Assembly: GCA_015484945.1 (NCBI GenBank) | Contig: WFUO01000064.1 | Coordinates: 1,373 to 65,372 of the forward strand | Origin: Gammaproteobacteria bacterium | GTDB taxonomy: Bacteria > Pseudomonadota > Gammaproteobacteria > WFUO01 | Length of the DNA stretch: 64,000 bases | Direction of reading: 5' to 3' | Part shown: positions 1-64,000 of the stretch, piece by piece | Layout of the letters: each line of letters starts with the position of its first letter | Position numbering within the stretch: the stretch's first letter is position 1 | Notes under the pieces: model-generated | The model's database searches: none | Told to the model about the DNA's origin: nothing | What the model saw: the letters and a program-made list of their open reading frames with translations, nothing else | Position numbers and translations under genes: made by a program

Positions 1-1763
1 AGATGGCGGCCGGCCTCGATATGCAGGCCGGGTTCGTCGCTCAGACAGGGGCAGGTCAGGTTCAGCGTCACGGCGCGTTCGGCCAGACAACACAGGGTAT
101 CGAGTTCGGCCAGGGCCGTGGCACAGCGGTGCAGGGGCTGCAGGTGGTCAGAAAGTTGTTCGAGCAACCGGTTGTATAGCGACTTCTCGCAGGCCAGGGC
201 GCGTTCACGCGCGCTGAGCACCTTGTCTTCGAAATCCTTCAGCTCGGCTGTGGTGTAGCGTTCGACGTTCTTGAGCGTCTGGCGGCGGATGAAGTGTTCC
301 GGTACCTGGTCGGCCTGTGCCTTGCCGACTTCCAGGTAATAGCCGTGTACACGGTTGTATTTGACCTTGAGGCTGGCGATGCCGCTGTGTTCACGTTCGC
401 GTTGTTCCAGGTCGAGCAGGAACTGGTCGGCATTGGCGCTGAGTGCGCGTAGTTCGTCGAGCTCGGCATCGTAGCCGGGTGCGATGACGCCGCCATCACG
501 AATCAGTTGCGGCGGCTCATCGACAATGGCGCGTTGCAGCAGTGTCAGGGTGTCATCGTGGCGGCCAAGGCCTTCGTCGATATCGGCCAGCAGCGGCTGA
601 TCCAGGCCAGCCAGGCGTGTGTGCAGGTCCGGCAACAGTTGCAGGGTTGCGCGCAGACCGGTCAGATCCCGTGGTCGCGCCGATCCCAGCGCCACGCGCG
701 CGAGTATGCGTTCGATGTCGTGTATGCCGGACAGCACGTCGTGGAAGCCCGCGTATCGCTGATCCTCGATCAGTGCCGTGATGGCGGCCTGACGCTGGCA
801 GAGCACGTCACGGTCACGCAATGGCCTGCGCAGCCAGCGCCGCAGCATGCGGCCGCCCATGCTACTGGCAGTCTGGTCCATGACGGCCGCGAGGGTATGT
901 TCGTTACGTCCGGAGAGATTGTGTTCCAGTTCCAGGTTGCGGCGCGTGGCGGCGTCGAGAATGATGCTGTCGTCACGGCGTTCGGTACGCAGCCCGCATA
1001 TGTGTGGCAGGGCGGTGCGCTGGGTGTGGCGCGCATGCTCGAGCAGACACCCGGCCGCGCCGATGGCCAGGGGCATGTCGGCGCACCCGAACCCCGTCAG
1101 GTCACGGGTGCCGAACTGTTCGCATAGCTGGCGATTGGCGCTGTCGGGGTCGAACAGCCAGGGGGGATGCCGTTGCAGGCCGGGACGTTCCAGTTCGCCA
1201 AGCAGGGGGTGGTCCTCGTTGACCAGGGTTTCGGCGGGCGCCAGGCGTTCCAGTTCGCCCTCCAGGGCCTCGCGGCCATGGAGCTCCATGACCGTGAAAC
1301 GGCCACTGGCCATATCCAGCCAGGCCAGACCGAAATCATCACCGTGGCCGTGAATGGCCAGCAGCAGGTTCTCACGGCGTTCCTCGAGCAGGGCCTCGTC
1401 GGTGACCGTGCCGGGCGTAACGATACGCACGACCTTGCGTTCGACCGGGCCCTTGCTGGTTGCCGGATCACCGATCTGCTCACAAATCGCTACCGATTCT
1501 CCCATGCGCACGAGGCGTGCCAGATAGCCATCGACCGCATGGTACGGAATGCCCGCCATCGGGATCGGCTCACCAGCCGACTGGCCACGCGTGGTGAGGG
1601 TAATGTCGAGCAGGTGCGCGGCCTTGCGCGCATCGTCGTAGAACAGTTCATAGAAATCGCCCATGCGGTAGAACACCAGAATATCGGGATGCTCGGCCTT
1701 GATGCGCAGGTATTGCTGCATCATGGGGGTGTGTGCGGGGCGCTTGTTTGCGGTCTCGGCCAT
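1..1763 (-). CDS. mutS: DNA mismatch repair protein MutS, N-terminal ~587 codons (gene continues beyond window start)
   Basis: Reverse-strand ATG at 1763-1761 opens a frame reading [49 protein letters not shown]..., the canonical MutS N-terminus. The frame stays open to position 1, so it has no in-window stop and is absent from the ORF track. The + ORFs 507-1127 and 1167-1856 are antisense shadows. Confidence 0.93.
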
Positions 1764-1924
1764 GCGCGCAGTGTAGCGAATATCGGCCAGCGTCGTACAG
1801 GTCGGACAGTGGCAATCACGGTCGCTATCGTCCAGAATCAGACGGGACGGTCATGACTTCGCGTCCGTTACCGATGACCGCGGAGCGTGCGTGCCCCCAT
1901 TTCAACCACAAGGCAGGTAAAAGT

Positions 1925-2227
1925 ATGGTCGATTCGTCAGATCAGCGTGATTTTCACCGCATGACGGTGGCGTGTCCCATCCGTTTTCGCAAAACGGATG
2001 AAGAGGATTTTCGTACCGGTACCGCCAACAACATCAGCGCTGGTGGCGTACAGTTCTCCTGTGGCGAGTCTTTCTCGCCCGGTGACACGGTCGAGGTGAT
2101 GATCGAACCCGGCGTGGCCCTGACCCCACCCCTGCATGCGCGGGTTGAGGTGGTGCGCTGTGATGAATCCGGGCAGCAGCCGGGTGACTACGATGTCGCC
2201 TGCAGGATCCGTCAGATCCTGGACTGA
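1925..2227 (+). CDS. Stand-alone PilZ domain protein (c-di-GMP binding type)
   Basis: Part of ORF 1733-2227. From ATG 1925 it reads MVDSSDQRDFHRMTV...NISAGG, which carries the PilZ RxxxR and (D/N)xSxxG motifs. An AGG-rich RBS lies upstream. Alternative start at 1853. Confidence 0.7.
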   Translation: MVDSSDQRDFHRMTVACPIRFRKTDEEDFRTGTANNISAGGVQFSCGESFSPGDTVEVMIEPGVALTPPLHARVEVVRCDESGQQPGDYDVACRIRQILD

Positions 2228-2722
2228 ATGACGATCATGAGCATCGATGCCCTGGCGCACCGGCTCGTTCACCGTTTGCGGGAGACCGGCCAGCTGCTCG
2301 CCACAGCCGAATCCTGTACCGGTGGGTGGGTGGCCCAGGCGGTGACGGCGATCCCGGGCTCATCGAACTGCTTCGATCGCGGATTCGTGACCTATTCGAA
2401 CCGCGCCAAGCAGGAAATGCTGGGGGTTGCGGCACAGACCCTCGCGCAGCATGGCGCGGTCAGCGAGGCCGTGGTACGCGAGATGGCGGCCGGCGCGCTG
2501 GCCAACAGTCCGGCTGATCTGGTGGTATCCATCAGCGGTATCGCCGGGCCGGGCGGCGGTAGCCCCGACAAGCCGGTTGGCACGGTCTGGATTGCCTGGC
2601 AAAAGCGTGGATTGGCCGCATGTGTCAGCGGTTTCCGTTTCGCCGGTGAGCGTGAGCAGGTTCGTCAGCAGGCCGTTGACATGGCCCTGCGCGGTCTGCT
2701 GGACATTGCCGATGCCGTCTGA
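2228..2722 (+). CDS. pncC: Nicotinamide-nucleotide amidohydrolase PncC / CinA C-terminal domain protein
   Basis: 164 aa: LATAESCTGGWVAQAVTAIPGSSNCFDRGFVTYSNRAKQEMLGV...ISGIAGPGGGSPDKPVGTVWIA, typical of the CinA/PncC family. Its ATG directly abuts the PilZ stop. Confidence 0.85.
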   Translation: MTIMSIDALAHRLVHRLRETGQLLATAESCTGGWVAQAVTAIPGSSNCFDRGFVTYSNRAKQEMLGVAAQTLAQHGAVSEAVVREMAAGALANSPADLVVSISGIAGPGGGSPDKPVGTVWIAWQKRGLAACVSGFRFAGEREQVRQQAVDMALRGLLDIADAV

Positions 2723-3266
2723 TTCACATGACGAACACGCCAGCCGGGCGTCCGGCCGACAGCGCCTGTTCACCGCCCTGTATCCCGATGCCGATGTCCG
2801 CCGGCAGCTGGCACGTTTGACGCGCAGCTACCGGCATGGACGTGCTGTCACAAGGGACAACCTGCACATGACCCTGGTGTTTCTTGGCATGCTCGATGCC
2901 GGCCAAGCCGCTTGCGCTTGCGAGATCGTGCGTGGCGTCCGCGCCACGGCGCTGAGCCTGCGCATCGACACCCTGGAGGTGTTTCAGCGTGCGCGCATCC
3001 TGTGGGCCGGGTGCAGCCAGGTACCCCGGGCGCTGTGGGAACTGCAGCACGATCTGGCCAGTGCACTCGCGGCGTGTGGTTATCGTGCCATGCATGAACA
3101 GTGGCGGCCGCATGTGACCCTGCGCCGGCACTGGACACAGCCGCCGCCGGAGGCGGATTTCACTCCCATCGTCTGGCGCGCGGACCGGCTGGTACTGTTT
3201 CGGTCAGATAACTCGCCGGCGGGGGTACGCTATACCCCGGTCGTGACACGGGAACTCATTGTCTGA
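2712..3266 (+). CDS. thpR: RNA 2',3'-cyclic phosphodiesterase / 2'-5' RNA ligase family (ThpR/LigT)
   Basis: C-terminal part of ORF 2427-3266. Two HxT motifs are present (HMTLVFLG and HVTLRR) and the length is ~184 aa. The in-frame ATG at 2712 overlaps the pncC end by 11 nt. Confidence 0.8.
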   Translation: MPSDSHDEHASRASGRQRLFTALYPDADVRRQLARLTRSYRHGRAVTRDNLHMTLVFLGMLDAGQAACACEIVRGVRATALSLRIDTLEVFQRARILWAGCSQVPRALWELQHDLASALAACGYRAMHEQWRPHVTLRRHWTQPPPEADFTPIVWRADRLVLFRSDNSPAGVRYTPVVTRELIV

Positions 3267-3394
3267 CAGGCTGTTATGCCCCATGCCAATTGCCGCTTTC
3301 CGGCCCCTGGGAATTTTGTGATAATCGGTTGCAGGATACACGCTGAGGACAGGGACCAGGGTCCGGGACATCATCATCTGCAAAGAGGGTCAGA

Positions 3395-4423
3395 ATGGAC
3401 GAGAACAAGAAGAAGGCGCTCAGTGCGGCGCTGGGACAGATCGAGAAGCAGTTCGGCAAGGGCTCGGTCATGCGCATGGGGGATGGCACCGCCGTCCGTG
3501 ACATCGAGGCCATCTCGACCGGTTCGCTGGGGCTGGACATCGCGCTCGGTATCGGCGGTCTGCCACGCGGCAGGGTGGTGGAGATCTACGGCCCGGAATC
3601 GTCCGGCAAGACCACGCTGACCCTGCAGGTCGTGGCAGAGGCACAGAAACTGGGTGGCACGGCGGCCTTCATCGATGCCGAGCATGCGCTGGATCCGGTG
3701 TATGCCGAGAAACTTGGCGTGGATGTTGACGAACTGCTGGTCTCGCAGCCCGATACCGGCGAGCAGGCGCTCGAGATCACCGACATGCTGGTGCGTTCGG
3801 GCGCCGTCGATGTCGTGGTCGTCGATTCGGTCGCGGCGTTGACGCCCAAGGCCGAGATCGAAGGCGACATGGGGGATTCCCACGTTGGTCTGCAGGCGCG
3901 TCTGATGTCGCAGGCCTTGCGCAAGCTCACCGCCAACATCAAGCGTTCCAATACGCTGGTAATCTTCATCAACCAGATACGTATGAAGATTGGTGTCATG
4001 TTCGGCAGTCCGGAGACCACCACCGGCGGCAACGCCTTGAAGTTCTATTCATCCGTACGCCTGGATATCCGCCGTATCGGCGCGATCAAGAAGGGTGACG
4101 AGGTGGTCGGCAACGAGACCCGGGTCAAGGTGGTCAAGAACAAGGTCGCGCCGCCATTCAAGCAGGCAGAGTTCGAGATCCTCTACGGTGAGGGCATTTC
4201 GCGCGAGGGCGAGCTGATCGATCTCGGTGTCAAACATGGCTTCGTGGACAAGTCCGGCTCGTGGTACAGCTACAATGGCGATCGTATTGGCCAGGGCAAG
4301 GACAATGTGCGCAACTATCTCAAGGAACACCCGGATACCGCTGCCGAGATCGAGGCGGCGATCCGCGACAAGCTGCTGGCGGTAAAGCCCGAGCCGCAGG
4401 ACGAGGAACAGACCGAAGCCTGA
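3395..4423 (+). CDS. recA: Recombinase RecA
   Basis: 342 aa: [30 protein letters not shown]...[13 protein letters not shown] (Walker A), full-length RecA. Confidence 0.98.
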
Positions 4424-4535
4424 GAGGCACTGGCAGGCCTGCAGTCCAACACAGGGATCACGCAGGCGCAGCGTCACCATGGAGTGATTCAATACACGGC
4501 GGGTAAAGGTGCGGCGGGCGCAAGGACCTGAATTG

Positions 4536-4570
4536 GCGGGATACAGACATCAGCCCGCTTTTCTCTTGTT
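4536..4570 (+). terminator. Weak candidate intrinsic terminator after recA
   Basis: A 5-bp stem gcggg/cccgc with a 13-nt loop, followed by the T-rich tract ttttctcttgtttcc. The stem is short. Confidence 0.3.
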
Positions 4571-4669
4571 TCCTGTATCTTTAATCTCTGTTCTTCTTGA
4601 TATATGGCGCGGTCAGGCCCATGTTTGATGTTGACAGGGGTATCATCACGTCATTCCGAGGAGCAAGCC

Positions 4670-5215
4670 ATGAACAGGAACAAGATCCCGCCTCCCAGCG
4701 ATCTGATCGAGGCCATGGGCGAGGCCTATGAGCTGCTGTTGGAAAAATCGCTCGACGAGGCACACAGGCTCGAGAAGAAAACCGGTCCGGCGCTGCACCG
4801 GATCATCGACAAGGTGGCCGAGGAGACCTCCGCGCTCGGCGAGCTGAGCAAGGAAGAGGCCGCCAGGGTGGCTGGGTTTCTCAAGCGTGACCTGACCGAT
4901 GCCGCGCATTTCATGCACGAAACCGGGCGCAGTCTGAAGGATTGGCTGGGTTTCGATCTGATGTACCTTGAGGATCGCCTGCGCGATCTGCTGTTCAGGG
5001 CGGCTGACCAGACCACGGTGGAGCTGATGGCGCTGAAGGAGCAGGCCATGGCCGCCGAATACCATACCGGCGAGATCGCCGGCCCCGGCAATCTGATCTG
5101 CGACAAGTGTGGCGAGAAATTGCATTTCGAGAAACCGGGTCACATTCCACCATGCCCAAAGTGCCGGGCGACCGTCTTCCATCGTGAGGGCTGGGCAAGG
5201 CAGGAAAACCGCTGA
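4670..5215 (+). CDS. Zinc-ribbon protein, DUF1451 (YbeL-like) family
   Basis: ATG 4670 is preceded by a GAGGAG RBS. The protein is helical and charged at the N-terminus and has the C-terminal zinc ribbon NLICDKCGEKLHF...PPCPKCRATVF. Confidence 0.65.
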   Translation: MNRNKIPPPSDLIEAMGEAYELLLEKSLDEAHRLEKKTGPALHRIIDKVAEETSALGELSKEEAARVAGFLKRDLTDAAHFMHETGRSLKDWLGFDLMYLEDRLRDLLFRAADQTTVELMALKEQAMAAEYHTGEIAGPGNLICDKCGEKLHFEKPGHIPPCPKCRATVFHREGWARQENR

Positions 5216-5283
5216 CTCATCCTGTGATCGGCGGCCCGGGGGACCGCGCCGCAGGACCACAGGCAGACACAAGGGATAAGGAG

Positions 5284-7701
5284 ATGGCCCGTTTCATTCG
5301 CTGGTTCAACGAGATCGGCCTGACTGACGTTGGTCTGGTGGGCGGCAAGAATGCCTCCCTGGGCGAGATGTATCGTGAGCTGACGCCACAGGGCATCAAG
5401 GTGCCAAACGGCTTTGCGATCACCGCCGAGGCCTATCATCATGTATTGAAACAGGCCGGCGCCACAGACACGTTGCGCCGGATTCTCGACGGTCTCGATC
5501 CCGGCGATGTCTCGGATCTGGCCGATCGCGGACGGCGTGCGCGCGAGCTGATTCATTCGGCGCCGATACCCGCGGATCTCGAGGCAGAGATACTGGATGC
5601 ATGGGAGACCCTGCGTGAGGAATATGGCGAAGGCCTGAGCGTGGCCGTCAGATCGTCGGCCACGGCCGAGGACCTGCCCAATGCCAGTTTTGCCGGGCAG
5701 CAGGAGACTTATCTCAATATCAGTGGCAAGGCCGCACTGCTGGATGCCTGCCGGCGTTGTTTTGCCAGCCTGTTCACCGATCGCGCCATTCACTACCGTA
5801 TCGACCAGGGATTCGATCATTTCAGTGTCGGCCTGTCGATCGGTGTGATGAAGATGGTGCGTTCCGATCTCGCCGCCAGCGGCGTGATGTTCTCGCTCGA
5901 CACGGATACCGGTTTCCGAGACGTGGTATTCATCACCGCCGCCTGGGGTCTGGGCGAGACCGTGGTTCAGGGCAGCGTGGAACCGGACGAGTTCTATGTT
6001 CACAAGCAGACCTACGAAAAGGGTCACCGGTGTGTGTTGCGCCGTCATCTGGGCAGCAAGCGCACCCGCATGGTCTATGCCAGTGGTGGCAGCCGTGAGA
6101 CCACGCGTATCGAGCCGGTGCCCGAGCCCGAGCGTCGTCGTTTCTGCATTACCGATGAGGAGGTGCTCAAACTGGCCGGTTACGCGATCGCGCTCGAGCG
6201 CCACTACAGCGACAAGGCCGGTGAGCATCGGCCACTGGATATGGAGTGGGCAAAGGATGGTATCGATGGCGAACTCTATCTCGTTCAGGCCCGTCCCGAG
6301 ACCATAGCTGCCCGGCGCCAGGCTCATGAACTCGAGTACTATCATCTGGACGGGCAGAGTGAGGTGCTGGTGCGCGGTTACGCCGTTGGTACGCGTATCG
6401 CCACGGGACGGGCGCGCTTCATCGCTGATGTCGCGCATTTGCACGAGTTCAGGCCGGGTGAGGTTCTGGTGGCCGAGACCACCACTCCTGACTGGGAACC
6501 GGTCATGAAACAGGCGTCGGCCATCGTCACCGACCGCGGCGGCCGCACCTGCCATGCCGCCATCGTGGCGCGCGAGCTGGGTATCGCGGCCGTGGTCGGC
6601 TGTAACGATGCCACTGAGCGTATCGCCACCGGTGAAGAGGTTACGGTATCGTGTGCTGGTGGCGACGAAGGGAGGGTGTATCGCGGCAAACTGGATTTTC
6701 ATGTCGAGCGTGTGGATCTAGGCGACATCGCCAAGCCAAATACACAGATCATGGTCAACCTCGGCAATCCTGATCTGGCCTTTTCCGTCAGCGCCCTGCC
6801 TGTGCAGGGCGTGGGCCTTGCGCGATTGGAATTCATCATCAACGAGAGCATCGGCATTCATCCGATGGCGCTGTTGCAGCCGCACCGAATCAGCGACCCC
6901 ATGGTGCGCCGGCGCATAGAATCCCGTATTCACGGCTATGACGATGGCGCAGGCTATTTTGTTCAGCGCCTGTCCGAAGGGGTGGGTACCATTGCCGCGG
7001 CATTCTGGCCACGTCCGGTGGTGGTGCGCCTGTCCGATTTCAAGAGCAATGAATACGCCAGTTTGCTGGGTGGCCGTGACTTCGAACCGCATGAGGAGAA
7101 CCCCATGATCGGTTTTCGCGGTGCCGCGCGTTATACCCATCCGGCGTTTGCCGAGGCCTTTGCGCTCGAATGCCGGGCCATGAAGCGGGTACGTGAAGAC
7201 ATGGGCCTGGACAACGTGATTCTGATGGTGCCGTTCTGCCGCCGTATCGACGAGGCGCAACGGGTGCTGGATGCACTGGCAGGAAACGGCCTGCGGCGCG
7301 GCGAGAACGGGTTGCAGATCTATATGATGTGCGAGATTCCCAACAATGTTATCCAGATCGACGCCTTCGCCAAGCTGTTCGACGGCTTTTCGATCGGTTC
7401 CAATGACCTCACCCAACTGACCCTGGGTGTGGACCGGGATTCTGCCATGGTGGGGGCGGATTTCGACGAGCGCGACCCCGGGGTGCTGGAGATGATACGC
7501 CTGGCCATCGAAGGCGCACGGCGCAATGGTCGTCATTCCGGCCTGTGTGGTCAGGCGCCGTCCGACTATCCGGAGGTGGCCGCATTTCTCGTGCGTCAGG
7601 GGATAGACTCGATCAGCCTGAACCCGGATACTGTACTCAAGACCATACGTCAGGTACTCGAGATCGAGAAGGAATCCGGCAGTGAAACCAGTGCCCGATG
7701 A
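5284..7701 (+). CDS. ppsA: Phosphoenolpyruvate synthase
   Basis: From ATG 5284 (AAGGAG RBS) it reads MARFIRWFNEIGLTDVGLVGGKNASLGEMY...TDRGGRTCHAAIVARELGIAAVVG (phosphohistidine swivel)...GSNDLTQL, ~805 aa. Confidence 0.95.
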   Translation: MARFIRWFNEIGLTDVGLVGGKNASLGEMYRELTPQGIKVPNGFAITAEAYHHVLKQAGATDTLRRILDGLDPGDVSDLADRGRRARELIHSAPIPADLEAEILDAWETLREEYGEGLSVAVRSSATAEDLPNASFAGQQETYLNISGKAALLDACRRCFASLFTDRAIHYRIDQGFDHFSVGLSIGVMKMVRSDLAASGVMFSLDTDTGFRDVVFITAAWGLGETVVQGSVEPDEFYVHKQTYEKGHRCVLRRHLGSKRTRMVYASGGSRETTRIEPVPEPERRRFCITDEEVLKLAGYAIALERHYSDKAGEHRPLDMEWAKDGIDGELYLVQARPETIAARRQAHELEYYHLDGQSEVLVRGYAVGTRIATGRARFIADVAHLHEFRPGEVLVAETTTPDWEPVMKQASAIVTDRGGRTCHAAIVARELGIAAVVGCNDATERIATGEEVTVSCAGGDEGRVYRGKLDFHVERVDLGDIAKPNTQIMVNLGNPDLAFSVSALPVQGVGLARLEFIINESIGIHPMALLQPHRISDPMVRRRIESRIHGYDDGAGYFVQRLSEGVGTIAAAFWPRPVVVRLSDFKSNEYASLLGGRDFEPHEENPMIGFRGAARYTHPAFAEAFALECRAMKRVREDMGLDNVILMVPFCRRIDEAQRVLDALAGNGLRRGENGLQIYMMCEIPNNVIQIDAFAKLFDGFSIGSNDLTQLTLGVDRDSAMVGADFDERDPGVLEMIRLAIEGARRNGRHSGLCGQAPSDYPEVAAFLVRQGIDSISLNPDTVLKTIRQVLEIEKESGSETSAR

Positions 7702-8650
7702 AATGAAGATCGTCGATGAACAGCGCCGTGAACCGCTTCCCGGTGACCGGCCAAAACCGGCGCGTGACGACCCCGGAGCGCTGGAGCGGATCGAACGTAT
7801 CAAGGCCAGTCCGACCTACCGCCTTGCCTATGAAGATTCGGATTTTCTCACCAGTGACGATACCCTGGCCGCGCGCCTGCTGCTCGAATACACCAAGCCC
7901 GAGCTGGAGTTGCGGCGCAAGGGCATCGAACACACGATCGTCGTGTTCGGCAGTACCCGAATCCCTGAACCGGCCGAGGCGCGCAGGCGGCTTGAGGCTG
8001 CCGAGCGCGCGTTGCGCAAGGATCCGGACGATCCCGGCCTGATTCGCCAGGTCCAGGTGGCGTTGCGCATCCTCGACAAGAGCCGCTACTACGAGGTGGC
8101 ACGTGACTTCGCCCGGCGTATCGGGGAATCAGGCCGCGGTCCTGACGACAACCGCGTCACCGTCATGACCGGCGGTGGCCCCGGTATCATGGAGGCTGCC
8201 AATCGTGGCGCCTGGGATGCAGGCGCCAGCACCATCGGCCTCAATATCCGCCTGCCGCATGAGCAGTTTCCCAATCCCTACATTACCCCCGAGCTGTGTT
8301 TCCAGTTTCATTATTTCGCCATCCGCAAGATGCACTTTCTGATGCGTGCCAAGGCCCTGGTCGCGTTCCCGGGGGGATATGGCACGCTCGACGAGTTGTA
8401 CGAGACCCTGACCCTGATCCAGACACGCAAGATAAAGCCACTGCCGGTGGTGCTGGTGGGTGAATCCTACTGGCGTCGTGTCGTGGATGTGGATTTTCTC
8501 GCCCAGGAAGGGGTGATCGACGAGGAGGACAAGGAGCTGTTTGCCTATGCCGAGACGGCCGACCAGATATGGGACTTCATCATGCACTGGCATCGCGCCT
8601 GCGGTTGTCCGTTGCCGGTCAATCATGAAGGGGAATCCTGCGATATCTGA
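7682..8650 (+). CDS. LOG family / TIGR00730 Rossmann-fold nucleotide 5'-monophosphate nucleosidase-like protein
   Basis: Contains VMTGGGPGIMEAANRGAWDAG...AFPGGYGTLDELYETLTLIQT, the LOG PGGxGTxxE motif. The GTG start at 7682 has an AAGGA RBS. An alternative ATG lies at 7703. Confidence 0.8.
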   Translation: MKPVPDEMKIVDEQRREPLPGDRPKPARDDPGALERIERIKASPTYRLAYEDSDFLTSDDTLAARLLLEYTKPELELRRKGIEHTIVVFGSTRIPEPAEARRRLEAAERALRKDPDDPGLIRQVQVALRILDKSRYYEVARDFARRIGESGRGPDDNRVTVMTGGGPGIMEAANRGAWDAGASTIGLNIRLPHEQFPNPYITPELCFQFHYFAIRKMHFLMRAKALVAFPGGYGTLDELYETLTLIQTRKIKPLPVVLVGESYWRRVVDVDFLAQEGVIDEEDKELFAYAETADQIWDFIMHWHRACGCPLPVNHEGESCDI

Positions 8651-8699
8651 GCGCGGCTTCCCTTGTGATACAATCGGGCGCGCACAGAAGGTGGATCAG

Positions 8700-9164
8700 A
8701 TGGAAGCAGACCGGGAGCAGGTGTCATTCGGCGAGGTCCAGACGCAGGCCCTGCGCCTGCTGTCGCGACGCGAACACTCGGTGCACGAACTCCGGCACAA
8801 GCTGAACGCGCGGGGTTTCGATGACGAGACCGTCGAAGCGGTTATTACCACCCTGATCGGCGAGGGCAGTCTGAGTGACAGCCGCTTTGCCGGCGAGTAT
8901 GTGCGCATGCGCACCGGCAAGGGTTACGGACCACTGCGCATACGCGCCGAGCTGGGTGAGCGGGGCATCGATGACAGCCTGATCGCACAGGCGCTGGACG
9001 ACTGGGAGGGTGACTGGCTGACATTGGCCGAACGGGTCAGACAGCGCAAGTTTGGCGGCACGCCGCCACGCGACTGGAACGAACGCGTCCGGCAGAGCCG
9101 CTTTTTGCAGTATCGCGGTTTCGACAGTGATACCATCGGCCGTCTGATGCGGATTGAAGCATAA
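8700..9164 (+). CDS. recX: Recombination regulator RecX
   Basis: From ATG 8700 it reads [41 protein letters not shown]...[11 protein letters not shown]..., ~154 aa with the RecX three-repeat helical pattern. Confidence 0.9.
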
Positions 9165-9190
9165 ATGAAAAACAGGATCTTGCAGAACCA

Positions 9191-11800
9191 ATGAAAAGCA
9201 GTGCCGAGATTCGCCGTGCGTTTCTGGATTTTTTCCGTGAGCGCGGCCACGAAGTGGTGCCCAGCAGTTCGCTGGTGCCAACCGACGACCCGACCCTGCT
9301 GTTCACCAATGCCGGGATGGTGCAGTTCAAGGAGGTCTTTCTCGGTCACGAGACGCGCACCTATACCCGTGCCGCCAGTGCCCAGCGCTGTGTACGCGCC
9401 GGGGGCAAGCACAACGATCTCGAAAACGTCGGTTATACCGCGCGTCACCATACCTTCTTCGAGATGCTTGGCAATTTCAGTTTTGGCGATTATTTCAAGC
9501 GTGAGGCCATCCAATACGCCTGGGAATTCCTGACCGTCAACATGGGCCTGCCGCCTGAACGGTTGTGGGTCACGGTGTATGAGGAGGACGATGAGGCCGC
9601 GTCGATCTGGCTCGATGAAATGAAGGTCGATCCGGCGCGTTTCGGTCGTATCGGCGCCAAGGACAATTTCTGGTCCATGGGTGATACAGGCCCGTGCGGG
9701 CCCTGCAGCGAGATATTCTACGATCATGGGCCGGAGGTTGCGGGCGGCCCCCCCGGTTCGCCGGATGAGGACGGTGACCGCTATATAGAGATCTGGAACC
9801 TGGTGTTCATGCAGTACAACCGCGACAGCGACGGTACGCTGAGTCCGTTGCCGAAACCGTCGGTGGACACCGGCATGGGTCTTGAGCGGTTGGCGGCCAT
9901 TCTGCAAGGCGTGCACAGCAACTACGATATCGACCTGTTCCGGCACCTGATCCGCGCTGCGGCCAGGGCCACAGGCTGTCAGGATACCGGCGAGAACTCG
10001 CTCAAGGTCATTGCCGACCATATCCGTTCCTGCGCGTTTCTCATCGTCGATGGCGTCTTGCCTTCCAACGAGGGCCGTGGCTATGTGTTGCGCCGCATCA
10101 TCCGCCGCGCCATTCGTCACGGATACAAGCTCGGCCGTCAACAGCCCTTCTTTTATGGTCTGGTCGGCCCGCTGACCGAAGTCATGGGCGAGGCCTACCC
10201 GGAACTGGTTGAGGCACGGGAACACGTCGAGCAGGTGCTTCTCAATGAGGAACAGCGCTTCGCCGAGACGCTGGAGCAAGGCATGAAGATTCTCGAGGAG
10301 GCCATCAGCCGGCTGACGGACAAGACGATTCCCGGCGATACCCTGTTTCGCCTCTATGACACTTACGGTTTTCCTGTCGATCTGACCGCCGATATTGCCC
10401 GTGAACGGGGTTTGCAGGTCGATATGGACGGTTTCGAACGGGCCATGGCCGAGCAGCGCGAACGCGCCCGTGCCGCCAGCCATTTCGGGATCGACTACAA
10501 CGATGACATCAGGATCGACACCTGTACCGAATTCACCGGTTATGAGCAGCTTGCCGATCAGGGGCGCATTGGCGTGCTGATCGCCGGCAACCGGCGGGTC
10601 GAGCGTATCAGTGAGGGAGACGAGGCGGTCATGGTGCTGGATCGCACGCCCTTCTACGCGGAATCCGGTGGACAGGTCGGTGATACCGGCATCATCGAGG
10701 GCCCGCATGGCCGTTTCCGCGTGTATGACACCCGCAAGCAGGGCGAGGGCGCGTTTGCGCATTTCGGCAAGGTCGAAAGCGGCCGCTTCGAGACCGGCGA
10801 GACCGTTAGCGCACGAATCGACGCCGACCGCCGCCAGGCCACAGCGCTCAACCATACCGCCACCCATCTGCTGCATGCCGCGTTGCGCAAGGTGTTGGGC
10901 GAACATGTCACCCAGAAAGGGTCACTGGTCGAGGCCGAACGGTTGCGCTTCGACTTTTCGCATTTCGAGCCACTCAGTGACACGCAACTGCGGCAGATAG
11001 AAGACATGGTCAACGATCAGATCCGCCGCAACACCGAGGTCGAGACACGGATCATGGCCTACGACGAGGCGGTCGGTTCGGGCGCCATGGCTCTGTTCGG
11101 CGAGAAATACGGCGACCAGGTACGGGTGCTGCGTATCGGTGATTTTTCCATCGAGCTGTGTGGCGGTACCCATGTCCGGCGTACCGGTGATATCGGCCTG
11201 TTCCGGATCGTCTCCGAAAGCGGCGTTGCGGCCGGCGTGCGCCGCATCGAGGCCGTGACCGGGCAGCATGCGCTGGCATATGTAAGGCACACCGAGCAGC
11301 AATTGCAGGCCATCGGCGAGCTGGTCAAGGCCAGCCGTGACAAGGTGCAGGAACGCGTCCGCCAACTGGTCGAGCGCAACCGCGGGCTGGAGAAAGAGCT
11401 CGAACGGCTCAAGGCGAAGCTGGCCAGTTCGGCCGGTGACGATCTGGCCGGTCAGGCCGAGGAGGTGGCCGGTATCCAGGTGCTGGCCGCGCGCCTCGAT
11501 GGCGCGGATCCGAAATCGTTGCGTGAAACCGTTGACCGGCTCAAAAACAAGCTTGGCAGCGCCGCCATCGTTCTGGCTGCGGTCAATGACGACAAGGTCA
11601 GTCTCGTGGCCGGCGTAACCAGTGATCAGACCGCGCGTATCAAGGCTGGTGAGCTGGTCAATGCCGTTGCCCGGCAGGTTGGTGGAAAGGGCGGTGGTCG
11701 GCCGGACATGGCCCAGGCCGGCGGCAACGATCCGGCTGCCCTCGATCAGGCCCTGTCGGGTGTGCGTGGCTGGGTCGAAGCGCGCCTTGGTGGCGCTTGA
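9191..11800 (+). CDS. alaS: Alanine--tRNA ligase
   Basis: 869 aa: [47 protein letters not shown]..., full length with the C-terminal DHHA1 region. Confidence 0.98.
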
Positions 11801-11978
11801 GCTTGTCCTCGGTTCTTTCGGCACAGCGTTTCCAGCGTTATCAGGCCGGGAAATGACCGGATCACGGGCTGGCACTTTATTATTCAATAGAATTGCGGTT
11901 TAATGAGCACTTTTTGCAGACCGGCCCCTGTTGCGGGGGCCGACACATCGGTATCGGCAAACAGACACTGAAACGGAC

Positions 11979-13199
11979 ATGGCACTGATCGTCCAGAAAT
12001 ACGGAGGCACCTCGGTCGGCAGCGTCGAGCGCATCGAGCATGTGGCCGACAAGCTGATCGACTGGCGCAAGCGTGGTCACGATCTCGTCGTGGTCGTATC
12101 AGCCATGAGTGGTGAGACCAACCGGTTGTTCGAGCTGGCCCACAGTATCAGTGAGCACCCAGTGCCGCGTGAGCTTGACGTCCTGTTGTCCACCGGAGAG
12201 CAGGTGACCATCGCCCTGTTGTCCATGGCGCTGCACAAGCGCGGATACGATGCGCGTTCCTATACCGGTTCGCAGGTCCACATTCTCACCGACAACGCGC
12301 ACAACAAGGCGCGCATTCGCGAGATAGACAGCCAGCGTATCCATGCCGATCTCAAGGCCGGGCGCATCGTCGTCGTGGCCGGTTTTCAGGGTGTGGATGA
12401 TGAAGGCAATATCACCACCCTTGGACGTGGCGGTTCGGACACCACAGCCGTGGCACTGGCAGCGGCCCTGAAGGCCGAGGAATGCCAGATCTACACCGAT
12501 GTCGATGGCGTTTATACCACCGATCCACGGGTCGTCCCGCAGGCCAGGCGCCTGGACCGCATCACCTTTGAGGAAATGCTGGAGATGGCCAGCCTGGGTT
12601 CCAAGGTGCTGCAGATCCGCGCGGTCGAATTTGCCGGCAAGTACAACGTACCACTGCGTGTCCTGTCCTCGTTCGAGGAAGGTGATGGCACGCTGATCAC
12701 CTATGAGGAAGAAGGTATGGAAGAAGCGCTGATTTCCGGTATCGCCTTCAATCGCGACGAGGCCAAGCTCACCGTTCTTGGTGTGCCGGACCAGCCCGGT
12801 GTGGCGCACAAGATACTGGGCCCCGTCGCCAACGCCAATATCGAAGTCGATATGATCGTACAGAACATCGCCGAGGATGCCAGTACCGACTTTACCTTTA
12901 CCGTGCACCGGAACGATTACCGTAAGGCGCTGTCCATACTTGAGGATATCGCAAAGGAACTTGGTGCGCGCGAAGTCATCGGCGACGACCAGATCGTCAA
13001 GATCTCGCTGGTCGGGGTAGGCATGCGCTCGCATGCCGGCATCGCCAGCACCATGTTCGAGACCCTGGCCCGGGAAGGCATCAATATCCGCATGATTTCG
13101 ACATCCGAAATCAAGGTTTCCGTGGTCGTGGATGAAAAATATCTGGAATTGGGCGTGCGTGCCTTGCACGAGGCCTTCGAACTCGACCAGGCCGGCTAA
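11979..13199 (+). CDS. lysC: Aspartate kinase
   Basis: From ATG 11979 it reads MALIVQKYGGTSVGSVERIEHVADKL...VVVVSAMSGETNRL..., with C-terminal ACT domains, ~406 aa. Confidence 0.95.
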   Translation: MALIVQKYGGTSVGSVERIEHVADKLIDWRKRGHDLVVVVSAMSGETNRLFELAHSISEHPVPRELDVLLSTGEQVTIALLSMALHKRGYDARSYTGSQVHILTDNAHNKARIREIDSQRIHADLKAGRIVVVAGFQGVDDEGNITTLGRGGSDTTAVALAAALKAEECQIYTDVDGVYTTDPRVVPQARRLDRITFEEMLEMASLGSKVLQIRAVEFAGKYNVPLRVLSSFEEGDGTLITYEEEGMEEALISGIAFNRDEAKLTVLGVPDQPGVAHKILGPVANANIEVDMIVQNIAEDASTDFTFTVHRNDYRKALSILEDIAKELGAREVIGDDQIVKISLVGVGMRSHAGIASTMFETLAREGINIRMISTSEIKVSVVVDEKYLELGVRALHEAFELDQAG

Positions 13200-13213
13200 C
13201 CCGAATGTTGCAC

Positions 13214-13317
13214 CAGCCGAACCGTACTGAAAACATAAGCAACTGAAACAGCGTACAAAATGGATAATGACAGTAGATTGCCACCTGTAACAGTTTGTTC
13301 ACCGTACGGTTCGGCTG
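13214..13317. repeat. 14-bp perfect inverted repeat (cagccgaaccgtac / gtacggttcggctg) separated by 76 nt
   Basis: The arms lie at 13214-13227 and 13304-13317, directly downstream of the lysC stop in the 349-nt lysC-csrA spacer. Confidence 0.8.
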
Positions 13318-13548
13318 ATGCAATATCCGGGCTAACGCTATACATGCACACCGGCATCCTATATCCTTGTCAGTGGCAGGGTTAAGCCGCGACCAGGGTT
13401 CCCGGGGATGCCGGAGAACAACAACAAACCGGGAAATCTTGTGCTTTAGATCTGGTGACAATGGCCGCTACACTGCACACAACGGCGCCAATGATCACAG
13501 GATCGTGTGGGCATATTTGGTGATTGATAGACAGCAAGGAGACAACAA

Positions 13549-13764
13549 ATGCTTATCTTAACTCGTCGTGTGGGAGAAACCCTCATGATAGGCGACGAAG
13601 TCACGGTAACCGTGCTCGGCGTCAAGGGGAATCAGGTGCGTATTGGGGTAAATGCACCGAAAGACGTCGCCGTACATCGTGAAGAAATCTATGAACGCAT
13701 CAAGCGTGAAGAAGAGCAGGGAGGCGAGGGCGCCAATACCGACAACGACGGTAACGCAGTCTGA
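13549..13764 (+). CDS. csrA: Carbon storage regulator CsrA/RsmA
   Basis: [52 protein letters not shown], a near-canonical CsrA with an acidic tail. Confidence 0.97.
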
Positions 13765-13790
13765 CCCTGGCATCTGCCGTATAGAACGAA

Positions 13791-13818
13791 CAGCGGCCCG
13801 CCGGGCCGCTGTTTTTTT
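13791..13818 (+). terminator. Rho-independent terminator after csrA
   Basis: Hairpin cagcggcccg-ccgggccgctg followed by a T7 run. Confidence 0.8.
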
Positions 13819-13820
13819 GC

Positions 13821-13849
13821 TTCAACTTTTTCCCGGCTGTTGGTATGAT
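13821..13849 (+). promoter_or_regulatory. Candidate sigma-70 promoter of the tRNA-Ser/tRNA-Arg region
   Basis: TTCAAC, a 17-nt spacer, then TATGAT. It lies immediately after the csrA terminator. Confidence 0.4.
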
Positions 13850-13884
13850 TTGCGCCTGTTTCCGGGTGCCCGGCGGGTTGGGGT

Positions 13885-14002
13885 GCGGAGCGCCCGAGTA
13901 AGGCGCACCCAATCAGGAACAGCCGCGCCGTTGCATGAGTCAACGAAACGGCATGGTTGGGCGATGCAAAAAAATGTTTCGGAGAGCTGGCCGAGTGGCT
14001 GA
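13885..14002 (+). repeat. 118-bp direct repeat copy 1 (tRNA-Ser leader plus first 22 nt of tRNA-Ser)
   Basis: 117/118 identical to 14080-14197. It ends with ggagagctggccgagtggctga, the 5' end of tRNA-Ser truncated in the D-loop. Confidence 0.95.
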
Positions 14003-14095
14003 CAAGCAGCCGCCCTGGCGGCTGCGCAGAACGCTGGAGGCATCGGAGATGCCGACGGCGGCCCCGAAGGGGCGAGGGCGCGGAGCGCCCGAGTA
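14003..14095 (+). repeat. Four-hairpin element, copy E1 (93 nt)
   Basis: Layout: CAA, P1 (gcagccgc/gcggctgc), GCAGAAC, P2 (ggcatc-gga-gatgcc with an extended imperfect stem), GCCCCGAAGGGGC, GAGG, P4 (gcgc-gga-gcgc), CCGAGTA. It is flanked by tRNA-Ser D-loop bases: ggctga on the left and aggcgcaccc on the right. Confidence 0.85.
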
Positions 14096-14197
14096 AGGCG
14101 CACCCAATCAGGAACAGCCGCGCCGTTGCATGAGTCAACGAAACGGCATGGTTGGGCGACGCAAAAAAATGTTTCGGAGAGCTGGCCGAGTGGCTGA
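14080..14197 (+). repeat. 118-bp direct repeat copy 2 (runs into the intact tRNA-Ser)
   Basis: See 13885-14002. This copy continues into the complete tRNA-Ser gene. Confidence 0.95.
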
Positions 14198-14265
14198 AGG
14201 CGCACCCCTGCTAAGGGTGTATGGGTTAACGCCCATCGAGGGTTCGAATCCCTCGCTCTCCGCCA
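14176..14265 (+). tRNA. tRNA-Ser (anticodon GCU)
   Basis: A 90-nt class II cloverleaf. Acceptor ggagagc/gctctcc, anticodon arm caccc-ctGCTaa-gggtg, long variable arm atggg..cccat, T-arm cgagg-gttcgaatc-cctcg, encoded CCA. Confidence 0.97.
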
Positions 14266-14310
14266 TATAACAAAGGGGCCCAGTGGGCCCCTTTGTTATA
14301 TGGCGGAGAG
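14256..14310. repeat. 26-bp perfect palindrome that includes the tRNA-Ser 3' end
   Basis: ctctccgccatataacaaaggggccc, loop agt, then gggcccctttgttatatggcggagag. The left arm begins inside the tRNA acceptor 3' strand. Confidence 0.95.
14279..14310 (+). repeat. 32-bp direct repeat, copy 1
   Basis: cccagtgggcccctttgttatatggcggagag is identical to 14465-14496. The two copies bracket a 154-bp insert that carries E2. Confidence 0.95.
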
Positions 14311-14339
14311 TGAGGACTTGGTTTGGACCCTGCGTTCGA

Positions 14340-14415
14340 CAAATCGCCATGGATGGCGATTTGCACAGCGCCTAAGGCGCTGCCCGAAGGGCGAGGCACA
14401 GGGATGTGCCGAGTG
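14340..14415 (+). repeat. Four-hairpin element, copy E2 (76 nt, most divergent)
   Basis: Layout: CAA, P1 (atcgcca-tgga-tggcgat), tt GCACAG, P2 (cgcc-taa-ggcg), ct GCCCGAAGGGC, GAGG, P4 (caca-ggga-tgtg), CCGAGTG. Flanks are gcgttcga on the left and aatcccgagc on the right, which resembles a T-loop. Confidence 0.8.
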
Positions 14416-14464
14416 AATCCCGAGCTTTTAGCGGTGTATTCTTGCAAGATCACAACCAGGCTGT

Positions 14465-14496
14465 CCCAGTGGGCCCCTTTGTTATATGGCGGAGAG
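14465..14496 (+). repeat. 32-bp direct repeat, copy 2
   Basis: Identical to 14279-14310. Confidence 0.95.
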
Positions 14497-14532
14497 CGGC
14501 TCTGCTTCGTCCGGTTTAAGACGATTTTATAC

Positions 14533-14561
14533 TCGACATGGTTTTGACCGATCGGTATAAT
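14533..14561 (+). promoter_or_regulatory. Candidate sigma-70 promoter for tRNA-Arg(ACG)
   Basis: TCGACA, a 17-nt spacer, then TATAAT. The -10 element ends 18 nt before the mature tRNA 5' end. Confidence 0.55.
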
Positions 14562-14579
14562 CTCGCTTCCTCATACATA

Positions 14580-14656
14580 GCGCCCGTAGCTCAGCTGGAT
14601 AGAGTACCTGGCTACGAACCAGGCGGTCGGAGGTTCGAATCCTTCCGGGCGCGCCA
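14580..14656 (+). tRNA. tRNA-Arg (anticodon ACG)
   Basis: 77 nt. Acceptor gcgcccg/cgggcgc, D-arm gctc..gagt, anticodon arm cctgg-ctACGaa-ccagg, T-arm ggagg-ttcgaat-ccttc, encoded CCA. Confidence 0.97.
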
Positions 14657-14664
14657 TACATGAG

Positions 14665-14686
14665 ACCGCCTTCGGGCGGTTTTTTG
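14665..14686 (+). terminator. Rho-independent terminator after tRNA-Arg
   Basis: accgcc-ttcg-ggcggt followed by a T6 run. Confidence 0.8.
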
Positions 14687-14764
14687 ATATCTCGACGATA
14701 AATTACAGCGGATTCGAACCTCCGACGTTTCAATCAGGGCGGTTCGACAAGCGGCGGGAGCCGC
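14666..14764 (+). repeat. 99-bp direct repeat, copy 1
   Basis: Identical to 15112-15210. It contains the terminator, an inverted tRNA-Arg T-arm fragment, and the CAA-P1 part of E3. Confidence 0.95.
14710..14726 (-). other. Inverted 17-nt copy of the tRNA-Arg(ACG) T-arm
   Basis: ggattcgaacctccgac is the exact reverse complement of tRNA positions 14626-14642 (gtcggaggttcgaatcc). It is duplicated again at 15156-15172. Confidence 0.9.
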
Positions 14765-14830
14765 GCAGAACATCGTCGGCATCGAAGATGCCGACGATGG
14801 CCCCGAAGGGGCGAGGCCGCAGGCCGAGTA
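14748..14830 (+). repeat. Four-hairpin element, copy E3 (83 nt)
   Basis: Layout: CAA, P1 (gcggc-ggga-gccgc), GCAGAA, P2 (13-bp perfect stem catcgtcggcatc-gaa-gatgccgacgatg), GCCCCGAAGGGGC, GAG, P4 (ggcc-gca-ggcc), GAGTA. Flanks are ggttcga on the left and atccttccgggcgcgcca on the right. Confidence 0.85.
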
Positions 14831-14848
14831 ATCCTTCCGGGCGCGCCA
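14831..14848 (+). pseudogene. Displaced copy of the tRNA-Arg(ACG) 3' end (T-loop to CCA, 18 nt)
   Basis: atccttccgggcgcgcca is identical to 14639-14656. Confidence 0.9.
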
Positions 14849-15111
14849 ATATAACCCGCATGTTCCACCAGTCGAACAACGCTTGGGGGCATGCGGTTAA
14901 TCTCTCCAATAGGCCTTATCGTCATAACAAGCCGTGGTGCCGGGTATTTCCCCTAGCGTTGTTCTATCCCGATTCCGGCGGTTTCTCGCTCGCTGTGGCT
15001 TGGTTTTCACTCAAGCCATAGAGTGGCTATGGCATTCGTTGCAAACCGGCGCCACAGCGGCTGCGAATTCCGCCGGTTCTCGGGATCCTGGTGAAACCTG
15101 CGGGTTATGAG

Positions 15112-15210
15112 CCGCCTTCGGGCGGTTTTTTGATATCTCGACGATAAATTACAGCGGATTCGAACCTCCGACGTTTCAATCAGGGCGGTTCGACAAGCGG
15201 CGGGAGCCGC
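15112..15210 (+). repeat. 99-bp direct repeat, copy 2 (includes a second copy of the terminator hairpin)
   Basis: Identical to 14666-14764. After the P1 hairpin it diverges (agcaagtcccc instead of gcagaac). Confidence 0.95.
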
Positions 15211-15464
15211 AGCAAGTCCCCGGGCAGGTGTTGTGAAAACGGCGATTTGTATTCCGTGTGAACAGTCCGTCTGTTATCCACGATTTGTGCCCAGGGCCAT
15301 GCCATTTTTTTTCATTCATCATTTAACGCGTGTCTATTGTGTTACCAGAACCATGAAATTCCAGATGACGGGGTGTCATGGCAAACCATCACAATGGCAG
15401 GAAATACACAGGGAATTTTCGACAAGTTAATGAAAAACTGGAATAAATATAGTATTAATAGCCT

Positions 15465-17537
15465 ATGGAGGATTTGAATCTCAAAAACCCGGATCTGTAT
15501 ATCAATCGTGAGCTGAGCCTGCTGCAGTTCCAGTGGCGGGTACTGGCCCAGGCAAGGGACGAGGACGTGCCATTACTGGAGCGTCTGCGTTTCCTGTGTA
15601 TTTCCAGTACCAATCTCGACGAGTTCTTCGAGATCCGGGTCTCCGGGCTTATGCACCGCGCCGCACTGGAGCCCATGAGCAGCGGGCCGGACGGACTGAG
15701 CCCGGAAAAGGCCCTGGAGCAGATCGCCGAAGAGGCCCACCGTCTGGTCGAGGAACAGTATCGGGTTCTCAATGAGGAATTGTTACCCGAACTTGCCGAA
15801 GAGGGCATTCGCTTTCTCAAGCGTTCGCAATGGGACGATCGTCAGGCTGCCTGGATCCGGCGTTATTTCATTTCGGAACTGGCGCCCATCCTGAGCCCGC
15901 TGGGTCTGGATCCGGCCCACCCGTTTCCGCGCGTGGTCAACAAGAGTCTGAACTTTATCATCAAGCTCGAGGGCAAGGATGCCTTTGGACGTGACAGCCG
16001 CCTGGCCATCGTCCAGGCACCGCGCGTATTGCCACGCCTGATCCGCCTGCCCGAATCAGTCGCCGACCCGGATACTTTCGTATTCCTCAGTTCCATCATC
16101 CATACCCACATCAGCGATCTGTTTCCGGGCATGAATGTCGTTGGCTGCTATCAGTTCCGTGTTACCCGAGACAGTGACCTGTTCGTCGATGAGGAGGAGG
16201 TCGAGGATCTGATGCGAGCCATTCAGGGTGAACTGTCCTCGAGGCGTCTCACCGATGCCGTGCGCCTGGAGGTTGCAGACAACTGTTCCTCGGATACCGC
16301 CCGCTACCTGTTGACACGTTTCAAGCTCACCGAGCGTGACCTGTACCAGGTCAATGGTCCAGTAAACCTGAATCGGCTGCTGGAATTGCCAGAGCTGGTC
16401 GATCGCCCGGAGCTCAAGTACGCTCCTTTCAAGCCTGGTCTTCCCAAGGCGCTCAAGGGCGCCGATGACCTGTTCGAGGTTATCAAGCACGAAGACGTGC
16501 TGCTGCATCATCCATTCCAGTCGTTTGTACCGGTAGTCAATCTGCTCAAGCAAGCCGTGGCTGACCCATCGGTACTGGCCATCAAGCAAACCCTGTACCG
16601 TACCGGGTCCAATTCGCCGGTTGTCGATACCCTGGTCGAGGCAGCCAAGGCGGGTAAGGAAGTGACCGTAGTCGTCGAACTCAAGGCGCGTTTCGACGAG
16701 GCCGCCAATATCGAACTGGCCTCGAGGTTGCAGGCGGCCGGCGCGCATGTGGTCTATGGTGTGGTGGGTTACAAGACACATGCAAAGATGCTCATGGTGC
16801 TGCGACAGGAGGGCAAGCGAATTCGGCGCTATGTTCATCTCGGTACAGGCAATTATCATGTACGTACTGCGCGTATCTATACCGACTATGGCCTGTTGAC
16901 ATCCGACAAAGCCATTGGTGAGGATGTTCACCGGATATTTCTTCAACTTACCGGCCTGGGAAAGGCCACGCGTCTGAAAAAGCTGTTGCAATCGCCGTTT
17001 ACGTTGCACAAGTCACTGATCAAGTTGATACGCAACGAGGCCGGCAACGCGCTGGAAGGCAAATCAGCGCGCATCATCGTCAAGCTCAATTCACTGGTTG
17101 AGCCTCACATCATTCGTGAACTCTACAAGGCCTCACAAGCAGGCGTGCAGATCGATCTGATCATCCGGGGGATCTGCTGTCTGCGGGCCGGTGTTCCCGG
17201 TGTATCGGACAATATCCGCGTACGATCCATTGTCGGACGTTTTCTCGAACATACACGTATCTATTATTTCGAAAACCTGGGTGAGCCGAAAGTATTCTGC
17301 TCCAGTGCTGATTGGATGGACCGGAATTTCTTCCGGCGTGTCGAAACCTGTTTTCCCATAGAAGATGAAGGTCTGCGCAAGACCGTGATCGAGGATGGCC
17401 TGATGCAATATCTGGCCGACAATACCAAAGCCTGGATCATGCAACCGGATGGTAGCTACCGTCAGCTTTCGCCGGGCAGCAAGAAACCACGCAATGCGCA
17501 AAATGCCTTGCTCAAGCGGCTGGCGGCAGATAGCTGA
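15465..17537 (+). CDS. ppk: Polyphosphate kinase 1
   Basis: 690 aa: YINRELSLLQFQWRVLAQARDEDVPLLERLRFLCISSTNLDEFFEIRV...HAKMLMV..., with PPK1 N, H, C1 and C2 domains. Confidence 0.97.
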   Translation: MEDLNLKNPDLYINRELSLLQFQWRVLAQARDEDVPLLERLRFLCISSTNLDEFFEIRVSGLMHRAALEPMSSGPDGLSPEKALEQIAEEAHRLVEEQYRVLNEELLPELAEEGIRFLKRSQWDDRQAAWIRRYFISELAPILSPLGLDPAHPFPRVVNKSLNFIIKLEGKDAFGRDSRLAIVQAPRVLPRLIRLPESVADPDTFVFLSSIIHTHISDLFPGMNVVGCYQFRVTRDSDLFVDEEEVEDLMRAIQGELSSRRLTDAVRLEVADNCSSDTARYLLTRFKLTERDLYQVNGPVNLNRLLELPELVDRPELKYAPFKPGLPKALKGADDLFEVIKHEDVLLHHPFQSFVPVVNLLKQAVADPSVLAIKQTLYRTGSNSPVVDTLVEAAKAGKEVTVVVELKARFDEAANIELASRLQAAGAHVVYGVVGYKTHAKMLMVLRQEGKRIRRYVHLGTGNYHVRTARIYTDYGLLTSDKAIGEDVHRIFLQLTGLGKATRLKKLLQSPFTLHKSLIKLIRNEAGNALEGKSARIIVKLNSLVEPHIIRELYKASQAGVQIDLIIRGICCLRAGVPGVSDNIRVRSIVGRFLEHTRIYYFENLGEPKVFCSSADWMDRNFFRRVETCFPIEDEGLRKTVIEDGLMQYLADNTKAWIMQPDGSYRQLSPGSKKPRNAQNALLKRLAADS

Positions 17538-17540
17538 CTG

Positions 17541-18156
17541 ATCCGGGGCGGCGCTGGCTGTTGCCAGTATCACGCGGGTCAATTCGACACGGAGCACACG
17601 GAGGCGCGGAGTCACGGAGAAAATGTGGGTGTTCAGACAGGCCTTTCAATCAACACCTCTGTGACTCCGTGGCTCTGTGATCTCCGTGTTTTATTCATGC
17701 CGCCTGCCGGCGTCACCCCGGATTCCGGCCTTCGGCCTGCATCCAGGCTACGTTTCTGTATGTAAACTGCGCTTTCCTCGCGGTCCTGCGCCTTGCCATC
17801 ATCCGCCCGGGATCGGTCAGGGTGTTAATCCGGGGCGGCGCTGGCTGTTGCCAGTATCACGCGGGTCAATTCGACACGGAGCACACGGAGGCGCGGAGTC
17901 ACGGAGAAAATGTGGGTGTTCTGACAGGCCGTTCCATCACCATCTCTGTGACTCCGTGACGTTGTGATCTCTGTGTTGTGTTCATGCTGCCTGCCAGCGT
18001 TACCCTGGATTGCGGCCTTACGGCCTGCATCCAGCCAGGTTACGTTTCTTTCAATCACACCCTCGGTGGCTCCGTGGCTCTGTGATCTCCGGGTTTTATT
18101 TTTGCCGCCTGCCGGCGTCACCCCGGATTCCGAGCTTCACGGCCTTCATTCGCGCT
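17541..18156 (+). repeat. Complex tandem repeat array (287-bp period: two full units plus a third ~105-bp subunit)
   Basis: 17541-17633 is identical to 17828-17920 (93 nt). The following ~125 nt are roughly 85% similar by eye. The subunit ttcaatca..ctctgtgactccgtggctctgtgatctccgtg..gccgcctgccggcgtcaccccggattcc occurs three times, starting at 17645, ~17931 and 18050. Confidence 0.9.
17587..17695 (+). terminator. Long imperfect hairpin (33-nt arms, 37-nt loop) plus U-tract; probable ppk terminator within repeat unit 1
   Basis: The left arm acacggagcacacggaggcgcggagtcacggag pairs with ctctgtgactccgtggctctgtgatctccgtgt, giving 27 Watson-Crick pairs, 3 GU pairs and 3 mismatches. It is followed by ttttatt and begins 50 nt after the ppk stop. 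Confidence 0.5.
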
Positions 18157-18281
18157 AAGGGAATGGCAAGCACCAATTCCGTATAATGCACCATGATATT
18201 CTTTGCGCCTCCACGTCCTTTGCGTTCCACCACCCTGTGTAGCGCTGTATACTTCGCGTTTCGACCAGAGATCACTCAGGA

Positions 18282-19817
18282 TCACTGCGGGGTACTACGG
18301 TCGGTCATGACCTTCAGGCTGTAGTCGATAGCCTCGCGCAGGCGTTTCTTTTCATCCAACAGGTCCTTGCGCGTCAGTGGTCGCTGCGCCAGCCAGGAAT
18401 GTGGGCAGATCATGGTCAGGCGTTTCTTTTTTGCCTTGAAGGTCAGTTCATTGAACTCGGAATAATTGCGGCTGCGTTGCAGGATGATGGCCAGGCGAAG
18501 TACCACACACAGGCGTTTGATGATTTTTCGTCTGCCCTGCGGAAAATCACGGAAGTGCTTGCCGGAAAACTTGCCCCGGTGCAAACGCACGAGAACAGAC
18601 AAGATGCTCTGCTCGGTCAGGGTAAAACCGTACATATCCGAGTGCTGCAGAATATATGCGCCATGCTGTGTATAGCGGTTGTGAGAGACAGCCAGGCCGA
18701 TTTCATGTACACGGGCTGCCCAGACCAGAAGATTCAGATCTTCAGAGTCGTCGATGCCCCAGTCATACGCCACCATTTCATGGATGAGCCGGCATGTGTG
18801 CTCAACGCTCCTGGCATGTGATATATCGACGGCATATCGTCGTTGCATGTTATCAATGGTCTTTTCACGTACATCCTCGTGCCTAATACGCCCGATCATT
18901 TCATAGATCAGCCCCTCCCTGACTGCGCCATCGGAGACAGCCATATGATCGATGTCAAAGGCATTGAAGATGGCCTGCAGTACGACGAAGCCGCCTGGCA
19001 GAACCTGACGGCGGTCCTCGCTGAGCCCCTTGATGTCGATATGCCCGATATCCCCGGCTTCGAGAAGTCGTTCACGAATGAATGTCAGGGTATTTCTGTT
19101 GATACCATCACTGCAGATGCCATTTTCAGCAGCGATTCTGGCGATAGATTTGACAGTACCTGACGAGCCAACGGTTGACTGCCAGCCAGTGTCCAGGAAT
19201 TGTCGGGATATGCCTTCTGTTTTGAGCCCGGCAGCCAGCTCAGCCTTGCCTATGAGGTCGCCGGTTATGACTCCGTCAGGAAAATATTTTCTGGTAAAAC
19301 TGACGCAACCCATGGCCAGACTTTCCATGCGTAGTGGGGTGAATTTTTCACCAATGATAACTTCGGTGCTGCCGCCGCCGATGTCCACGACCAGCCGGCG
19401 TTTGCCCTGGCCTGCCAGGGAGTGGGAAACACCCAGGTACACCAGCCGCGCTTCTTCCATGCCAGAGATGATTTCTATTCTGGCACCTAGCACGAGTTCA
19501 GCCTTGCGGATGAATTCGGCAGCATTGGTTGCCATGCGCAGGGTATTGGTTCCTACAACCTTGATATTGTGGCGGTCGATATTGCGGATACGTTGTGCGA
19601 AGCGCGCAAGACAAGCCAGCGCGCGTTGCTGTGCGGATTTTCGAAGATGCCGGCGAGGCCCAAGACCATCACCCAGTCGGACCATTTCCTTGATGCGATC
19701 GACTATCTGGACATGGTTGTCGGTATCCACTCGCACAATGATGAGGTGGAAGCTGTTGGATCCAAGATCGATTGCAGCCAGTGTCTTGCCGTTTTCATGT
19801 TGTTTGGCTTGCCGCAT
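18282..19817 (-). CDS. ppx: Exopolyphosphatase (Ppx/GppA family)
   Basis: 511 aa: LAAIDLGSNSFHLIIVRV...VVDIGGGSTEVIIG..., with a C-terminal HD-like domain. It is convergent with ppk. Confidence 0.93.
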   Translation of the reverse strand: MRQAKQHENGKTLAAIDLGSNSFHLIIVRVDTDNHVQIVDRIKEMVRLGDGLGPRRHLRKSAQQRALACLARFAQRIRNIDRHNIKVVGTNTLRMATNAAEFIRKAELVLGARIEIISGMEEARLVYLGVSHSLAGQGKRRLVVDIGGGSTEVIIGEKFTPLRMESLAMGCVSFTRKYFPDGVITGDLIGKAELAAGLKTEGISRQFLDTGWQSTVGSSGTVKSIARIAAENGICSDGINRNTLTFIRERLLEAGDIGHIDIKGLSEDRRQVLPGGFVVLQAIFNAFDIDHMAVSDGAVREGLIYEMIGRIRHEDVREKTIDNMQRRYAVDISHARSVEHTCRLIHEMVAYDWGIDDSEDLNLLVWAARVHEIGLAVSHNRYTQHGAYILQHSDMYGFTLTEQSILSVLVRLHRGKFSGKHFRDFPQGRRKIIKRLCVVLRLAIILQRSRNYSEFNELTFKAKKKRLTMICPHSWLAQRPLTRKDLLDEKKRLREAIDYSLKVMTDRSTPQ

Positions 19818-19973
19818 GAATACAGATATTTTTCCAGAAAAACAGTGGCTTATTATAACAGTAAACAGCCTGGGTGAGATATTTCTAAAGGTCTGGATAG
19901 AAATGCCGAAACGATTATAGCGCTATCGGCGTTTTACTGAAACCTTCGGCGAGCGTAAACAGCATCACATGCC

Positions 19974-20888
19974 ATGGGAAATGATGAAGTAAACATACTC
20001 GCTGTTGACGATGATGAGCAGGCACTGGATTTTCTCGTCGAAATCCTGGAGCGTGCAGACTACCGGGTTACATCCTGTTCTGATGGCCAACAGGCACTGG
20101 ACTGTCTGGCAGAAAACCATGATTACGATGTCATCATTGCGGACAGAGCCATGCCCAGAATGGATGGGATGGCGCTGCTAAAGGCAATCAAGGACAACGA
20201 CAGATTGAAAGACATCCCGGTGATATTTCAAACCGGGATGAGTATGGAATCGGAGATTATCGAAGGGATACGGGCAGGTGTTTATTATTATCTGACCAAG
20301 CCATACAAGAAAGAGATACTGCTATCCATCATCCATGCAGCAGTAACCGAAGCCAGAAAGTACAGGGAACTCAGGCAGGAAGTATCTGAACATGCAAAGA
20401 CCCTCAAGACCATGGTGTCAGGTACATTCCGTATTCGCAGACTGGATGAAGCGGAAAATCTTGCATGTACCCTGGCAGAGTTCTATCCGGACCCTGTGAA
20501 AGTGGTAACAGGTGTATCAGAGTTGCTGACCAATTCCATTGAGCATGGAAATCTGGGAATCAGCTATAGCGAGAAGACAGAATTGCTGAAGCAGGGTGCC
20601 TGGAGAGCGGAAATAGAAAAAAGACTGGCAGATGCTGCCTACCGGGACAGATATACCGAAGTCAGAATAGATATGAGTGATGAGAACATTCGATTGATGA
20701 TTACTGATATGGGTGATGGCTTTGATGCAGACAAGTACCTGGATTTCAGTGCTGAAAGAGCAACCCATCTACACGGGCGTGGCATTGCTTTGGCAAAGAC
20801 ATTGAGCTTCGATTCTATAAGGTATATGGGAAAGGGAAACATGGTCATTGCCACAGTCGATAATCGAAAAACTGGAACAGAAGAATGA
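19974..20888 (+). CDS. Response regulator receiver fused to an RsbW/SpoIIAB-like HATPase serine kinase domain
   Basis: The REC domain (ILAVDDDE...[14 protein letters not shown]...FQTG...LTKP) has a canonical Asp, Thr and Lys. The C-terminal GHKL motifs are [11 protein letters not shown] (N-box), DMGDGFD (G1) and [10 protein letters not shown] (G2). Confidence 0.8.
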
Positions 20889-22093
20889 GAAAAATCTGGA
20901 TTCGAAGTTCAGTCATGAAAGAGATGTTTGTACCTATCTCGTCCATCGTGGCGACGAGCTATATTGTTGTCTCGTTTGGGCTGAATAATTTGCCAGTCAT
21001 ATTGATGATGCTTGCGACAGGCTTGCTGTTGTATTCATGGATACGTAACCACAGTAAGATGTCGATAATGGAAAAGAAATCAAAACAAATGAATGAATGT
21101 ATGGATACAGTGGTCCAGAATCTGGAAGCCAGTATTTTTGAGCAGAAAAGAATCCTCAAGGAGCAGGGTGAAAAGATAGATGATGAGGTGGGCGCGATAC
21201 GTGGAATAGTCAGGGATGCGATAGATGGGCTTATGAAAAGCTTTTCTGTCATGAATGAACTGTCCGAAAAACAGAAGAGCATGGTCATTGGCATGCTTCA
21301 GAATTCTGAAAACGATGATGACGTCAATATTTACAGGTTCATGAAGGATTCCGAGGAACTGCTACAGTATTTTGTGGACAATGTTGTTACGACGAGCAAG
21401 GAGAGTGTGGGGCTTTTGCACAAACTGGATGATATGTGGGATCAGATCAATGTGGTCATCGGCATGCTGGACGAGGTTAAAAGCATTGCAGACCAGACAA
21501 ATCTATTGGCGCTCAATGCAACCATAGAGGCGGCGAGAGCCGGAGAGGTTGGAAGAGGGTTTGCTGTGGTCGCTGACGAGGTATCAAAGCTTTCTCACAA
21601 ATCGAATGATTTCAGCAAGGAGATAGGTCAGGTTGTATCAGCAACCATATCAAGTATGCAAACGGCTAGAAAGGTTGTGGACAAACTGGCATCACGCGAT
21701 ATGAATGTCATTTTGGATTCCAAGTCGAAACTTGACAGGATGTCAGGCGTCATAAGGGATATGGCAGGCAAGACAGATGAAAAATTGATGGAGATAACAA
21801 GGATAAACAAGGAAATCAGTGAAGGAGTCAATGTTGCTGTCCAGTCCCTGCAATTTCAGGATATGGTGGACCAGTTAGCAGCGCATGTAAGTAAAAGAAT
21901 CCGGGTTATGTCAGTAATGGGCGAGGCAAAATTGAGCGTGATGGAACATGACGGGGATGTTTGTACCAGGATTCAGAGGCTTGGTGAAATGGAATGCAAG
22001 ACCCGTGACAGACTCAGTTATATTGAATCACAGGTCAGAGGCGCACCGGTCAGTACAGAGGATATGAAGACAGGAGATGTCGAATTGTTTTGA
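20885..22093 (+). CDS. Methyl-accepting chemotaxis protein with a membrane hairpin and no periplasmic sensor or HAMP domain
   Basis: Signalling tip [36 protein letters not shown]. Two adjacent TM helices are separated only by NNLP. Its ATG overlaps the upstream stop (ATGA). Confidence 0.85.
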
Positions 22094-22413
22094 ACAATGT
22101 CGAGGTAATTACTGTGGGTATTAGAGAAGAAAAGGCACCGGATGGATCGTGTGTCATCAAGATAGAAGGAAAATTCGATATCAATGTGCAAGCGGAATTC
22201 CGTCAGGCATATGAGAAATATCCTAGAACAGGTAAATTTGTCGTAGATCTTAAAGACTCGGATTATCTCGACAGTTCGGCCCTGGGTATGCTATTGCAGC
22301 TGCGGGAGTATGCAGAAAACAGGAAGGAACGGGTGATTTTAAGGAATTGCGGGAAGCGTGTTAAAGATATTTTATCTGTTGCCAAGTTGTGCCCGCTGTT
22401 CACGATGGAATAG
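22090..22413 (+). CDS. STAS-domain anti-sigma-factor antagonist (RsbV/SpoIIAA-like)
   Basis: [16 protein letters not shown]...[23 protein letters not shown], with the conserved phosphorylatable Ser in DSSALG. The TTG start at 22090 overlaps the MCP stop. An alternative GTG at 22114 has a GAGG RBS 7 nt upstream. Confidence 0.8.
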
Positions 22414-22641
22414 CATGGTGACAGTAGAATTCAGAGAGGATTCTGGATTTTTTGTATGGCCAGCATATTCTATTCGTCATAACCAGAAGAATCATCCGAG
22501 TCGCATAATAAAAAATATCTTGTTTGCTGATATCCTCTATTCTCCCGTATATTGTGAAGTGATTAAGGGTTTCCGTGGTCTGTAATCACAGGCAAAGCAG
22601 ATTTTTATCATATATCCACTTTATAGTGGGGGTGGGTTAAA

Positions 22642-24225
22642 TCACACTTTGTTTTGTTTCGTGATTCTGACGTCAGACGGCATGTTCCGAATCGCCTTTT
22701 CAATTCTGTCATAGTCCAGGGAAAGCAGCGAAATATCGTCCACTGCATTCGACAGCCTGGTAAACTCGACCATCTTTTTTTGCAGTGTAGTCAACCGCTT
22801 TTCCGGTATGACATTGTCTATCATGTCGCGGATGGCCCTATCACCAAGCATTTCATCATCCTTGTTTGTGAGTTCTGATGCGCCATCGCTGTAGAGGAAT
22901 AATGAGCGACAATCGCTGTTATTTATTTTCCTGGTGACTGGCGAAAACTCGTTTTCACCCATAATCCCCAGGGCGATATTGTCGGAAGTCAGTTGTCCCG
23001 TGATGTGAGTGTTTTTATCGGCAATAAGTACAGGTGGCATACTGGCATTTATTATGTCACTTGTTCCTTCATCCAGATCAACCTGAATAAGTGTGCAAGC
23101 CAGGAAACGGCCGGTAGGCATGAGTGTATGCAATTTTTTGTTGATTTCCATGGCAATGTTTTCGATTGTAAAGCCCCTCGAAACCATGGTATAGAAGATG
23201 TCGGTGGAAGGTACTGCGCCCATGGCGGCAGTCAGTCCATGTCCTGTCAGATCGCCGAAAAGTATTGATAACCTGTTGCCTTCAGGGTTGATCTGGTAGG
23301 CAAAGATATCACCTGAAAAATGTCCAGATGGACGGCACCAGTAATCTATTCCGTCTATGATGCCAGGGCTGCGATCCGTGATGGCATCGAAGATATGCCG
23401 TGCAAACCGCATTTCCTCCTCCATTCTGTTCTGATACATGAGGAGTGAATCATGCATGGCTCTTATTCTGTCCATTGCTGCAATTCTGGTATGCATCAGT
23501 ACTGGGTTGATTGGTTTTACCAGAAAATCATCACCACCGGCTTCAATGCATTGTACGAGCTCATCGTTGTTTTTCAGCGCAGTAATGAATATCACAGGCG
23601 TAAATCTTGTTGTGTCGAGTTTTATCTCTCTGGCGATTTCATAACCACTGATATCGTCGAACACAACACCTGATATCACGATGTCAGGTTTGTGACTGTT
23701 ATAGAAGTCTATCGCCTGTTTACCGGAACTGGCAGTAATGACTTCATGGCCTTCCTGTGACAGGATAAGAGATATATATTCACGGATATTCTCATCCTTG
23801 TCGGCTGCCATTATTCTCAGCTTCTTGTCTGTTTTGAGGTAATGGCCGATATCCTCTATCTCAGGCCTGCCCTTGTCTTCACGTTGGTTTATGGCTTTGG
23901 TGACTTCCCTGCTGATTATATCCAGGTTTCTTGCCAGGTTTTCGTCAATCTCATCGATCAAGGCAGGTGGCGTCTGGAGGATGCCCTTGAGGTAGTCCTC
24001 GAATATTCTCGTATGATCGCTGATATGAGAAAGCCCAAAGGTTGCACATGATCCGGTAAGGCTGTGTATTTCCTTGTGCATTTCTTCTAGGTGTATTGGA
24101 TCACGATCTAGAAGAAAATCATTATGCAAGGCCTGAATCTTCAGTACCCGGTCAGGCAATGATTCAATAAAGCTATTGGTAAGCAGGTTCAGCTTGTCAC
24201 TGAAATCTTTGGGTTTCTTGTTCAT
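22642..24225 (-). CDS. Hpt - receiver-like - PP2C/SpoIIE (RsbU-type) serine phosphatase
   Basis: The N-terminal Hpt carries EIHSLTGSCATFGL. The middle is a REC-like fold (RIMAADKDE...FITA...LVKP). The C-terminal SpoIIE-type phosphatase carries SGDIFAY...FGDLTGHGLTAAMG...LYSDGASE. Confidence 0.8.
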   Translation of the reverse strand: MNKKPKDFSDKLNLLTNSFIESLPDRVLKIQALHNDFLLDRDPIHLEEMHKEIHSLTGSCATFGLSHISDHTRIFEDYLKGILQTPPALIDEIDENLARNLDIISREVTKAINQREDKGRPEIEDIGHYLKTDKKLRIMAADKDENIREYISLILSQEGHEVITASSGKQAIDFYNSHKPDIVISGVVFDDISGYEIAREIKLDTTRFTPVIFITALKNNDELVQCIEAGGDDFLVKPINPVLMHTRIAAMDRIRAMHDSLLMYQNRMEEEMRFARHIFDAITDRSPGIIDGIDYWCRPSGHFSGDIFAYQINPEGNRLSILFGDLTGHGLTAAMGAVPSTDIFYTMVSRGFTIENIAMEINKKLHTLMPTGRFLACTLIQVDLDEGTSDIINASMPPVLIADKNTHITGQLTSDNIALGIMGENEFSPVTRKINNSDCRSLFLYSDGASELTNKDDEMLGDRAIRDMIDNVIPEKRLTTLQKKMVEFTRLSNAVDDISLLSLDYDRIEKAIRNMPSDVRITKQNKV

Positions 24226-26502
24226 TTATGCATGCGCCCTGTTGTATTCCAGTGACTCGGTAATTCTATCGACAATATCCTGGAGTTTCTTCAGCTGAAT
24301 GGCCAGATTGTCTTTGTCGTCAGATTTAATTGTTTTCTCGATATCGATACACAAATCCGTGAGGATCTGGAAGCCCATACCGCCACCACTACCCTTGAGG
24401 CTATGTATGATTTTTCCAAGTTCTTCAATATCTCCACTACGGAAGTGTCTTTGGATATCTTTCATTATGCCCGGAAGACGACTGATAAATCTGTTTACAA
24501 TTTGTTCCAGATCTGGCTCATCATCCAGGATCGTTGATGTAATCGGCTTGTCATTTATTTCATCATCTGGTTTGCTAGATGTATATTTCCTGACAATTTC
24601 ATAAAGTGAATCCTGATCTATGGGCTTGGGTATGAAGTCATCAAAGCCTCGTGAAAGGCAGTCTTCGCGATCTTGTTTCATTGCGTTTGCCGTAATGGCG
24701 ATGACAGGGATATTGTATCCCTTGTTGCGTATCTTCTGCAGGGCATCGAACCCATCCATTACCGGCATGTGTATATCCATTAGCACCATGTCATATTGAT
24801 CATTGATTGTATCAACGGCTTTCTCGCCATTCTCGACTATATCTACAATAGCACCGGTCCTGGTCAGGTAGAGTGAAATAAGACTTTGATTGTCTGGGTT
24901 ATCCTCAGCAAGCAGGATGCGAATTTTCCTGTTCTTGCTGTCAAATACCAGGGGCGATGACGGGCTTTTCAGGGTTTTGTAATTACGTGGATTTGCATAC
25001 AGGAGGCCGTGATTGGTTTCGGTGTTTGCGGCAAACGTCAGTGTGAACGTACTTCCCTTTCCGGGTGTGCTTATCGCTCGTATATCTCCGCCAAGCATGT
25101 GTGCCAGTTTACGAGACAGATGCAGGCCAATTCCAGTGCCACCATAACGTCTTGTTGTAGATGAGTCGGCCTGCGTGAAAGAGTTGAAGACATGTTCAAT
25201 CTGATCTTCAGACATGCCAATGCCCGTGTCTATGACATCTATGGACACAAGGTCATACTCACTATCATATGAGATATTCAATGTTATCGAGCCTGTATCA
25301 GTGAACTTGATTGCGTTGCTCGCAAGATTGATCAGTATTTGTTTGAGACGCAGTGGATCCGAAATGATGGTTTCCGGCAACGGGTAGATGAAATTTATAT
25401 CACATTTGAGGCCTTTTTCTATGGCTTGCAACTCAATGATAGAGTGAGTGTCCTCGATGATATCGAACAGTGATGTCTTGATCGGGTTGGTTTCAAGCTT
25501 GTCAGCCTCGATCTTTGAGAGGTCGAGAATATCGTTGATGATACTTAGCAGGTGTTTTCCGCTTTTTACGATACGTTGGATCGATTCTTTTCTCAAATCA
25601 TCGTCTATATCCGGGTCATTCAATGTCTCTCCAAAACCAATGATTGCTGTCAGCGGTGTGCGTATTTCATGACTCATGTTTGCAAGAAACGAGCTCTTGG
25701 CCTTGGTTGCTGCTTCGAGATTCGCATTGGTTTCCCTGAGAATGCGCATGGCGTCATCCTTGTCTGCATAACTTAGTTTCAGAGCACTTATCATGTCATT
25801 GAAGGACTGCGCAAGGATGCCCAGTTCGTCCATTGAGTAGATCGGAGCAATTGTATCCAGATTGCCTGCCGCAACGTCACGGGATGTCTTGATCAACGCC
25901 ATGATAGGACGCAATGCCTTGATTCTGAAGATGATATATATGCTTATACCCAGAAACAGAACAATCGCTGAATTGATCAGGATATTCCGTTTCAGTGCCG
26001 CATTGGCCATGGCCTCCATTCTTTTCTTGCTCAGACCGATGACCAGTTCACCAATTCTGGTATCATCGTTCATGATTGGAAAGCGCATGGATATTATCTC
26101 CGGGTCAGCATTAACGCGTTTGATTGTCTCGAGTATGGAGCCTGACTTGTATTTCCTTATATACGGGTCATTGTTGTCCAGATAGAGAGTGAGATTGACG
26201 CCTTGATTGGATATGATGACACCATAGACAACATCTTCCTGGCCTGTGATCTCTTCCATGTATTTGTCGAGCGTGAATGCATCGTAGCTCAGAATGGCAT
26301 CAGGACTGACGAGGGAGATGAAGCTTCCCAGCATCCTGCCCTTGTCGATGAGTTGGTTTGTGAGTTGCTGGCGCTCCTTGCGGATGCTGTTGTAGGTCGA
26401 TGTGCTCAGCGTGATCGCAAGGATAAGGATGGTCAGTACCGCGAACTTGACGCCGAGACTGCCGTGCTTGAAGGATGTGATCTTGGCTTTTCTCATTCGC
26501 AA
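24226..26502 (-). CDS. Hybrid sensor histidine kinase (TM-periplasmic domain-TM-HAMP-HisKA-HATPase-REC-Hpt)
   Basis: H-box FLANMSHEIRTPLTAIIGF, GGTGIGLHLSRKLAHMLGG, REC DMVLMDIHMPVMDG, C-terminal Hpt IHSLKGSGGGMG. Its stop codon directly abuts the start of the phosphatase gene. Confidence 0.9.
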   Translation of the reverse strand: MRMRKAKITSFKHGSLGVKFAVLTILILAITLSTSTYNSIRKERQQLTNQLIDKGRMLGSFISLVSPDAILSYDAFTLDKYMEEITGQEDVVYGVIISNQGVNLTLYLDNNDPYIRKYKSGSILETIKRVNADPEIISMRFPIMNDDTRIGELVIGLSKKRMEAMANAALKRNILINSAIVLFLGISIYIIFRIKALRPIMALIKTSRDVAAGNLDTIAPIYSMDELGILAQSFNDMISALKLSYADKDDAMRILRETNANLEAATKAKSSFLANMSHEIRTPLTAIIGFGETLNDPDIDDDLRKESIQRIVKSGKHLLSIINDILDLSKIEADKLETNPIKTSLFDIIEDTHSIIELQAIEKGLKCDINFIYPLPETIISDPLRLKQILINLASNAIKFTDTGSITLNISYDSEYDLVSIDVIDTGIGMSEDQIEHVFNSFTQADSSTTRRYGGTGIGLHLSRKLAHMLGGDIRAISTPGKGSTFTLTFAANTETNHGLLYANPRNYKTLKSPSSPLVFDSKNRKIRILLAEDNPDNQSLISLYLTRTGAIVDIVENGEKAVDTINDQYDMVLMDIHMPVMDGFDALQKIRNKGYNIPVIAITANAMKQDREDCLSRGFDDFIPKPIDQDSLYEIVRKYTSSKPDDEINDKPITSTILDDEPDLEQIVNRFISRLPGIMKDIQRHFRSGDIEELGKIIHSLKGSGGGMGFQILTDLCIDIEKTIKSDDKDNLAIQLKKLQDIVDRITESLEYNRAHA

Positions 26503-26816
26503 TCAGGATGCACCAGTGTTCAGCTGTAACACTGAAAATCATATATTTATCAAAAAATTACAAATACAACTATAGTTTATTGCTTTGTAATCACAATATC
26601 GAGCCTGCCAGACAGGCGTATATGCCATTCACATGCTTCAGTGGTCTGTCTTCGACACCAACGGGGCCATTAGGTACCGTCAGGCAAGTATTTGTATATC
26701 TATCTGATATTACAGACAATAAATACCATGCGAAAAGCATGAGAAATGGTCGGCGCTCGTTCTCATCCTAAACAGTGGATAGGGATCCCGTCTTTAAACG
26801 CCTTGGAGTGTTGTGC

Positions 26817-28772
26817 TCAAGGCTGCTTGCCGGTCACCGTTGGCATGAGCGAGCTCAATCTATCCCTGATATCGTAATCAAGAATATATTCATAGATGAC
26901 GATGTAGGCCAGGATATTGCGGATGTATGCGCGTGTTTCCCTGTACGGAATGGATTCTATCCATATATCTGCACTGACGTTGTTTTTTGGGAGCCATTTT
27001 TTGACCCGGTATCCACCTGCATTATAGGCCGCCAACATCAAGGGGATATGGTATCCATACCTGTCAGCCAGTCTGGCAAGATGTCTGACGCCAAACCGAA
27101 TATTGGTGCGCGGTTGATATAATTCCGATTTTCCAGATAGTTTCAGTCTGAATAGCCTGGCTATTGATCGGGCTGTCGCCGGCATGAGTTGCATGAGACC
27201 CATGGCCCCCTTGTGTGAATGCGCATCAATGTTGAAGGCGCTTTCACGACGTATGACACCCAGTATCAGCGAAGGATCGAGCTGGTACTTCCGTGCAAGC
27301 CTGAAAACCAGTTTTTTGTGAAGGACGGGGAATCTGAGTCTGATATCGTGGTAATTTTTGAGTCTTGCGAGTTCATGGATGACTCTTTCATGCCAGCCCC
27401 ACTGGTGCGCAAGAATAACCGCAAGTTTTGCATCTTCTTCATTGAGATAAGGTGTGTGTCTGGTCCATTCCCTGCGGGCATTCAGCCTGTCTCCATGCCA
27501 GTACAGTTCCCTGACCCGTTTTATCCATGATTGTTTTTTGAATGACTTGAGTCTTGAGGAAGAGTAACGCAAATTCTGCTCCTCGAAGCTGTATTGCCGG
27601 CCTGTCCTGTCAGCCGCCAGAAAGCCATAATAGGATCGCCTGCTCGCCAGGGACCGGTAGAGTTTGAATGCTTCGTTACGGTTTCCCAGAACCGTCAGGG
27701 TACGTGCCCGCCAGTATCGCCATTTGTCTCGTGCCGCCTCGGAAGCAGGCAGCTTGTCCAGCAGTTTGAGAACCTGATGCCAGTTACCGTACAGCAGGTT
27801 GAGTCGGATCTTCCATGTCAATATGGTTTTGTCATGAAAGGCTGGTGTTGTGGTGTTGAGCCAATGCAGTGCATCTGGAGCATGCTTGCGTGCCAATGAC
27901 AGGGCGATTCTTGCATGGATCATCTGGTGTGTGGTGTCATCGATGGTACGCCTTCTGCGTATCTTTTTCAGTAATCGGATGGCTGTCTCCGGGTCGATGC
28001 TCGCCAGCCGCAGCATGGTGTGGCGGAGTATGTTCATTGCCTGGGGATGACTGTGGTCCAGGTAACCACGTCTGCCTGCAAGACCGGGTCTTCGGTATAG
28101 CCTGTACCATTTCAACGCAATGCGCCGATCCTTGCCTTGCAGCCAGGTCCGGGCAAGATAGCGTGCAAGGCGTGGATTGTGGTATGCCATGGCCAGGCGG
28201 ATTCTCAACCAGATCCGTTTTCTATTCAGTTCTCCCTTTTGATGCCAGGCTTCGATGACAGGATCACAGACGCCTGGTAATGAATAGCCGGTGGTCCATA
28301 GCGTCTCCATGCCCTGGAATGCCCGTTTTTCATGGCCGGTTCTGAGCAGGGCTTGACGCCACAGGCACTGCAGGCGGAGCGAATTGTCAGGTTGATAGAA
28401 TCTGAGAAAATCTTGCCATTTTCCGGCACGTGCCAGCTGGATCAGGAACAGTCTGCGCAGGCGGCTTGCCAGATGCAGATGCTGGTAACGGCGCAGGAAT
28501 TCGATGATCTCTTTTTCATTTCCTGCCAATGTGGTCAGGCGCAGGTAATCGTAACGCAGGTAAGGATAGAGTGGATAGGACTTGAGGCCAGGCAGCAGGG
28601 TCAGGAACTTTCTTATCCGTCCTTGTTTCAGATAATGTCTTGCCTGCCGGTATGTATCTCTTTGTTTCTGCAGGATAGGATCTGTCGTGTCTGGCGGCAG
28701 GTGGCTGGAAACCGCCGGGCTGGCCTGGCACAGGCAGGTGAGTATGGTAAAAATGATGGTCAGAACCCGCAT
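26817..28772 (-). CDS. slt: Soluble lytic murein transglycosylase (Slt70-like)
   Basis: Signal peptide MRVLTIIFTILTCLCQA, a long superhelical U-domain, and the C-terminal SLT motif RRESAFNIDAHSHKGAMGLMQLMPATA. The ORF track start at 28778 is a TTG; the ATG at 28772 is preferred. Confidence 0.9.
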   Translation of the reverse strand: MRVLTIIFTILTCLCQASPAVSSHLPPDTTDPILQKQRDTYRQARHYLKQGRIRKFLTLLPGLKSYPLYPYLRYDYLRLTTLAGNEKEIIEFLRRYQHLHLASRLRRLFLIQLARAGKWQDFLRFYQPDNSLRLQCLWRQALLRTGHEKRAFQGMETLWTTGYSLPGVCDPVIEAWHQKGELNRKRIWLRIRLAMAYHNPRLARYLARTWLQGKDRRIALKWYRLYRRPGLAGRRGYLDHSHPQAMNILRHTMLRLASIDPETAIRLLKKIRRRRTIDDTTHQMIHARIALSLARKHAPDALHWLNTTTPAFHDKTILTWKIRLNLLYGNWHQVLKLLDKLPASEAARDKWRYWRARTLTVLGNRNEAFKLYRSLASRRSYYGFLAADRTGRQYSFEEQNLRYSSSRLKSFKKQSWIKRVRELYWHGDRLNARREWTRHTPYLNEEDAKLAVILAHQWGWHERVIHELARLKNYHDIRLRFPVLHKKLVFRLARKYQLDPSLILGVIRRESAFNIDAHSHKGAMGLMQLMPATARSIARLFRLKLSGKSELYQPRTNIRFGVRHLARLADRYGYHIPLMLAAYNAGGYRVKKWLPKNNVSADIWIESIPYRETRAYIRNILAYIVIYEYILDYDIRDRLSSLMPTVTGKQP

Positions 28773-28846
28773 TGCCAATATTACGTCATAGTGGCATCAT
28801 GATCGCAAGAATTGATTGGCCAGGTTGAACGTTTTTCTTTGGGTGG

Positions 28847-29116
28847 ATGGTTTCCTTTCCGAGCGGCATGGTGAACAGGACAACACATGTCATGTATCTC
28901 GATATCAGCGCTGATCAGTATTTGCGCTACTATTCCGGTTCGGCGAAATCTGTTATGGCAAAAACAACCGACGGCCTGACCATACGGTTTCCAGCCAATG
29001 TGCTGCAAAAATATCTGCTCAAAGATGGTATCAAGGGTGTCTTTCGTATCGTTTATGACGAGCATCATCGTTTGGTCAGTTTCGACAGGGTAGGGGATGT
29101 TGGGCAGGTGGATTGA
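28847..29116 (+). CDS. DUF2835-family small protein
   Basis: MYLDISADQYLRYYSGSAKSVMAKTTDGLTIRFPANVLQKYLLKDGIKGVFRIVYDEHHRLVSF matches my recollection of the DUF2835 pattern. The true start may be the internal ATG at 28892. Confidence 0.55.
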   Translation: MVSFPSGMVNRTTHVMYLDISADQYLRYYSGSAKSVMAKTTDGLTIRFPANVLQKYLLKDGIKGVFRIVYDEHHRLVSFDRVGDVGQVD

Positions 29117-30176
29117 CAGGGTGCCGGCTTTACGCGGTCAGTGTCTGGTGTCATGTCTGGTGGTCATTACAGCTGCAGTCTTCTTTATGCCTGTTCAGGC
29201 GCAGGACTCCATCGAGCGGCCGGGGTTCAGTGATAAGCCCCTGAAGACACCGATAACTACGCCCGCCTGGTTCAAGCTTAGCTTTCTTGAATTGCACGAC
29301 GATGTCATGGACGCCAAAAAAGCCGGTAAACGCGGCATCATTCTTTACTTTGGGCAGAAATACTGCCCGTATTGCAAGGCTTTTCTTCATGATAATTTTA
29401 CCAAGCGGGACATCGTTCACTATACACGCAAGCATTTCGACGTCATCGCCATCAACGTAAAAGGGTCTCGCCTGGTGACAGACGTCAATGGCGATGTAAT
29501 GCCGGAAAACGAATATGCGATTCGCTACAAGGCGAATTTCACGCCAACCATCGTGTTTGTCGGCACCGATGGCAAGTATCTTCTGCGCCTGGTGGGTTAT
29601 CAGTCACCTTACAGATTCATGGCGGCACTGGAATTCATTGCCGACAACCACATTAAAAAAATGGACTTCCGCCGATTTCTGCGTCAGGTCAATGTGCTGG
29701 TCAAACCGGACAAGGGGCAGCTTGCCAAACGTTCTTTCTACATGAAGCAGCCCTATGTACTGGCACGTAGCCGCCGTTTCGCCCATTACTCACGTCCACT
29801 TCTTGTCATCTTCGAGCAGCGTGACTGCTATGCCTGTGATGTCCTGCATTCGGGCGCCCTGTCTGATCGCAGGATTCTGAACCGTCTGCGGGCTTTCGAT
29901 GTAGTGCAGATCGATATCTGGGGAAAGACACCTGTTGTTACACCGGCAGGCAAGCGTATGAAATCCAGTGCATGGGCCGAGAAGATGAACATTACCTATA
30001 CACCCACGCTGGTATTCTTTTCGCGTGCCGGTCGCGAGATCATCCGGGTCGAATCCATCATACATTTCAATCGTCTTGCCGGGGTTCTGGAATATGTCTC
30101 CAGTGGTGCCTGGAAACGTTATCGTACGTTTCTGGCATGGCGCGCGAGCAGGAAAAGAGACAGCCAGCATAAATGA
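29097..30176 (+). CDS. Secreted thioredoxin-fold protein with two Trx-like modules
   Basis: The signal-like N-terminus ends in VQAQD. The first module carries a CPYC motif (YFGQKYCPYCKAF) and the second a CYAC motif (FEQRDCYACDVLH). Confidence 0.7.
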   Translation: MLGRWIDRVPALRGQCLVSCLVVITAAVFFMPVQAQDSIERPGFSDKPLKTPITTPAWFKLSFLELHDDVMDAKKAGKRGIILYFGQKYCPYCKAFLHDNFTKRDIVHYTRKHFDVIAINVKGSRLVTDVNGDVMPENEYAIRYKANFTPTIVFVGTDGKYLLRLVGYQSPYRFMAALEFIADNHIKKMDFRRFLRQVNVLVKPDKGQLAKRSFYMKQPYVLARSRRFAHYSRPLLVIFEQRDCYACDVLHSGALSDRRILNRLRAFDVVQIDIWGKTPVVTPAGKRMKSSAWAEKMNITYTPTLVFFSRAGREIIRVESIIHFNRLAGVLEYVSSGAWKRYRTFLAWRASRKRDSQHK

Positions 30177-30287
30177 ATCAGGCCGAGTGGCTCGTGCTCG
30201 GTTCCCGACGGTGTCGGCACCAAGACAACTACTTGAAATTCCGTGCAATATGCACCATACATAGGGTTGTCAACATTCGTAAGTCTT

Positions 30288-32504
30288 ATGCAGAGCACAC
30301 ACAGCCAATATATCACTGCCGATGGCCAACCAGGCTTCAACCTGGGAGAGTGGCTGCACGTCGTCGCCGGGCAGTACTCCAGCGAAGACTACGAGGCCAT
30401 AGGCGCAGCTGCTTCTTTTTGTATTGAGGCCCATGGCGACCAGAAGCGCGCCTCTGGTGACCCGTATTTTCTCCACCCCTTTGCTGTCGCCAGCATCCTG
30501 ATTCATCTGAAAATGGACGCCGATACCATCCGTGCGGCCTTGCTGCACGATGTGGTCGAGGATACAGATATCACCATCGATATGCTGAGGGAGCAGTTCG
30601 GTGATACCGTGGCCATGCTCGTCGATGGCGTCACGAAGATGGACATCATTACCGACTATCCTGACAACAGTGGCGGTGCGCCGAGAGACAAGGTCAATGC
30701 AGAAAGTCTGAGAAAACTGCTGCTAGCAATGGTGGAGGATGTGCGTGTGGTCTTGATCAAGCTGGCCGATCGTCTGCACAACATGCGTACCCTTTCATTC
30801 CTCGACCGGGAGAAACAGCTCAGTATTGCCCGTGAGACACTGGATATTTTCAGTCCGCTGGCCAATCGTCTTGGTATCTGGCAGATAAAGTGGGAGCTGG
30901 AGGATCTTTCACTGCGGTATCTGGAGCCGGAGACCTACAAGAATATCGCACGCATGCTCGACGAGAAGCGGATCTCGCGCGAGAAATACATCGACAATGT
31001 GCTGGAGATCATACGCAAGGAGCTGGACAAGGCCGGTATCAAGGCGGAGGTCAGTGGCAGACCCAAGCATATCTATAGTATCTGGAAAAAGATGAAGCGC
31101 AAGGGTGTAGGTTTTCACGAGATCTTCGACGTTCGTGCAGTCAGGATCATTACCGAAAGTGTGGCCGATTGTTATGCCGCGCTCGGTATCGTGCATACCA
31201 TGTGGAAGCATATACCCAAGGAATTTGATGATTACATTGCCACTCCCAAGGAGAATCTGTACCAGTCGATTCATACAGCTGTTATCGGACCTGAAGGAAA
31301 AACACTGGAGGTGCAGATTCGAACCCGGGAGATGCATGAACATGCAGAGCTTGGTGTGGCCGCACACTGGGTGTACAAGGAAGGGCAGAAGCAGGATGCC
31401 GCATTTGAAAGCAAGATTGCCTGGCTGAGGCAGTTGCTGGAATGGAAGGAAGAGGAAGAAAATGCGGGTGACTTCATTGACCGGTTCAAGGCCGAAGTCT
31501 ATGAGGACAGGGTCTATGTGCTCACGCCCATGGGAAAGGTGGTCGATCTTTCCCGTGGCGCCACCCCGCTGGACTTTGCCTACCACATCCATACGGATGT
31601 CGGCCACCGTTGCCGGGGCGCCAAGGTTAATGGTCGTATCGTGCCGCTGACTTACGAATTGCGCAGTGGTGATCAGGTCGAGATTCTGACTACCCGAAAC
31701 GGCACGCCAAGCCGTGACTGGCTCAATCCTTACCTTGGTTATCTCAAGACCTCGCGTGCCCGTGCCAAGGTCAGGGCCTGGTTCAGACAGCAGGATCAGG
31801 AAAAGAATATCGCTGCTGGCCGTTTGATGCTCGACCGTGAACTCAATCGTCTGGGTGTCAGTAATGAAAAGATTGAGACATTGTCAACGAAGATGGGCTT
31901 TGGTGATGTCAGTGATTTTCTCTCTGCAATTGGCAGGGGAGAGGTTTCACCCGGGAAGATTGCGGGTTACCTGCAAAAAGAAGTCGAAAGCGAGACACAC
32001 GAGGATACCGAGCTGCTGCGTCACCATCAGCCGCGCAAGTCCAGAAACATGGATGGTGATGTCTCAATTCATGGTGTCGGCAACCTTATGACCAATATCG
32101 CCAGATGCTGCAAGCCGTTGCCTGGTGACGAAATTGTCGGTTATATCACCAAAGGAAGAGGTGTTAGCATCCATCGCAAGGATTGCCCCAATATCCTTCG
32201 TCTAGGGCAGGAAGATCGTGGCCGTTTGATCCAGGTATCCTGGGGAGGACGTCAGGAGAGTAATGCCTATCCTGTCGATATTCATGTGCTGGCCTATGAC
32301 AGGCAGGGCTTGTTGCGCGATATCACCGCAATATTCACCAATGAAAAGGTGAATGTACTGGCTGTCAATACCATGACCGACATCAAGGATCACATGGCAC
32401 GCATGTCGTTGACCGTGGAGATTGTCGATATCGACCAGCTCAGCCGTATTCTGATGAAGATCTCTCAGCTGCCCAACGTCATCGAGGTCAAGAGGAAGCG
32501 CTGA
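30288..32504 (+). CDS. relA: RelA/SpoT-family (p)ppGpp synthetase, RelA-like synthetase domain
   Basis: SGRPKHIYSIWKKMKRKGVGFHEIFDVRAVRII...EFDDYIATPKENLYQSIHT...ELGVAAHWVYKEG, followed by TGS and ACT regions. The track start at 30243 is a GTG; the ATG at 30288 is used here. Confidence 0.9.
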   Translation: MQSTHSQYITADGQPGFNLGEWLHVVAGQYSSEDYEAIGAAASFCIEAHGDQKRASGDPYFLHPFAVASILIHLKMDADTIRAALLHDVVEDTDITIDMLREQFGDTVAMLVDGVTKMDIITDYPDNSGGAPRDKVNAESLRKLLLAMVEDVRVVLIKLADRLHNMRTLSFLDREKQLSIARETLDIFSPLANRLGIWQIKWELEDLSLRYLEPETYKNIARMLDEKRISREKYIDNVLEIIRKELDKAGIKAEVSGRPKHIYSIWKKMKRKGVGFHEIFDVRAVRIITESVADCYAALGIVHTMWKHIPKEFDDYIATPKENLYQSIHTAVIGPEGKTLEVQIRTREMHEHAELGVAAHWVYKEGQKQDAAFESKIAWLRQLLEWKEEEENAGDFIDRFKAEVYEDRVYVLTPMGKVVDLSRGATPLDFAYHIHTDVGHRCRGAKVNGRIVPLTYELRSGDQVEILTTRNGTPSRDWLNPYLGYLKTSRARAKVRAWFRQQDQEKNIAAGRLMLDRELNRLGVSNEKIETLSTKMGFGDVSDFLSAIGRGEVSPGKIAGYLQKEVESETHEDTELLRHHQPRKSRNMDGDVSIHGVGNLMTNIARCCKPLPGDEIVGYITKGRGVSIHRKDCPNILRLGQEDRGRLIQVSWGGRQESNAYPVDIHVLAYDRQGLLRDITAIFTNEKVNVLAVNTMTDIKDHMARMSLTVEIVDIDQLSRILMKISQLPNVIEVKRKR

Positions 32505-32552
32505 TCCGGTCGCCCGATTGACCGCCACAGGGGGGCATGCGCTGGTAGTGTA

Positions 32553-32581
32553 TTGCGCGAAAACCGGCAAATGGCGATAAT
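32553..32581 (+). promoter_or_regulatory. Candidate sigma-70 promoter for tRNA-Arg(CCU)
   Basis: TTGCGC, a 17-nt spacer, then GATAAT, ending 9 nt before the tRNA 5' end. Confidence 0.5.
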
Positions 32582-32590
32582 AGCCCGGTT

Positions 32591-32667
32591 GCCCCGGTAG
32601 CTCAGCTGGATAGAGCAATCGCCTCCTAAGCGATAGGTCGGACGTTCGAATCGTCTCCGGGGCGCCA
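32591..32667 (+). tRNA. tRNA-Arg (anticodon CCU)
   Basis: 77 nt. Acceptor gccccgg/ccggggc, anticodon arm atcgc-ctCCTaa-gcgat, T-arm ggacg-ttcgaat-cgtct, encoded CCA. Confidence 0.96.
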
Positions 32668-32697
32668 CTTCCTTTCTGCCGGTCGAGCCTGACATTC

Positions 32698-33402
32698 ATG
32701 CCGCACAGCCAGCGCAACAGAATTTCGATCATCATTCCGGTTCTGAACGAGGCAGACCGCATTGGCGGATTGCTCAGTACCCTGCAATCTGTACGTGCTG
32801 ATGGTCATGAGATCATCGTCGTAGATGGGGGCAGCAATGACGGCAGTATTGCCCGGGCATTGCCATTGGCGGACAAGGTGGTCATCGCGGCGCAGGGAAG
32901 GGCGCGCCAGATGATGGCGGGTACTGCCCAGGCGACAGGGGACAGACTCTGGTTTGTGCATGCTGATACGATCATCCATCCCGCCAGGCTCGGCGACATG
33001 CTTTCAACCATCACCGCATGCCCTCTGTGGGGTTTCTTTCCCGTCAGGCTGGACTCCCACAAGCCCATGCTGGGTCTCGTTGCCAGGCTGATGAATCTTC
33101 GTTCCCGCCTGACTGGCATTGCAACCGGTGATCAGGGCATTTTCATCACTCGCTCTTGTTACAGGCAATGTGGCGGTTACAGGGATCTGGCATTGATGGA
33201 AGACATCGATTTGTGTCGCCGTCTGCGACGTTATGGTCCGCCATTTGTTGGACATGTACATATATTGACCAGCGCGCGGAAATGGGAGCATGAAGGGGTA
33301 TTGCATACCGTCATACTGATGTGGCTTACCCGGTTGCGTTTCTTTCTCGGTGCCGATACACGGAAGCTGGCTTCCAGTTATTATGCCAGGCATGATCAAT
33401 GA
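32698..33402 (+). CDS. Family-2 glycosyltransferase (TIGR04283-like)
   Basis: ISIIIPVLNEADRIGGLLSTLQSVRADGHEIIVVDGGSNDGS is a GT-A N-terminal signature. The gene is paired with a DUF2064 gene, as is typical for this family. Confidence 0.8.
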   Translation: MPHSQRNRISIIIPVLNEADRIGGLLSTLQSVRADGHEIIVVDGGSNDGSIARALPLADKVVIAAQGRARQMMAGTAQATGDRLWFVHADTIIHPARLGDMLSTITACPLWGFFPVRLDSHKPMLGLVARLMNLRSRLTGIATGDQGIFITRSCYRQCGGYRDLALMEDIDLCRRLRRYGPPFVGHVHILTSARKWEHEGVLHTVILMWLTRLRFFLGADTRKLASSYYARHDQ

Positions 33403-34034
33403 AGTGTGCACTGGCCATCATGCTCAAGGCGCCGCGGCCTGGCAGGGTCAAGACAAGGCTGGCATCCCGTTATGGCGCGCGTGGAGCCACCCGGATCTAC
33501 CGGCAACTGGTCGAGGATACCTATGCGCGCATGCGCGCCGTTAATGGGCTGGATGTCTTTCTGTCGGTGAGCCCCGGCCGCTGGGACCCGCTATTTGCTC
33601 GTGCGCCTGTCGATCACATGGAGAGGATTCTCGTTCAGGGCCCTGGTGATCTCGGCGCCAGGATGCAAAGCTTGTGCAGGCGTCTGCTGGGCCGTTATCA
33701 GGGCGTTATTCTGATTGGCGGCGATTGTCCGGATCTCGGTGCAGACTTGGTTGACGAAGCGGTGACCAGGTTGCGTCGTCATGATGTAGTCATCGGACCC
33801 GCTGTGGATGGCGGCTATTATCTGATCGGTCTCCGGCGTGATCTGCCCGGTCTGTTCGCCGGTATCGACTGGGGCAGCGCAAGGGTATTGCGCCAGACAC
33901 TGAGATGGCTTGATCGTTACCACGTGCAAGCGTTCCTGTTGCCTCTACTGACCGATATTGACGAGCCGCAAGACGTGCGCGCCTGGAAAAGATTACGCGC
34001 TGATGCCCTGGCTTCGGCAGGGCCGGATGGATAG
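33399..34034 (+). CDS. DUF2064 / TIGR04282-family glycosyltransferase-like protein
   Basis: MKCALAIMLKAPRPGRVKTRLASRYGARGATRIYRQLVEDT...GGDCPDL...GPAVDGGYYLIGL. It overlaps the upstream gene by 4 nt. Confidence 0.8.
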   Translation: MKCALAIMLKAPRPGRVKTRLASRYGARGATRIYRQLVEDTYARMRAVNGLDVFLSVSPGRWDPLFARAPVDHMERILVQGPGDLGARMQSLCRRLLGRYQGVILIGGDCPDLGADLVDEAVTRLRRHDVVIGPAVDGGYYLIGLRRDLPGLFAGIDWGSARVLRQTLRWLDRYHVQAFLLPLLTDIDEPQDVRAWKRLRADALASAGPDG

Positions 34035-34068
34035 ATTCAGTCAGATCAGGTGGGGCAGATGACGGCTG

Positions 34069-34162
34069 CGGTAGCTCAGACCTGATCTGGCAAAGCGGGA
34101 AGGGGCCTGATTAGAACGGCTGGATCGCTGTGACACTCGGCCATCGGTAAATCGTCTCCGGG
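34069..34162 (+). pseudogene. Decayed tRNA-Arg(CCU)-like remnant (D-arm fragment plus 3' T-arm/acceptor fragment)
   Basis: cggtagctcag (34069-34079) matches the tRNA D-arm region. aatcgtctccggg (34150-34162) is identical to tRNA positions 32649-32661. The sequence between does not fold as a tRNA. Confidence 0.6.
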
Positions 34163-34172
34163 TTACTATCTG

Positions 34173-34625
34173 TCAGCTTTTTCCCAGGCTGCGCTTCAGG
34201 CCCATGGTATGGGTTTCGCCATGGGCGTCATAGGTGGTATTGCCGGTTTCGTTACCGGACAGTATCGTCAGCAGATCGATGACCTTTTGTTGCTGTTGCT
34301 CGATCAGTGTGGCATTGAGCATGTTGAGGTGCGAACAGGCGCGCATTTTTTCAAGACAGCCATTCCACTGGTGCCGCAGCCGTTGATCTCCGCGGGCATC
34401 GACCCAGGACTGGATATCCCGGGTAGCAGCAGTAAGGAACAATTCCTGATTGAGTTGTTCGATCTCGTTGACCAGGCGGGATTTGTCTGCCGCATTCGTT
34501 TCCAGGGCCACCGCATCCTTGCCGATCAGTTCGCGCTCCCGTCGCAGGCTTTCACCGAGCTGATCCAGCAGTTCAGCGATGTCATCCAGCAGCCGGGAAG
34601 CGCGATTGAGGGTATCGTTTGTCAT
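34173..34625 (-). CDS. flgN: Flagellar export chaperone FlgN
   Basis: 150 aa, helical, reading LLDDIAELLDQLGESLRRERELI... It lies directly downstream of flgM, as in other flgMN operons. Confidence 0.75.
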   Translation of the reverse strand: MTNDTLNRASRLLDDIAELLDQLGESLRRERELIGKDAVALETNAADKSRLVNEIEQLNQELFLTAATRDIQSWVDARGDQRLRHQWNGCLEKMRACSHLNMLNATLIEQQQQKVIDLLTILSGNETGNTTYDAHGETHTMGLKRSLGKS

Positions 34626-34630
34626 GGACT

Positions 34631-34948
34631 TCAGGCCAGGTAGGACTCGAAGCGGATCAACCGGGTGGCGATCCGGGAAGGGTCGATCTCCAGGGTGCCG
34701 TTGTCGATGGCACGACTGACCTCAGCGACACGTTGCACATCGACCACGGGTTGATTGCGCAATTGCTCTTCCAGCTGGTTGAGCTGGCGGGCGGTTGCGG
34801 TCAGTTCGACCGTATCACCCTGGTTGCCTTGATCGGGTTGCGCCTGCCTTGCCGCATCGTCTGCCTTGCCGGCGACCTTGCCCGCCTCCCCCGACTGTTG
34901 TGCAACCTGCGTGATGGAGCCACTCAACCCATTGATTTCTATAGTCAT
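34631..34948 (-). CDS. flgM: Anti-sigma-28 factor FlgM
   Basis: 105 aa with the C-terminal motif VDVQRVAEVSRAIDNGTLEIDPSRIATRLIRFE, typical of FlgM. Confidence 0.9.
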   Translation of the reverse strand: MTIEINGLSGSITQVAQQSGEAGKVAGKADDAARQAQPDQGNQGDTVELTATARQLNQLEEQLRNQPVVDVQRVAEVSRAIDNGTLEIDPSRIATRLIRFESYLA

Positions 34949-34989
34949 TATTCATATACCTCATTCTGGCCCATTGACACTTACCGACA

Positions 34990-35016
34990 TTATCGGCTGC
35001 TTTGGGCAGTACTTTA
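34990..35016 (-). promoter_or_regulatory. Sigma-28 (FliA) promoter of flgMN
   Basis: The reverse strand reads TAAAGTAC, an 11-nt spacer, then GCCGATAA. This matches the TAAAGTTT-N11-GCCGATAA consensus in sequence and spacing and lies ~40 nt upstream of the flgM ATG. Confidence 0.8.
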
Positions 35017-35034
35017 ATCGATTTGCACAATCGT

Positions 35035-35757
35035 TTACAGATTGACCATGACAGTCCCGCGCCGGACGACGGTGGCCTCGATGATCCGGCGCGAGGAACT
35101 GTTTCGCACCCGGATGATCGCTCCCCTGGCGCCATCCTGCAACGCGGTTCCCTGCATGCGTACGCTCAGGCCCTCCATGTTCGCCAGTATGACCACCTTC
35201 TGGCCGCGCAGAACAAGACGCGCGGGCGCCAGGCTGGAGATCATGATGACCTGTCCGGCGGCCATGGGCCGTGTGACCCGCATGCCGATCAAACGTCTGG
35301 CATCGCTCAGGTACAATGTCGGATTGCTGGTAACTTCACGCTCGACGAGCTGGAAGTCCTGCGCACCGATGGTCGTCCCACGCGGCAACGCCGTACGCGC
35401 CACCGCGATACGGCGGAAAACACGGATCCTGACCTGCAGATAAAGGCTCCAGGGTTTATTGCCATTGCAGCGGATGCCTACCGTGGTGAAACCCACCAGG
35501 CGAGCGCTGGTAGGCAACCATGCCTCGGGCCGCTCGCTGCAATGTGCCAGACGCAGGCGCGGATCGATGTTGCCAATCTGCACGATGGTGCGCGTGGCTT
35601 TGATATGTTGCAGCCGCGATTCGATGAAGGTTTTGGCAATTCGGCGTATCTGTGTATGTGATTGGAGCGGTTCAGCGCTTGCAAGGCCGGCACCACCGGC
35701 AAGGCTTGCCGCCAGGCTCAGCGTCATCATCAGTCTGTGTCTGAATGCCGTTTCCAT
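35035..35757 (-). CDS. flgA: Flagellar basal-body P-ring formation chaperone FlgA
   Basis: 240 aa with a signal peptide and the C-terminal SAF-like motif ...ALQDGARGAIIRVRNSSSRRIIEATVVRRGTVMV. Confidence 0.88.
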   Translation of the reverse strand: METAFRHRLMMTLSLAASLAGGAGLASAEPLQSHTQIRRIAKTFIESRLQHIKATRTIVQIGNIDPRLRLAHCSERPEAWLPTSARLVGFTTVGIRCNGNKPWSLYLQVRIRVFRRIAVARTALPRGTTIGAQDFQLVEREVTSNPTLYLSDARRLIGMRVTRPMAAGQVIMISSLAPARLVLRGQKVVILANMEGLSVRMQGTALQDGARGAIIRVRNSSSRRIIEATVVRRGTVMVNL

Positions 35758-35890
35758 TTTTCATTCATAATCATAAAGTTGCATATTATAAGCGGGTGAT
35801 CCGTCAAAAAATCGTCATAAATGCCGTGCAAAAGGGCTGTCATACCGGACACTGCAAGAGTCATGCCTGCCAGCCTGCCCAAAAATCCCT

Positions 35891-35918
35891 TCAAGATATG
35901 TCCACGTACGGCCGATAA
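35891..35918 (+). promoter_or_regulatory. Candidate sigma-28 promoter of cheV-cheR
   Basis: TCAAGATA, a 12-nt spacer, then GCCGATAA, ~35 nt upstream of the cheV GTG start. The spacer is one nt longer than the consensus. Confidence 0.6.
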
Positions 35919-35951
35919 AGGCTGTGCAAGCAGGACAGAGGAGAGCTTATC

Positions 35952-36890
35952 GTGGCTAGCATACTGGACAGCGTTGATCAGCGTACAAAACTCGCCGGGC
36001 ACAACCGCCTGGAGCTGCTGATGTTTCATCTGGGTGGCAAGCAGGTATTTGGAATCAATGTCTTCAAGGTGCAGGAAGTCATTCAGTGCCCGCCCCTGAC
36101 CCGGGTGCCCAATGCGCATCCCGTCGTGCGCGGGATCGCCAACATGCGCGGCAAGACCATCACGGTGATGGATCTGGCCATGTGTGTCGGCAAGCGGCCG
36201 ATCGACGAGAAGGAAGCCTTCGTCATCATCACCGAGTACAACCGCAAGGTGCAGGGATTCCTGGTATCGATGGTCGATCGTATCATCAACGTCAACTGGG
36301 ACCAGATTCAGCCGCCCCCCAAGGCTACGGGCAAGGGCAGCTACATGACCGCGGTAACCGAAATAGACTCCGAACTGGTCGAGATCATCGATGTCGAGAA
36401 GGTTCTCGCCGAGGTCGTGGGGACAGATGAGGAGATTTCCGAGGAGCTGAGCAGCACCATTAGCGAGCAGCGCAAGGAGGTCAACAAGATACTCGTTGTT
36501 GACGATTCAAGCGTGGCCCGTAACCAGATCAAGCGCACGCTTGACCAGATGGACTATGAATGCGTGATGGCCAAAAATGGCGCCCAGGCACTACGGATGC
36601 TCAAGGAATGGGCAAAGGCCGGTACGCTTGACGATGAGATCAGTATGATCATCTCAGATGTAGAGATGCCGGAAATGGATGGCTATACCCTGACTACCGA
36701 GATTCGCAAGGATCCCAAGCTGGCTCATTTGTATATTCTTTTGCATACCTCCCTCAGTGGCGTATTCAACAATGCCATGGTCGAGCAGGTCGGCGCCAAC
36801 CGGTTCATTGCCAAGTTCAATCCTGATGAACTGGCCAATGGTGTCATGGCCGCACTGGATGATGTGCAACGCAGGTCAACCGCGGCATGA
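35952..36890 (+). CDS. cheV: Chemotaxis coupling protein CheV (CheW-like domain + receiver)
   Basis: The CheW-like N-terminus reads LELLMFHLGGKQVFGINVFKVQEV..MRG. The C-terminal REC reads ILVVDDSSVARN...ISDVEMPEMDG. Confidence 0.92.
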   Translation: MASILDSVDQRTKLAGHNRLELLMFHLGGKQVFGINVFKVQEVIQCPPLTRVPNAHPVVRGIANMRGKTITVMDLAMCVGKRPIDEKEAFVIITEYNRKVQGFLVSMVDRIINVNWDQIQPPPKATGKGSYMTAVTEIDSELVEIIDVEKVLAEVVGTDEEISEELSSTISEQRKEVNKILVVDDSSVARNQIKRTLDQMDYECVMAKNGAQALRMLKEWAKAGTLDDEISMIISDVEMPEMDGYTLTTEIRKDPKLAHLYILLHTSLSGVFNNAMVEQVGANRFIAKFNPDELANGVMAALDDVQRRSTAA

Positions 36891-36974
36891 GACGAGTTGC
36901 TGTGTGCAAGTCAGCGTGTCTGCTGGCCGGATCTGGCCAGCGGCATGTGCCGGTAAGGGACAACAAGGGTTGAT

Positions 36975-37814
36975 ATGTCGGTGCCACTGGGAAAAATGCA
37001 GCAAAACGACTATGCGCGGTTCAGGGAGTTTCTGGAGAAGGCCTGTGGGATTCTTCTGGGTGAGAACAAACAATACCTGGTCACCAGCAGGCTCAGCCGC
37101 ATTCTGAAAGAGTACGGGATCAAGGATCTGGGCGAACTGGTAAGCATTATCGAGAAGCCGGGTCAGTCGGATCTGCGTGACAAGGTCATCGAGGCAATGA
37201 CCACCAACGAGACTTCCTGGTTCAGAGACAATCACCCCTACAAGTCGTTACAGGATAGAGTCTTTCCCGAACTGGCCAAGGCGAAAAAGAATCCGATACG
37301 TATATGGTCGGCGGCCTGTTCATCAGGGCAGGAGCCATATTCCATCAGCATGGTGTACCAGGATTTCCAGATAAAGAACCCGGGCCTGCTGACAGCCAAT
37401 CTACAGATCATAGCCACCGATATCTCACCGTCTGTTATAAAGGATGCTTCCAGGGGGCGTTATGACGGGCTGGCCATGGCCAGGGGCATCCCGCCAGAGA
37501 TGAAGGAACGTTACTTCACCAGGGTTGGTGACGAGTGGGAAGTGGATGCCAAGATAAAATCCCGCGTACAGTTCCGGCAGCTCAACCTGCTGCAGAGCTA
37601 TGCCTTGCTGGGCAAGTTCGATGTGATCTTCTGCCGCAATGTATTGATCTATTTCTCGACCGAGCTCAAGCGCGACATCCTGTCGCGTATGGCGCAGGCG
37701 CTCAATCGGGGCGGTTATCTCTTTCTGGGTGGGTCCGAGTCACTGACCGGTATCAGCGACCGCTTCGAGATGATCCGTCATAATGGCGGTGTCATCTATC
37801 GTCTCAAGGACTGA
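36975..37814 (+). CDS. cheR: Chemotaxis protein methyltransferase CheR
   Basis: 279 aa: TNETSWFRDNHPYKSL...IRIWSAACSSGQEPYSISM...FCRNVLIYF. Confidence 0.93.
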   Translation: MSVPLGKMQQNDYARFREFLEKACGILLGENKQYLVTSRLSRILKEYGIKDLGELVSIIEKPGQSDLRDKVIEAMTTNETSWFRDNHPYKSLQDRVFPELAKAKKNPIRIWSAACSSGQEPYSISMVYQDFQIKNPGLLTANLQIIATDISPSVIKDASRGRYDGLAMARGIPPEMKERYFTRVGDEWEVDAKIKSRVQFRQLNLLQSYALLGKFDVIFCRNVLIYFSTELKRDILSRMAQALNRGGYLFLGGSESLTGISDRFEMIRHNGGVIYRLKD

Positions 37815-37932
37815 TTCCACCAGCACAACACATGCCGCTTGTTGCCGCCCAAAAGGCACAACTTGCCGGGGCGGCAAACCCGCTTATTCAAAGATTCTAT
37901 ACAAGTCATTGATTTTATTTGATTCATGAAGT

Positions 37933-37948
37933 TGGCACGCTGCTTGCT
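37933..37948 (+). promoter_or_regulatory. Sigma-54 promoter of the flgBCDE... operon
   Basis: TGGCAC-gctgc-TTGCT, a perfect GG-N10-GC arrangement. The predicted start site near 37960 favours the flgB ATG at 37984 over the track start at 37957. Confidence 0.75.
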
Positions 37949-37983
37949 CGTGTTATGTGCAAACATCAGACAGGAAGCGGCAG

Positions 37984-38385
37984 ATGTCACTGATCGATTT
38001 CAACAAGGTACTCGGCAATCATGCGCTGGCCTTGCGCCTGCGGGGGCGGCGGGCCGAGGTTCTGGCTTCGAATATCGCCAACGCGCATACGCCTGGCTAC
38101 AAGGCGCGTGACCTGGACTTCAGTGCCGCGCTGAATGAGGAATCCCAGAAGATAGCAATGGCGCGTACGAACAGGGCGCACTTTTCCGCAGCAGCGGGTG
38201 GTAACGAGATCGATGGCGTCAGGTTGTTCATGCGTAAACCCGTGCAGGCCTCGCTGGATGGCAACACGGTCGATATCCAGCGTGAACAGGCCGCATTCGC
38301 CGAGAACGCCGTGCGTTACCAGGCCAGCCTGCGGTTTCTCAAGGGCAAATTCAGTTCGATGATTTTCGCCATCAGGGGTGAATAG
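37984..38385 (+). CDS. flgB: Flagellar basal-body rod protein FlgB
   Basis: MSLIDFNKVLGNHALALRLRGRRAEVLASNIANAHTPGYKARDLDF... Confidence 0.93.
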   Translation: MSLIDFNKVLGNHALALRLRGRRAEVLASNIANAHTPGYKARDLDFSAALNEESQKIAMARTNRAHFSAAAGGNEIDGVRLFMRKPVQASLDGNTVDIQREQAAFAENAVRYQASLRFLKGKFSSMIFAIRGE

Positions 38386-38387
38386 CC

Positions 38388-38804
38388 ATGGATATGACGC
38401 GTATTTTCAAGATCGCGGCATCGGGCATGACGGCCCAGACGATCAGGCTCAATACCATCGCCAGCAACCTGGCCAATGCCAACAATGTCAGTAGTGATCC
38501 GAACAAGGTTTACAAGGCCAGGATGCCGGTTTTCTCAACGATACTCGAGGACGCGAGCGACAGTTATTCTGCACCCGCCGGTGTGCGTGTCGAGCGAATC
38601 GTCGAGAGTCAGGCCCCGGCAGTGAAGATGTACGATCCCGGCAATCCATTGGCTGACAAGAAGGGTTATGTGTACAAGAGCAATGTCAACTCTATCAATG
38701 AGATGGCCAACATGATGTCGGCGTCGCGAGGTTTTCAGAACAATGTCGATGTCCTCAATACACTCAAGCAGCTGATGCTGGCAACCATCAAACTGGGTGA
38801 ATAG
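38388..38804 (+). CDS. flgC: Flagellar basal-body rod protein FlgC
   Basis: FKIAASGMTAQTIRLNTIASNLANANN...MANMMSASRGFQNNVDVL. Confidence 0.95.
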   Translation: MDMTRIFKIAASGMTAQTIRLNTIASNLANANNVSSDPNKVYKARMPVFSTILEDASDSYSAPAGVRVERIVESQAPAVKMYDPGNPLADKKGYVYKSNVNSINEMANMMSASRGFQNNVDVLNTLKQLMLATIKLGE

Positions 38805-38815
38805 GGAGGCAGACC

Positions 38816-39487
38816 ATGGCAAACACGAATATAGACACATCGGCGCTTTCCAGTATTGGATTGAAGACACCACCCGCCAGGAAGAACAAGACCGAGCTGG
38901 GACAGGAGGCATTTCTCAAGTTGCTCACGACTCAGCTGCAGAACCAGGATCCGACCAAGCCGCTTGAGAGTGGCGAATTTCTGACCCAGATCGCGCAGTT
39001 CGGTACCGTAACCGGTATCCAGGATCTGCAAAAGTCGTTTGCCCAGCTGGCCCAGGCCATGTCGTCGAATCAGGGCTTGCAGGCGGCCAGCCTGGTTGGC
39101 AAACAGGTTCTGCTTCCCGGTGAAAGGCGTCTGGCCGGTGCCGGTAGCGGTATATCCGGAGCTGTCGATGTAACCGCATCCGGCCCGGTAGGGGTGCGGA
39201 TCTATGACAGCAAGGGGCAAATCGTCACAACAATCGATCTGGGTATTCAGAATACCGGCCGTGTCCGTTTTGACTGGGATGGCCGGGATGCGGCGGGTAA
39301 TCCGGTAGCTCAGGGTGAATACCGGGTGGAGGCATTTACCGTTACCGGCGGCAAGACCGAGGCGTTGAAGACATATATCAGCGGCAAGGTTGGAAGCGTT
39401 GTCCTGGGCGGTAGCGGCAGCGAGACGAAAGTGAATGTTGACGGTATTGGAAGCGTCGCATTCTCCAAGGTAGCAGAAATCAGGTAA
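38816..39487 (+). CDS. flgD: Flagellar hook assembly (capping) protein FlgD
   Basis: FLKLLTTQLQNQDPTKPLESGEFLTQIAQFGTV, with a C-terminal FlgD Ig-like region. Confidence 0.93.
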   Translation: MANTNIDTSALSSIGLKTPPARKNKTELGQEAFLKLLTTQLQNQDPTKPLESGEFLTQIAQFGTVTGIQDLQKSFAQLAQAMSSNQGLQAASLVGKQVLLPGERRLAGAGSGISGAVDVTASGPVGVRIYDSKGQIVTTIDLGIQNTGRVRFDWDGRDAAGNPVAQGEYRVEAFTVTGGKTEALKTYISGKVGSVVLGGSGSETKVNVDGIGSVAFSKVAEIR

Positions 39488-39500
39488 GGGGAGAACAGAC

Positions 39501-40739
39501 ATGCCATTCAGAATCGCACTCAGTGGTCTCAATGCAGCATCGGCAGAGCTGCGTGTCATCGGCAACAATGTCGCCAATGCCAGTACCACAGGCTTCAAGA
39601 AATCGCGCGCTGAGTTTGCCGATATCTTCGCAACATCCAATCTGGGTGTATCTGCGAACGCCATTGGTAGTGGCGTGCGTGTTTCATCAGTAAGCCAGCA
39701 GTTCAACCAGGGCAATATCAGTTTTACTGACAGCAACCTGGATCTCGCCATCAGTGGCCAGGGATTTTTCCGTCTCAATGATAACGGCGTCAATGTCTAT
39801 ACACGGGCAGGCGCCTTTGGCGTGGACCGTCAGGGCTATGTGGTCAACAGTCAGCAGCAGCGTCTCACCGCCTATGCCGCGGATATCAACGGTAACATCA
39901 CCGGTGCGCTGACCGACCTGCAGTTGAGTACGGCCGACCTGCCGCCACGTCAGACGACGACGACCTCGGTTCTGGCCAATCTGGATTCCAGGGTAGGGAC
40001 CCTGGCGACAGGTTCATTCGATCCGGCGATTCCATCGACCTATCACCATTCGACCTCGTACACGGTCTATGACAGTCTTGGCAACCCAAGGCTCACGACT
40101 CTGTATTTCCTGCGTACGGGGCCTGGCGCATGGGATATGTACATGACCGTGGATGGCAGCACCTCGGCCAATATCGTCGATGCCGATGCGGGCAGTGCCG
40201 GTAATGCGCGTTCACTGACTTTCAATTCATCCGGTGTGCTGACATCCGCCGCCAGCGTGACGACAGGCAATATCCCGTCCAGTGGTGGATCGGCAGCATT
40301 TCCGATATCCATCGATCTTTCCACACTGACACAGTTTGGCAGTTCATTCTCGGTCAACAGTCTGCAACAGGATGGCTTCTCGACCGGTCGGCTGAGTGGT
40401 GTGGATATTGGCGATACGGGTATCGTTACGGCGCGTTACACCAATGGCCAGTCACGCACCCTGGCGCAGATCGCGTTGGCCAATTTCAGTAATCCGCAGG
40501 GCCTGCGGCAGCTGGGTGATACGACCTGGAGCGAAACCTTTGAATCCGGCGCGGCACTGGTAGCGGCGCCCGGTTCGGGTACTCTCGGTCTGCTTCAGTC
40601 AGGGGCGCTGGAGGGATCCAATGTGGATCTCACGGAGCAGTTGGTTGGCATGATCACCGCGCAGCGTAACTTCCAGGCCAATGCCCAGGTGATCACGACC
40701 GCGGATACCGTGACCCAAACAATCATTAACATCCGCTAG
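39501..40739 (+). CDS. flgE: Flagellar hook protein FlgE
   Basis: MPFRIALSGLNAASAELRVIGNNVANASTTGFK...LEGSNVDLTEQLVGMITAQRNFQANAQVITTAD. Confidence 0.95.
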   Translation: MPFRIALSGLNAASAELRVIGNNVANASTTGFKKSRAEFADIFATSNLGVSANAIGSGVRVSSVSQQFNQGNISFTDSNLDLAISGQGFFRLNDNGVNVYTRAGAFGVDRQGYVVNSQQQRLTAYAADINGNITGALTDLQLSTADLPPRQTTTTSVLANLDSRVGTLATGSFDPAIPSTYHHSTSYTVYDSLGNPRLTTLYFLRTGPGAWDMYMTVDGSTSANIVDADAGSAGNARSLTFNSSGVLTSAASVTTGNIPSSGGSAAFPISIDLSTLTQFGSSFSVNSLQQDGFSTGRLSGVDIGDTGIVTARYTNGQSRTLAQIALANFSNPQGLRQLGDTTWSETFESGAALVAAPGSGTLGLLQSGALEGSNVDLTEQLVGMITAQRNFQANAQVITTADTVTQTIINIR

Positions 40740-40754
40740 GCAGGTTAGATTCTG

Positions 40755-41495
40755 ATGGATAATGTTGCTCACATCGCGGCCATTGGCGCCAGCAATACCT
40801 TGTATCTGCAGGCGGTCAATGCCAACAACCTGGCCAATGTCACGACCAATGGCTTCAAGGCCGATATGGTCAGGCTGCGCAGCGTCAATGTGGAGCCTCG
40901 TGGTCTGGATACCTGGGCTTTGCCAGAACGCCAGCAAACCGGTCCCGACATGAGTCAGGGTACCATTGTCGGAACCGGCAGACCACTGGATATCGCTGTC
41001 GATGGTAGTGGACTGATCGCAATCCAGTCAGCTTCCGGCAAGGAAGTCTATACGCGTGCCGGAAGTCTGATGGTGTCTTCCACGGGCCAGTTGATGACAA
41101 AGAGTGGCAAGCTGGTGTTGGGCACCGGTGGTCCCATATCGATTCCACCATTCGAGAAGATTGATATTGCCGCTGATGGCACGATCACGATCCGGCCTGA
41201 CGGCCAGCAGCCCAATGTTCTGACCACGGTTGGCAGGATCAAGCTGGTGGCTACCGATGGCGTGAAACTGGTAAAGGATGCAGAAGGCAATATCGTGGCC
41301 GCGGACGGCAGGGTGCTGACTGCCGATGCCAGAGTAAAGCTCGTAAGCGGGGCGCTGGAGAACAGTAATGTCAATGCTGTTGGCGCACTGGTAACGATGA
41401 TCGAGTTGTCACGGCACTTTGAAACCATGATCAAGCTGATGAGCACGGCGAAGGACAATGCCGAGAAGGCCAGTCAACTGGTACGGCTTGGATAG
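40755..41495 (+). CDS. flgF: Flagellar basal-body rod protein FlgF
   Basis: LYLQAVNANNLANVTTNGFKAD...LENSNVNAVGALVTMIELSRHFE. Confidence 0.93.
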   Translation: MDNVAHIAAIGASNTLYLQAVNANNLANVTTNGFKADMVRLRSVNVEPRGLDTWALPERQQTGPDMSQGTIVGTGRPLDIAVDGSGLIAIQSASGKEVYTRAGSLMVSSTGQLMTKSGKLVLGTGGPISIPPFEKIDIAADGTITIRPDGQQPNVLTTVGRIKLVATDGVKLVKDAEGNIVAADGRVLTADARVKLVSGALENSNVNAVGALVTMIELSRHFETMIKLMSTAKDNAEKASQLVRLG

Positions 41496-41512
41496 ACCTG
41501 GAGGATAATGAT

Positions 41513-42298
41513 ATGAACGCAGCACTATGGGTGGCCAAAACCGGTGTCGATGCGCAGCAAACGCGATTGGCGGTGATCTCGAACAACCTGGCCAATGTCA
41601 ATACCACGGGCTATAAACGCGGCCGATCGGTCTTTGAGAGCCTGATCTATCAGAATCTTCGCCAGGTTGGTTCGCAGACATCCCAGAACTCACAACTGCC
41701 GTCCGGTCTGTCGCTCGGCACAGGCGTCAGGACCGTGGCTACCGAAAAGCTGTTTCTGCAAGGGAATATCGTCAAGACCGACAACAAGCTGGATATCGCC
41801 ATCCAGGGCAAGGGCTTCTTCCAGATCTTGATGCCCGATGGCAGTACCGCGTACACGCGTGATGGTTCGTTCAAGATCAATGCCCAGGGCCAGCTCGTGA
41901 CCGCCAGTGGCTATACACTGCAACCAGCCATTACGATTCCAACCAACGCGCAATCGGTATCCATTGGCGAGGATGGGGTTGTTACGGTCACCGTGCCAGG
42001 CAGTGCGACACCAACCACGGTTGGTAACATCCAGTTGTCCAGTTTCGTCAACCCGGCAGGCTTGCAGCCCATCGGCCAGAACCTGTTCAAGGAGTCCGCA
42101 TCAAGTGGTACCGCTCAGGCTGGTACGCCGGGGCAGACCGGTTTGGGCACGCTTGCACAGGGTTTTCTGGAAAGTTCGAATGTCAATGTGGTCGAGGAGC
42201 TGGTCAACATGATAGAGACACAGCGTGCCTATGAGATGAATTCCAAGGCCATCGCCACGGCGGACAGCATGCTGCAATACGTATCGCAGCAGTTATAA
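41513..42298 (+). CDS. flgG: Flagellar basal-body distal rod protein FlgG
   Basis: MNAALWVAKTGVDAQQTRLAVISNNLANVNTTGYKR...LESSNVNVVEELVNMIETQRAYEMNSKAI. Confidence 0.96.
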   Translation: MNAALWVAKTGVDAQQTRLAVISNNLANVNTTGYKRGRSVFESLIYQNLRQVGSQTSQNSQLPSGLSLGTGVRTVATEKLFLQGNIVKTDNKLDIAIQGKGFFQILMPDGSTAYTRDGSFKINAQGQLVTASGYTLQPAITIPTNAQSVSIGEDGVVTVTVPGSATPTTVGNIQLSSFVNPAGLQPIGQNLFKESASSGTAQAGTPGQTGLGTLAQGFLESSNVNVVEELVNMIETQRAYEMNSKAIATADSMLQYVSQQL

Positions 42299-42313
42299 CG
42301 GGAGGGTGACCGT

Positions 42314-42994
42314 ATGAGCAAGCTGGCTGTCATTGGTCTGATCGTGATCTCCTGGTCATTGGGCGGTTGTGTATCGCTGCAGAAGAAGGACGACGGCAAG
42401 TACGCCCCGGTACCACCGCCGGCGATCAAGCCCAGGGTGGTCAACAATGGCGCGATCTTTCAGGCGAGTACGGCACGGCCAGTGTTCGAGGACGACAAGG
42501 CGCGCCATGTGGGCGATGTCATCACCATTATCCTGACAGAAAGCACCAATGCCACCAAGTCCGCCAGTACCAGTACATCCAAGGAGACCAAGACCGACTC
42601 GAGGGGCTCTGTCATTCTGGGCAAGACCCTGGGAACCAACCCGGCGCGTGATTACCTGGGTAACAAGATCGATTCCAAGCACGAGTTTGCCGGCAAGGGT
42701 GACAGTGCGCAGAGCAACAGTCTTCAGGGCACCATTACCGTGACAGTGGCCAAGGTCTATCCCAACGGATACCTGTTCGTGCGTGGCCAGAAGCGCATTG
42801 CTCTCAATCAGGGAGTCGAGTATATCCGTATCTCCGGCATCATCCGCCCGTCAGATATCAGCGCCAACAACACCATTGCGTCAAACCTGATCGCCGATGC
42901 CAAGATCACTTACAGCGGAAAGGGCGATATCGCAAATTCCAATACCATGGGCTGGTTGACGCGATTCTTCAACAGCAAGTGGTGGCCATTCTGA
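42314..42994 (+). CDS. flgH: Flagellar L-ring lipoprotein FlgH
   Basis: Lipobox SLGGC, then [17 protein letters not shown]...[27 protein letters not shown]. Confidence 0.95.
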
Positions 42995-43008
42995 ACGGAG
43001 GGACCAGG

Positions 43009-44127
43009 ATGAACTTCATTTCATCTGTGAAAAGAATATCGGTTGTGGCATTGGTCTCAATGACTGTCATGGCCACAGCCTGGGCCGAGCGGGTCAAGGA
43101 TCTGGCCTCGGTGGCTGGCGTGCGCAGCAACCAGCTGCTTGGATATGGCATCGTCGTCGGCCTGGATGGTACGGGTGACCAGACGACCCAGACGCCATTT
43201 ACGGTGCAGAGTCTGAAAAACTTTCTGAAGCGCTATGGTATTACGATACCGCCGAACGTCAATCCGCAGCTAAAGAATATCGCCGCGGTGACGGTGCATG
43301 CGGAATTGCCAGCGTTCGCCAAGCCGGGTCAGCGCATCGATGTGACGGTTTCATCGCTGGGCAATGCCAAGAGTTTGCGTGGCGGCAGCCTCATCATGAC
43401 CCCGCTCAAGGGCGCGGATGGCCGGATCTACGCCATGGCCCAGGGGAACCTGGTGGTCGGCGGTTTTGGCGCATCAGGCAGTGACGGGTCGAAGATCACC
43501 GTCAATATTCCCAGTGTCGGACGTATTCCGAATGGCGCTACGGTGGAGCGAGAGGTAAGAAATCCGTTTGCGCTGGGCAACACCATCGTTTTCAACTTGA
43601 ACACACCGGATTTTACAACCGCGACACGTGTTGCCCGGGCAATCAATGAAAAAATCGGCATGGGCACCGCACGCCCCATCGACGCCACTTCGGTGGTAGT
43701 CAATGCGCCGCGTGACGTGTCACAGCGTGTTGCCTATCTGTCGATACTGGAAAACATAGAAATAAAGCCGGCCGCGGCACCGGCCAAGATCATCGTCAAT
43801 TCACGGACGGGGACCATTGTCATCGGCAGTCATGTGCGTGTGATGCCGGCGGCGGTCACGCATGGCAGCCTGACGGTGACGATTACCGAAAAGCAGACCG
43901 TCAGTCAGCCGCCGCCCCTGTCGGGTGGGACTACGGTCGCTGTGCCGAGGTCCAATATCAAGATCAAACAGGCAAAGAGCAGGATGTTTTTGTTCAAGCC
44001 GGGTGTCAGCCTGAGCCAGATCGTGCGGGCGGTCAATCGGGTTGGCGCCGCACCGGGAGATTTGATCGCGATACTCGAGGCATTGAAACAGGCCGGTGCG
44101 CTGCGTGCGCAACTGATCATCATCTAG
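43009..44127 (+). CDS. flgI: Flagellar P-ring protein FlgI
   Basis: From ATG 43009 (GGAGGG RBS) it reads [57 protein letters not shown]... Confidence 0.95.
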
Positions 44128-44149
44128 CAACCGGATGAGCTGACAGAGA

Positions 44150-45088
44150 ATGAATACTTCCTTGCAAAATGGCGGCGTCTATACCGACCTGCATGGCTTG
44201 CAGGGAATCAAGCGCCTGGGCAAAAGAGATCGTGATGCGGCATTGTGGGAGGTGTCTCGTCAGTTCGAGGGGCTGTTCTTCAAGATGGTGTTGAAGAGTA
44301 TGCGTGATGCAACGGTCGAGAGTGGCCTGTTCGATAGTAACCAGTCGAAGCAATATCGCGAGATGTTCGATCATCAACTCAGCGTCACGCTGGGGCAGAG
44401 CGGAAAGCTCGGCATCGCGAACATGATCTATCGTCAACTGGGTGGAAAAAAAGGAACCGGCAAGCCTATGGATGCGGTAACAAAGGCACCCGTGGCCAGG
44501 CCATTGACGAAGCTGGTGGTCGCATCACAAGACAAACGCATGGCTGGGACCGGCAAATCGGTCTCCAACGCTGCGAGGGACGGAAAGCTGTCGATGTTCA
44601 GCTCGCCACTGGCATTCATACGCGCCATCTATCCGCATGCAAAACGGGCCGCTGAAAGACTTGGTGTTTCACCCAGGGTATTGCTTGCTCAGGCGGCGTT
44701 GGAGACGGGCTGGGGGAAAAAGGTGATTACCGGTGCCGATGGCAAGGGACACAGCTATTTTGGCATCAAGGCCGGGAGCGGCTGGCAGGGCGCATCGTCA
44801 CGTGTCCCGACACTGGAATATCGTCATGGTGTCGTGCAGCGTGAGAAGGCCAGTTTCCGGATCTACGACGATCCACGCAAGGCTTTCGATGATTATGTCA
44901 ACTTTCTGCGTTCCAGCAAGCGCTATCAGGGCGCGTTGCGTTCACGTGGTGACGATCACGCTTTCATTGATGGCCTGGCGCGGGCGGGTTATGCGACCGA
45001 TCCGGCATATGCGGCCAAGATACGCCGGATCATGGCGGGCAAGACGCTCAATGGCATACTTTCCAAGCTGGGAATCGAGACGGGATAA
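44150..45088 (+). CDS. flgJ: Flagellar rod assembly protein / peptidoglycan hydrolase FlgJ
   Basis: The N-terminal rod-binding domain carries QFEGLFFKMVLKSMRD. The C-terminal glucosaminidase carries LLAQAALETGWGKK...YFGIKAG. Confidence 0.92.
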   Translation: MNTSLQNGGVYTDLHGLQGIKRLGKRDRDAALWEVSRQFEGLFFKMVLKSMRDATVESGLFDSNQSKQYREMFDHQLSVTLGQSGKLGIANMIYRQLGGKKGTGKPMDAVTKAPVARPLTKLVVASQDKRMAGTGKSVSNAARDGKLSMFSSPLAFIRAIYPHAKRAAERLGVSPRVLLAQAALETGWGKKVITGADGKGHSYFGIKAGSGWQGASSRVPTLEYRHGVVQREKASFRIYDDPRKAFDDYVNFLRSSKRYQGALRSRGDDHAFIDGLARAGYATDPAYAAKIRRIMAGKTLNGILSKLGIETG

Positions 45089-45094
45089 AGCGAC

Positions 45095-47278
45095 ATGGCT
45101 GACGTACTGGATATCAGTGTTTCAGGGCTTCTGGCATATCAGCGCGCGTTGCAGACAGCCAGTCACAATATCGCCAATGTGAATACTGAGGGTTATTCGC
45201 GCCAGCGTGTGGATCTTGCAACCCGGCCGCCCCAGTTTTCCGGTAATGGTTATATCGGCAGTGGTGTCAATATTGCGTCGATCACGCGTATTTTTGATCA
45301 GTATGTGCAGGACCAGGTCCAGTCTCTGACGGCTTCACAGGGACAGCAGGAGGTGCTGCTGGATTTTGCCAGCCAGGTAGATGGCATACTTGCGGATGCG
45401 CGAACCGGCCTGATGCCTGTGATGCGCAGGTTTTTTGATGCATTGCAGAATGCCAACGATGATCCGACATCGATTCCGGCGCGTCAGGTAGTGCTCGCCG
45501 AGGCTGAGGCCATGACATCGCGCTTCAACGCATTTCAGAGAACGCTTGGCAATATCAACGAAGGTGTCAATACCCAGATGCGGACCATGGTCGATGCCGT
45601 CAATGGCATCGCACGGGAGATCGCGGATCTCAACAAGAGTATCCAGCAATCGCCTGGTATCACCAATGGACAGATGCCGAATGACCTGCTGGACAGGCGT
45701 GATTTTCTGCTGACCAAGCTGTCCGAGTACGTCCAGGTCAACACGCTGTCCCTTGATGATGGCACCATCAATGTCTTTATCGGCAATGGTCAAAACCTGG
45801 TGGTCGGCGTCACTGCCCAGAAACTGGGGGTGATCAACAGCGAGTTCGATCCCAATATCAAGGATATCGCCTTTGTGACCGGCTCTTCGTCGGTCAATAT
45901 CACCAAGCTCGTTACCGGGGGCGCGCTGGGTGGCCTGTTGTCCTTCCGCAGCCAGGTGCTCGATGAGGTTCAGAACGAACTCGGCCGCGTTGCCACTGGC
46001 CTTGCCGAAACGCTCAACCGACAGCACAAGTTGGGTATGGATCTGAACGGCAACCGTGGGACTGACCTGTTCTCGATTGGCAACGTGGGCGTATTGCCCA
46101 GTACCCTGAATACCGGCAGTGGGTCTGTCAGTGTGGCGAGAGTCAGCGTCGATGCGATGACGACCAGCGACTATCTGTTGCAATACAATGGCGCCAACAG
46201 CTATACACTGACCCGTCTTTCGGACAATACCACGACTACCATCAATACCGGTGGTACCAGCCCGTATATCGCGGAAGAGGTGGATGGCCTGTCGTTGACG
46301 ATCACGGCCGGGGCCAATAGCGGCGATCGTTTTCTCATTCGACCGACACGCCTGGTTTCCGGCACCTTGAACAGTACATTGACCGAACCCGAAAAACTGG
46401 CACTGGCGGCACCGATACGCACTTTGTCTTCTATCAACAATACCGGTTCGGTTACTGCCACGCCGGGTTTCGTCAATTCTCCCGATAACCGTGTCGTCAT
46501 CACCTTCAACAATCCACCGACGACCTACGATGTCGTGGATGAGACGACCGGTGCGACACTGGCCGCGGGTCTTTCCTATACATCGGGAGGCAATATCGCG
46601 TTCAATGGTTGGACCATTCAAATAAGCGATGGCGGTTCGGCGCCGGCCGCCGGTGATACCTTCATCATAGACAAGACCGTGACCAGCGTGGGTTCCGGCA
46701 ATGCCGGTGGGGGCGTCATTTCGGCAGCCACCGTCAACAGTACGGGTGCCGACCCCAATCTGGGCGACACGGTAACGATTACCTTCAACAATCCGCCGAC
46801 GACATTCAATGTGAGCGGTTCGACCACAGGCAGCCCAACCGCCAATATTACCTACACGCCAGGGCAGCCGATCAGTTTCAACGGCTGGACCATCGAACTC
46901 AGTGGCACGCCGGTGGCCGGCGATGTCATCACCGTAGAGGCAAATACCGGTGGAGTCAGTGACAACCGGAACGGCCTGCTGTTGTCAGCGTTACAGGACA
47001 AGAAGATCCTGGCCAATGGCACCGCCAGCCTCTTGGACGCCTATGGGCGCATGGTGGCCGATGTGGGCGCCACCACGGCCAAGGCCAAGGTGGCCGAAGA
47101 GGCGCAGAGCATATTGTTGCGCGAGGCAATCGACAAGCGTGAATCGGTCTCGGGCGTCAATCTCGACGAGGAGGCAGCCAATCTGGTGCGCTTTCAGCAG
47201 GCCTATCAGGCGGCGGCACAGATCATCTCCACGACCGATCGTCTGTTCCAGACCCTCATCAGCGCGGTAGGTGGCTAG
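45095..47278 (+). CDS. flgK: Flagellar hook-associated protein 1 FlgK (enlarged, 727 aa)
   Basis: ISVSGLLAYQRALQTASHNIANVNTEGYSRQ...NLDEEAANLVRFQQAYQAAAQIISTTDRLFQTLI. The central region contains an internal duplication. Confidence 0.93.
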   Translation: MADVLDISVSGLLAYQRALQTASHNIANVNTEGYSRQRVDLATRPPQFSGNGYIGSGVNIASITRIFDQYVQDQVQSLTASQGQQEVLLDFASQVDGILADARTGLMPVMRRFFDALQNANDDPTSIPARQVVLAEAEAMTSRFNAFQRTLGNINEGVNTQMRTMVDAVNGIAREIADLNKSIQQSPGITNGQMPNDLLDRRDFLLTKLSEYVQVNTLSLDDGTINVFIGNGQNLVVGVTAQKLGVINSEFDPNIKDIAFVTGSSSVNITKLVTGGALGGLLSFRSQVLDEVQNELGRVATGLAETLNRQHKLGMDLNGNRGTDLFSIGNVGVLPSTLNTGSGSVSVARVSVDAMTTSDYLLQYNGANSYTLTRLSDNTTTTINTGGTSPYIAEEVDGLSLTITAGANSGDRFLIRPTRLVSGTLNSTLTEPEKLALAAPIRTLSSINNTGSVTATPGFVNSPDNRVVITFNNPPTTYDVVDETTGATLAAGLSYTSGGNIAFNGWTIQISDGGSAPAAGDTFIIDKTVTSVGSGNAGGGVISAATVNSTGADPNLGDTVTITFNNPPTTFNVSGSTTGSPTANITYTPGQPISFNGWTIELSGTPVAGDVITVEANTGGVSDNRNGLLLSALQDKKILANGTASLLDAYGRMVADVGATTAKAKVAEEAQSILLREAIDKRESVSGVNLDEEAANLVRFQQAYQAAAQIISTTDRLFQTLISAVGG

Positions 47279-47279
47279 T

Positions 47280-48482
47280 ATGCGAATCTCGACACCACAG
47301 TCTCAGCTTACGGGTATCAACAGCATTCTCGATCAGCAGGCGAAACTCAATCGTACCCAGCTACAGATCTCAACCGGCAAACGCATCGTCAGCCCGTCTG
47401 ACGACCCGGCCGGTTCGGCGCGCATACTGGATCTGAACCAGATCATCAGTATTACCCAGCAATACCAGAAAAACATCGATATCGCCGAGGAACGCCTGGC
47501 CAGCGAGGAAACGGCGGTCAAGAGCGCCATCTCGATCCTGCGCCGCGCGCGAGAGCTGGCCATCCAGGCGAATTCCGGTAGCCAGGACGCAATATCACGC
47601 CAGAGTATCGCCGTGGAAGTGCGCGAACTGCTCGATCAGCTGCTGTCCATTGCCAATACCCGGGGAGGGGATGGCGATTACCTGTTTTCTGGTTACCAGG
47701 GCGATACAAGGCCGTTTTCCGAAACGACACCGGGAAATTATGGCTATTTCGGTGATGATGGCAGGCGTTACCTGCAAATCGGACCCAGCAGACAGATAGC
47801 GGTTTCCGATTCCGGCAACGATGTTTTCCGTGCCATCCGTAACGGCAATGGCGCATTCAGCGTCGCCCAGGCCAGCGGCAACAGCGGCAGCGGTGTGATC
47901 GATCCCGGCAATGTGACGAACCCGGCGACCTGGCAGGCCAATATCGATACCTATACCATCACCTTCACCAGCGCGACGACCTGGGAGGTGCGTGACAGCG
48001 CCTCGGCGCTGGTGACCAGCGGCACCTATGTCGATGGCGGCGACATCCAGTTCAATGGCATCCAGACCTCGATCAAGGGAACGCCCGCCAGCGGCGACAG
48101 TTTCACGATCTCGCCCAGCGTCAACCAGGATGTCTTTACCACCTTACGGAATCTCGTCAACACTCTGGATATCACGATCACCGGCGATGCCGACAAGGCG
48201 CGCTATGCCAATGGCATCAATTCGGCCATCGTGGATATCGACCGCGGCATGGAGAACCTGATCAATATCGAGGGTGGTATTGGCGCAAGGAGAAACATCC
48301 TCGCATCACAGAAACAGGACAACGAGGATCTGATCCTGCAGCGTACCGAGACCCTGTCCAGCATCGAGGATGTGGATCTGGCCAAGGCCATCAGCGAGCT
48401 CAATATCGAACGGGTGTCCTTGCAGGCCGCGCAGCAGGCCTATGTGAAGGTACAGAACCTGTCCCTGTTCAATTTCCTGTAA
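47280..48482 (+). CDS. flgL: Flagellar hook-associated protein 3 FlgL
   Basis: From ATG 47280 it reads MRISTPQSQLTGINSILDQQAKLNRTQLQISTGKRI...VQNLSLFNFL. The track start at 47271 is a GTG that overlaps the flgK stop. Confidence 0.92.
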   Translation: MRISTPQSQLTGINSILDQQAKLNRTQLQISTGKRIVSPSDDPAGSARILDLNQIISITQQYQKNIDIAEERLASEETAVKSAISILRRARELAIQANSGSQDAISRQSIAVEVRELLDQLLSIANTRGGDGDYLFSGYQGDTRPFSETTPGNYGYFGDDGRRYLQIGPSRQIAVSDSGNDVFRAIRNGNGAFSVAQASGNSGSGVIDPGNVTNPATWQANIDTYTITFTSATTWEVRDSASALVTSGTYVDGGDIQFNGIQTSIKGTPASGDSFTISPSVNQDVFTTLRNLVNTLDITITGDADKARYANGINSAIVDIDRGMENLINIEGGIGARRNILASQKQDNEDLILQRTETLSSIEDVDLAKAISELNIERVSLQAAQQAYVKVQNLSLFNFL

Positions 48483-48602
48483 GTCACACACACCAGCACG
48501 ACCTTCGTATCGAAATTATCAAGGTGTTATCAGGACACCCATAAAAGCGGATTACGCTACCTGTTCGCGGCCACTTGTCACTGCATGGTTGCCGCGAAGA
48601 AG

Positions 48603-48636
48603 CCTTGTCAGGATACCCGGCCTTGTCAAGATACCC
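48603..48636 (+). promoter_or_regulatory. Tandem 16-nt motif CCTTGTCA(G/A)GATACCC x2 (18-nt period) upstream of fliC
   Basis: Copies lie at 48603-48618 and 48621-48636. Related half-copies are gtgttatcaggacaccc (48524-48540) and cttgtca within 48581-48590. Confidence 0.5.
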
Positions 48637-48784
48637 AATATCACCCGTATGTGTTGATTAACCGGATTCCGTTTCTTTCACTGCACTTTTCATGCGGAAT
48701 CTTGCCGGTATTTTTTGTGGCGTTATGCTTGTCAATCAATTGGTTACGTGACTCACAGCCGGAACAGGCAAAGCAAAAAAACGC

Positions 48785-48811
48785 TAAAGATTCTGCCGGC
48801 GCAGCCGTTAT
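48785..48811 (+). promoter_or_regulatory. Sigma-28 (FliA) promoter of fliC
   Basis: TAAAGATT, an 11-nt spacer, then GCCGTTAT. The spacing is correct and it lies ~120 nt upstream of the fliC ATG. Confidence 0.75.
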
Positions 48812-48931
48812 GATGGCTGGAGACGGTGAATATCGCCCGCAAGGGTCAGATATATCCGTTGTGTTTGAAGCCTTGAACCCCGCGAGTGAAAGCCATGAGC
48901 GCGGACACAGAGGGGAAACGGGAGATTTACC

Positions 48932-50467
48932 ATGCCACAGATTGTCAATACCAACATTGCGTCACTGAACGCACAGCGTAACCTGAATCGCACACAAAAC
49001 CAGTTGAGCATTTCCCTGCAGCGTCTGTCGTCCGGTCTGCGCATCAACAGTGCCAAGGACGACGCCGCCGGTCTGGCGATTTCGGAACGCTTCACGACCC
49101 AGATCCGCGGTCTCAACCAGGCGGTCCGTAACGCCAACGACGGTATCTCGCTGGCGCAGACTTCCGAATCGGCCCTGGCCGAGGTGACCGCCAACCTGCA
49201 GCGTATCCGCGAGCTGGCCGTACAGTCGGCCAACGGCACGAACTCGGTATCCGACCGCGCCGCGCTCGACCAGGAAGTGCAACAGCGACTGGCCGAGATC
49301 GACCGTATCGCCACCCAGACCACATTCAACGGCCTGCGTGTGCTCGACGGCACGTTTGGCACCTCGCAGTTCCAGGTCGGCGCGAACGCCAACCAGACCA
49401 TTTCGATCAACCTGTCACAGGGTGTCAAGACCTCGCAGATCGGTCAGTTGGCCGGTGAGACCAGCGCAAACGAAGTCACGACAACAGCCCTGTCAGGTTC
49501 CGGCACCATCCAGGTCGGCACCCAGGATGCCGTGACGATCGCGGCCTCGGTCGCAGGTCCCGAAGGCGCCACCAAGGGGCAGGGTGCCGGTAGTGCCTAT
49601 GCCAAGGCCAAGGCCATCGAGGCTGCTGCCGTGCCGGGGCTGGCCGTCAGCGCCGAGAACAATATCGAGTTTACCATTGCCACTGTTAGTGGTGGTTCGG
49701 CTGGTGACACCTACAGCCTGTATATCAATGGTACCGATATCTACGCCTCCTTTGATACATCCTCTACCAGCCTGACGGCACAGCAAGTTGTCGATTCCAT
49801 CAATGCGCAGAGTGTCAATACCGGTGTGACGGCGGCGCTCGATGGCTCGAATCTGCGCCTGAGCACGACCGATGGCCGTGACATCATCGTTGGCCAGACC
49901 GTAAATGCCAACGGTACCAGTGGTGGCCTGACGGCCGGTTCCGGTGGCGCGACCACCAAGAATGGTGTCACCTACTATGATGGCACGCTCGATACCGTGG
50001 CCAATGCCAAGCTGGCATCCCCGACAAACAATGCCGTCAACGGCGGCCGGCTGACACTGTCGGCGACCGAGAACATCACCATCACCGGTGATGCCGACGA
50101 CATGGGCTTTACCGCATCGGGTACGAACGACTATGTCATTACCAAGGACACGACCACGCTGCAGGACATCAACGTGAAGACGATCGCGGCTTCCAATGAT
50201 GCCATCAAGCGTATCGATACGGCCCTGGACGCGGTCAACACGCTGCGCAGTACCTTTGGTGCGATCCAGAACCGTTTCGAATCGACGATCTCCAACCTGT
50301 CGGCCGTTTCGGAAAGTCTGACGGCATCGCGCAGCCGTATCCAGGACGCCGACTTCGCCGCGGAGACCGCCGCGCTGACCCGTGCGCAGATTCTGCAGCA
50401 GGCCGGTGTATCGGTTCTGTCCCAGGCCAACGCCTTGCCCCAGCTGGCGCTCTCGCTGCTGCAGTAA
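48932..50467 (+). CDS. fliC: Flagellin (511 aa, long Thr/Ser/Ala/Gly-rich central domain)
   Basis: MPQIVNTNIASLNAQRNLNRTQNQLSISLQRLSSGLRINSAKDDAAGLAISERF...AAETAALTRAQILQQAGVSVLSQANALPQLALSLLQ. Confidence 0.96.
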   Translation: MPQIVNTNIASLNAQRNLNRTQNQLSISLQRLSSGLRINSAKDDAAGLAISERFTTQIRGLNQAVRNANDGISLAQTSESALAEVTANLQRIRELAVQSANGTNSVSDRAALDQEVQQRLAEIDRIATQTTFNGLRVLDGTFGTSQFQVGANANQTISINLSQGVKTSQIGQLAGETSANEVTTTALSGSGTIQVGTQDAVTIAASVAGPEGATKGQGAGSAYAKAKAIEAAAVPGLAVSAENNIEFTIATVSGGSAGDTYSLYINGTDIYASFDTSSTSLTAQQVVDSINAQSVNTGVTAALDGSNLRLSTTDGRDIIVGQTVNANGTSGGLTAGSGGATTKNGVTYYDGTLDTVANAKLASPTNNAVNGGRLTLSATENITITGDADDMGFTASGTNDYVITKDTTTLQDINVKTIAASNDAIKRIDTALDAVNTLRSTFGAIQNRFESTISNLSAVSESLTASRSRIQDADFAAETAALTRAQILQQAGVSVLSQANALPQLALSLLQ

Positions 50468-50486
50468 GGCTGATGTAGAAGGCAAG

Positions 50487-50515
50487 GATGCGCCCGGACC
50501 CGTTCCGGGCGCATC
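50487..50515 (+). terminator. 12-bp perfect GC-rich hairpin after fliC (no U-tract)
   Basis: gatgcgcccgga, loop cccgt, then tccgggcgcatc. This could be a terminator, attenuator or 3' stabiliser. Confidence 0.45.
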
Positions 50516-50538
50516 TGTAGCCGACAGGTAGGCAAACC

Positions 50539-50964
50539 ATGAATACGGATACTGTAGTTTCGATCCAGCGTATCGGGCCAACGCGTCCCGAGACCGCTGC
50601 AGTTCCGCCCGCTGCCGGCAGGGATTCCCCCGAGTCGGCGCAGTATGCTGTTTCCATGCGGCAGGATATTGCCGCTGCCGATGGCAAGGATTCGCCGCGT
50701 CAGGCCGGTACCGAGCGCCGGCTTGACGATGCGCTGCGGGAGGTCAACAGCTACGTGCAGCAGGTCAACCGGCGTATCCAGTTCAGCCCGGACGAACGTC
50801 TGCCGCTTGGCAGAACCGTGATTCGGGTCGTGGATGCCGAGACCAACGAGGTCATCCGCGAGATCCCGTCCGAGGAGCTGCTGGCGATGGCGCGGCGCAT
50901 CAGCGAGATGATGCAGGATGGTGGGGGCGACCCGGGCGGACTGATCATCGAAGACCGGGTTTGA
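50539..50964 (+). CDS. flaG: Flagellar protein FlaG
   Basis: The C-terminal region LDDALREVNSYVQQVNRRIQFSPDERLPLGRTVIRVVDAETNEVIREIPSEELLAMARRI matches the FlaG family. Confidence 0.85.
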   Translation: MNTDTVVSIQRIGPTRPETAAVPPAAGRDSPESAQYAVSMRQDIAAADGKDSPRQAGTERRLDDALREVNSYVQQVNRRIQFSPDERLPLGRTVIRVVDAETNEVIREIPSEELLAMARRISEMMQDGGGDPGGLIIEDRV

Positions 50965-50965
50965 A

Positions 50966-50981
50966 TGGCACCGATCTTGCT
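50966..50981 (+). promoter_or_regulatory. Sigma-54 promoter of fliD-fliS-fliT
   Basis: TGGCAC-cgatc-TTGCT, immediately after the flaG stop and ~42 nt before the fliD ATG. Confidence 0.7.
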
Positions 50982-51022
50982 TCTTGCATGGGCATGAAGC
51001 ATGTGAACTGGAGAAACGACCG

Positions 51023-53047
51023 ATGGCCACGATTTCATCACCCGGCATAGGGTCCGGGCTGGACATCAACAGCCTGGTCAGTCAGCTGGTGGCTGCCGAA
51101 GCTGCCGGACCGACATCCCGGCTCGACCGCCAGGAGACCCGTCTGCAGGTGCGCCTGTCCGGTTATGGTTCACTGAAGGGCGCCTTGTCTGCGTTGCAGT
51201 CTGCGACCAATACCCTGTCCGATTTCAGGTCATATTCGGCGCGCAGCGTCAGCAGCTCGGATACCGACGTGCTGGTTGCCAGCGCCTCCGGGGAGCCGGC
51301 CATTGCTTCCTATGATGTCAGCGTCGCCAATCTGGCGGAGTCACACAAGCTCTCGACCGATCCCGCGCTGGCGAACGCGCAGTTCACGTCACTAACCGAT
51401 ACCATCGGCACCGGTACACTGACCTTCCGCTTCGGAACCACGGTCTATGACAGTGGCACTGATACCTATACCAGTTTCACACAGTCCGCCGACAAGTCTT
51501 CGGCGACGGTAAAGATTACCGATGGCACGCTGCAGGGGATACGCGATGCCATCAATCAGGCGGATATCGGCGTAACGGCGTCGATCATCAACGATGGCAG
51601 TTACTACCGCCTGGCCATCACATCCAATGATACGGGTGCCGACAACAGCCTGGAGATCAGCGTGGATGACGATGATCTCAATGATACCGATGGCGCCGGC
51701 CTGTCATTGCTGGCCTTCAACAGCGCATCCACCAACCTGACCCAGACCGCCGCCGCCGTGGATGCCTCGCTGACCGTCAACGGCATCAGTATCACCAGCG
51801 CCAGCAACACGCTCAACGATGCTATCGAGAACATGACCCTGACGCTGAAACAGGCTGGCAGCAGTACGGTCAAGGTGGCGAGTGACACCAGCAATGTGAA
51901 GACGGCTGTTCAGGGGCTGGTCAATACCTACAACAGTTTTCTGGATACCGTCGATACCCTGACCGGTTATGATCCGGATACCCAACAGGCGGGCACGCTG
52001 AATGGCGACGGGCTGATACGCACCATCACCAGCGGGCTGCAGCGCCTGATCGGCACACCGGTGGGCGGACCCAACGATGCGGTGAGGATTCTGGCCGATA
52101 TCGGCATCACCACTGACAGCACGACCGGCAAGCTCATCATCGATGAAGGCCAGCTGGATGACAAGATCGCCAACAATATCGAAGACATCAAGGCACTGTT
52201 CGCGGTCTATGGCAGGACGACGGATGGCTTCGTCGCCTTTGACAGCGCCAGCGCGGATACCCGGGTCGGGGAGTACGCGGTCAATATCACCCAGCTTGCC
52301 ACCAGGGGCAGTTTCACCGGTTCGGCGGCAGCCAATCTGACCATTACCGCCGGGGTCAACGACACACTGGTCACCGAGATCGATGGCATCAGTGCCACGA
52401 TCACATTGACCGCGGGAACCTATACGGCTGATACCCTGGCGGCCGAGCTGCAGGGCAAGCTCAACGAGCATGCGGATCTCAAGAACAACGGCGTGACCGT
52501 GGAGGTGACGCAATCCTCAGGTGTGCTGACGGTAACATCGAATCGCTATGGCAGCGCCTCGGTGGTCAATATTACGGGCGGCACGGCCAGGGCCGACCTG
52601 TTCGGCAGTTCGCCAACCAGCGCAGACGGCGTGGATGTGGCAGGCACCATTGGCGGCCTGGCGGCCACCGGCAATGGTCAGTACCTGACCGGCGCCAGTG
52701 GCGATGTCGAAGGGCTCAAGTTGCTGATCACCGGCACCCAGACCGGCAATCGTGGCACGGTGGATTTCCGGCGTGGCTATGCCAGCCAGCTGAACGACTA
52801 CCTCGAACAGATCATCGGCAGCGAGGGCAGTCTGGGCAGGGCGACCGAGACCATCCAGGACGGCATAAGCCGGATCAACGATGACCGCGAGCGGTTACAG
52901 TTGCGTCTCGATTCCATCGAGCAGCGCATCCGCAACCAGTTCATCGCCCTGGATACGCTGCTCAGCCAGTTGCAAAATACCAGTGTTTTTCTGGGGCAAC
53001 AGCTTGCCGCGTTGCCGCAGATCAACGTGTCACAAAAATCCGGCTGA
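51023..53047 (+). CDS. fliD: Flagellar filament cap protein FliD (674 aa)
   Basis: From ATG 51023 it reads MATISSPGIGSGLDINSLVSQLVAAEAAGPTSRLDRQETRLQVRLSGYGSLK...RIRNQFIALDTLLSQLQNTSVFL. Confidence 0.93.
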   Translation: MATISSPGIGSGLDINSLVSQLVAAEAAGPTSRLDRQETRLQVRLSGYGSLKGALSALQSATNTLSDFRSYSARSVSSSDTDVLVASASGEPAIASYDVSVANLAESHKLSTDPALANAQFTSLTDTIGTGTLTFRFGTTVYDSGTDTYTSFTQSADKSSATVKITDGTLQGIRDAINQADIGVTASIINDGSYYRLAITSNDTGADNSLEISVDDDDLNDTDGAGLSLLAFNSASTNLTQTAAAVDASLTVNGISITSASNTLNDAIENMTLTLKQAGSSTVKVASDTSNVKTAVQGLVNTYNSFLDTVDTLTGYDPDTQQAGTLNGDGLIRTITSGLQRLIGTPVGGPNDAVRILADIGITTDSTTGKLIIDEGQLDDKIANNIEDIKALFAVYGRTTDGFVAFDSASADTRVGEYAVNITQLATRGSFTGSAAANLTITAGVNDTLVTEIDGISATITLTAGTYTADTLAAELQGKLNEHADLKNNGVTVEVTQSSGVLTVTSNRYGSASVVNITGGTARADLFGSSPTSADGVDVAGTIGGLAATGNGQYLTGASGDVEGLKLLITGTQTGNRGTVDFRRGYASQLNDYLEQIIGSEGSLGRATETIQDGISRINDDRERLQLRLDSIEQRIRNQFIALDTLLSQLQNTSVFLGQQLAALPQINVSQKSG

Positions 53048-53121
53048 TGGGCTCAAGCGGGTGGCATGATGGCCGATAGACTCGATAGTAGCAGCATGAA
53101 CATATACAAAGAAGGTAACCA

Positions 53122-53553
53122 ATGAACATGACAGCCAAGCACAGCGCACTGGATCAATACAACAAGGTCGGTATCCAGGGTGGTGTCGATGCAGCCAGTC
53201 CGCACCGCCTGATACAGATGTTGATGGAGGGCGCGCTTGACAAGATCGCCATTGCAAAGGGTCACATGCAGCAGGGCAACATCGCCGAGAAGGGCGCGCA
53301 CATTTCATGGGCCATCGCCATCATCGACGGGCTCAAGGTCAGCCTGGACAAGTCCGCCGGTGGCGAGATCGCCGAGAATCTAGACGCGCTGTACGATTAC
53401 ATGCAGCGCACCCTGCTCAAGGCCAATCTCGACGACGATCCTGCGTTGCTGGACGAGGTCAGCGGCCTGATGGCGACGATCAAGGATGGCTGGGACAATA
53501 TTCCTGAAGAATATCGCACGCCTCGCGCAGCCGGCAGACCGGAAGGACGATGA
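53122..53553 (+). CDS. fliS: Flagellin-specific chaperone FliS
   Basis: ASPHRLIQMLMEGALDKIAIAKGHMQQGNIAEKGAHISWAIAIIDGLKVSLD...NLDALYDYMQRTLLKAN. Confidence 0.92.
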   Translation: MNMTAKHSALDQYNKVGIQGGVDAASPHRLIQMLMEGALDKIAIAKGHMQQGNIAEKGAHISWAIAIIDGLKVSLDKSAGGEIAENLDALYDYMQRTLLKANLDDDPALLDEVSGLMATIKDGWDNIPEEYRTPRAAGRPEGR

Positions 53554-53894
53554 TGCAGACTCTGGTGGATGACGGTCACGACAAGGAGGCCGTTTCGGTT
53601 GGGGGCTTCAGGGAAATTCTCGACCTGGCGCGGCTGATGCGCAAGCTGGCCAGTGAAGGCGACTGGGAAAGCGTGGCTGTCATGCAGCATCGCCGTCAGC
53701 AGATGCTCGAATCCTTCTTCGCTTCACCGGTCGATGGTCATGTTCCCGAACTGGCCGCCGCCATTCGCGAGATGCTGGAGATAGACCGTTTTCTCATCGA
53801 GGCCGGACGCAGGGAGCGGGATGCCCTGTCCGAATCGCTGCAGGGTTTGCGTCAGGGTGCCGCGGGTGTCGCGGCCTATGAACGTCATCGCTGA
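53550..53894 (+). CDS. fliT: Small helical protein in the FliT position (putative flagellar chaperone)
   Basis: 114 aa and overlaps the fliS stop. It is helical (LDLARLMRKLASEGDWESVAVMQHRRQQMLESFF). The assignment rests on position and size, since FliT families are poorly conserved. Confidence 0.5.
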   Translation: MMQTLVDDGHDKEAVSVGGFREILDLARLMRKLASEGDWESVAVMQHRRQQMLESFFASPVDGHVPELAAAIREMLEIDRFLIEAGRRERDALSESLQGLRQGAAGVAAYERHR

Positions 53895-56800
53895 CCCTCC
53901 AGGCGCAGTGACAAAAGAATCTGCCGGCCATCCACTGTTTCCTGTCTTTTTACCTGCAGACCGGCCTGTGCCAGCAGTTTCATCAGTTCGGCCTGCGACA
54001 GATGGTTGGCCATGCCCAGTGCGGTACGGTTCCAGTCTGCAGTCAGCTCGGTGACGCAATAGCTGAGGATGACGGGTAATCCCCAGACCGACAGTTGTTG
54101 CAGAAAGCCGGCCGGGTCATTGAGATATTCCAGCACGCCCAGTACCGTGACCAGGGTGGCGTCTTCCGGGTCTGGATATTCCCCACGGTTGAAATCACAC
54201 ACCCGGGTACGATGGTCTCGTTGCACCACGTCACAGGGCAGGTAGCGGCAGCCCCCGGGCAACAGCGCTTCCAGGGTCATGGCGCCACAACCCAGGTCCA
54301 GCACCACTGCGCCTTCAGGTATCCAGCTTGCCGCAACGGCTGCCCGGCGCGCCCAGTGGGCGCTGAGGTTGTTCTCATCGTTCCAGCGTTCGATATCGGT
54401 TTCGCCACTGGCGAGTTTTGCCTGGCGTCGTTTGGCTTCCGCCATCACGCGCACCTGTTTGTCGATTTCGGTGAAGTTGGCTTTTGACAATTGCAACAGT
54501 CGTTGCCGTTGTTCCCGATCAAGTATCCAGTCAGCGGGGTTTTGCATGACCGCCTCGAAGCGCTCCATCAGTTTGCCGGCGATTTCCGGATCGCTGTCAT
54601 TCAGCGGTTCCGGGAACCCCAGCATCTGCATCAGCCCGCGCACCTTGGGTGTGTTGCTGTCCAGGGCGATCAGCGGCGTGCCGACAAAGGCCGCGGCGAT
54701 ACTGTGGTGGAAGCGGCCCGACAGCAACAAGGCGGCATCGGCGATGACCTGAAGCCATTCTCGTGTACTGCGGGCCTCATGGGTCGTCAAGCCATCGATA
54801 TCCATGTTGGACAGGGCCTGTGACAGACGCTGGTCATCTACAGCGGCATGGGCCCGTGCGCCAGTCAATAGCGTGAAGCGGTAGCCGCGCGGGCGCAGGG
54901 TATTGATGAAATTCGCCAGCATGTGCAGATAATCCTGGTTCCAGCTCACACTGCCGGCGATGACCACATGCCGGGGATCGCGTTGGCGATCGGGCAACGT
55001 GTGCGCATCGATATACAGGGGCAGGCAGTCGAAGGACTGGATCACCGGCAGTCCCAGTTGTTGCAGCAAGGCGGCGCTGACCGGTTCACGGATGGCAATG
55101 CTCGAGACCTGCTGGTAAACCTTCTTGTACAGGGCGTTGCTCAGGGTGTCGGTGATGGCGTCGCGGTCTTCCGGGTAGCAGGAATGATTGACGATATGCA
55201 CCGGTTTGCCGAAGGCCAGCCTGGCGATGTAGGCCAGATAAAGCAGGCGCAGGGCCTGTGTCCCGGTGCCATGCAGGGTGCCTTCACCATTGATGACGAT
55301 GATGTCGGCGTTGGCGATGCTCTTGATCAATTGTTCATTCTGCTTGCAGAAAAGTTGAAAAAAATCCTCCGAGTCGAACTTTTCTATGCTGTCCGGGAGT
55401 GGTGTGATTTTATTCAATAGGCTGATGGCAACGGATTCTATCGCCAGTTCCAGGTTTTCGAGCTGTGCGCGTATGGCGGTGCTGGTGCCGGTGCAGCCCC
55501 AGTGATACCAGTCGGTCGTATCATTGAGAAGCAATACTGTGGGTGATGCATCGGTGATATACCGCTTTCTTTCTGTCCGGGTATTCTGGCAAGATTCCCA
55601 TTGCTCAAGTTGTTTGCCAACTTCATCAAAGACGGGCTGCCATTCTTGTTGCCGAATCTGACGGAACAGTTTTACCGATGGATACCAGGGACTATCGTCA
55701 CGATCCCTGAACCAGCGCCAGTCGGATTGCAAGGGGAGCAATACCCAGCAGGGCTTGCCCAACGCGCCGGCCATGTGCACGGTTGAATTATCAATGGATA
55801 TGACCAGGTCCAGAGCACTGATCAGGGCAGCATGTTCCTCCAGGCTCAAAAGAGGGTCATGTTCATCCCAGTCATGAATGATGATTCCCGTCCGTTCATG
55901 GAATGCTATGAGCTCCTCCTTGCAGTCGCCATACTGCAGATTGATTGCAATGATGTTGGGGAGCTTCAGAATGGGCAACCAGTCTTCCAGCGTGACAGAA
56001 CGTTTGCGCTGGTTGTCATCCGTCGCGCCTCCACGCCAGGTGATACCCACCTTGATACCATTACCCAGACTGGCGAGTCGCTCCTGCCAGAATGTAACCC
56101 GTTGCGGATCCGGTTCAAGATAGCCTGAGTGTGACGGAAAAGCATTGGGAGAAAGACGATATAAAGCGGGCAGGCTGCCACAACCAATGACGAAATCGGG
56201 ATTGTACGTTGTTACAGTATCTGTTTGTAGCGGGGCAGGCAGCACGGTGATATCCGGAAAAGATCGCTGCAATAATGGTGCTAGTCGTGATTCACATTCC
56301 AAAGTGACTGTCGAAGCTTCGGATTTCAGTTGTTCCAGGCAGCCAGCAAACATGATCTCGTCACCGATACCCTGTTCACGGGTGACCAGCACCCGCTTGT
56401 TTATCAGGTTTTCACCCGGATACCAGGGTTTGCAACCGTACCAGTGTGGATGATCGAGATGTCTGACCTTGTGGCGCCATTCATATTCCAGCCAGCCTTC
56501 GTCAAAACGTTGTTCTGTCAGCAATGCCAGGGCCATTTGCCAATGTGCTTCTGCCAATACTCGGTCATTGCCGTTTTCTTGCCGTCGCATGACTTCCGCG
56601 AAGCACGCCATGGCACGCCTGGTATTGCCGGTCAGTTTCCAGGCATTGCCTAGATTGGTGCGTGCTTCGTCGAAATCGGGTTTCAATGCTATGGCCTTTT
56701 CATATGCTGTGATAGCCTGTTCCAGGCGGCCCAGCTTGCGTTCACATTCGCCCAGGTTGTTCCATGCACCGAACAGTCCCGGATCGAGTTCGATGGCCTT

Positions 56801-57214
56801 GAGGTGATGTTTGCGGGCCTGCGGAATGTCACCGGATTGCTGATAGACGACGCCGAGGTTGTCATGTGCCGCGGCCATATTCGGCGCCAGACGCAGGCAG
56901 TCGAGGTAGGCCTTGCGCGCGCCTTCATTGTCGCCTGCTATCTGCCGGAACATGCCGAGCTGGTAGAGGATGTGAGGATTGTGTGGCGAACTGGCATGCG
57001 CGCGTTCCGTCCACTCGAGGGCCTCATGGCTGTGACCCTGGCGCTGGGCGATCTGACCCAGTTGCAGCAGCGCATCGGCCTGTTCGGGGTAGCGTTTCAA
57101 TAATGCGCGCAAGCGTTTGGCGGCCTGTTTGTCACGCCCTTTGCGTTGTTCTTCCACGGCCTGTCGCAGGGCCTTGTGCAGATACTTGTCGATTTGCGCT
57201 GTCTGGCTGCTCAA
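53885..57214 (-). CDS. 1109-aa multidomain enzyme: TPR repeats + GT9-like glycosyltransferase + polysaccharide pyruvyl-transferase-like domain + class I SAM methyltransferase
   Basis: TPR spans aa ~40-230 (ALLQLGQIAQRQG..., AYEKAIALKPDFDEA). The GT9-like domain carries VLVTREQGIGDEIMF...DLVISIDNSTVHMAGALGKPCWVLL. The pyruvyl-transferase-like domain carries IIVINGEGTLHG...LLLSGRFHHSIAAAFVGTPLIAL. The methyltransferase carries VVLDLGCGAMTLE. Confidence 0.8.
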   Translation of the reverse strand: MSSQTAQIDKYLHKALRQAVEEQRKGRDKQAAKRLRALLKRYPEQADALLQLGQIAQRQGHSHEALEWTERAHASSPHNPHILYQLGMFRQIAGDNEGARKAYLDCLRLAPNMAAAHDNLGVVYQQSGDIPQARKHHLKAIELDPGLFGAWNNLGECERKLGRLEQAITAYEKAIALKPDFDEARTNLGNAWKLTGNTRRAMACFAEVMRRQENGNDRVLAEAHWQMALALLTEQRFDEGWLEYEWRHKVRHLDHPHWYGCKPWYPGENLINKRVLVTREQGIGDEIMFAGCLEQLKSEASTVTLECESRLAPLLQRSFPDITVLPAPLQTDTVTTYNPDFVIGCGSLPALYRLSPNAFPSHSGYLEPDPQRVTFWQERLASLGNGIKVGITWRGGATDDNQRKRSVTLEDWLPILKLPNIIAINLQYGDCKEELIAFHERTGIIIHDWDEHDPLLSLEEHAALISALDLVISIDNSTVHMAGALGKPCWVLLPLQSDWRWFRDRDDSPWYPSVKLFRQIRQQEWQPVFDEVGKQLEQWESCQNTRTERKRYITDASPTVLLLNDTTDWYHWGCTGTSTAIRAQLENLELAIESVAISLLNKITPLPDSIEKFDSEDFFQLFCKQNEQLIKSIANADIIVINGEGTLHGTGTQALRLLYLAYIARLAFGKPVHIVNHSCYPEDRDAITDTLSNALYKKVYQQVSSIAIREPVSAALLQQLGLPVIQSFDCLPLYIDAHTLPDRQRDPRHVVIAGSVSWNQDYLHMLANFINTLRPRGYRFTLLTGARAHAAVDDQRLSQALSNMDIDGLTTHEARSTREWLQVIADAALLLSGRFHHSIAAAFVGTPLIALDSNTPKVRGLMQMLGFPEPLNDSDPEIAGKLMERFEAVMQNPADWILDREQRQRLLQLSKANFTEIDKQVRVMAEAKRRQAKLASGETDIERWNDENNLSAHWARRAAVAASWIPEGAVVLDLGCGAMTLEALLPGGCRYLPCDVVQRDHRTRVCDFNRGEYPDPEDATLVTVLGVLEYLNDPAGFLQQLSVWGLPVILSYCVTELTADWNRTALGMANHLSQAELMKLLAQAGLQVKRQETVDGRQILLSLRLEGQR

Positions 57215-57251
57215 TTACATACTCCGTCACTGAAACGTCATCATCGGTTAT

Positions 57252-57267
57252 CTGGCACATTTCATGC
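57252..57267 (+). promoter_or_regulatory. Sigma-54 promoter upstream of the PilZ-like gene
   Basis: TGGCAC-atttc-ATGCA with GG-N10-GC spacing, ~78 nt before ATG 57345. It is followed by the palindrome GCATGCC-G-GGCATGC at 57288-57302. Confidence 0.6.
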
Positions 57268-57344
57268 AGGATATATGCCATACCTTGGGCATGCCGGGCA
57301 TGCAAATGAACTGGGTCCTGTCATACTGAACAAGATGGAGTACG

Positions 57345-57917
57345 ATGAACGCGGATAACGAAAATACACATCCGGGCGGTGAAGGCCTGTGTTACGAGGA
57401 ACGGCTGCCGCTGGCCTGGCAGCCGGGAGACGATGCGGTACGGACCGATGATCATGTTCAGTCTCTGAACGAGAGCCTCATGCAGCATCTGGAGGCCCTG
57501 GAAACCCATCCCGATACCGAAGAGCGGAGCAACCATCCCGAGCTGTTGCGTCTGGAGCGCAAGATCGACATTTTGCTGGCCACGCTTGGCAGGATTCGCG
57601 CGGCCCAGCTGCCAATGCCGGCGGCCACCGATATCGCGCTGTATGCCGATGGCCTGGCCTGGGTCGCAGGCGATGACGGATCATTGAGCGTTGGTAGCCA
57701 GGGGAGTGTGGCGCTGTATCTCGATCCGGTGTTGCCCGATCCATTGCGTCTGGCCGGGACCGTCGAGCGTATCGGGGAGGATGACAAGGGAAGGCGCTGG
57801 GTCTTTTTGCGCTTCACCGATCCGGGCGAAACCCTGCGCGATGCCATCGAGCGTATGATCTTCCGCCATCACCGGCGCGCCGTGGCACAGGCGCGCTCCC
57901 GGCACCGCCACGACTGA
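57345..57917 (+). CDS. Hypothetical protein with an atypical PilZ-like C-terminal domain
   Basis: 190 aa. The C-terminus ...LRLAGTVERIGEDDKGRRWVFLRFTDPGETLRDAIERMIFRHHRRAV resembles the end of PilZ beta-barrel domains. The N-terminal RxxxR motif is only approximate (LRLERK). Confidence 0.4.
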   Translation: MNADNENTHPGGEGLCYEERLPLAWQPGDDAVRTDDHVQSLNESLMQHLEALETHPDTEERSNHPELLRLERKIDILLATLGRIRAAQLPMPAATDIALYADGLAWVAGDDGSLSVGSQGSVALYLDPVLPDPLRLAGTVERIGEDDKGRRWVFLRFTDPGETLRDAIERMIFRHHRRAVAQARSRHRHD

Positions 57918-58020
57918 TTCGCCGGGTTGTCCGGTGCCTCTTCACCAGCGCCGTAACACGGAATTTACATGCTTTTGACGCATCGGTGCATGCGAGTCCG
58001 TCTTTTTTGCTGTCAGAATT

Positions 58021-58049
58021 TTGACATCCGGGCCCTGCAATGCTTAACT
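58021..58049 (+). promoter_or_regulatory. Candidate sigma-70 promoter of fleQ
   Basis: TTGACA, a 17-nt spacer, then TTAACT. The -10 element is weak. Confidence 0.3.
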
Positions 58050-58110
58050 TGCGGATATTCCATGAAAAGCGGCCGGAAAAACGGCCGCCCGACAAGCTTC
58101 AGGATACGAG

Positions 58111-59586
58111 ATGACAGCCCAGAAACAGCCATCCAGTACAGCCGATACCACGCCTGAGACCATGCCGGAAAGCAAGGTGCTGATCTATGACACCCAACCA
58201 CAACGGGCGGCCGAACTCGCCATCGTGCTGAGGTTCATCGAACACCAGCCGGTGGTGGTGAAAGCGGCGACGGAACTGAAGCAACGGATGACAGAGGGCC
58301 CGTTCACGGCGGTGGTCATCGGTGACGACGGCAGTACCGAGAACCAGGATGCGATGCTGGCCGAGGTACGCAAGCATGACAAGGACGTGCCGGTCTTTTA
58401 TGCCATTGAGCGTGAGCGCGAGACAGAGGCACATACCGGCGAGTTGCGTGATATTCTGGGTTATATCGAGATTCCGTATCACTATGGCAATCTGTCCAGC
58501 GCGCTGGACAAGGCCGCCCTGTACTGGCGCAGCCGGGGCAACGAGTCGGGCGGCCGGCGCTCGCTGGAGCTGTTTCGCAGTCTGGTTGGCACCAGCCGCA
58601 GGGTCAGTGCGGTGCGTCACATGATCGAACAGGTGGCGCCCACCGAGGCCACGGTGCTGATCCTGGGTGAGTCCGGTACCGGCAAGGAGGTCGTGGCGCG
58701 CAACATCCACTACCAGTCGTCGCGCCGTGACGCGCCGTTCGTGCCCATCAACTGCGGCGCCATTCCGCAGGAACTGCTAGAGTCCGAATTGTTCGGTCAC
58801 GAAAAGGGCGCCTTTACCGGCGCCATCAGCGCGCGCCAGGGCCGCTTCGAGATGGCCGAGGGAGGCACGCTGTTCCTGGACGAGATCGGCGACATGCCGT
58901 TGCCGATGCAGGTCAAGCTGTTGCGTGTATTGCAAGAGAAGACCTTTGAACGCGTGGGCAGCAACAAGAGCATCACCACCAATGTGCGCATCATCGCCGC
59001 CACCCATCGTGACCTCGAGAAGCATATCGAGGATGGGCGCTTTCGCGAGGACCTGTTCTATCGCCTGAACGTGTTTCCGATCGAGATGCCCCCGTTGCGC
59101 GAGCGCATCGAGGACATACCGATGCTGATCAACGAGCTGATCGCGCGTATCGAGCATGAAAAACGCGGCTCGGTGCGGCTTACCCCGGCCGCGGTCATGG
59201 CCCTGTGTCAATACCGGTGGCCCGGCAACGTACGCGAGCTGGCCAATTTGATGGAGCGCCTGGCCATTTTGTATCCCTTTGGTGTGGTCGATGTGAAGGA
59301 CCTGCCGGACAAGTTCCGTGGCGACCTGACCAGCACCACGCCAGCCTATACCGAGATGCCGGAGATCGTCATGCCAGCCATCAGCCCGGCACCGGATGCG
59401 CGCTTGCCGCGAGAAGGGATCAATTTGAAGGAACACCTGAGCAACATGGAAGTGAGCCTGATTCGCCAGGCCCTGGACGAGGCGGATGGCGTGGTGGCGC
59501 ATGCGGCCAAATTGCTCAACATGCGGCGCACCACGCTGGTCGAAAAATTGCGCAAATACGGCATCCAGAACGCGTCGGGGAATTGA
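58111..59586 (+). CDS. fleQ: Sigma-54-dependent flagellar master regulator FleQ/FlrA
   Basis: A FleQ-type N-terminal domain, AAA+ (GESGTGKEVVARNIH, GAFTGA, ...LFLDEIGDM), and a C-terminal Fis-type HTH (AAKLLNMRRTTLVEKLRKYGI). Confidence 0.92.
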   Translation: MTAQKQPSSTADTTPETMPESKVLIYDTQPQRAAELAIVLRFIEHQPVVVKAATELKQRMTEGPFTAVVIGDDGSTENQDAMLAEVRKHDKDVPVFYAIERERETEAHTGELRDILGYIEIPYHYGNLSSALDKAALYWRSRGNESGGRRSLELFRSLVGTSRRVSAVRHMIEQVAPTEATVLILGESGTGKEVVARNIHYQSSRRDAPFVPINCGAIPQELLESELFGHEKGAFTGAISARQGRFEMAEGGTLFLDEIGDMPLPMQVKLLRVLQEKTFERVGSNKSITTNVRIIAATHRDLEKHIEDGRFREDLFYRLNVFPIEMPPLRERIEDIPMLINELIARIEHEKRGSVRLTPAAVMALCQYRWPGNVRELANLMERLAILYPFGVVDVKDLPDKFRGDLTSTTPAYTEMPEIVMPAISPAPDARLPREGINLKEHLSNMEVSLIRQALDEADGVVAHAAKLLNMRRTTLVEKLRKYGIQNASGN

Positions 59587-59641
59587 CGCGGCATTTCTGG
59601 CTTACTCGTTATCTGATTGATTATCCATGTAATTACCGTTC

Positions 59642-59657
59642 AGGCATGATTATTGCT
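59642..59657 (+). promoter_or_regulatory. Candidate sigma-54 promoter of fleSR
   Basis: AGGCAT-gatta-TTGCT with GG-N10-GC spacing, ~42 nt before the fleS ATG. Confidence 0.55.
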
Positions 59658-59698
59658 CTGCTATCGCCAGTGTCAGAACAAGCGATAGCGGAGCGAGA

Positions 59699-60946
59699 AT
59701 GTCACAACACGGTGCCGAAGCCAGGGTACGCGAGCTCGAAGATGCCTTTGCCGCCTTCACGCGCATGTCCTCGCAGCTGGAGGATTCCTACCGCGCCCTG
59801 GAAGACAAGGTCGCGCGCCTGAATGACGAACTCGCCGCGGCGCGCAGCGAGCGTCTGCGGCAGCTGGCCGAGAAAGAGAAGATTGCCAACCGTCTCGAAC
59901 GCCTGCTGGAACTGTTGCCCGGTGGTGTGGTGGTGCTGGACGGCGACGGCATCGTCAGGGAATGCAACCCGGCTGCGGTCGAACTGCTGCATCAGCCATT
60001 ACTGGGCGAGCCGTGGCGCAATATCGTCGAGCGCGAGTTCGAGCCCAGCAACGACGGCAGCGAGGTGACGCTGGCTTCGGGACGCAGGGTCAGCATCAGC
60101 ACACGTTCGCTGGCGCCCGAGGCCGGTCAGATCGTACTGCTGATGGATGTTACCGAACGTTACGCCCTGCAGGACATGCTCAACCATCACCGGCGGCTCT
60201 CAGCCATGGGCGAGATGGCCGCCAGTCTGGCGCACCAGGTACGTACACCCCTGGCCTCGGCCCTTTTGTATCTGGGCAATCTGCAGAACCCCGGGCTCAA
60301 TGCCGAGGCGCGTCAGCGTTTTGCCGCCAAGGCCATCGATCGCCTTCGTCATCTCGAGGGCATGGTTGGCGAAATGCTGCGTTTCGCACGCGGCGGCAGT
60401 TTCGAGATGGAAGACATCGATCTCACGGAACTGCTCGCCGAATGGGAACAGACCCTGCGCCCGCAAGCCGAAGCCGGAAACGCCAGTCTGAGCGTCGGCT
60501 GCACAGGCAGCGGTCCGTTCACATTGCAGGGCAATCGTGATGCCCTGCTCGGCGCCTTGCTCAACCTGGGCAGCAATGCCATCGAGGCGGCCGGTGAGGC
60601 AGGGCGGATCGAAATGGAACTGGCCACTACGCCGGACGGCGGGATCGTCCTGCGTCTGACCGACAACGGCAGCGGAATTGCGCCAGAGGATCGCGAGCGT
60701 ATCTTCACACCCTTTTACACGACCAAGAGCGAGGGGACCGGGCTGGGCCTGGCCATCGTCAAGGTCATCGTCAACGCCCATCAGGGACGGATCTCGGTTG
60801 AAGACGCCCCGCAGGGCGGCGCCTGTTTCGTCATTCGCCTGCCTTCGGCCAGCGGCCAGCAGACACTGGACGCCTCGGCCACATTGAGGGGCAGCAGGGA
60901 TTCCCTGATTTCCATGAACAGCAGCATTGAAGAGGTAGCCCGATGA
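59699..60946 (+). CDS. fleS: Cytoplasmic PAS sensor histidine kinase FleS/FlrB
   Basis: PAS (GVVVLDGDGIVRECNPAA), H-box MGEMAASLAHQVRTPLAS, HATPase GTGLGLAIVKVIVNAHQG. No TM segments. Confidence 0.9.
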   Translation: MSQHGAEARVRELEDAFAAFTRMSSQLEDSYRALEDKVARLNDELAAARSERLRQLAEKEKIANRLERLLELLPGGVVVLDGDGIVRECNPAAVELLHQPLLGEPWRNIVEREFEPSNDGSEVTLASGRRVSISTRSLAPEAGQIVLLMDVTERYALQDMLNHHRRLSAMGEMAASLAHQVRTPLASALLYLGNLQNPGLNAEARQRFAAKAIDRLRHLEGMVGEMLRFARGGSFEMEDIDLTELLAEWEQTLRPQAEAGNASLSVGCTGSGPFTLQGNRDALLGALLNLGSNAIEAAGEAGRIEMELATTPDGGIVLRLTDNGSGIAPEDRERIFTPFYTTKSEGTGLGLAIVKVIVNAHQGRISVEDAPQGGACFVIRLPSASGQQTLDASATLRGSRDSLISMNSSIEEVAR

Positions 60947-62307
60947 AAGGATCGGTACTGGTTGTCGAAGACGATCTGTCACTGCGCGAGGCGCTATGCG
61001 ATACCCTGGAACTGGCCGGTTATCCGGTGATACCGGCTGCCGACGGGCGTCAGGCGCTTAGCGTGATCGATCAGCAGGATATCAGCATGGTGGTCAGCGA
61101 TGTGCAGATGAAACCGGTCGATGGTCACCGCCTGCTGAAGTCGATCAAGGCCAGGCATCCGGAACTGCCGGTGGTGTTGATGACTGCCTACGGTACCATT
61201 CAGAAGGCGGTCGAGGCCATCCATGATGGCGCCACCGACTACCTGGTCAAACCCTTCGAGGCCGAGGTGCTGGTCGAGATGGTCAACCGTCTGCTGGCAC
61301 GGCCCGGCATCGAGGACGACCCGGAGCTGATCGCGGTGGACGAGCGTAGCCGGGCGCTGGTATCACTGGCCGCGCGCGTGGCCCAGAGCGATGCCACGGT
61401 GCTGATCACCGGTGAGAGCGGCGCCGGGAAGGAGGTCTATGCCAGCTACATCCACCGCCACTCGCCACGTCACGACAAGCCCTTCATCGCCATCAACTGC
61501 GCCGCGATACCCGAGAACATGCTCGAGGCCATGCTGTTCGGCCACGAAAAGGGCGCCTTCACCGGGGCCTATCATGCCGCGGCCGGCAAGTTCGAGCAGG
61601 CCAATGGCGGCACCTTGTTACTGGACGAGATATCCGAGATGGGACTGCCGCTGCAGGCCAAGCTGCTGCGCGTTTTGCAGGAACGCGAGGTCGAGCGTCT
61701 GGGTGGGCGCGAAGTGATTCCGCTGGATGTGCGCGTGATCGCCACTTCCAACCGCAGCCTGCAGCAGGAGGTGGCCGAGGGCCGTTTCCGCGAGGATCTG
61801 TTCTACCGTTTGAGCGTGTTTCCACTGCATCTGGCGGCCCTGCGCGAACGGCCTGATGACATCCTGCCATTGGCCGAGGCGCTGATACTCAAGCGCAACC
61901 GCAAGCCAAAACCGCCGCACCTGAGCGAGGCGGCCCGGCGCCTGCTGGTCGAATACCCGTGGCCCGGCAACGTGCGTGAACTGGACAATGTCATCCAGCG
62001 CGCGCTGATCCTTCAGGAGGGAGATGTCATCGAGCCCGACAACATCCGTTTCGAGGGTGTGACTGTTTCGAATGACAAGCCGGTTTCGGTGGTGACGACG
62101 TCGGCCGGTACAGTAAAGTCGGCCGACGAGGACGAGGGTGAGCTGGATACCAGCCTCAAGTCGCGCGAGCAACGCCTGATCCTCAAGGCGTTGGAAGAAG
62201 TCAACGGCAGTCGCAAGGCCGCCGCCGAACGTCTTGGCATCAGTCCGCGCACGTTGCGTTACAAGCTGGCGCGCATGCGCGAGGCCGGCATCCAGTTGCC
62301 GGCCTGA
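60943..62307 (+). CDS. fleR: Sigma-54-dependent response regulator FleR/FlrC
   Basis: REC ([12 protein letters not shown]...[12 protein letters not shown]), AAA+ ([21 protein letters not shown]), HTH ([16 protein letters not shown]). It overlaps the fleS stop by 4 nt. Confidence 0.93.
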
Positions 62308-62318
62308 GGCATATGAAT

Positions 62319-62334
62319 TGGTGCGAAAACTGCA
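62319..62334 (+). promoter_or_regulatory. Sigma-54 promoter of fliE-fliF...
   Basis: TGGTGC-gaaaa-CTGCA with GG-N10-GC spacing, ~52 nt before the fliE ATG. Confidence 0.6.
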
Positions 62335-62385
62335 TGTTATTCGTGCAAGCCGACAGCAATACCAGGATCGAGGTGGAGAAAGACC

Positions 62386-62703
62386 ATGAGTGAAACAGAG
62401 ATTTCCCAGGTACTGGCGCAGATGCGGGTCATGGCCGCCAAGGCGCAGGGCATCAGCGAGCCGGTCCAGGCGCCCGATGGCGGTGGTTTCTCGGATCTGC
62501 TCAAACAGTCGCTGGATGCCGTCAACGAGACCCAGCAGCAGGCCGGCAAGCTGACAGCCGCGTTCGAACGGGGCGACCCGGATACCAGTCTGGTGGAGGT
62601 CATGATTGCCTTGCAGAAGGCCAGTGTTTCGTTCAAGGCCATGACCCAGGTGCGCAACAAGCTGGTGGATGCGTATCAGGAAATCATGCGCATGCAGGTA
62701 TAG
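62386..62703 (+). CDS. fliE: Flagellar hook-basal body complex protein FliE
   Basis: FSDLLKQSLDAVNETQQQAGKLTAAFERGDPDTSLVEVMIALQKASVSFKAMTQVRNKLVDAYQEIMRMQV. Confidence 0.95.
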   Translation: MSETEISQVLAQMRVMAAKAQGISEPVQAPDGGGFSDLLKQSLDAVNETQQQAGKLTAAFERGDPDTSLVEVMIALQKASVSFKAMTQVRNKLVDAYQEIMRMQV

Positions 62704-62747
62704 CCATCCATGTCAGTGAACTGAATCGACGACAGGAATAGACAATC

Positions 62748-64000
62748 ATGGCACTCGTCAAGGCAGAAACAGCACAGGGCTTTGCCCGCTTGCCGGCCAT
62801 CCGTCAGATTGGCCTGATGATCGGGCTGGCGGCCAGCGTCGCGCTCGGTGTGGCTATCGTTTTGTGGTCACAGAACCCGGTGTACAGCCTGCTGTACGGC
62901 AACCTGTCCAGTAGAGACAGCGCCGAGATACTCACTGCCCTGCAGCAGGCCAACATCCCGTACAAGGTCGATCAGGCCAGTGGCGCGATCATGGTGCCGG
63001 CCGGCAAGGTGCACGAGGCGCGCCTGAAACTGGCCGGCAAGGGGCTGCCCAAGGGGGGCGGGGTCGGTTTCGAGATTCTGCAACAGGATCAGCAGATGGG
63101 CACCAGCCAGTTCGTCGAACGCGCCCGTTATCAGCGTGCGCTGGAGGTCGAGCTGGCCCGTTCTATTCAGACCATGCGTCCGGTTCAGAGCGTGCGTGTC
63201 CATCTGGCGGTCCCCAGACGCACGGCCTTCATCCGCAAGCAGGCCACCCCCAAGGCTTCGGTGGTGCTGCAACTGTTTCCCGGACACCGGCTGGACCGCG
63301 GGCAAGTGGCCTCGATCGTCAATCTTGTCGCGGCCGCGGTGCCCAATCTGCAACCCGACAAGGTCACGATTGTCGATCAGACCGGCCGGCTGCTGGCCGG
63401 TCTGGGTGATTCACGCACCAGTGGCGTGTCGGTGCGTCAGCTCGAGTATGTCCGCAGCCTGGAGGCCAGTTTCGCGAGGCGCATCGAGGCCTTGCTGAGC
63501 CCGATCCTGGGCGCCGGCAAGGTACGCGCGCAGGTGGTTGCCGATATCGATTTCACCGCGGTGGAAAAGACGCGTGAGAGCTATAACCCGGATCTGCCCG
63601 CGCTGCGCAGCGAGCAGGTGATCGAATCGCGTACGAAGAAACGCAACCAGACCGCCGCCTCGGGCGTGCCCGGTACGGTGACGGCCAAGCCCGCAGACAA
63701 GAAGAATGCCGGGAAGGGCAATGCCGGAACAGTGGATCACCGCAAGATGATTCGCAACTACGAACTCAACAAGACCATCAGTCATGTACGCATTCCGGGT
63801 GGTCGCATTCGCCGTTTGTCGATTGCCGTGGTGCTCGACAACAAGACCATCACCAACGAGGATGGCGAGGTGCAACGCAAGCCGTTGTCGAAACAGGAAC
63901 TGGCCAGATACACGGCATTGATCAAGAAGGCGGTGGGTTTCGATGCCCGGCGCGGCGATACCATCAGCGTCACCAACAGCGCCTTCCAGGTTCCCAAGCC
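62748..64000 (+). CDS. fliF: Flagellar MS-ring protein FliF, N-terminal ~417 codons (continues beyond window end)
   Basis: From ATG 62748 it reads MALVKAETAQGFARLPAIRQIGLMIGLAASVALGVAIVLWSQNPVYSLLYGNLSSRDSAEILTALQQANIPYK... The frame is open to position 64000, so it has no in-window stop and is not in the ORF track. Confidence 0.93.
   Translation, partial: MALVKAETAQGFARLPAIRQIGLMIGLAASVALGVAIVLWSQNPVYSLLYGNLSSRDSAEILTALQQANIPYKVDQASGAIMVPAGKVHEARLKLAGKGLPKGGGVGFEILQQDQQMGTSQFVERARYQRALEVELARSIQTMRPVQSVRVHLAVPRRTAFIRKQATPKASVVLQLFPGHRLDRGQVASIVNLVAAAVPNLQPDKVTIVDQTGRLLAGLGDSRTSGVSVRQLEYVRSLEASFARRIEALLSPILGAGKVRAQVVADIDFTAVEKTRESYNPDLPALRSEQVIESRTKKRNQTAASGVPGTVTAKPADKKNAGKGNAGTVDHRKMIRNYELNKTISHVRIPGGRIRRLSIAVVLDNKTITNEDGEVQRKPLSKQELARYTALIKKAVGFDARRGDTISVTNSAFQVPK

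Follow-up and report, generated by a model that had tools for sequence, protein, structure and literature searches.

We found that three structured segments (E1, E2 and E3) in a 64,000-nt stretch of gammaproteobacterial DNA, here called the window, are probably copies of a non-autonomous, ORF-less insertion element of 58-100 nt, which in enterobacteria makes up the core of the RtT/tyrT repeats. The rtT/tyrT repeat has for decades been an oddity of the E. coli map without an agreed function, and the window ties RtT to a family much wider than the one Rfam covers. RtT arrays would thereby be recast as the footprint of a mobile element instead of a dedicated RNA gene. A bolder combined version, which we regard as a long shot, holds that the RtT core is a previously unclassified non-autonomous transposon that seeks unpaired GA in tRNA hairpin loops, probably as single-stranded DNA, in at least five phyla and whose terminal hairpins double as CsrA/RsmA sites (CAGGAUG loops); every insertion would then attach a binding module for a CsrA dimer to the transcript of a tRNA operon, as a mobile regulatory sponge.

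Each of the three copies, when folded alone, forms four hairpins, with free energies of -57.7 (E1), -39.5 (E2) and -49.6 kcal/mol (E3) and z-scores of -4.3, -4.9 and -5.7, respectively, and none of 200 shuffled sequences (0/200) was equally stable. The refolding bears out the first-pass annotation of this DNA, which had described three real four-hairpin copies, and the coordinates and anatomy that it gave are retained (Table 1). The linkers conserved in E1-E3 are CAA, GCAGAAC/GCACAG, GCCC(C)GAAGGG(G)C, GAGG and CCGAGT. The tally of three was incomplete, since it missed the degenerate copy E0, which matches the end of E1 exactly over its final 20 nt, and the 17-nt stub E4.

Table 1. Element copies, tRNA genes and tRNA-derived pieces in the window
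Feature	Position	Strand	Description
E0	13823..13900	+	Degenerate element copy directly after the csrA terminator; 13 bits, E 0.16 (model R1, filters off)
Repeat unit, copy a	13881..14002	+	Last 20 nt of an element, aggcgcaccc, spacer, tRNA-Ser nt 1-22
E1	14003..14095	+	93 nt, four hairpins; model R1 27.9 bits; site is the D-loop GGCTGA^AGG within a duplicated tRNA-Ser 5' fragment
E1 right flank, aggcgcaccc	14096..14105	+	tRNA-Ser nt 23-32; identical to 14198-14207 in the intact gene
Intact tRNA-Ser(GCU)	14176..14265	+	ARAGORN; Rfam tRNA 56.5 bits
E2 left flank	14301..14339	+	tggcggagagtgagg, complementary to the tRNA-Ser 3' end, then T-loop remnant ...gcgttcga; inverted repeat I2
E2	14340..14415	+	76 nt, canonical form of the family; loops P1 CAUGGAUG, P4 ACAGGGAUGU
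E2 right flank, aatcccgag	14416..14424	+	Decayed remnant of T-loop and T-stem 3' side
Intact tRNA-Arg(ACG)	14580..14656	+	Promoter-like site 14533-14561
Spacer R, copy 1	14666..14747	+	tRNA-Arg intrinsic terminator, inverted tRNA-Arg T-arm copy (14710-14726), T-loop remnant cagggcggttcga; repeats D2, I4, I5
E3	14748..14830	+	83 nt; T-loop GGTTCGA^ATCC of a tRNA-Arg 3' fragment; model R1 23.9 bits
E3 right flank	14830..14848	+	Final 19 nt of tRNA-Arg, from the T-loop to CCA, copied exactly; repeat D6, 100%
Spacer R, copy 2	15112..15193	+	Repeat D2, 100% identical; terminator at 15109-15128 (terminator scan)
E4 stub	15194..15210	+	Hairpin P1 (first 17 nt) of a copy of the E3 type; end of repeat D2 and of the array

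All three copies sit at a GA^A step of a tRNA-derived loop, as had been proposed, with flanks that match tRNA-Ser (E1), a decayed tRNA-Ser T-arm (E2) and tRNA-Arg (E3). Positions 13981-14002, directly upstream of E1, are an exact copy of the first 22 nt of tRNA-Ser and end with GGCTGA in the D-loop; the spacer before them holds the presumed tRNA-Ser promoter, and the unit recurs as direct repeat D1 (13881-14002 versus 14076-14197, 122 nt, 98% identity). The decayed character of the E2 flanks (gcgttcga and aatccc) is apparent from the orthologous Idiomarina copy (locus L038), which retains ...ggttcga before the element and taatccctctctccccgcca after it, and tggcggagagtgagg is the 5' strand of an RtT-type minihelix, a layout also present in L038 and in the units of a second locus, L004. 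E3 lies downstream of an intrinsic terminator, and the stretch that holds this terminator and the first 17 nt of E3 is repeated with 100% identity over 99 nt (direct repeat D2, 14666-14764 versus 15112-15210). The ORFs adjoining the arrays are housekeeping genes (alaS, lysC, csrA, ppk and ppx). A comparison with close relatives of the source genome, which the first-pass annotation had suggested, was informative in one genome, which carries an additional unit with E1, while the contigs of the relatives break within the repeats. For annotators, the element offers an explanation of the pseudo-tRNA fragments and the assembly breaks found beside tRNA genes.

The search for further copies by model and by pattern, likewise suggested earlier, was productive: more than 120 loci were among the matches listed in a pattern scan with the core, and 130 copies were matched by covariance model R1, which was built from 22 sequences of non-enteric copies including E2. 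E2 itself scores 83.7 bits (E 4e-19) on this model, a value to be read with its membership of the building set in mind. The family extends over Gamma-, Zeta- and Betaproteobacteria, Desulfobacterota, Holophagae and Verrucomicrobiota and has the layout 5'-C, P1, (G/A)AC, P2, P3 (CCC..GGG), GA, P4, GAGU(N)(A)-3'. In the alignment of the 130 copies, which was fitted to the model itself, 93.5% of the cells are paired, versus 67.2% in shuffles, 539 cells versus 150 are altered on both sides, and the covariation score is 0.487 versus 0.115 (0/500 shuffles), falling to 0.03-0.04 when the partners are slid. The strong covariation is located in P1, P2 and P4. Compensatory stem changes like those seen in the window recur in this larger, model-fitted set, and chance GC-rich palindromes are ruled out by the fold shuffles together with the covariation. 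A tRNA lies within 400 nt of 54% of the copies, compared with 6.9% of the locus bases, and at L004 seven copies surround a single tRNA-Ser.

By sequence and model comparison, the window elements and the RtT core (Rfam RF00391, the tyrT 178-bp repeat) are homologous, although only distantly related. RtT in E. coli consists of 178-bp repeats 3' of tyrT/tyrV (gene rttR), which carry the PGAP annotation 'RtT sRNA, processed from tyrT transcript'. Model R1 matches these repeats at 23-24 bits (E about 4e-4) and also matches every enterobacterial RtT core, and the enteric loci retrieved by the window's core pattern score 51.6-105 bits on RF00391, for which the gathering score is 45 bits. L004 is intermediate, with a copy at 92.9 bits on R1 and a unit at 45.9 bits on RtT, and passes both thresholds. 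Rfam scans of the window at gathering thresholds returned tRNAs only; a permissive scan gave a single RtT match, at E3 (14692-14848, 16.6 bits, E 5, below the gathering score), and none for E1 or E2. Family members of the non-enteric branch are not called by Rfam. The first-pass annotation had recognised no described family; the homology of the core to RtT speaks against this and is an outcome that the annotation itself had named as refuting, although the window copies stay below the Rfam threshold.

Window copies and RtT share the core (P1, AAC, P2, CCCGAAGGG, GA-P4-GAGUA), the placement in what is left of a T-loop, with a CCA-bearing copy of the tRNA 3' end behind it, and the tandem arrangement of tRNA 3' end, spacer and element. 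A unit 3' of the tRNA with a CCA-ending tRNA copy in tandem is present for E3 (14830-14848; D2, D6), decayed for E2 and absent for E1, which lies 5' of tRNA-Ser in the D-loop and, unlike RtT, belongs to promoter-carrying 5' arrays. The P1/P4 loops are of the GGA type in the window and GAAA or GCA in RtT, and E2 and E3 lack the full closing stem of the minihelix. In Rfam, RtT is classed among the cis-regulatory RNAs of enterobacteria rather than among mobile elements. Dispersed rtT-like repeats were noted by Naville and Gautheret 2010 (PMC2965389), who called them BIMEs, and the papers searched contain no description of RtT as a mobile element that targets tRNA loops.

The element is a discrete insertion unit that is placed 3' of an A, usually of GA, and of TTCGA in T-loops. 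Its left flank ends with A in 85 of the 113 contexts, with GA in 66 and with TTCGA in 33, and its right flank begins with A in 97; the resulting GA/A signal, from a sampling dominated by T-loops, is shorter and looser than known PATE and REP-RAYT targets. Insertion sites are unpaired positions in hairpin-forming sequences, namely tRNA D-, anticodon- and T-loops, the ERIC internal loop, other MITEs and the element's own end. Accordingly, the copies do not always interrupt tRNA-like loops, a point that the first-pass annotation had wished to see checked. D-loops are occupied in the window (E1) and, judging by the flanks, in Porticoccus, anticodon loops in tRNA-Ser(CGA) and tRNA-Ser(UGA), and T-loops, among others, in Photorhabdus tRNA-Lys genes, which are otherwise complete and split exactly at GGTTCGA^ATCC. 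Head-to-head pairs on both strands have TCGA in common, and deleting both members restores GGGTTCGAATCCC; both strands of the palindromic T-loop TCGA can thus be occupied. Head-to-tail arrays of elements are also present, and the high-copy version in Thiohalobacterales is the element inside a 220-nt MITE. The copies are oriented 59:11 toward the tRNA sense strand, which the palindromic TTCGAA target alone leaves unexplained and which counts against our best explanation.

Evidence of mobility comes from a filled and an empty site between pepB and iscX in E. coli. In the empty allele the sequence is GCAGGA^AGGCGG, in the filled one 67 nt stand between GCAGGA and ACGCGG, and a third allele is without any ERIC. 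The 67-nt copy occurs in 425 of 5,426 E. coli genomes, once in each and without target duplication; as copies are few and the polymorphism in E. coli concerns a single locus, insertion and precise deletion are indistinguishable at this site. Insertions of roughly 70 bp at specific sites within ERIC/IRU repeats were reportedly described by Sharp in 1997 and by Wilson and Sharp in 2006. The 65-67-nt insert in ERIC copies of Klebsiella and E. coli is the same element as the one in the window. Together, the filled and empty site, the three types of tRNA loop and the presence in ERIC and other MITEs uphold the earlier suggestion of a tRNA-loop-targeting miniature mobile element.

Neither the alignment of filled and empty sites nor the precise restoration of tRNA loops reveals terminal inverted repeats or a target-site duplication. 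A classical MITE was rejected for this reason and because the ends are C... and ...GAGU(N)A. Integron attC sites were dismissed as well, since the element, unlike attC with its one long imperfect hairpin bounded by RYYYAAC/GTTRRRY, folds into four separate hairpins and ends differently. An IS91-type target, GTTC/CTTG, would suit the T-loop and the anticodon loop of tRNA-Ser(UGA); it was dropped because the ERIC site (GCAGGA^) does not match it.

Because the insertions in tRNA loops are precise, deletion of the element restores tRNA continuity, and the first-pass annotation had considered an intron-like insertion. A bacterial tRNA intron at a non-canonical position, removed from the precursor to yield a working tRNA, could account for this precision and for the otherwise complete Photorhabdus tRNA-Lys copies, and it would resemble archaeal non-canonical tRNA introns and bacterial group I tRNA introns in interrupting a tRNA loop exactly. 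We consider it scarcely credible. The interrupted pieces in the window are fragments of 22 and 19 nt, at L004, where an intact gene is adjacent, the interrupted copies are missing the T-arm and the 3' strand of the acceptor, and the Photorhabdus copies have T-stem mismatches and are next to intact genes. In all three Xanthomonadales loci with an intact gene within the contig (L034, L089 and L119), this gene adjoins the element copies. The element is not an intron, since the interrupted tRNA copies are redundant and stand beside an intact gene for every checked copy lying inside its contig. It also occurs in ERIC and on the antisense strand, its host pieces are pseudogene fragments, no bulge-helix-bulge or group I core was seen, and Rfam scans of the window gave no match to a ribozyme family.

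The arrays could also have been left behind when integrases inserted and excised genomic islands or phages at tRNA genes, with the element as an old attachment-site arm. Direct repeats of the tRNA 3' end from T-loop to CCA (14830-14848) are typical of attL/attR, and a few copies lie near prophage contig ends. We nevertheless judge this origin very improbable: the repeats enclose no integrase or island and are followed by ppk and ppx, the units are just ~190 nt long, and the same element resides in D- and anticodon loops, ERIC and MITEs. Moreover, only 11 matches were found in the 2.9 million viral contigs of IMG/VR, by which phage carriage of the element was also rejected. Attachment scars are at best the source of some redundant 3' fragments that were later targeted. 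Plasmid carriage was rejected, too, as all seven 'plasmid' matches are non-mobilizable records of 0.5-5.4 Mb, several of them chromosome-sized, which we take to be mislabelled chromosomes or megaplasmids.

For the insertion element proper, movement at the DNA level rather than the RNA level is the most likely reading, given the E. coli copy antisense to iscX-pepB, the pairs on opposite strands, the position of E3 behind a terminator and the absence of a G-U excess (40 G-U versus 31 A-C pairs, which gives no signal for strand assignment). The element would move as DNA, most likely single-stranded, with a trans-acting enzyme recognising the similar terminal hairpins P1 and P4 in an HUH/Y1-type 'peel and paste' reaction, as in the IS200/IS605 PATEs or REP/RAYT. 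As no transposase was found, we infer this single-strand, HUH-like mechanism. None of the element copies contains an ORF, and tblastn with approximate queries gave no match to a Y1/RAYT homologue in the window or in ~0.9 Mb of loci, while a trans-acting enzyme could lie anywhere in the genome. A linked transposase was discarded as a candidate because the adjoining ORFs are housekeeping genes without Y1/RAYT match and the Thiohalobacterales version is not an IS end. The family defines a search target, namely an enzyme able to recognise a pair of GGA-loop hairpins and to cut unpaired DNA after GA.

PATEs and REP/REPIN elements resemble the present one in lacking terminal inverted repeats and target duplication, in inserting 3' of a short motif, which is here shorter and looser, in carrying similar hairpins near both ends, in forming head-to-head doublets and tandem copies, and in targeting DNA that is able to fold when single-stranded. 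The present element differs in that no linked Y1 enzyme was found, the GTAG or CGTC tag is absent, copy number is low, the hairpins lie 0-3 nt and 5-6 nt from the ends, and two extra internal hairpins are present.

Insertion would kill the targeted tRNA copy, so that insertions would survive only in redundant copies such as partial duplicates, tandem genes and att-type 3' fragments. The repeated tRNA pieces could then recombine unequally and produce arrays of tRNA piece, spacer and element. In the window, such arrays would comprise promoter, the 22-nt tRNA-Ser 5' end and E1 upstream of tRNA-Ser, and tRNA 3' end, terminator and element downstream of tRNA-Ser and tRNA-Arg. Arrays transcribed with their tRNA would yield by-product RNAs, of which the E. 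coli rtT RNA would be the known case. The earlier suggestion of a processed, co-transcribed RNA is plausible only in part for the window: the analogy with E. coli rtT RNA favours it, but it is at odds with E3, which lies behind a terminator, and with the antisense E. coli copy. Stubs comparable to E4 end the arrays in Photorhabdus, Dickeya and Serratia, and these array-end stubs of 11-24 nt, found in four genera, are without a firm explanation and were counted against our best one.

The loops of the terminal hairpins carry CsrA-type CAGGAUG motifs, by which the element may have an RNA function. GGA is found in the P1 loop of 84 of 118 copies, in the P4 loop of 79 and in both of 69, compared with only 13/118 for P2, and its consensus surroundings are C-A-GGA-U-G. 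Two GGA loops are present in E2 (CAUGGAUG and ACAGGGAUGU) and in E1 (P2 and P4), and one in E3. The CsrB repeat is CAGGA(U/C/A)G, and the SELEX consensus of CsrA sites is RUACARGGAUGU. CsrA binds GGA motifs, and multi-site sRNAs titrate it (PMC4894983). The element could be primarily a structured RNA under selection, carried along on tRNA transcripts as an RtT-type sRNA and spreading only secondarily; most specifically, P1 and P4 would be CsrA/RsmA sites, one element would bind one CsrA dimer, and the arrays would be putative sponges tied to the transcription of the tRNA operon. This is consistent with the report of E. coli rtT RNA as a processed product, with the seven copies around the tRNA-Ser of L004, and with compensatory differences between apparently orthologous tRNA-Ser-linked copies. 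These differences and the conservation of GGA specifically in the P1 and P4 loops could both reflect selection on RNA and count against our best explanation.

We consider a primary RNA role unlikely, however. The enteric RtT copies have GAAA, GAAG or GCA loops without GGA, the ERIC copy in E. coli runs antisense to its host operon, a terminator precedes E3, there is no enrichment of G-U pairs, and a scan of the window that admitted E values up to 10 gave no match to any Csr/Rsm family of Rfam. A pair of similar terminal hairpins would serve a dimeric transposase just as well, and the filled and empty site and the insertions in multiple contexts require mobility anyway. A functional linkage to csrA was rejected: csrA is nearby in just 6 of ~115 loci, and its adjacency in the window therefore reflects synteny. 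The element shares with the CsrB/CsrC/RsmX/Y/Z sponges the GGA in hairpin loops, the CAGGAUG context and two sites per element, with more in arrays; it differs from them in having no Rfam match, no dedicated promoter seen and enteric copies without GGA, and in being mobile and tRNA-linked. If the CsrA-type loops are functional, the mobile element would be a rare transposable protein-binding RNA module.

The relationships within the window also speak for mobility: among ~150 sampled copies, E1 and E3 are each other's closest relatives (61 nt, 83.6%), despite residing in different tRNAs and loops (D-loop of tRNA-Ser and T-loop of tRNA-Arg).

We found that the four-hairpin element present in the window as E1, E2, E3 and a degenerate copy, E0, is a divergent variant of the known RtT repeat (Rfam RF00391), and that this family extends far beyond its Rfam entry. 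Enterobacterial loci retrieved by the window's core pattern score 51.6-105 bits on RtT, and in E. coli the element makes up the core of the tyrT/tyrV repeats, for which PGAP uses the label 'RtT sRNA, processed from tyrT transcript'. The 178-nt E. coli repeat unit comprises a tRNA-Tyr 3' end including CCA, a spacer whose last bases are ggggaaggatgagaagcttcgaccaaggttcga and the element ctcgagcgccagcgagagagcgttgccgcaggcaacgacccgaagggcgaagcgcgcagcgctgagta. R1, a covariance model derived from 22 non-enteric copies and containing no E. coli sequence, matches these repeats with 23-24 bits (E about 4e-4), and likewise all enteric RtT cores. A non-enteric locus, L004, passes both models, with 92.9 bits on R1 for its copy and 45.9 bits on RtT for its unit. 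The best RtT score within the window is only 16.6 bits, and fifteen other non-enteric loci were called by no Rfam family. E1-E3 are thus remote members of an RtT-related branch outside Rfam coverage. The first-pass annotation, which had regarded the element as unrecognised, was confirmed in its observation and right in part of its interpretation. RtT repeats as such were known; the analysis adds a far wider family than Rfam's and a transposon-like behaviour, of which we found no description in the literature searched.

The three copies lie where the first-pass annotation had placed them, and its proposal that linkers are kept while paired stems differ is borne out: the E1-E3 folds are far stabler than those of shuffled controls (z from -4.3 down to -5.7), with stems varying around conserved linkers. 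In an alignment fitted to R1 itself, 93.5% of cells are paired versus 67.2% for shuffles, the covariation score is 0.487 versus 0.115 for shuffles and 0.03-0.04 for slid partners, and double-sided changes number in the hundreds in hairpins P1, P2 and P4; P3 is invariant there because the search pattern required it. In Rhodanobacter (L078 1965-2390, L107 6845-7012, L008 6831-6990), head-to-head pairs combine two different subfamilies, one with UUGG..CCAACA in place of CGAGG..CCGAGU; tandem G-A pairs thereby become U-A pairs, which supports pairing at those positions.

A scan of one genome per species with the P3-P4 core pattern matched at least 120 stretches. Three were rejected as chance matches within coding sequence; all others listed share the four-hairpin plan, and the taxa among them include many Gammaproteobacteria orders, Mariprofundus, Nitrosomonas, Desulfobacterota, Holophagae and Verrucomicrobiota. 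The further copies that had been anticipated do exist: R1 finds 130 in 89 sources among the sampled loci (E up to 0.001), and in the window E2, E1 and E3 only, plus a weak E0.

The suggestion of a mobile, tRNA-loop-seeking element is supported by insertions into an ERIC sequence and into D-, anticodon- and T-loops. The E. coli pepB-iscX spacer occurs without ERIC, with ERIC, and with ERIC plus a 67-nt element, the last in 425 of 5,426 complete genomes, one copy in each. Alignment of empty (GCAGGA^AGGCGG) and filled ERIC (GCAGGA[CAAAAC...CCGAATC]ACGCGG) revealed no target duplication. Folded as single-strand DNA, the empty ERIC places the site's GA in an internal loop, which is weak evidence given the low ensemble frequency of this fold. 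The bsmA-yjfN spacer of E. coli 06-00048 (L139 1501-1693), top match for a Klebsiella query, is a second intergenic site with ERIC and element.

Photorhabdus tRNA-Lys genes, complete otherwise, are interrupted at GGTTCGA^ATCC. In L004, the element occupies the anticodon-loop site CTCGA^AAA in five tandem tRNA-Ser(CGA) 5' halves, followed by an intact tRNA-Ser(CGA) and two T-loop units; in Xanthomonadales it lies at CTTGA^AAA in tRNA-Ser(UGA). The D-loop site is that of tRNA-Ser in the window, and flanks of Porticoccus copies read alike. E1 in the Ser D-loop and E3 in the Arg T-loop are mutual nearest relatives with a lineage-specific P2 in common. In the three Rhodanobacter loci, two copies stand head to head about a 4-nt TCGA, and removing both restores GGGTTCGAATCCC in L078. 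Head-to-tail copies, joined as GAGTA|CAAATG, also occur. Across 113 distinct contexts, A is the last base of the left flank 85 times, 66 of them as part of GA, and the first base of the right flank 97 times. More than half of the copies (54%) have a complete tRNA gene no more than 400 nt away, as do 6.9% of the same loci's bases; tRNA-Ser and tRNA-Arg head the list. In Holophagae (L030, L058, L065, L092), the element begins at a tRNA 3' end, CCA being its first three bases. Either CACCA or a 3' fragment of a tRNA comes next, and some copies stand in direct tandem.

The window's gene order is alaS, lysC, csrA, tRNA-Ser(GCU), tRNA-Arg(ACG), ppk, ppx. The flanks of E1-E3 are themselves repeated, so that the region consists of arrays built from [tRNA piece, spacer, element]. 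The 122-nt block combines the final 20 nt of an element with aggcgcaccc, a spacer and nt 1-22 of tRNA-Ser; the 99-nt block combines the terminator of tRNA-Arg with a T-loop remnant and an element's first 17 nt.

Element copies and repeated blocks of the window
Feature	Position (nt)	Remark
E1	14003-14095	four hairpins, folded alone
E2	14340-14415	four hairpins, folded alone
E3	14748-14830	four hairpins, folded alone
E0, degenerate copy at one array end	13823-13900	weak R1 match
17-nt element stub, opposite end of arrays from E0	15194-15210	
122-nt block, two copies	13881-14002 and 14076-14197	
99-nt block, two copies	14666-14764 and 15112-15210	
Second copy of tRNA-Arg's last 19 nt	14830-14848	

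A 99.9% identical MAG contig (GCA_027076455.1; L122 4217-4739) has one extra [122-nt unit + E1], which reflects variation in copy number or else an effect of assembly; other contigs of this organism end within the repeats. At 14251-14315, a hairpin (32 nt, 97% complementary) takes in the tRNA-Ser 3' end and could compete with acceptor-stem folding; the 3' arm of this hairpin is present again at 14465-14498.

The E. coli ERIC copy runs antisense to iscX-pepB, opposite-strand pairs have one palindrome common to both copies, G-U pairs are not favoured over A-C pairs (40 vs 31 of 2,355 cells), and intrinsic terminators precede E3 and the stub; we therefore favour transposition at the DNA level. 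The closest anatomy is that of IS200/IS605-type PATEs and REP/RAYT elements, which likewise have no inverted repeats or duplication, form doublets and tandems and carry two similar terminal hairpins; they also insert at unpaired sites, directly after a short motif, although the motif seen here is shorter and looser than their known targets. A Y1 enzyme was sought near the copies and not found, and DNA transposition gives no account of the bias to the tRNA sense strand (59:11). The intron-like alternative of the first-pass annotation is excluded, since an intact tRNA gene adjoins the interrupted copy in every readable locus. All interrupted tRNA copies seen are fragments or redundant extras, implying that insertions would survive only in spare copies; unequal recombination between repeated tRNA pieces may then multiply the units into arrays, a model that gives no account of array-end stubs of 11-24 nt in four genera.

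The element could also have an RNA role, its GGA loops serving as putative CsrA sites. GGA is specific to the P1 (84/118) and P4 loops (79/118; both together 69/118; P2 13/118), and its consensus context, C-A-GGA-U-G, agrees with the CsrB repeat and with the SELEX consensus of CsrA; E2 has two CAGGAUG-type loops. CsrA is described as binding GGA motifs and being titrated by sRNAs (PMC4894983). However, enteric copies have GAAA or GCA loops, Csr/Rsm covariance models found no match in the window, and the adjoining csrA is synteny. A dimeric transposase, moreover, would equally need two similar hairpins.

One element copy lies within a 220-nt MITE bearing inverted repeats of its own. This MITE of a Thiohalobacterales MAG (about 220 nt, inverted repeats TTAAGGAnCCTCTGATTAATT, 58-nt element copy) occurs on at least seven contigs (L043, L046, L049, L088, L090, L097, L115). 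In the window, the 3' fragment of tRNA-Arg is separated from the second terminator repeat by a 262-nt insert (14849-15110) that looks like a MITE or structured RNA. Its terminal inverted repeats are 21 nt long (14851-14871 / 15088-15108), and its predicted fold is extreme (-131 kcal/mol, z -9.3). Directly after lysC, about 140 nt (13196-13335) form a palindromic element that starts with a related inverted-repeat end, CTAACCCGAATGTTGCACCAG, and may belong with this insert to one MITE family.

Follow-up and report, generated by a model that had tools for sequence, protein, structure and literature searches.

The 64,000-nucleotide stretch of DNA analysed here (the window) contains an island of five genes, in which a McpA-like chemoreceptor without a sensing domain is encoded together with a partner switch based on serine phosphorylation and with a hybrid histidine kinase of the island's own. 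Three intact open reading frames lie on the forward strand: K (19974..20888), a 304-aa response-regulator serine kinase; M (20885..22093), the 402-aa receptor; and S (22114..22413), a 99-aa single-domain STAS protein of the anti-sigma-antagonist type. Two more lie on the reverse strand: P (22642..24225), a 527-aa phosphatase combining Hpt, degenerate REC and PP2C domains, and H (24226..26502), a 758-aa unorthodox hybrid sensor kinase. Pfam domain calls bore out this architecture as proposed in an initial annotation of the locus, and two junctions that it described are real: an ATGA at 20885-20888 holds both the K stop and the M start, and on the reverse strand the TAA stop of H directly abuts the ATG start of P. 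The two transcription units presumably end in the 228-bp AT-rich region between the S and P stops (22414..22641; GC 0.377), in which we called no convincing intrinsic terminator. A consensus scan found a sigma-70-like TTGTGA-16-TATAGT on the reverse strand about 70 nt upstream of H (26569..26596), a weak candidate for the promoter of the H-P operon, and promoter-like sites in the H upstream region were not enriched over shuffles.

The island is A/T-richer than its surroundings, as had been noted, with a GC content of 44.8% against 57.7% (0.448 versus 0.577) in the remainder of the window and a GC3 of 0.47-0.53 in all five genes against 0.58-0.72 in flanking genes. Searches for tRNA genes, repeats at the island's flanks and Rfam families found none. 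Horizontal acquisition had been suggested on these grounds, and the foreign composition still fits; however, a relative diverged to about 56-76% amino-acid identity keeps the five-gene order, the tight coupling, the position next to ppx and the same GC step, so any transfer must be old. One related locus, L082, is collinear with the window.

M matches Pfam MCPsignal only (6.1e-28; core at nt 21404-21850). Hydropathy places a membrane hairpin at 20927..21046 (TM1, residues 15-33; turn NNLP; TM2, residues 36-54). M lacks a periplasmic domain, Pfam gives no match to HAMP, and the AF2 model is all-helical (mean pLDDT 75, pTM 0.40) with an unbroken helix over residues 33-142 that runs from TM2 into the cytoplasm, all in agreement with the earlier reading of M as a bare hairpin receptor. 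No strict methylation consensus is present in M. Family members are about 390-420 aa long and share an invariant 27-residue tip, which fits CheA/CheW binding. The C-terminal tail (22037..22090) bears the family-defining peptide x[VI][ED]LF, is almost invariant among 32 M homologues and is predicted to be unstructured (residues 385-402 form low-pLDDT coil in the AF2 model). Its version in M, DVELF, matches the "pentapeptides" EVELF, EIELF and DIELF of McpA-like receptors (Ortega 2020, Supplementary Table 12). By hairpin, missing HAMP and tail, M classifies as a McpA-like receptor of the PA0180/VCA1088/SO_2117 type.

S matches Pfam STAS (3.9e-12) and STAS_2 (2.9e-12), and TIGR00377 at 1.8e-13, below the family cutoff; its closest PDB entries are 4hyl and 1sbo. 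The expected DSSALG motif is present with the phosphorylatable Ser55 (nt 22276-22278), and 37 of 48 receptor-adjacent STAS proteins carry DSSALGML. The most likely start of S is GTG 22114, which has GAGGT 7 nt upstream. Gene callers return the 99-aa product both in the window and in L082, where a longer STAS ORF is impossible, and this start places the phospho-Ser at position 55, matching Ser55/56 of BtrV, SypA and HsbA. TTG 22090, previously put forward as a start overlapping the M stop, is less likely; with GTG, S begins 20 nt past the M stop, without overlap.

K consists of a REC domain (Pfam Response_reg 2.7e-26; nt 19995-20333) with phospho-Asp57 at 20142-20144, and an RsbW-type HATPase_c_2 domain (3.5e-10; nt 20499-20855) with N-box, G1 (DMGDGFD) and G2 (HGRGIA) motifs. 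In an alignment of 27 homologues its catalytic and receiver residues do not vary, its receiver is canonical when aligned to CheY, and the nearest solved structure, 9qih "SenB", matches over the full length (E 5e-19). P contains an Hpt domain (1.7e-8; nt 23932-24177; His54 at 24064-24066), a REC domain (Response_reg 6.1e-21; nt 23482-23814) and a PP2C domain (SpoIIE 1.2e-29; nt 22714-23280) with the motifs GDLTGHG, SDG and DDIS. Aligning the receiver revealed Gly186 (23668-23670) at the phospho-Asp position, and ADK where the DD pocket is expected. His54 is invariant among 24 aligned Hpt-REC-PP2C proteins, and the Asp is lost in three of them: P, P0246 (also Gly) and the distant P0295 (His). 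The gene for P0246 also converges with one for a 99-aa STAS protein. Since this Asp-to-Gly receiver is common to P and a 40%-identical homologue that is likewise paired with STAS, we read it as a maintained state and not as fresh damage. It had been proposed that the relay feeds two separate receiver proteins; K and P are separate and K is canonical, but P, lacking the phospho-Asp, is not fed in the ordinary way.

H contains HAMP, HisKA, HATPase_c, Response_reg and Hpt domains by Pfam, and NCBIfam places it as BarA/TorS/ArcB-like, below equivalog cutoffs. A hydrophobic-segment scan found TM1 (residues 14-36) and TM2 (residues 173-197), with a periplasmic domain of about 135 aa between them (nt 25987-26394). 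An ATG at 26496 offers an alternative H start. The relay residues are His278 (25669-25671), Asp576 (24775-24777) and Hpt His700 (24403-24405); H-box, Asp and Hpt His residues and PP2C motifs are all present in the island proteins.

The earlier remark that neither cheA nor cheW is nearby holds for cheA, which we did not find in the 64 kb, but cheV (35952-36890, forward strand), encoding a CheW-REC protein, and cheR (36975-37814, forward strand) lie 9.5-11 kb downstream of the island, identified by Pfam and by phmmer with Che proteins of related loci. They head the flgB-L cluster in a region that holds flgN-flgM-flgA, flgB-L, fliC-D and fleQSR (polar-flagellum regulon). The host is thereby shown to possess a system for flagellar chemotaxis, in which the receptor could take part.

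We surveyed how the receptor gene is linked to its neighbours, using annotated genomic contexts and a metagenome scan that was seeded with the tail motifs and assigned domains by means of a few phmmer queries, so that its percentages are rough. A STAS gene of about 100 aa directly follows the receptor in all eight annotated contexts, none of which has a sigma factor gene listed, in line with the initial annotation. In the scan, among the matches listed, it follows at least 39-41 of 76 tail-bearing receptors, including all 18 top-scoring relatives whose downstream DNA could be read, at a median gap of 24 nt (40 pairs in total). Of 19 well-flanked loci among these matches, 8 keep the pair in the absence of che genes, and in L085 and L088 the pair stands without an adjacent kinase or phosphatase. 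STAS is therefore the receptor's one constant neighbour, and MCP-STAS co-conservation is strongly supported by gene order, although the adjacency could be synteny inherited from an F7 cluster. A second clade of tail-bearing receptors (25 of the 76, among the matches listed) is followed by a CheY-like gene instead, so the tail is not specific to the STAS partnership. The expected link to the kinase fared less well. Stand-alone REC-RsbW proteins, K included, gave 3747 matches, yet an MCP gene lies directly downstream of the kinase gene in none of 80 genome loci, and a STAS gene within 10 kb in only three of them. Linkage to MCP and STAS is confined to the closest relatives of K (L082, L173/L174). 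As the family mostly lacks STAS in cis, the substrate of K here is an assumption. Split enzymes do recur (L082, L170, L173): in L170 a P-type gene converges with STAS, and L173/L174 encode MCP, STAS, REC-PP2C and a REC-RsbW protein 50% identical to K; in L173 the module is immediately followed by a gene for an Hpt-REC-GGDEF cyclase.

Together these results suggest a model, to which we give an even chance, in which the island represents a known unit, made up of a McpA-like receptor, a CrsA/HsbA-type STAS protein and a CrsR/HsbR-type kinase and phosphatase, in a form that is split and stands by itself, with M as a partner of S and the phosphorelay acting on motility. A dedicated relay would here replace the F7 Che proteins. 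H would detect a cue in the periplasm with its domain of about 135 aa and, judging from the intact motifs, pass phosphate from His278 to Asp576 to His700. The Hpt of H, and possibly that of P (His54), may then phosphorylate Asp57 of K, which appears to be the island's only canonical terminal receiver. By homology, the RsbW-type domain of K would phosphorylate Ser55 of S and the PP2C domain of P would remove the phosphate, so that the relay would set the phosphorylation state of S. Because the receiver of P cannot accept phosphate, P may be constitutive, may be controlled through its Hpt and pseudo-receiver, or may use its Hpt to dock onto the K receiver; the last, more speculatively, would rebuild a CrsR-like three-domain enzyme non-covalently. 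The state of S would decide its partner, as in CrsA/HsbA systems, and we infer that one partner is the co-encoded M, expected, like its characterised homologues, in the flagellar (F6) chemoreceptor array. The localisation of McpA homologues to that array depends on CheA3/CheW3, and overproduced McpA increases swimming, both in favour of the model; deleting mcpA in S. oneidensis leaves swimming unchanged, which counts against it. S could serve as a cytoplasmic "ligand" of M or tie it to the array, and in this way link the phosphorelay to motility. In parallel, the K kinase domain may bind a target in trans, for example sigma-S, and S may have FlgM as a partner.

It is possible, though we consider it less probable, that the island is an ordinary CrsR/HsbR-type switch with trans targets only: K would hold sigma-S or another factor, S would move between K and FlgM or a cyclase, H would supply the signal, and M would be an independent array member, joined to the switch by shared descent from the edge of an F7 cluster. 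The kinase domains of CrsR and HsbR sequester RpoS, and in P. aeruginosa HsbA binds FlgM (PMC6482189) and phosphorylated HsbA acts on the cyclase HsbD, the two localising to the pole. With such targets established for homologous switches, and flgM (34631..34948, reverse strand; Pfam FlgM 9.7e-15) 8 kb from the island, M is no longer the only candidate target, as had been thought. Shewanella McpA enters complexes with CheA3 and with other 40H receptors and behaves like a chemotaxis receptor, and P. aeruginosa McpA/CttP is a reported mediator of chemotaxis to trichloroethylene. The literature examined leads from switch homologues to RpoS, FlgM and HsbD and from receptor homologues to ordinary F6 chemotaxis, and reports no contact between them. 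Against trans targets alone, the pair stays contiguous, with gaps of about 24 nt, at only about 27-40% receptor identity, which pure synteny explains poorly, and it survives separation from the che genes and from the kinase and phosphatase. M also lacks a sensing domain and HAMP, and hence any obvious input of its own, and the receptor phylogeny is congruent with F7 CheABR even though the protein sits in the F6 array (Ortega 2020).

Improbable in our judgement is a reversed flow, in which M is the input: embedded in the lattice, it would report array activity to S, for instance through a tail that is either exposed or hidden, and the switch would convert this into a slower sigma, FlgM or c-di-GMP decision, with H as a second input. 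The same receptor-STAS linkage speaks for this direction, and the cyclase gene after the L173 module, together with the action of phosphorylated HsbA on HsbD, suggests non-motility outputs. A dedicated sensor kinase already in the island makes a second input less necessary, and, also counting against this direction, we know of no case in which a chemoreceptor signals to a STAS protein. The unit does sit at the output end of stage 1/2 F7 clusters, after cheB (Ortega 2020). That the five genes are what is left of a decaying F7 cluster, once acquired horizontally, and have no coherent function would account for the island's foreign composition, its missing che genes and the lost phospho-Asp of P, but is very unlikely given five intact ORFs, preservation of every other catalytic motif, a conserved order and coupling in the diverged relative and an Asp-to-Gly change shared with a STAS-paired homologue.

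Receptors of the type of M, and their association with an antagonist and a serine phosphatase, have been described before: the triad ends ancestral stage 1/2 F7 che clusters with function unknown, and cheB, mcpA-like, antagonist and phosphatase genes moved and were lost together as a unit (Ortega 2020). The S. oneidensis counterparts are SO_2117 McpA, CrsA and CrsR, of which CrsA and CrsR control RpoS in Shewanella. What is new here is the module standing alone, the division of CrsR-type functions between two proteins and the degenerate receiver of P, a protein that nevertheless keeps its Hpt His. Consistent with the resemblance to HptB-HsbR-HsbA seen initially, the REC-PP2C part of P matches REC-PP2C-RsbW (CrsR-type) proteins with E values of 1e-53 to 1e-59, and that system, a relay-driven STAS switch with the non-sigma partners FlgM or HsbD, provides a precedent for the island. 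Whereas CrsR holds REC, PP2C and RsbW in a single protein, the island distributes these functions over K and P, and whereas the module has so far been described only at the edge of F7 clusters, beside che genes, here it stands by itself with its own phosphorelay instead.

The island at 19974-26502 had been described in the initial annotation as a sigma-less partner switch with an embedded sensor-less chemoreceptor. All five of its open reading frames are present as described, and Pfam HMM searches agree with the proposed domains of every one. The REC-RsbW serine kinase (K; 19974-20888, plus strand) joins Response_reg to HATPase_c_2, and the chemoreceptor (M; 20885-22093, plus strand) matches MCPsignal only (6.1e-28). 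The antagonist-type protein (S) matches STAS models of both Pfam and NCBIfam. On the minus strand, the phosphatase (P; 22642-24225) carries Hpt, Response_reg and SpoIIE domains, and the hybrid histidine kinase (H; 24226-26502) carries HAMP, HisKA, HATPase_c, Response_reg and Hpt domains. None of the five proteins falls in a named NCBIfam equivalog. The sequence bears out the ATGA overlap between K and M, and likewise the abutment of the H stop codon (TAA) on the P start codon (ATG). The start of S, earlier placed at TTG 22090, is better placed at GTG 22114, 20 nt 3' of M. We prefer this codon because GAGGT sits 7 nt 5' of it, because gene callers give a 99-aa product both here and in the closest relative's locus (L082), which allows no longer open reading frame, and because the conserved serine then becomes Ser55, comparable to Ser55/56 of BtrV, SypA and HsbA. 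P is convergent with S; a terminator scan found no clear terminator in the convergent gap, and a promoter scan found no enrichment of promoter-like sites.

The window derives from an ENA metagenome scaffold (REYS20-1_SAMN12239307_METAG-scaffold_664), and its gene order and the names of homologues suggest a gammaproteobacterial host. Genes 5' of the island are recA, ppsA, alaS, an aspartokinase gene, ppk and ppx, and those 3' of it are slt, a thioredoxin-like gene and relA/spoT, followed by a polar-flagellum region. This region comprises flgN, flgM (34631-34948) and flgA, cheV (35952-36890), which encodes a CheW-domain protein, cheR (36975-37814), flgB-L, fliC, fliD, an atypical PilZ gene, fleQ, fleS and fleR, and the host clearly has flagellar chemotaxis. 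The statement that neither cheA nor cheW lies nearby therefore stands only for cheA, which is absent from the whole 64 kb, since a CheW-domain protein and CheR are encoded 9.5-11 kb away. The island itself contains no cheA, cheW, cheR, cheD or cheB, and the cheV and cheR of the flagellar cluster are the only che genes of the window. No F7 che cluster occurs in the 20 kb upstream or 42 kb downstream that the window covers, the rest of the genome being out of view.

Elsewhere in these surroundings, the ppk-ppx intergenic region (17541-18138) holds 192-nt direct repeats (17541-17732 and 17828-18019, 92% identical) and a third copy of their 91-nt core (18048-18138). The repeats match no tRNA or Rfam family and produce spurious open reading frames that share identical N-termini. 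Between fliD and fleQ (53885-57917), a minus-strand gene encodes a protein of 1109 aa that combines TPR, pyruvyl-transferase and methyltransferase domains, and the next gene encodes a 190-aa atypical PilZ (tPilZ) protein.

M is an McpA-like receptor in the sense of Ortega et al. 2020 (PMC7184735). Such receptors have a TM region, a heptad class that cannot be assigned and a conserved C-terminus in which Val occupies position 2 of the would-be pentapeptide (PMC7184735), and their published tails are EVELF, EIELF, DIELF and DLELF (Ortega 2020 Supplementary Table 12: EVELF for VCA1088, EIELF for SO_2117). M has an MCPsignal domain with the conserved CheA/CheW-binding tip, a TM region without a ligand domain and the C-terminal tail, and is followed by an antagonist gene and a serine phosphatase gene; the F7 che cluster expected as a neighbour is missing from the window. 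Its C-terminus reads GDVELF, and position 2 of the pentapeptide is not aromatic. A hydropathy scan gives two TM segments joined by NNLP (2-4 residues), with neither a periplasmic ligand-binding domain nor a HAMP domain. In an AF2 model of the monomer (mean pLDDT 75, pTM 0.40; the protein is certainly dimeric), TM2 runs on as one helix into the cytoplasm to form an all-helical hairpin of ~165 residues per arm, and the last 18 residues are unstructured. Arms of this length on each side of the tip fit the conflicting published heptad calls (uncategorised, 44H and 24H). A scan of M for the strict methylation-site consensus returned no match, and only one loose match was found. Its family consists of compact MCPs of ~390-420 aa, in which the N-terminal membrane hairpin is variable, the signalling tip does not vary among 32 homologues, SLQF(E/Q)D forms a distinctive motif, and the C-terminal tail, V.Q.SM..G(D/E)(V/I)ELF, is almost invariant.

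We surveyed gene neighbourhoods from K and from M, and the link between MCP and STAS genes held up whereas a broad link between REC-RsbW kinases and MCPs did not. The family of stand-alone REC-RsbW proteins that holds K has 3747 matches, and at 80 genome loci (L001-L080; match at ~10001-10900 in most) K homologues lie mostly beside histidine kinases. An MCP gene is directly downstream at none of the 80 and a STAS gene is within 10 kb at three, even with the family HMM, so the broad family was dropped as a handle on MCP-STAS triads. Only the closest relatives of K are receptor-linked, namely those of L082 (71% identity), where the order is K-MCP-STAS and then a convergent PP2C gene, and of L173/L174 (50% identity).

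From the receptor side, a STAS gene (~100 aa) lies immediately downstream in all eight gene-called contexts. These contexts and a scan of metagenomes that used motifs of the family itself as seeds (7-sequence tail alignment) together gave at least 76 tail-bearing receptors with readable downstream DNA, a sample rather than a census and one that the scan biases toward tail-bearing receptors. Among the 76 listed, the next gene is STAS in 39-41, a CheY-like receiver in 25 and unlabelled in 8, the labels of this survey and of that from K coming from phmmer with few queries on raw ORFs, so that divergent genes may be missed. For the 18 best-scoring relatives of M among the matches listed with readable downstream DNA, STAS is next in every case, and the receptor-to-STAS gap has a median of 24 nt (40 pairs among the matches listed). 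The gene after STAS usually encodes REC-PP2C-RsbW, and cheR-cheD-cheB or histidine-kinase genes lie upstream of the receptor. Among the matches listed, 11 of the 19 STAS-linked loci whose two flanks each reach at least 4 kb have che genes and 8 have none, and at two loci (L085, L088) the receptor-STAS pair occurs without an adjacent kinase or phosphatase. The receptor has its constant neighbour in the STAS antagonist rather than in the F7 machinery. This constancy, as seen within loci only, contradicts the statement in reviews that an F7 cluster is 'always' next to McpA-like receptors.

One che-less layout recurs: a histidine kinase (~690 aa), a REC-HK (~355 aa), an McpA-like receptor, STAS and REC-PP2C-RsbW. 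The HK / REC-HK / receptor arrangement is found on low-GC (37-38%) contigs (L086, L090, L092, L114, L139, L149), and the receptors of these loci are among the closest relatives of M among the matches listed. In a sister clade, hairpin MCPs of ~400 aa end in the same ELF tail, and downstream of the MCP gene come a CheY-like gene (~125 aa) and one for a receiver protein of ~820 aa (L093, L096, L106-L108, L110, L122, L127, L129, L130, L132 and L142; focal MCP at ~6100-7340); the MCP gene itself is divergent from a set of REC, CheA, CheW, ParA-like and long STAS-like genes. This receiver-linked clade is probably the VC1394/F9-type receptor of PMC7534058. In Rhodospira trueperi (L040 7954-11782), an MCP gene overlaps the following gene, which encodes a 649-aa REC-RsbW-PP2C fusion; its domain order is unlike that of the single-chain CrsR-type REC-PP2C-RsbW proteins, and it ties an MCP to a partner switch in a further, independent case.

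The switch proteins of the island have the parts expected of a partner switch, with a DSS(G/A)LG-type STAS protein, a HATPase_c_2 kinase and a PP2C/SpoIIE phosphatase, and lack a cognate sigma factor or other target encoded alongside. No sigma factor was found among the five island genes, and none is listed in annotated homologous contexts. K retains the N, G1 and G2 boxes of HATPase_c_2, with E183, N187, H191-N193, D245, G247, G249 and G268-G270 invariant, and its nearest solved structure is PDB 9qih 'SenB'. Its kinase domain is 27-36% identical to those of CrsR-type proteins, and full-length K shares 45-50% identity with stand-alone REC-RsbW proteins; because it is closer to the latter, K looks recruited rather than recently split off, and we rejected recent fission of a CrsR-type gene as its origin. 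S carries the motif DSSALG with the phosphorylatable Ser55.

P is related to the REC-PP2C-RsbW proteins of L083 and L084 (E 8.8e-53 and 5.7e-59; PP2C identity 28-35%), with an N-terminal Hpt domain gained and no kinase domain, the chain ending 23 residues past PP2C. It thus shares the REC-PP2C homology of CrsR/HsbR without having three domains in one chain or a phosphorylatable receiver on the phosphatase. Its PP2C domain (SpoIIE 1.2e-29) has D306, D325, G328-G330, D447, D496 and D497, invariant in the family alignment. Its receiver has Gly186 at the position of CheY Asp57 and DK instead of the DD pocket; the receivers of K, H and eight CrsR-type proteins are canonical and keep the Asp. In an exhaustive HMMER search, ~25 cluster representatives had the full Hpt-REC-PP2C architecture. 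In an alignment of 24 sequences, His54 is invariant and the receiver Asp is kept in all but P, its nearest representative P0246 (Gly; 40% identity) and the distant homologue P0295 (His). P0246 is convergent with a 99-aa STAS gene, as P is in the window, and because the Gly is common to both, the pseudo-receiver is a maintained trait of this sub-lineage rather than damage. Further Hpt-REC-PP2C members lie beside a SulP-STAS transporter or histidine kinases. At L171 (1423-4690), the gene for one with a canonical Asp is convergent with that for a SulP transporter bearing a C-terminal STAS domain, which hints that some of these phosphatases may act on transporter STAS domains.

H is a complete unorthodox kinase with the HisKA-HATPase-REC-Hpt layout of BarA, TorS and ArcB (His278, Asp576 and His700 are present), and is the only recognisable sensor of the island. 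Its 135-aa periplasmic domain has no Pfam match. Despite its resemblance to BarA, TorS and ArcB, H scores under the NCBIfam equivalog cutoffs and is therefore not an orthologue of any named kinase.

The island differs in composition from its flanks, as the initial annotation had proposed, with a GC of 0.448 versus 0.577 in the rest of the window and a GC3 of 0.47-0.53 in the five island genes versus 0.58-0.72 in flanking genes, a clear and uniform shift. The accompanying claim that flanking repeats and mobility genes are missing also holds, as the called genes include neither an integrase nor a transposase and no tRNA gene, flanking repeat or Rfam family was found at the island borders. The 3.8-kb contig L082, which comes from a different sample, is collinear with the window over a stretch that starts at the end of ppx, takes in K, M and S and runs into P; amino-acid identities are ~75, 69, 63, 76 and 57% in the main alignments (whole-protein identity, K 71% and M 56%), and L082 has the same GC step (GC3 0.61 in ppx versus 0.47-0.49 in island genes). 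As the site beside ppx and the GC step are both shared, the common ancestor of the two organisms, which are well diverged, already had the island there, and we rejected recent horizontal transfer. Of the signs of a genomic island, deviating composition is present, and mobility, tRNA and repeat signs are not, nor, judged on L082, is absence from the same site in a relative. Contigs of 37-41% GC carry several of the relatives nearest to M and K (on the M side, among the matches listed). An origin of the island in a low-GC lineage fits, and an old horizontal acquisition is plausible.

Based on homology, we predict that H relays phosphate to Asp57 of K, that K phosphorylates S at Ser55 and P removes the phosphate, and that the phospho-state of S picks its partner. 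More speculatively, the Hpt domain of P could donate phosphate to K, or could dock on the K receiver and so rebuild a CrsR-like enzyme, and S might bind the sensor-less M as a port from the switch to the flagellar array. We judge functional coupling of receptor and switch, in either direction, to be modestly favoured. The narrower proposal that STAS acts on the receptor falls short of an even chance. The most specific version, which we regard as tentative and rather doubtful, is that S would bind M directly and in a phosphorylation-dependent manner, possibly via the unstructured x[VI]ELF tail. The sensor-less receptor would then be a cytoplasmic input port through which a Ser/Thr switch, phosphorelay-driven here and F7-driven elsewhere, steers the F6 array or anchors to it.

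The alternative, to which we give a lesser but real chance, is that the switch acts on targets in trans only and the receptor is independent of it. No contact between receptor and switch has been reported in the literature for the studied systems, mcpA deletion in Shewanella leaves swimming unchanged, and in the sister clade the same tail is followed by a CheY-like gene, not STAS, all of which argue against coupling. Set beside these points are the constancy of the receptor-STAS pair and published gene histories, in which mcpA-like, antagonist and serine phosphatase genes moved together in stage 2 and were lost together in stage 3 (PMC7184735). If the link is mere synteny, the island becomes one more CrsR/HsbR-like stress and motility switch.

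The tail peptide, to which the direct-binding proposal assigns a possible role, is also found outside receptors. CheD ORFs of receptor-containing che clusters nearly all end in a similar peptide (L083 1689-2354, L084 5068-5724, L085 6294-6932 and at least 17 further in L103-L161), with ends such as ...GGDVELF, ...QGGVELF, ...EGSIELF and ...SDIELF; three carry two to four extra residues after ELF, and that of L146 has the variant end ...GKVDIF. Among ORFs of the loci listed, the strict tail motif occurs at the ORF end only in MCPs (74) and CheDs (10). If CheD and McpA-like receptors had a C-terminal docking peptide in common, this would suggest that they share a partner.

The part played by McpA-like receptors is an acknowledged puzzle: they co-evolve with F7, are located in the F6 array, lack a sensor domain and carry a conserved tail. 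McpA localises to the F6 chemotaxis array independently of F7 proteins. Array integration has been shown for the P. aeruginosa and S. oneidensis homologues only, and the literature holds no experimental report of it for VCA1088 of V. cholerae. The receptor type was known before, and so were its linkage to an antagonist and a serine phosphatase, STAS switches lacking sigma factors and switches fed by Hpt. New here are a che-free unit wired to histidine kinases, STAS as the receptor's one constant neighbour, and a split-enzyme design with an Hpt/pseudo-receiver/PP2C protein, which is a small addition to the known wirings from phosphorelay to Ser/Thr switch. The receptor-STAS-kinase-phosphatase unit is detachable from che genes and rewirable to ordinary histidine kinases, and is naturally minimal here. 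The question of what McpA-like receptors do, and of F7-to-F6 signalling, narrows to a two-protein pair, with nothing overturned, and loci without adjacent F7 genes offer simpler genetic backgrounds for the question of whether a partner switch signals to a chemoreceptor array. Binding of S to M, if true, would explain the purpose of McpA-like receptors and the cross-talk between F7 and F6.

Among known systems, the likeness to CrsR/CrsA and HsbR/HsbA runs through loci of the same architecture and the published description. At the edge of S. oneidensis che1, a stage-2 F7 cluster, SO_2117 (McpA), SO_2118 (CrsA) and SO_2119 (CrsR) include the same McpA-like TM receptor, with a tail (EIELF versus DVELF in M) of the common x[VI]ELF type. 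In both units the receptor adjoins a STAS antagonist and a receiver-controlled serine kinase/phosphatase, and L083, L084, L086 and L087 have the receptor, STAS, REC-PP2C-RsbW order of the S. oneidensis unit. In S. oneidensis, RpoS is sequestered and released by a partner switch made up of CrsR (REC-PP2C-kinase) and CrsA. Unlike that unit, the island has no adjacent che genes, divides the three domains of CrsR between K (REC-RsbW) and P (Hpt-REC*-PP2C) on opposite strands, has a phosphatase receiver without the Asp, and includes a dedicated hybrid HK-Hpt. V. cholerae cluster III, a stage-1 F7 cluster with cheB, VCA1088, an anti-sigma antagonist and a serine phosphatase, has the receptor type and downstream unit of the island; VCA1088, with its EVELF tail, is not needed for the F7 array. 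Unlike cluster III, the island has no F7 cluster beside it, as is also true of che genes in the 8 che-less loci among the 19 well-flanked ones listed.

HsbR and HsbA are the P. aeruginosa homologues of CrsR and CrsA, and further partners of HsbA are FlgM and the cyclase HsbD. As in the island, the HptB-HsbR-HsbA pathway runs from hybrid kinases through Hpt and a receiver to PP2C/kinase activities and the phospho-state of a STAS protein, with no sigma factor in the operon; its outputs are motility versus biofilm. In the window, too, flgM-flgA and cheV-cheR are close to the island, and in PAO1 the hsb locus lies near cheR/cheV/flgA/flgM. HsbR, however, combines the three domains, among them a working receiver, in one protein, whereas the island splits these functions; the P. 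aeruginosa Hpt is a separate small protein, whereas those of the island are fused to H and P; and hsbA, unlike S, has no adjoining MCP gene. L173 and L174 resemble the island in having an McpA-like receptor (tail GEIDLF) and STAS, with REC-PP2C and REC-RsbW as two separate proteins, the latter 50% identical to K. Unlike in the island, all are on one strand, the phosphatase has the canonical Asp and no Hpt, and an Hpt-REC-GGDEF cyclase and CheC/CheX-like genes follow instead of a hybrid HK. At L173 (4223-9817), as at L174, the module and the Hpt-REC-GGDEF gene are followed by CheY-like and CheC/CheX-like genes and histidine kinases; the cyclase is reminiscent of HsbD, the P. aeruginosa partner of HsbA~P. 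Upstream of the L173 module lie a Wadjet-like JetD gene and a PIN/MazE pair.

More distant are SypE-SypA of Vibrio fischeri and BtrU/V/W of Bordetella, which share with the island a STAS-only protein with Ser55/56 and an RsbW-type kinase and PP2C under receiver control. Both are sigma-less, and their target is not a sigma factor or none is named. SypE holds kinase, REC and PP2C in one chain, which the island splits, and these polysaccharide and T3SS loci have no chemoreceptor. RsbU/RsbV/RsbW and SpoIIE/SpoIIAA/SpoIIAB of Bacillus have the same enzymology and folds (HATPase_c_2, STAS, PP2C), with a sigma factor in the operon, no receiver/Hpt control and no chemoreceptor; on each of these three counts the island is the opposite.
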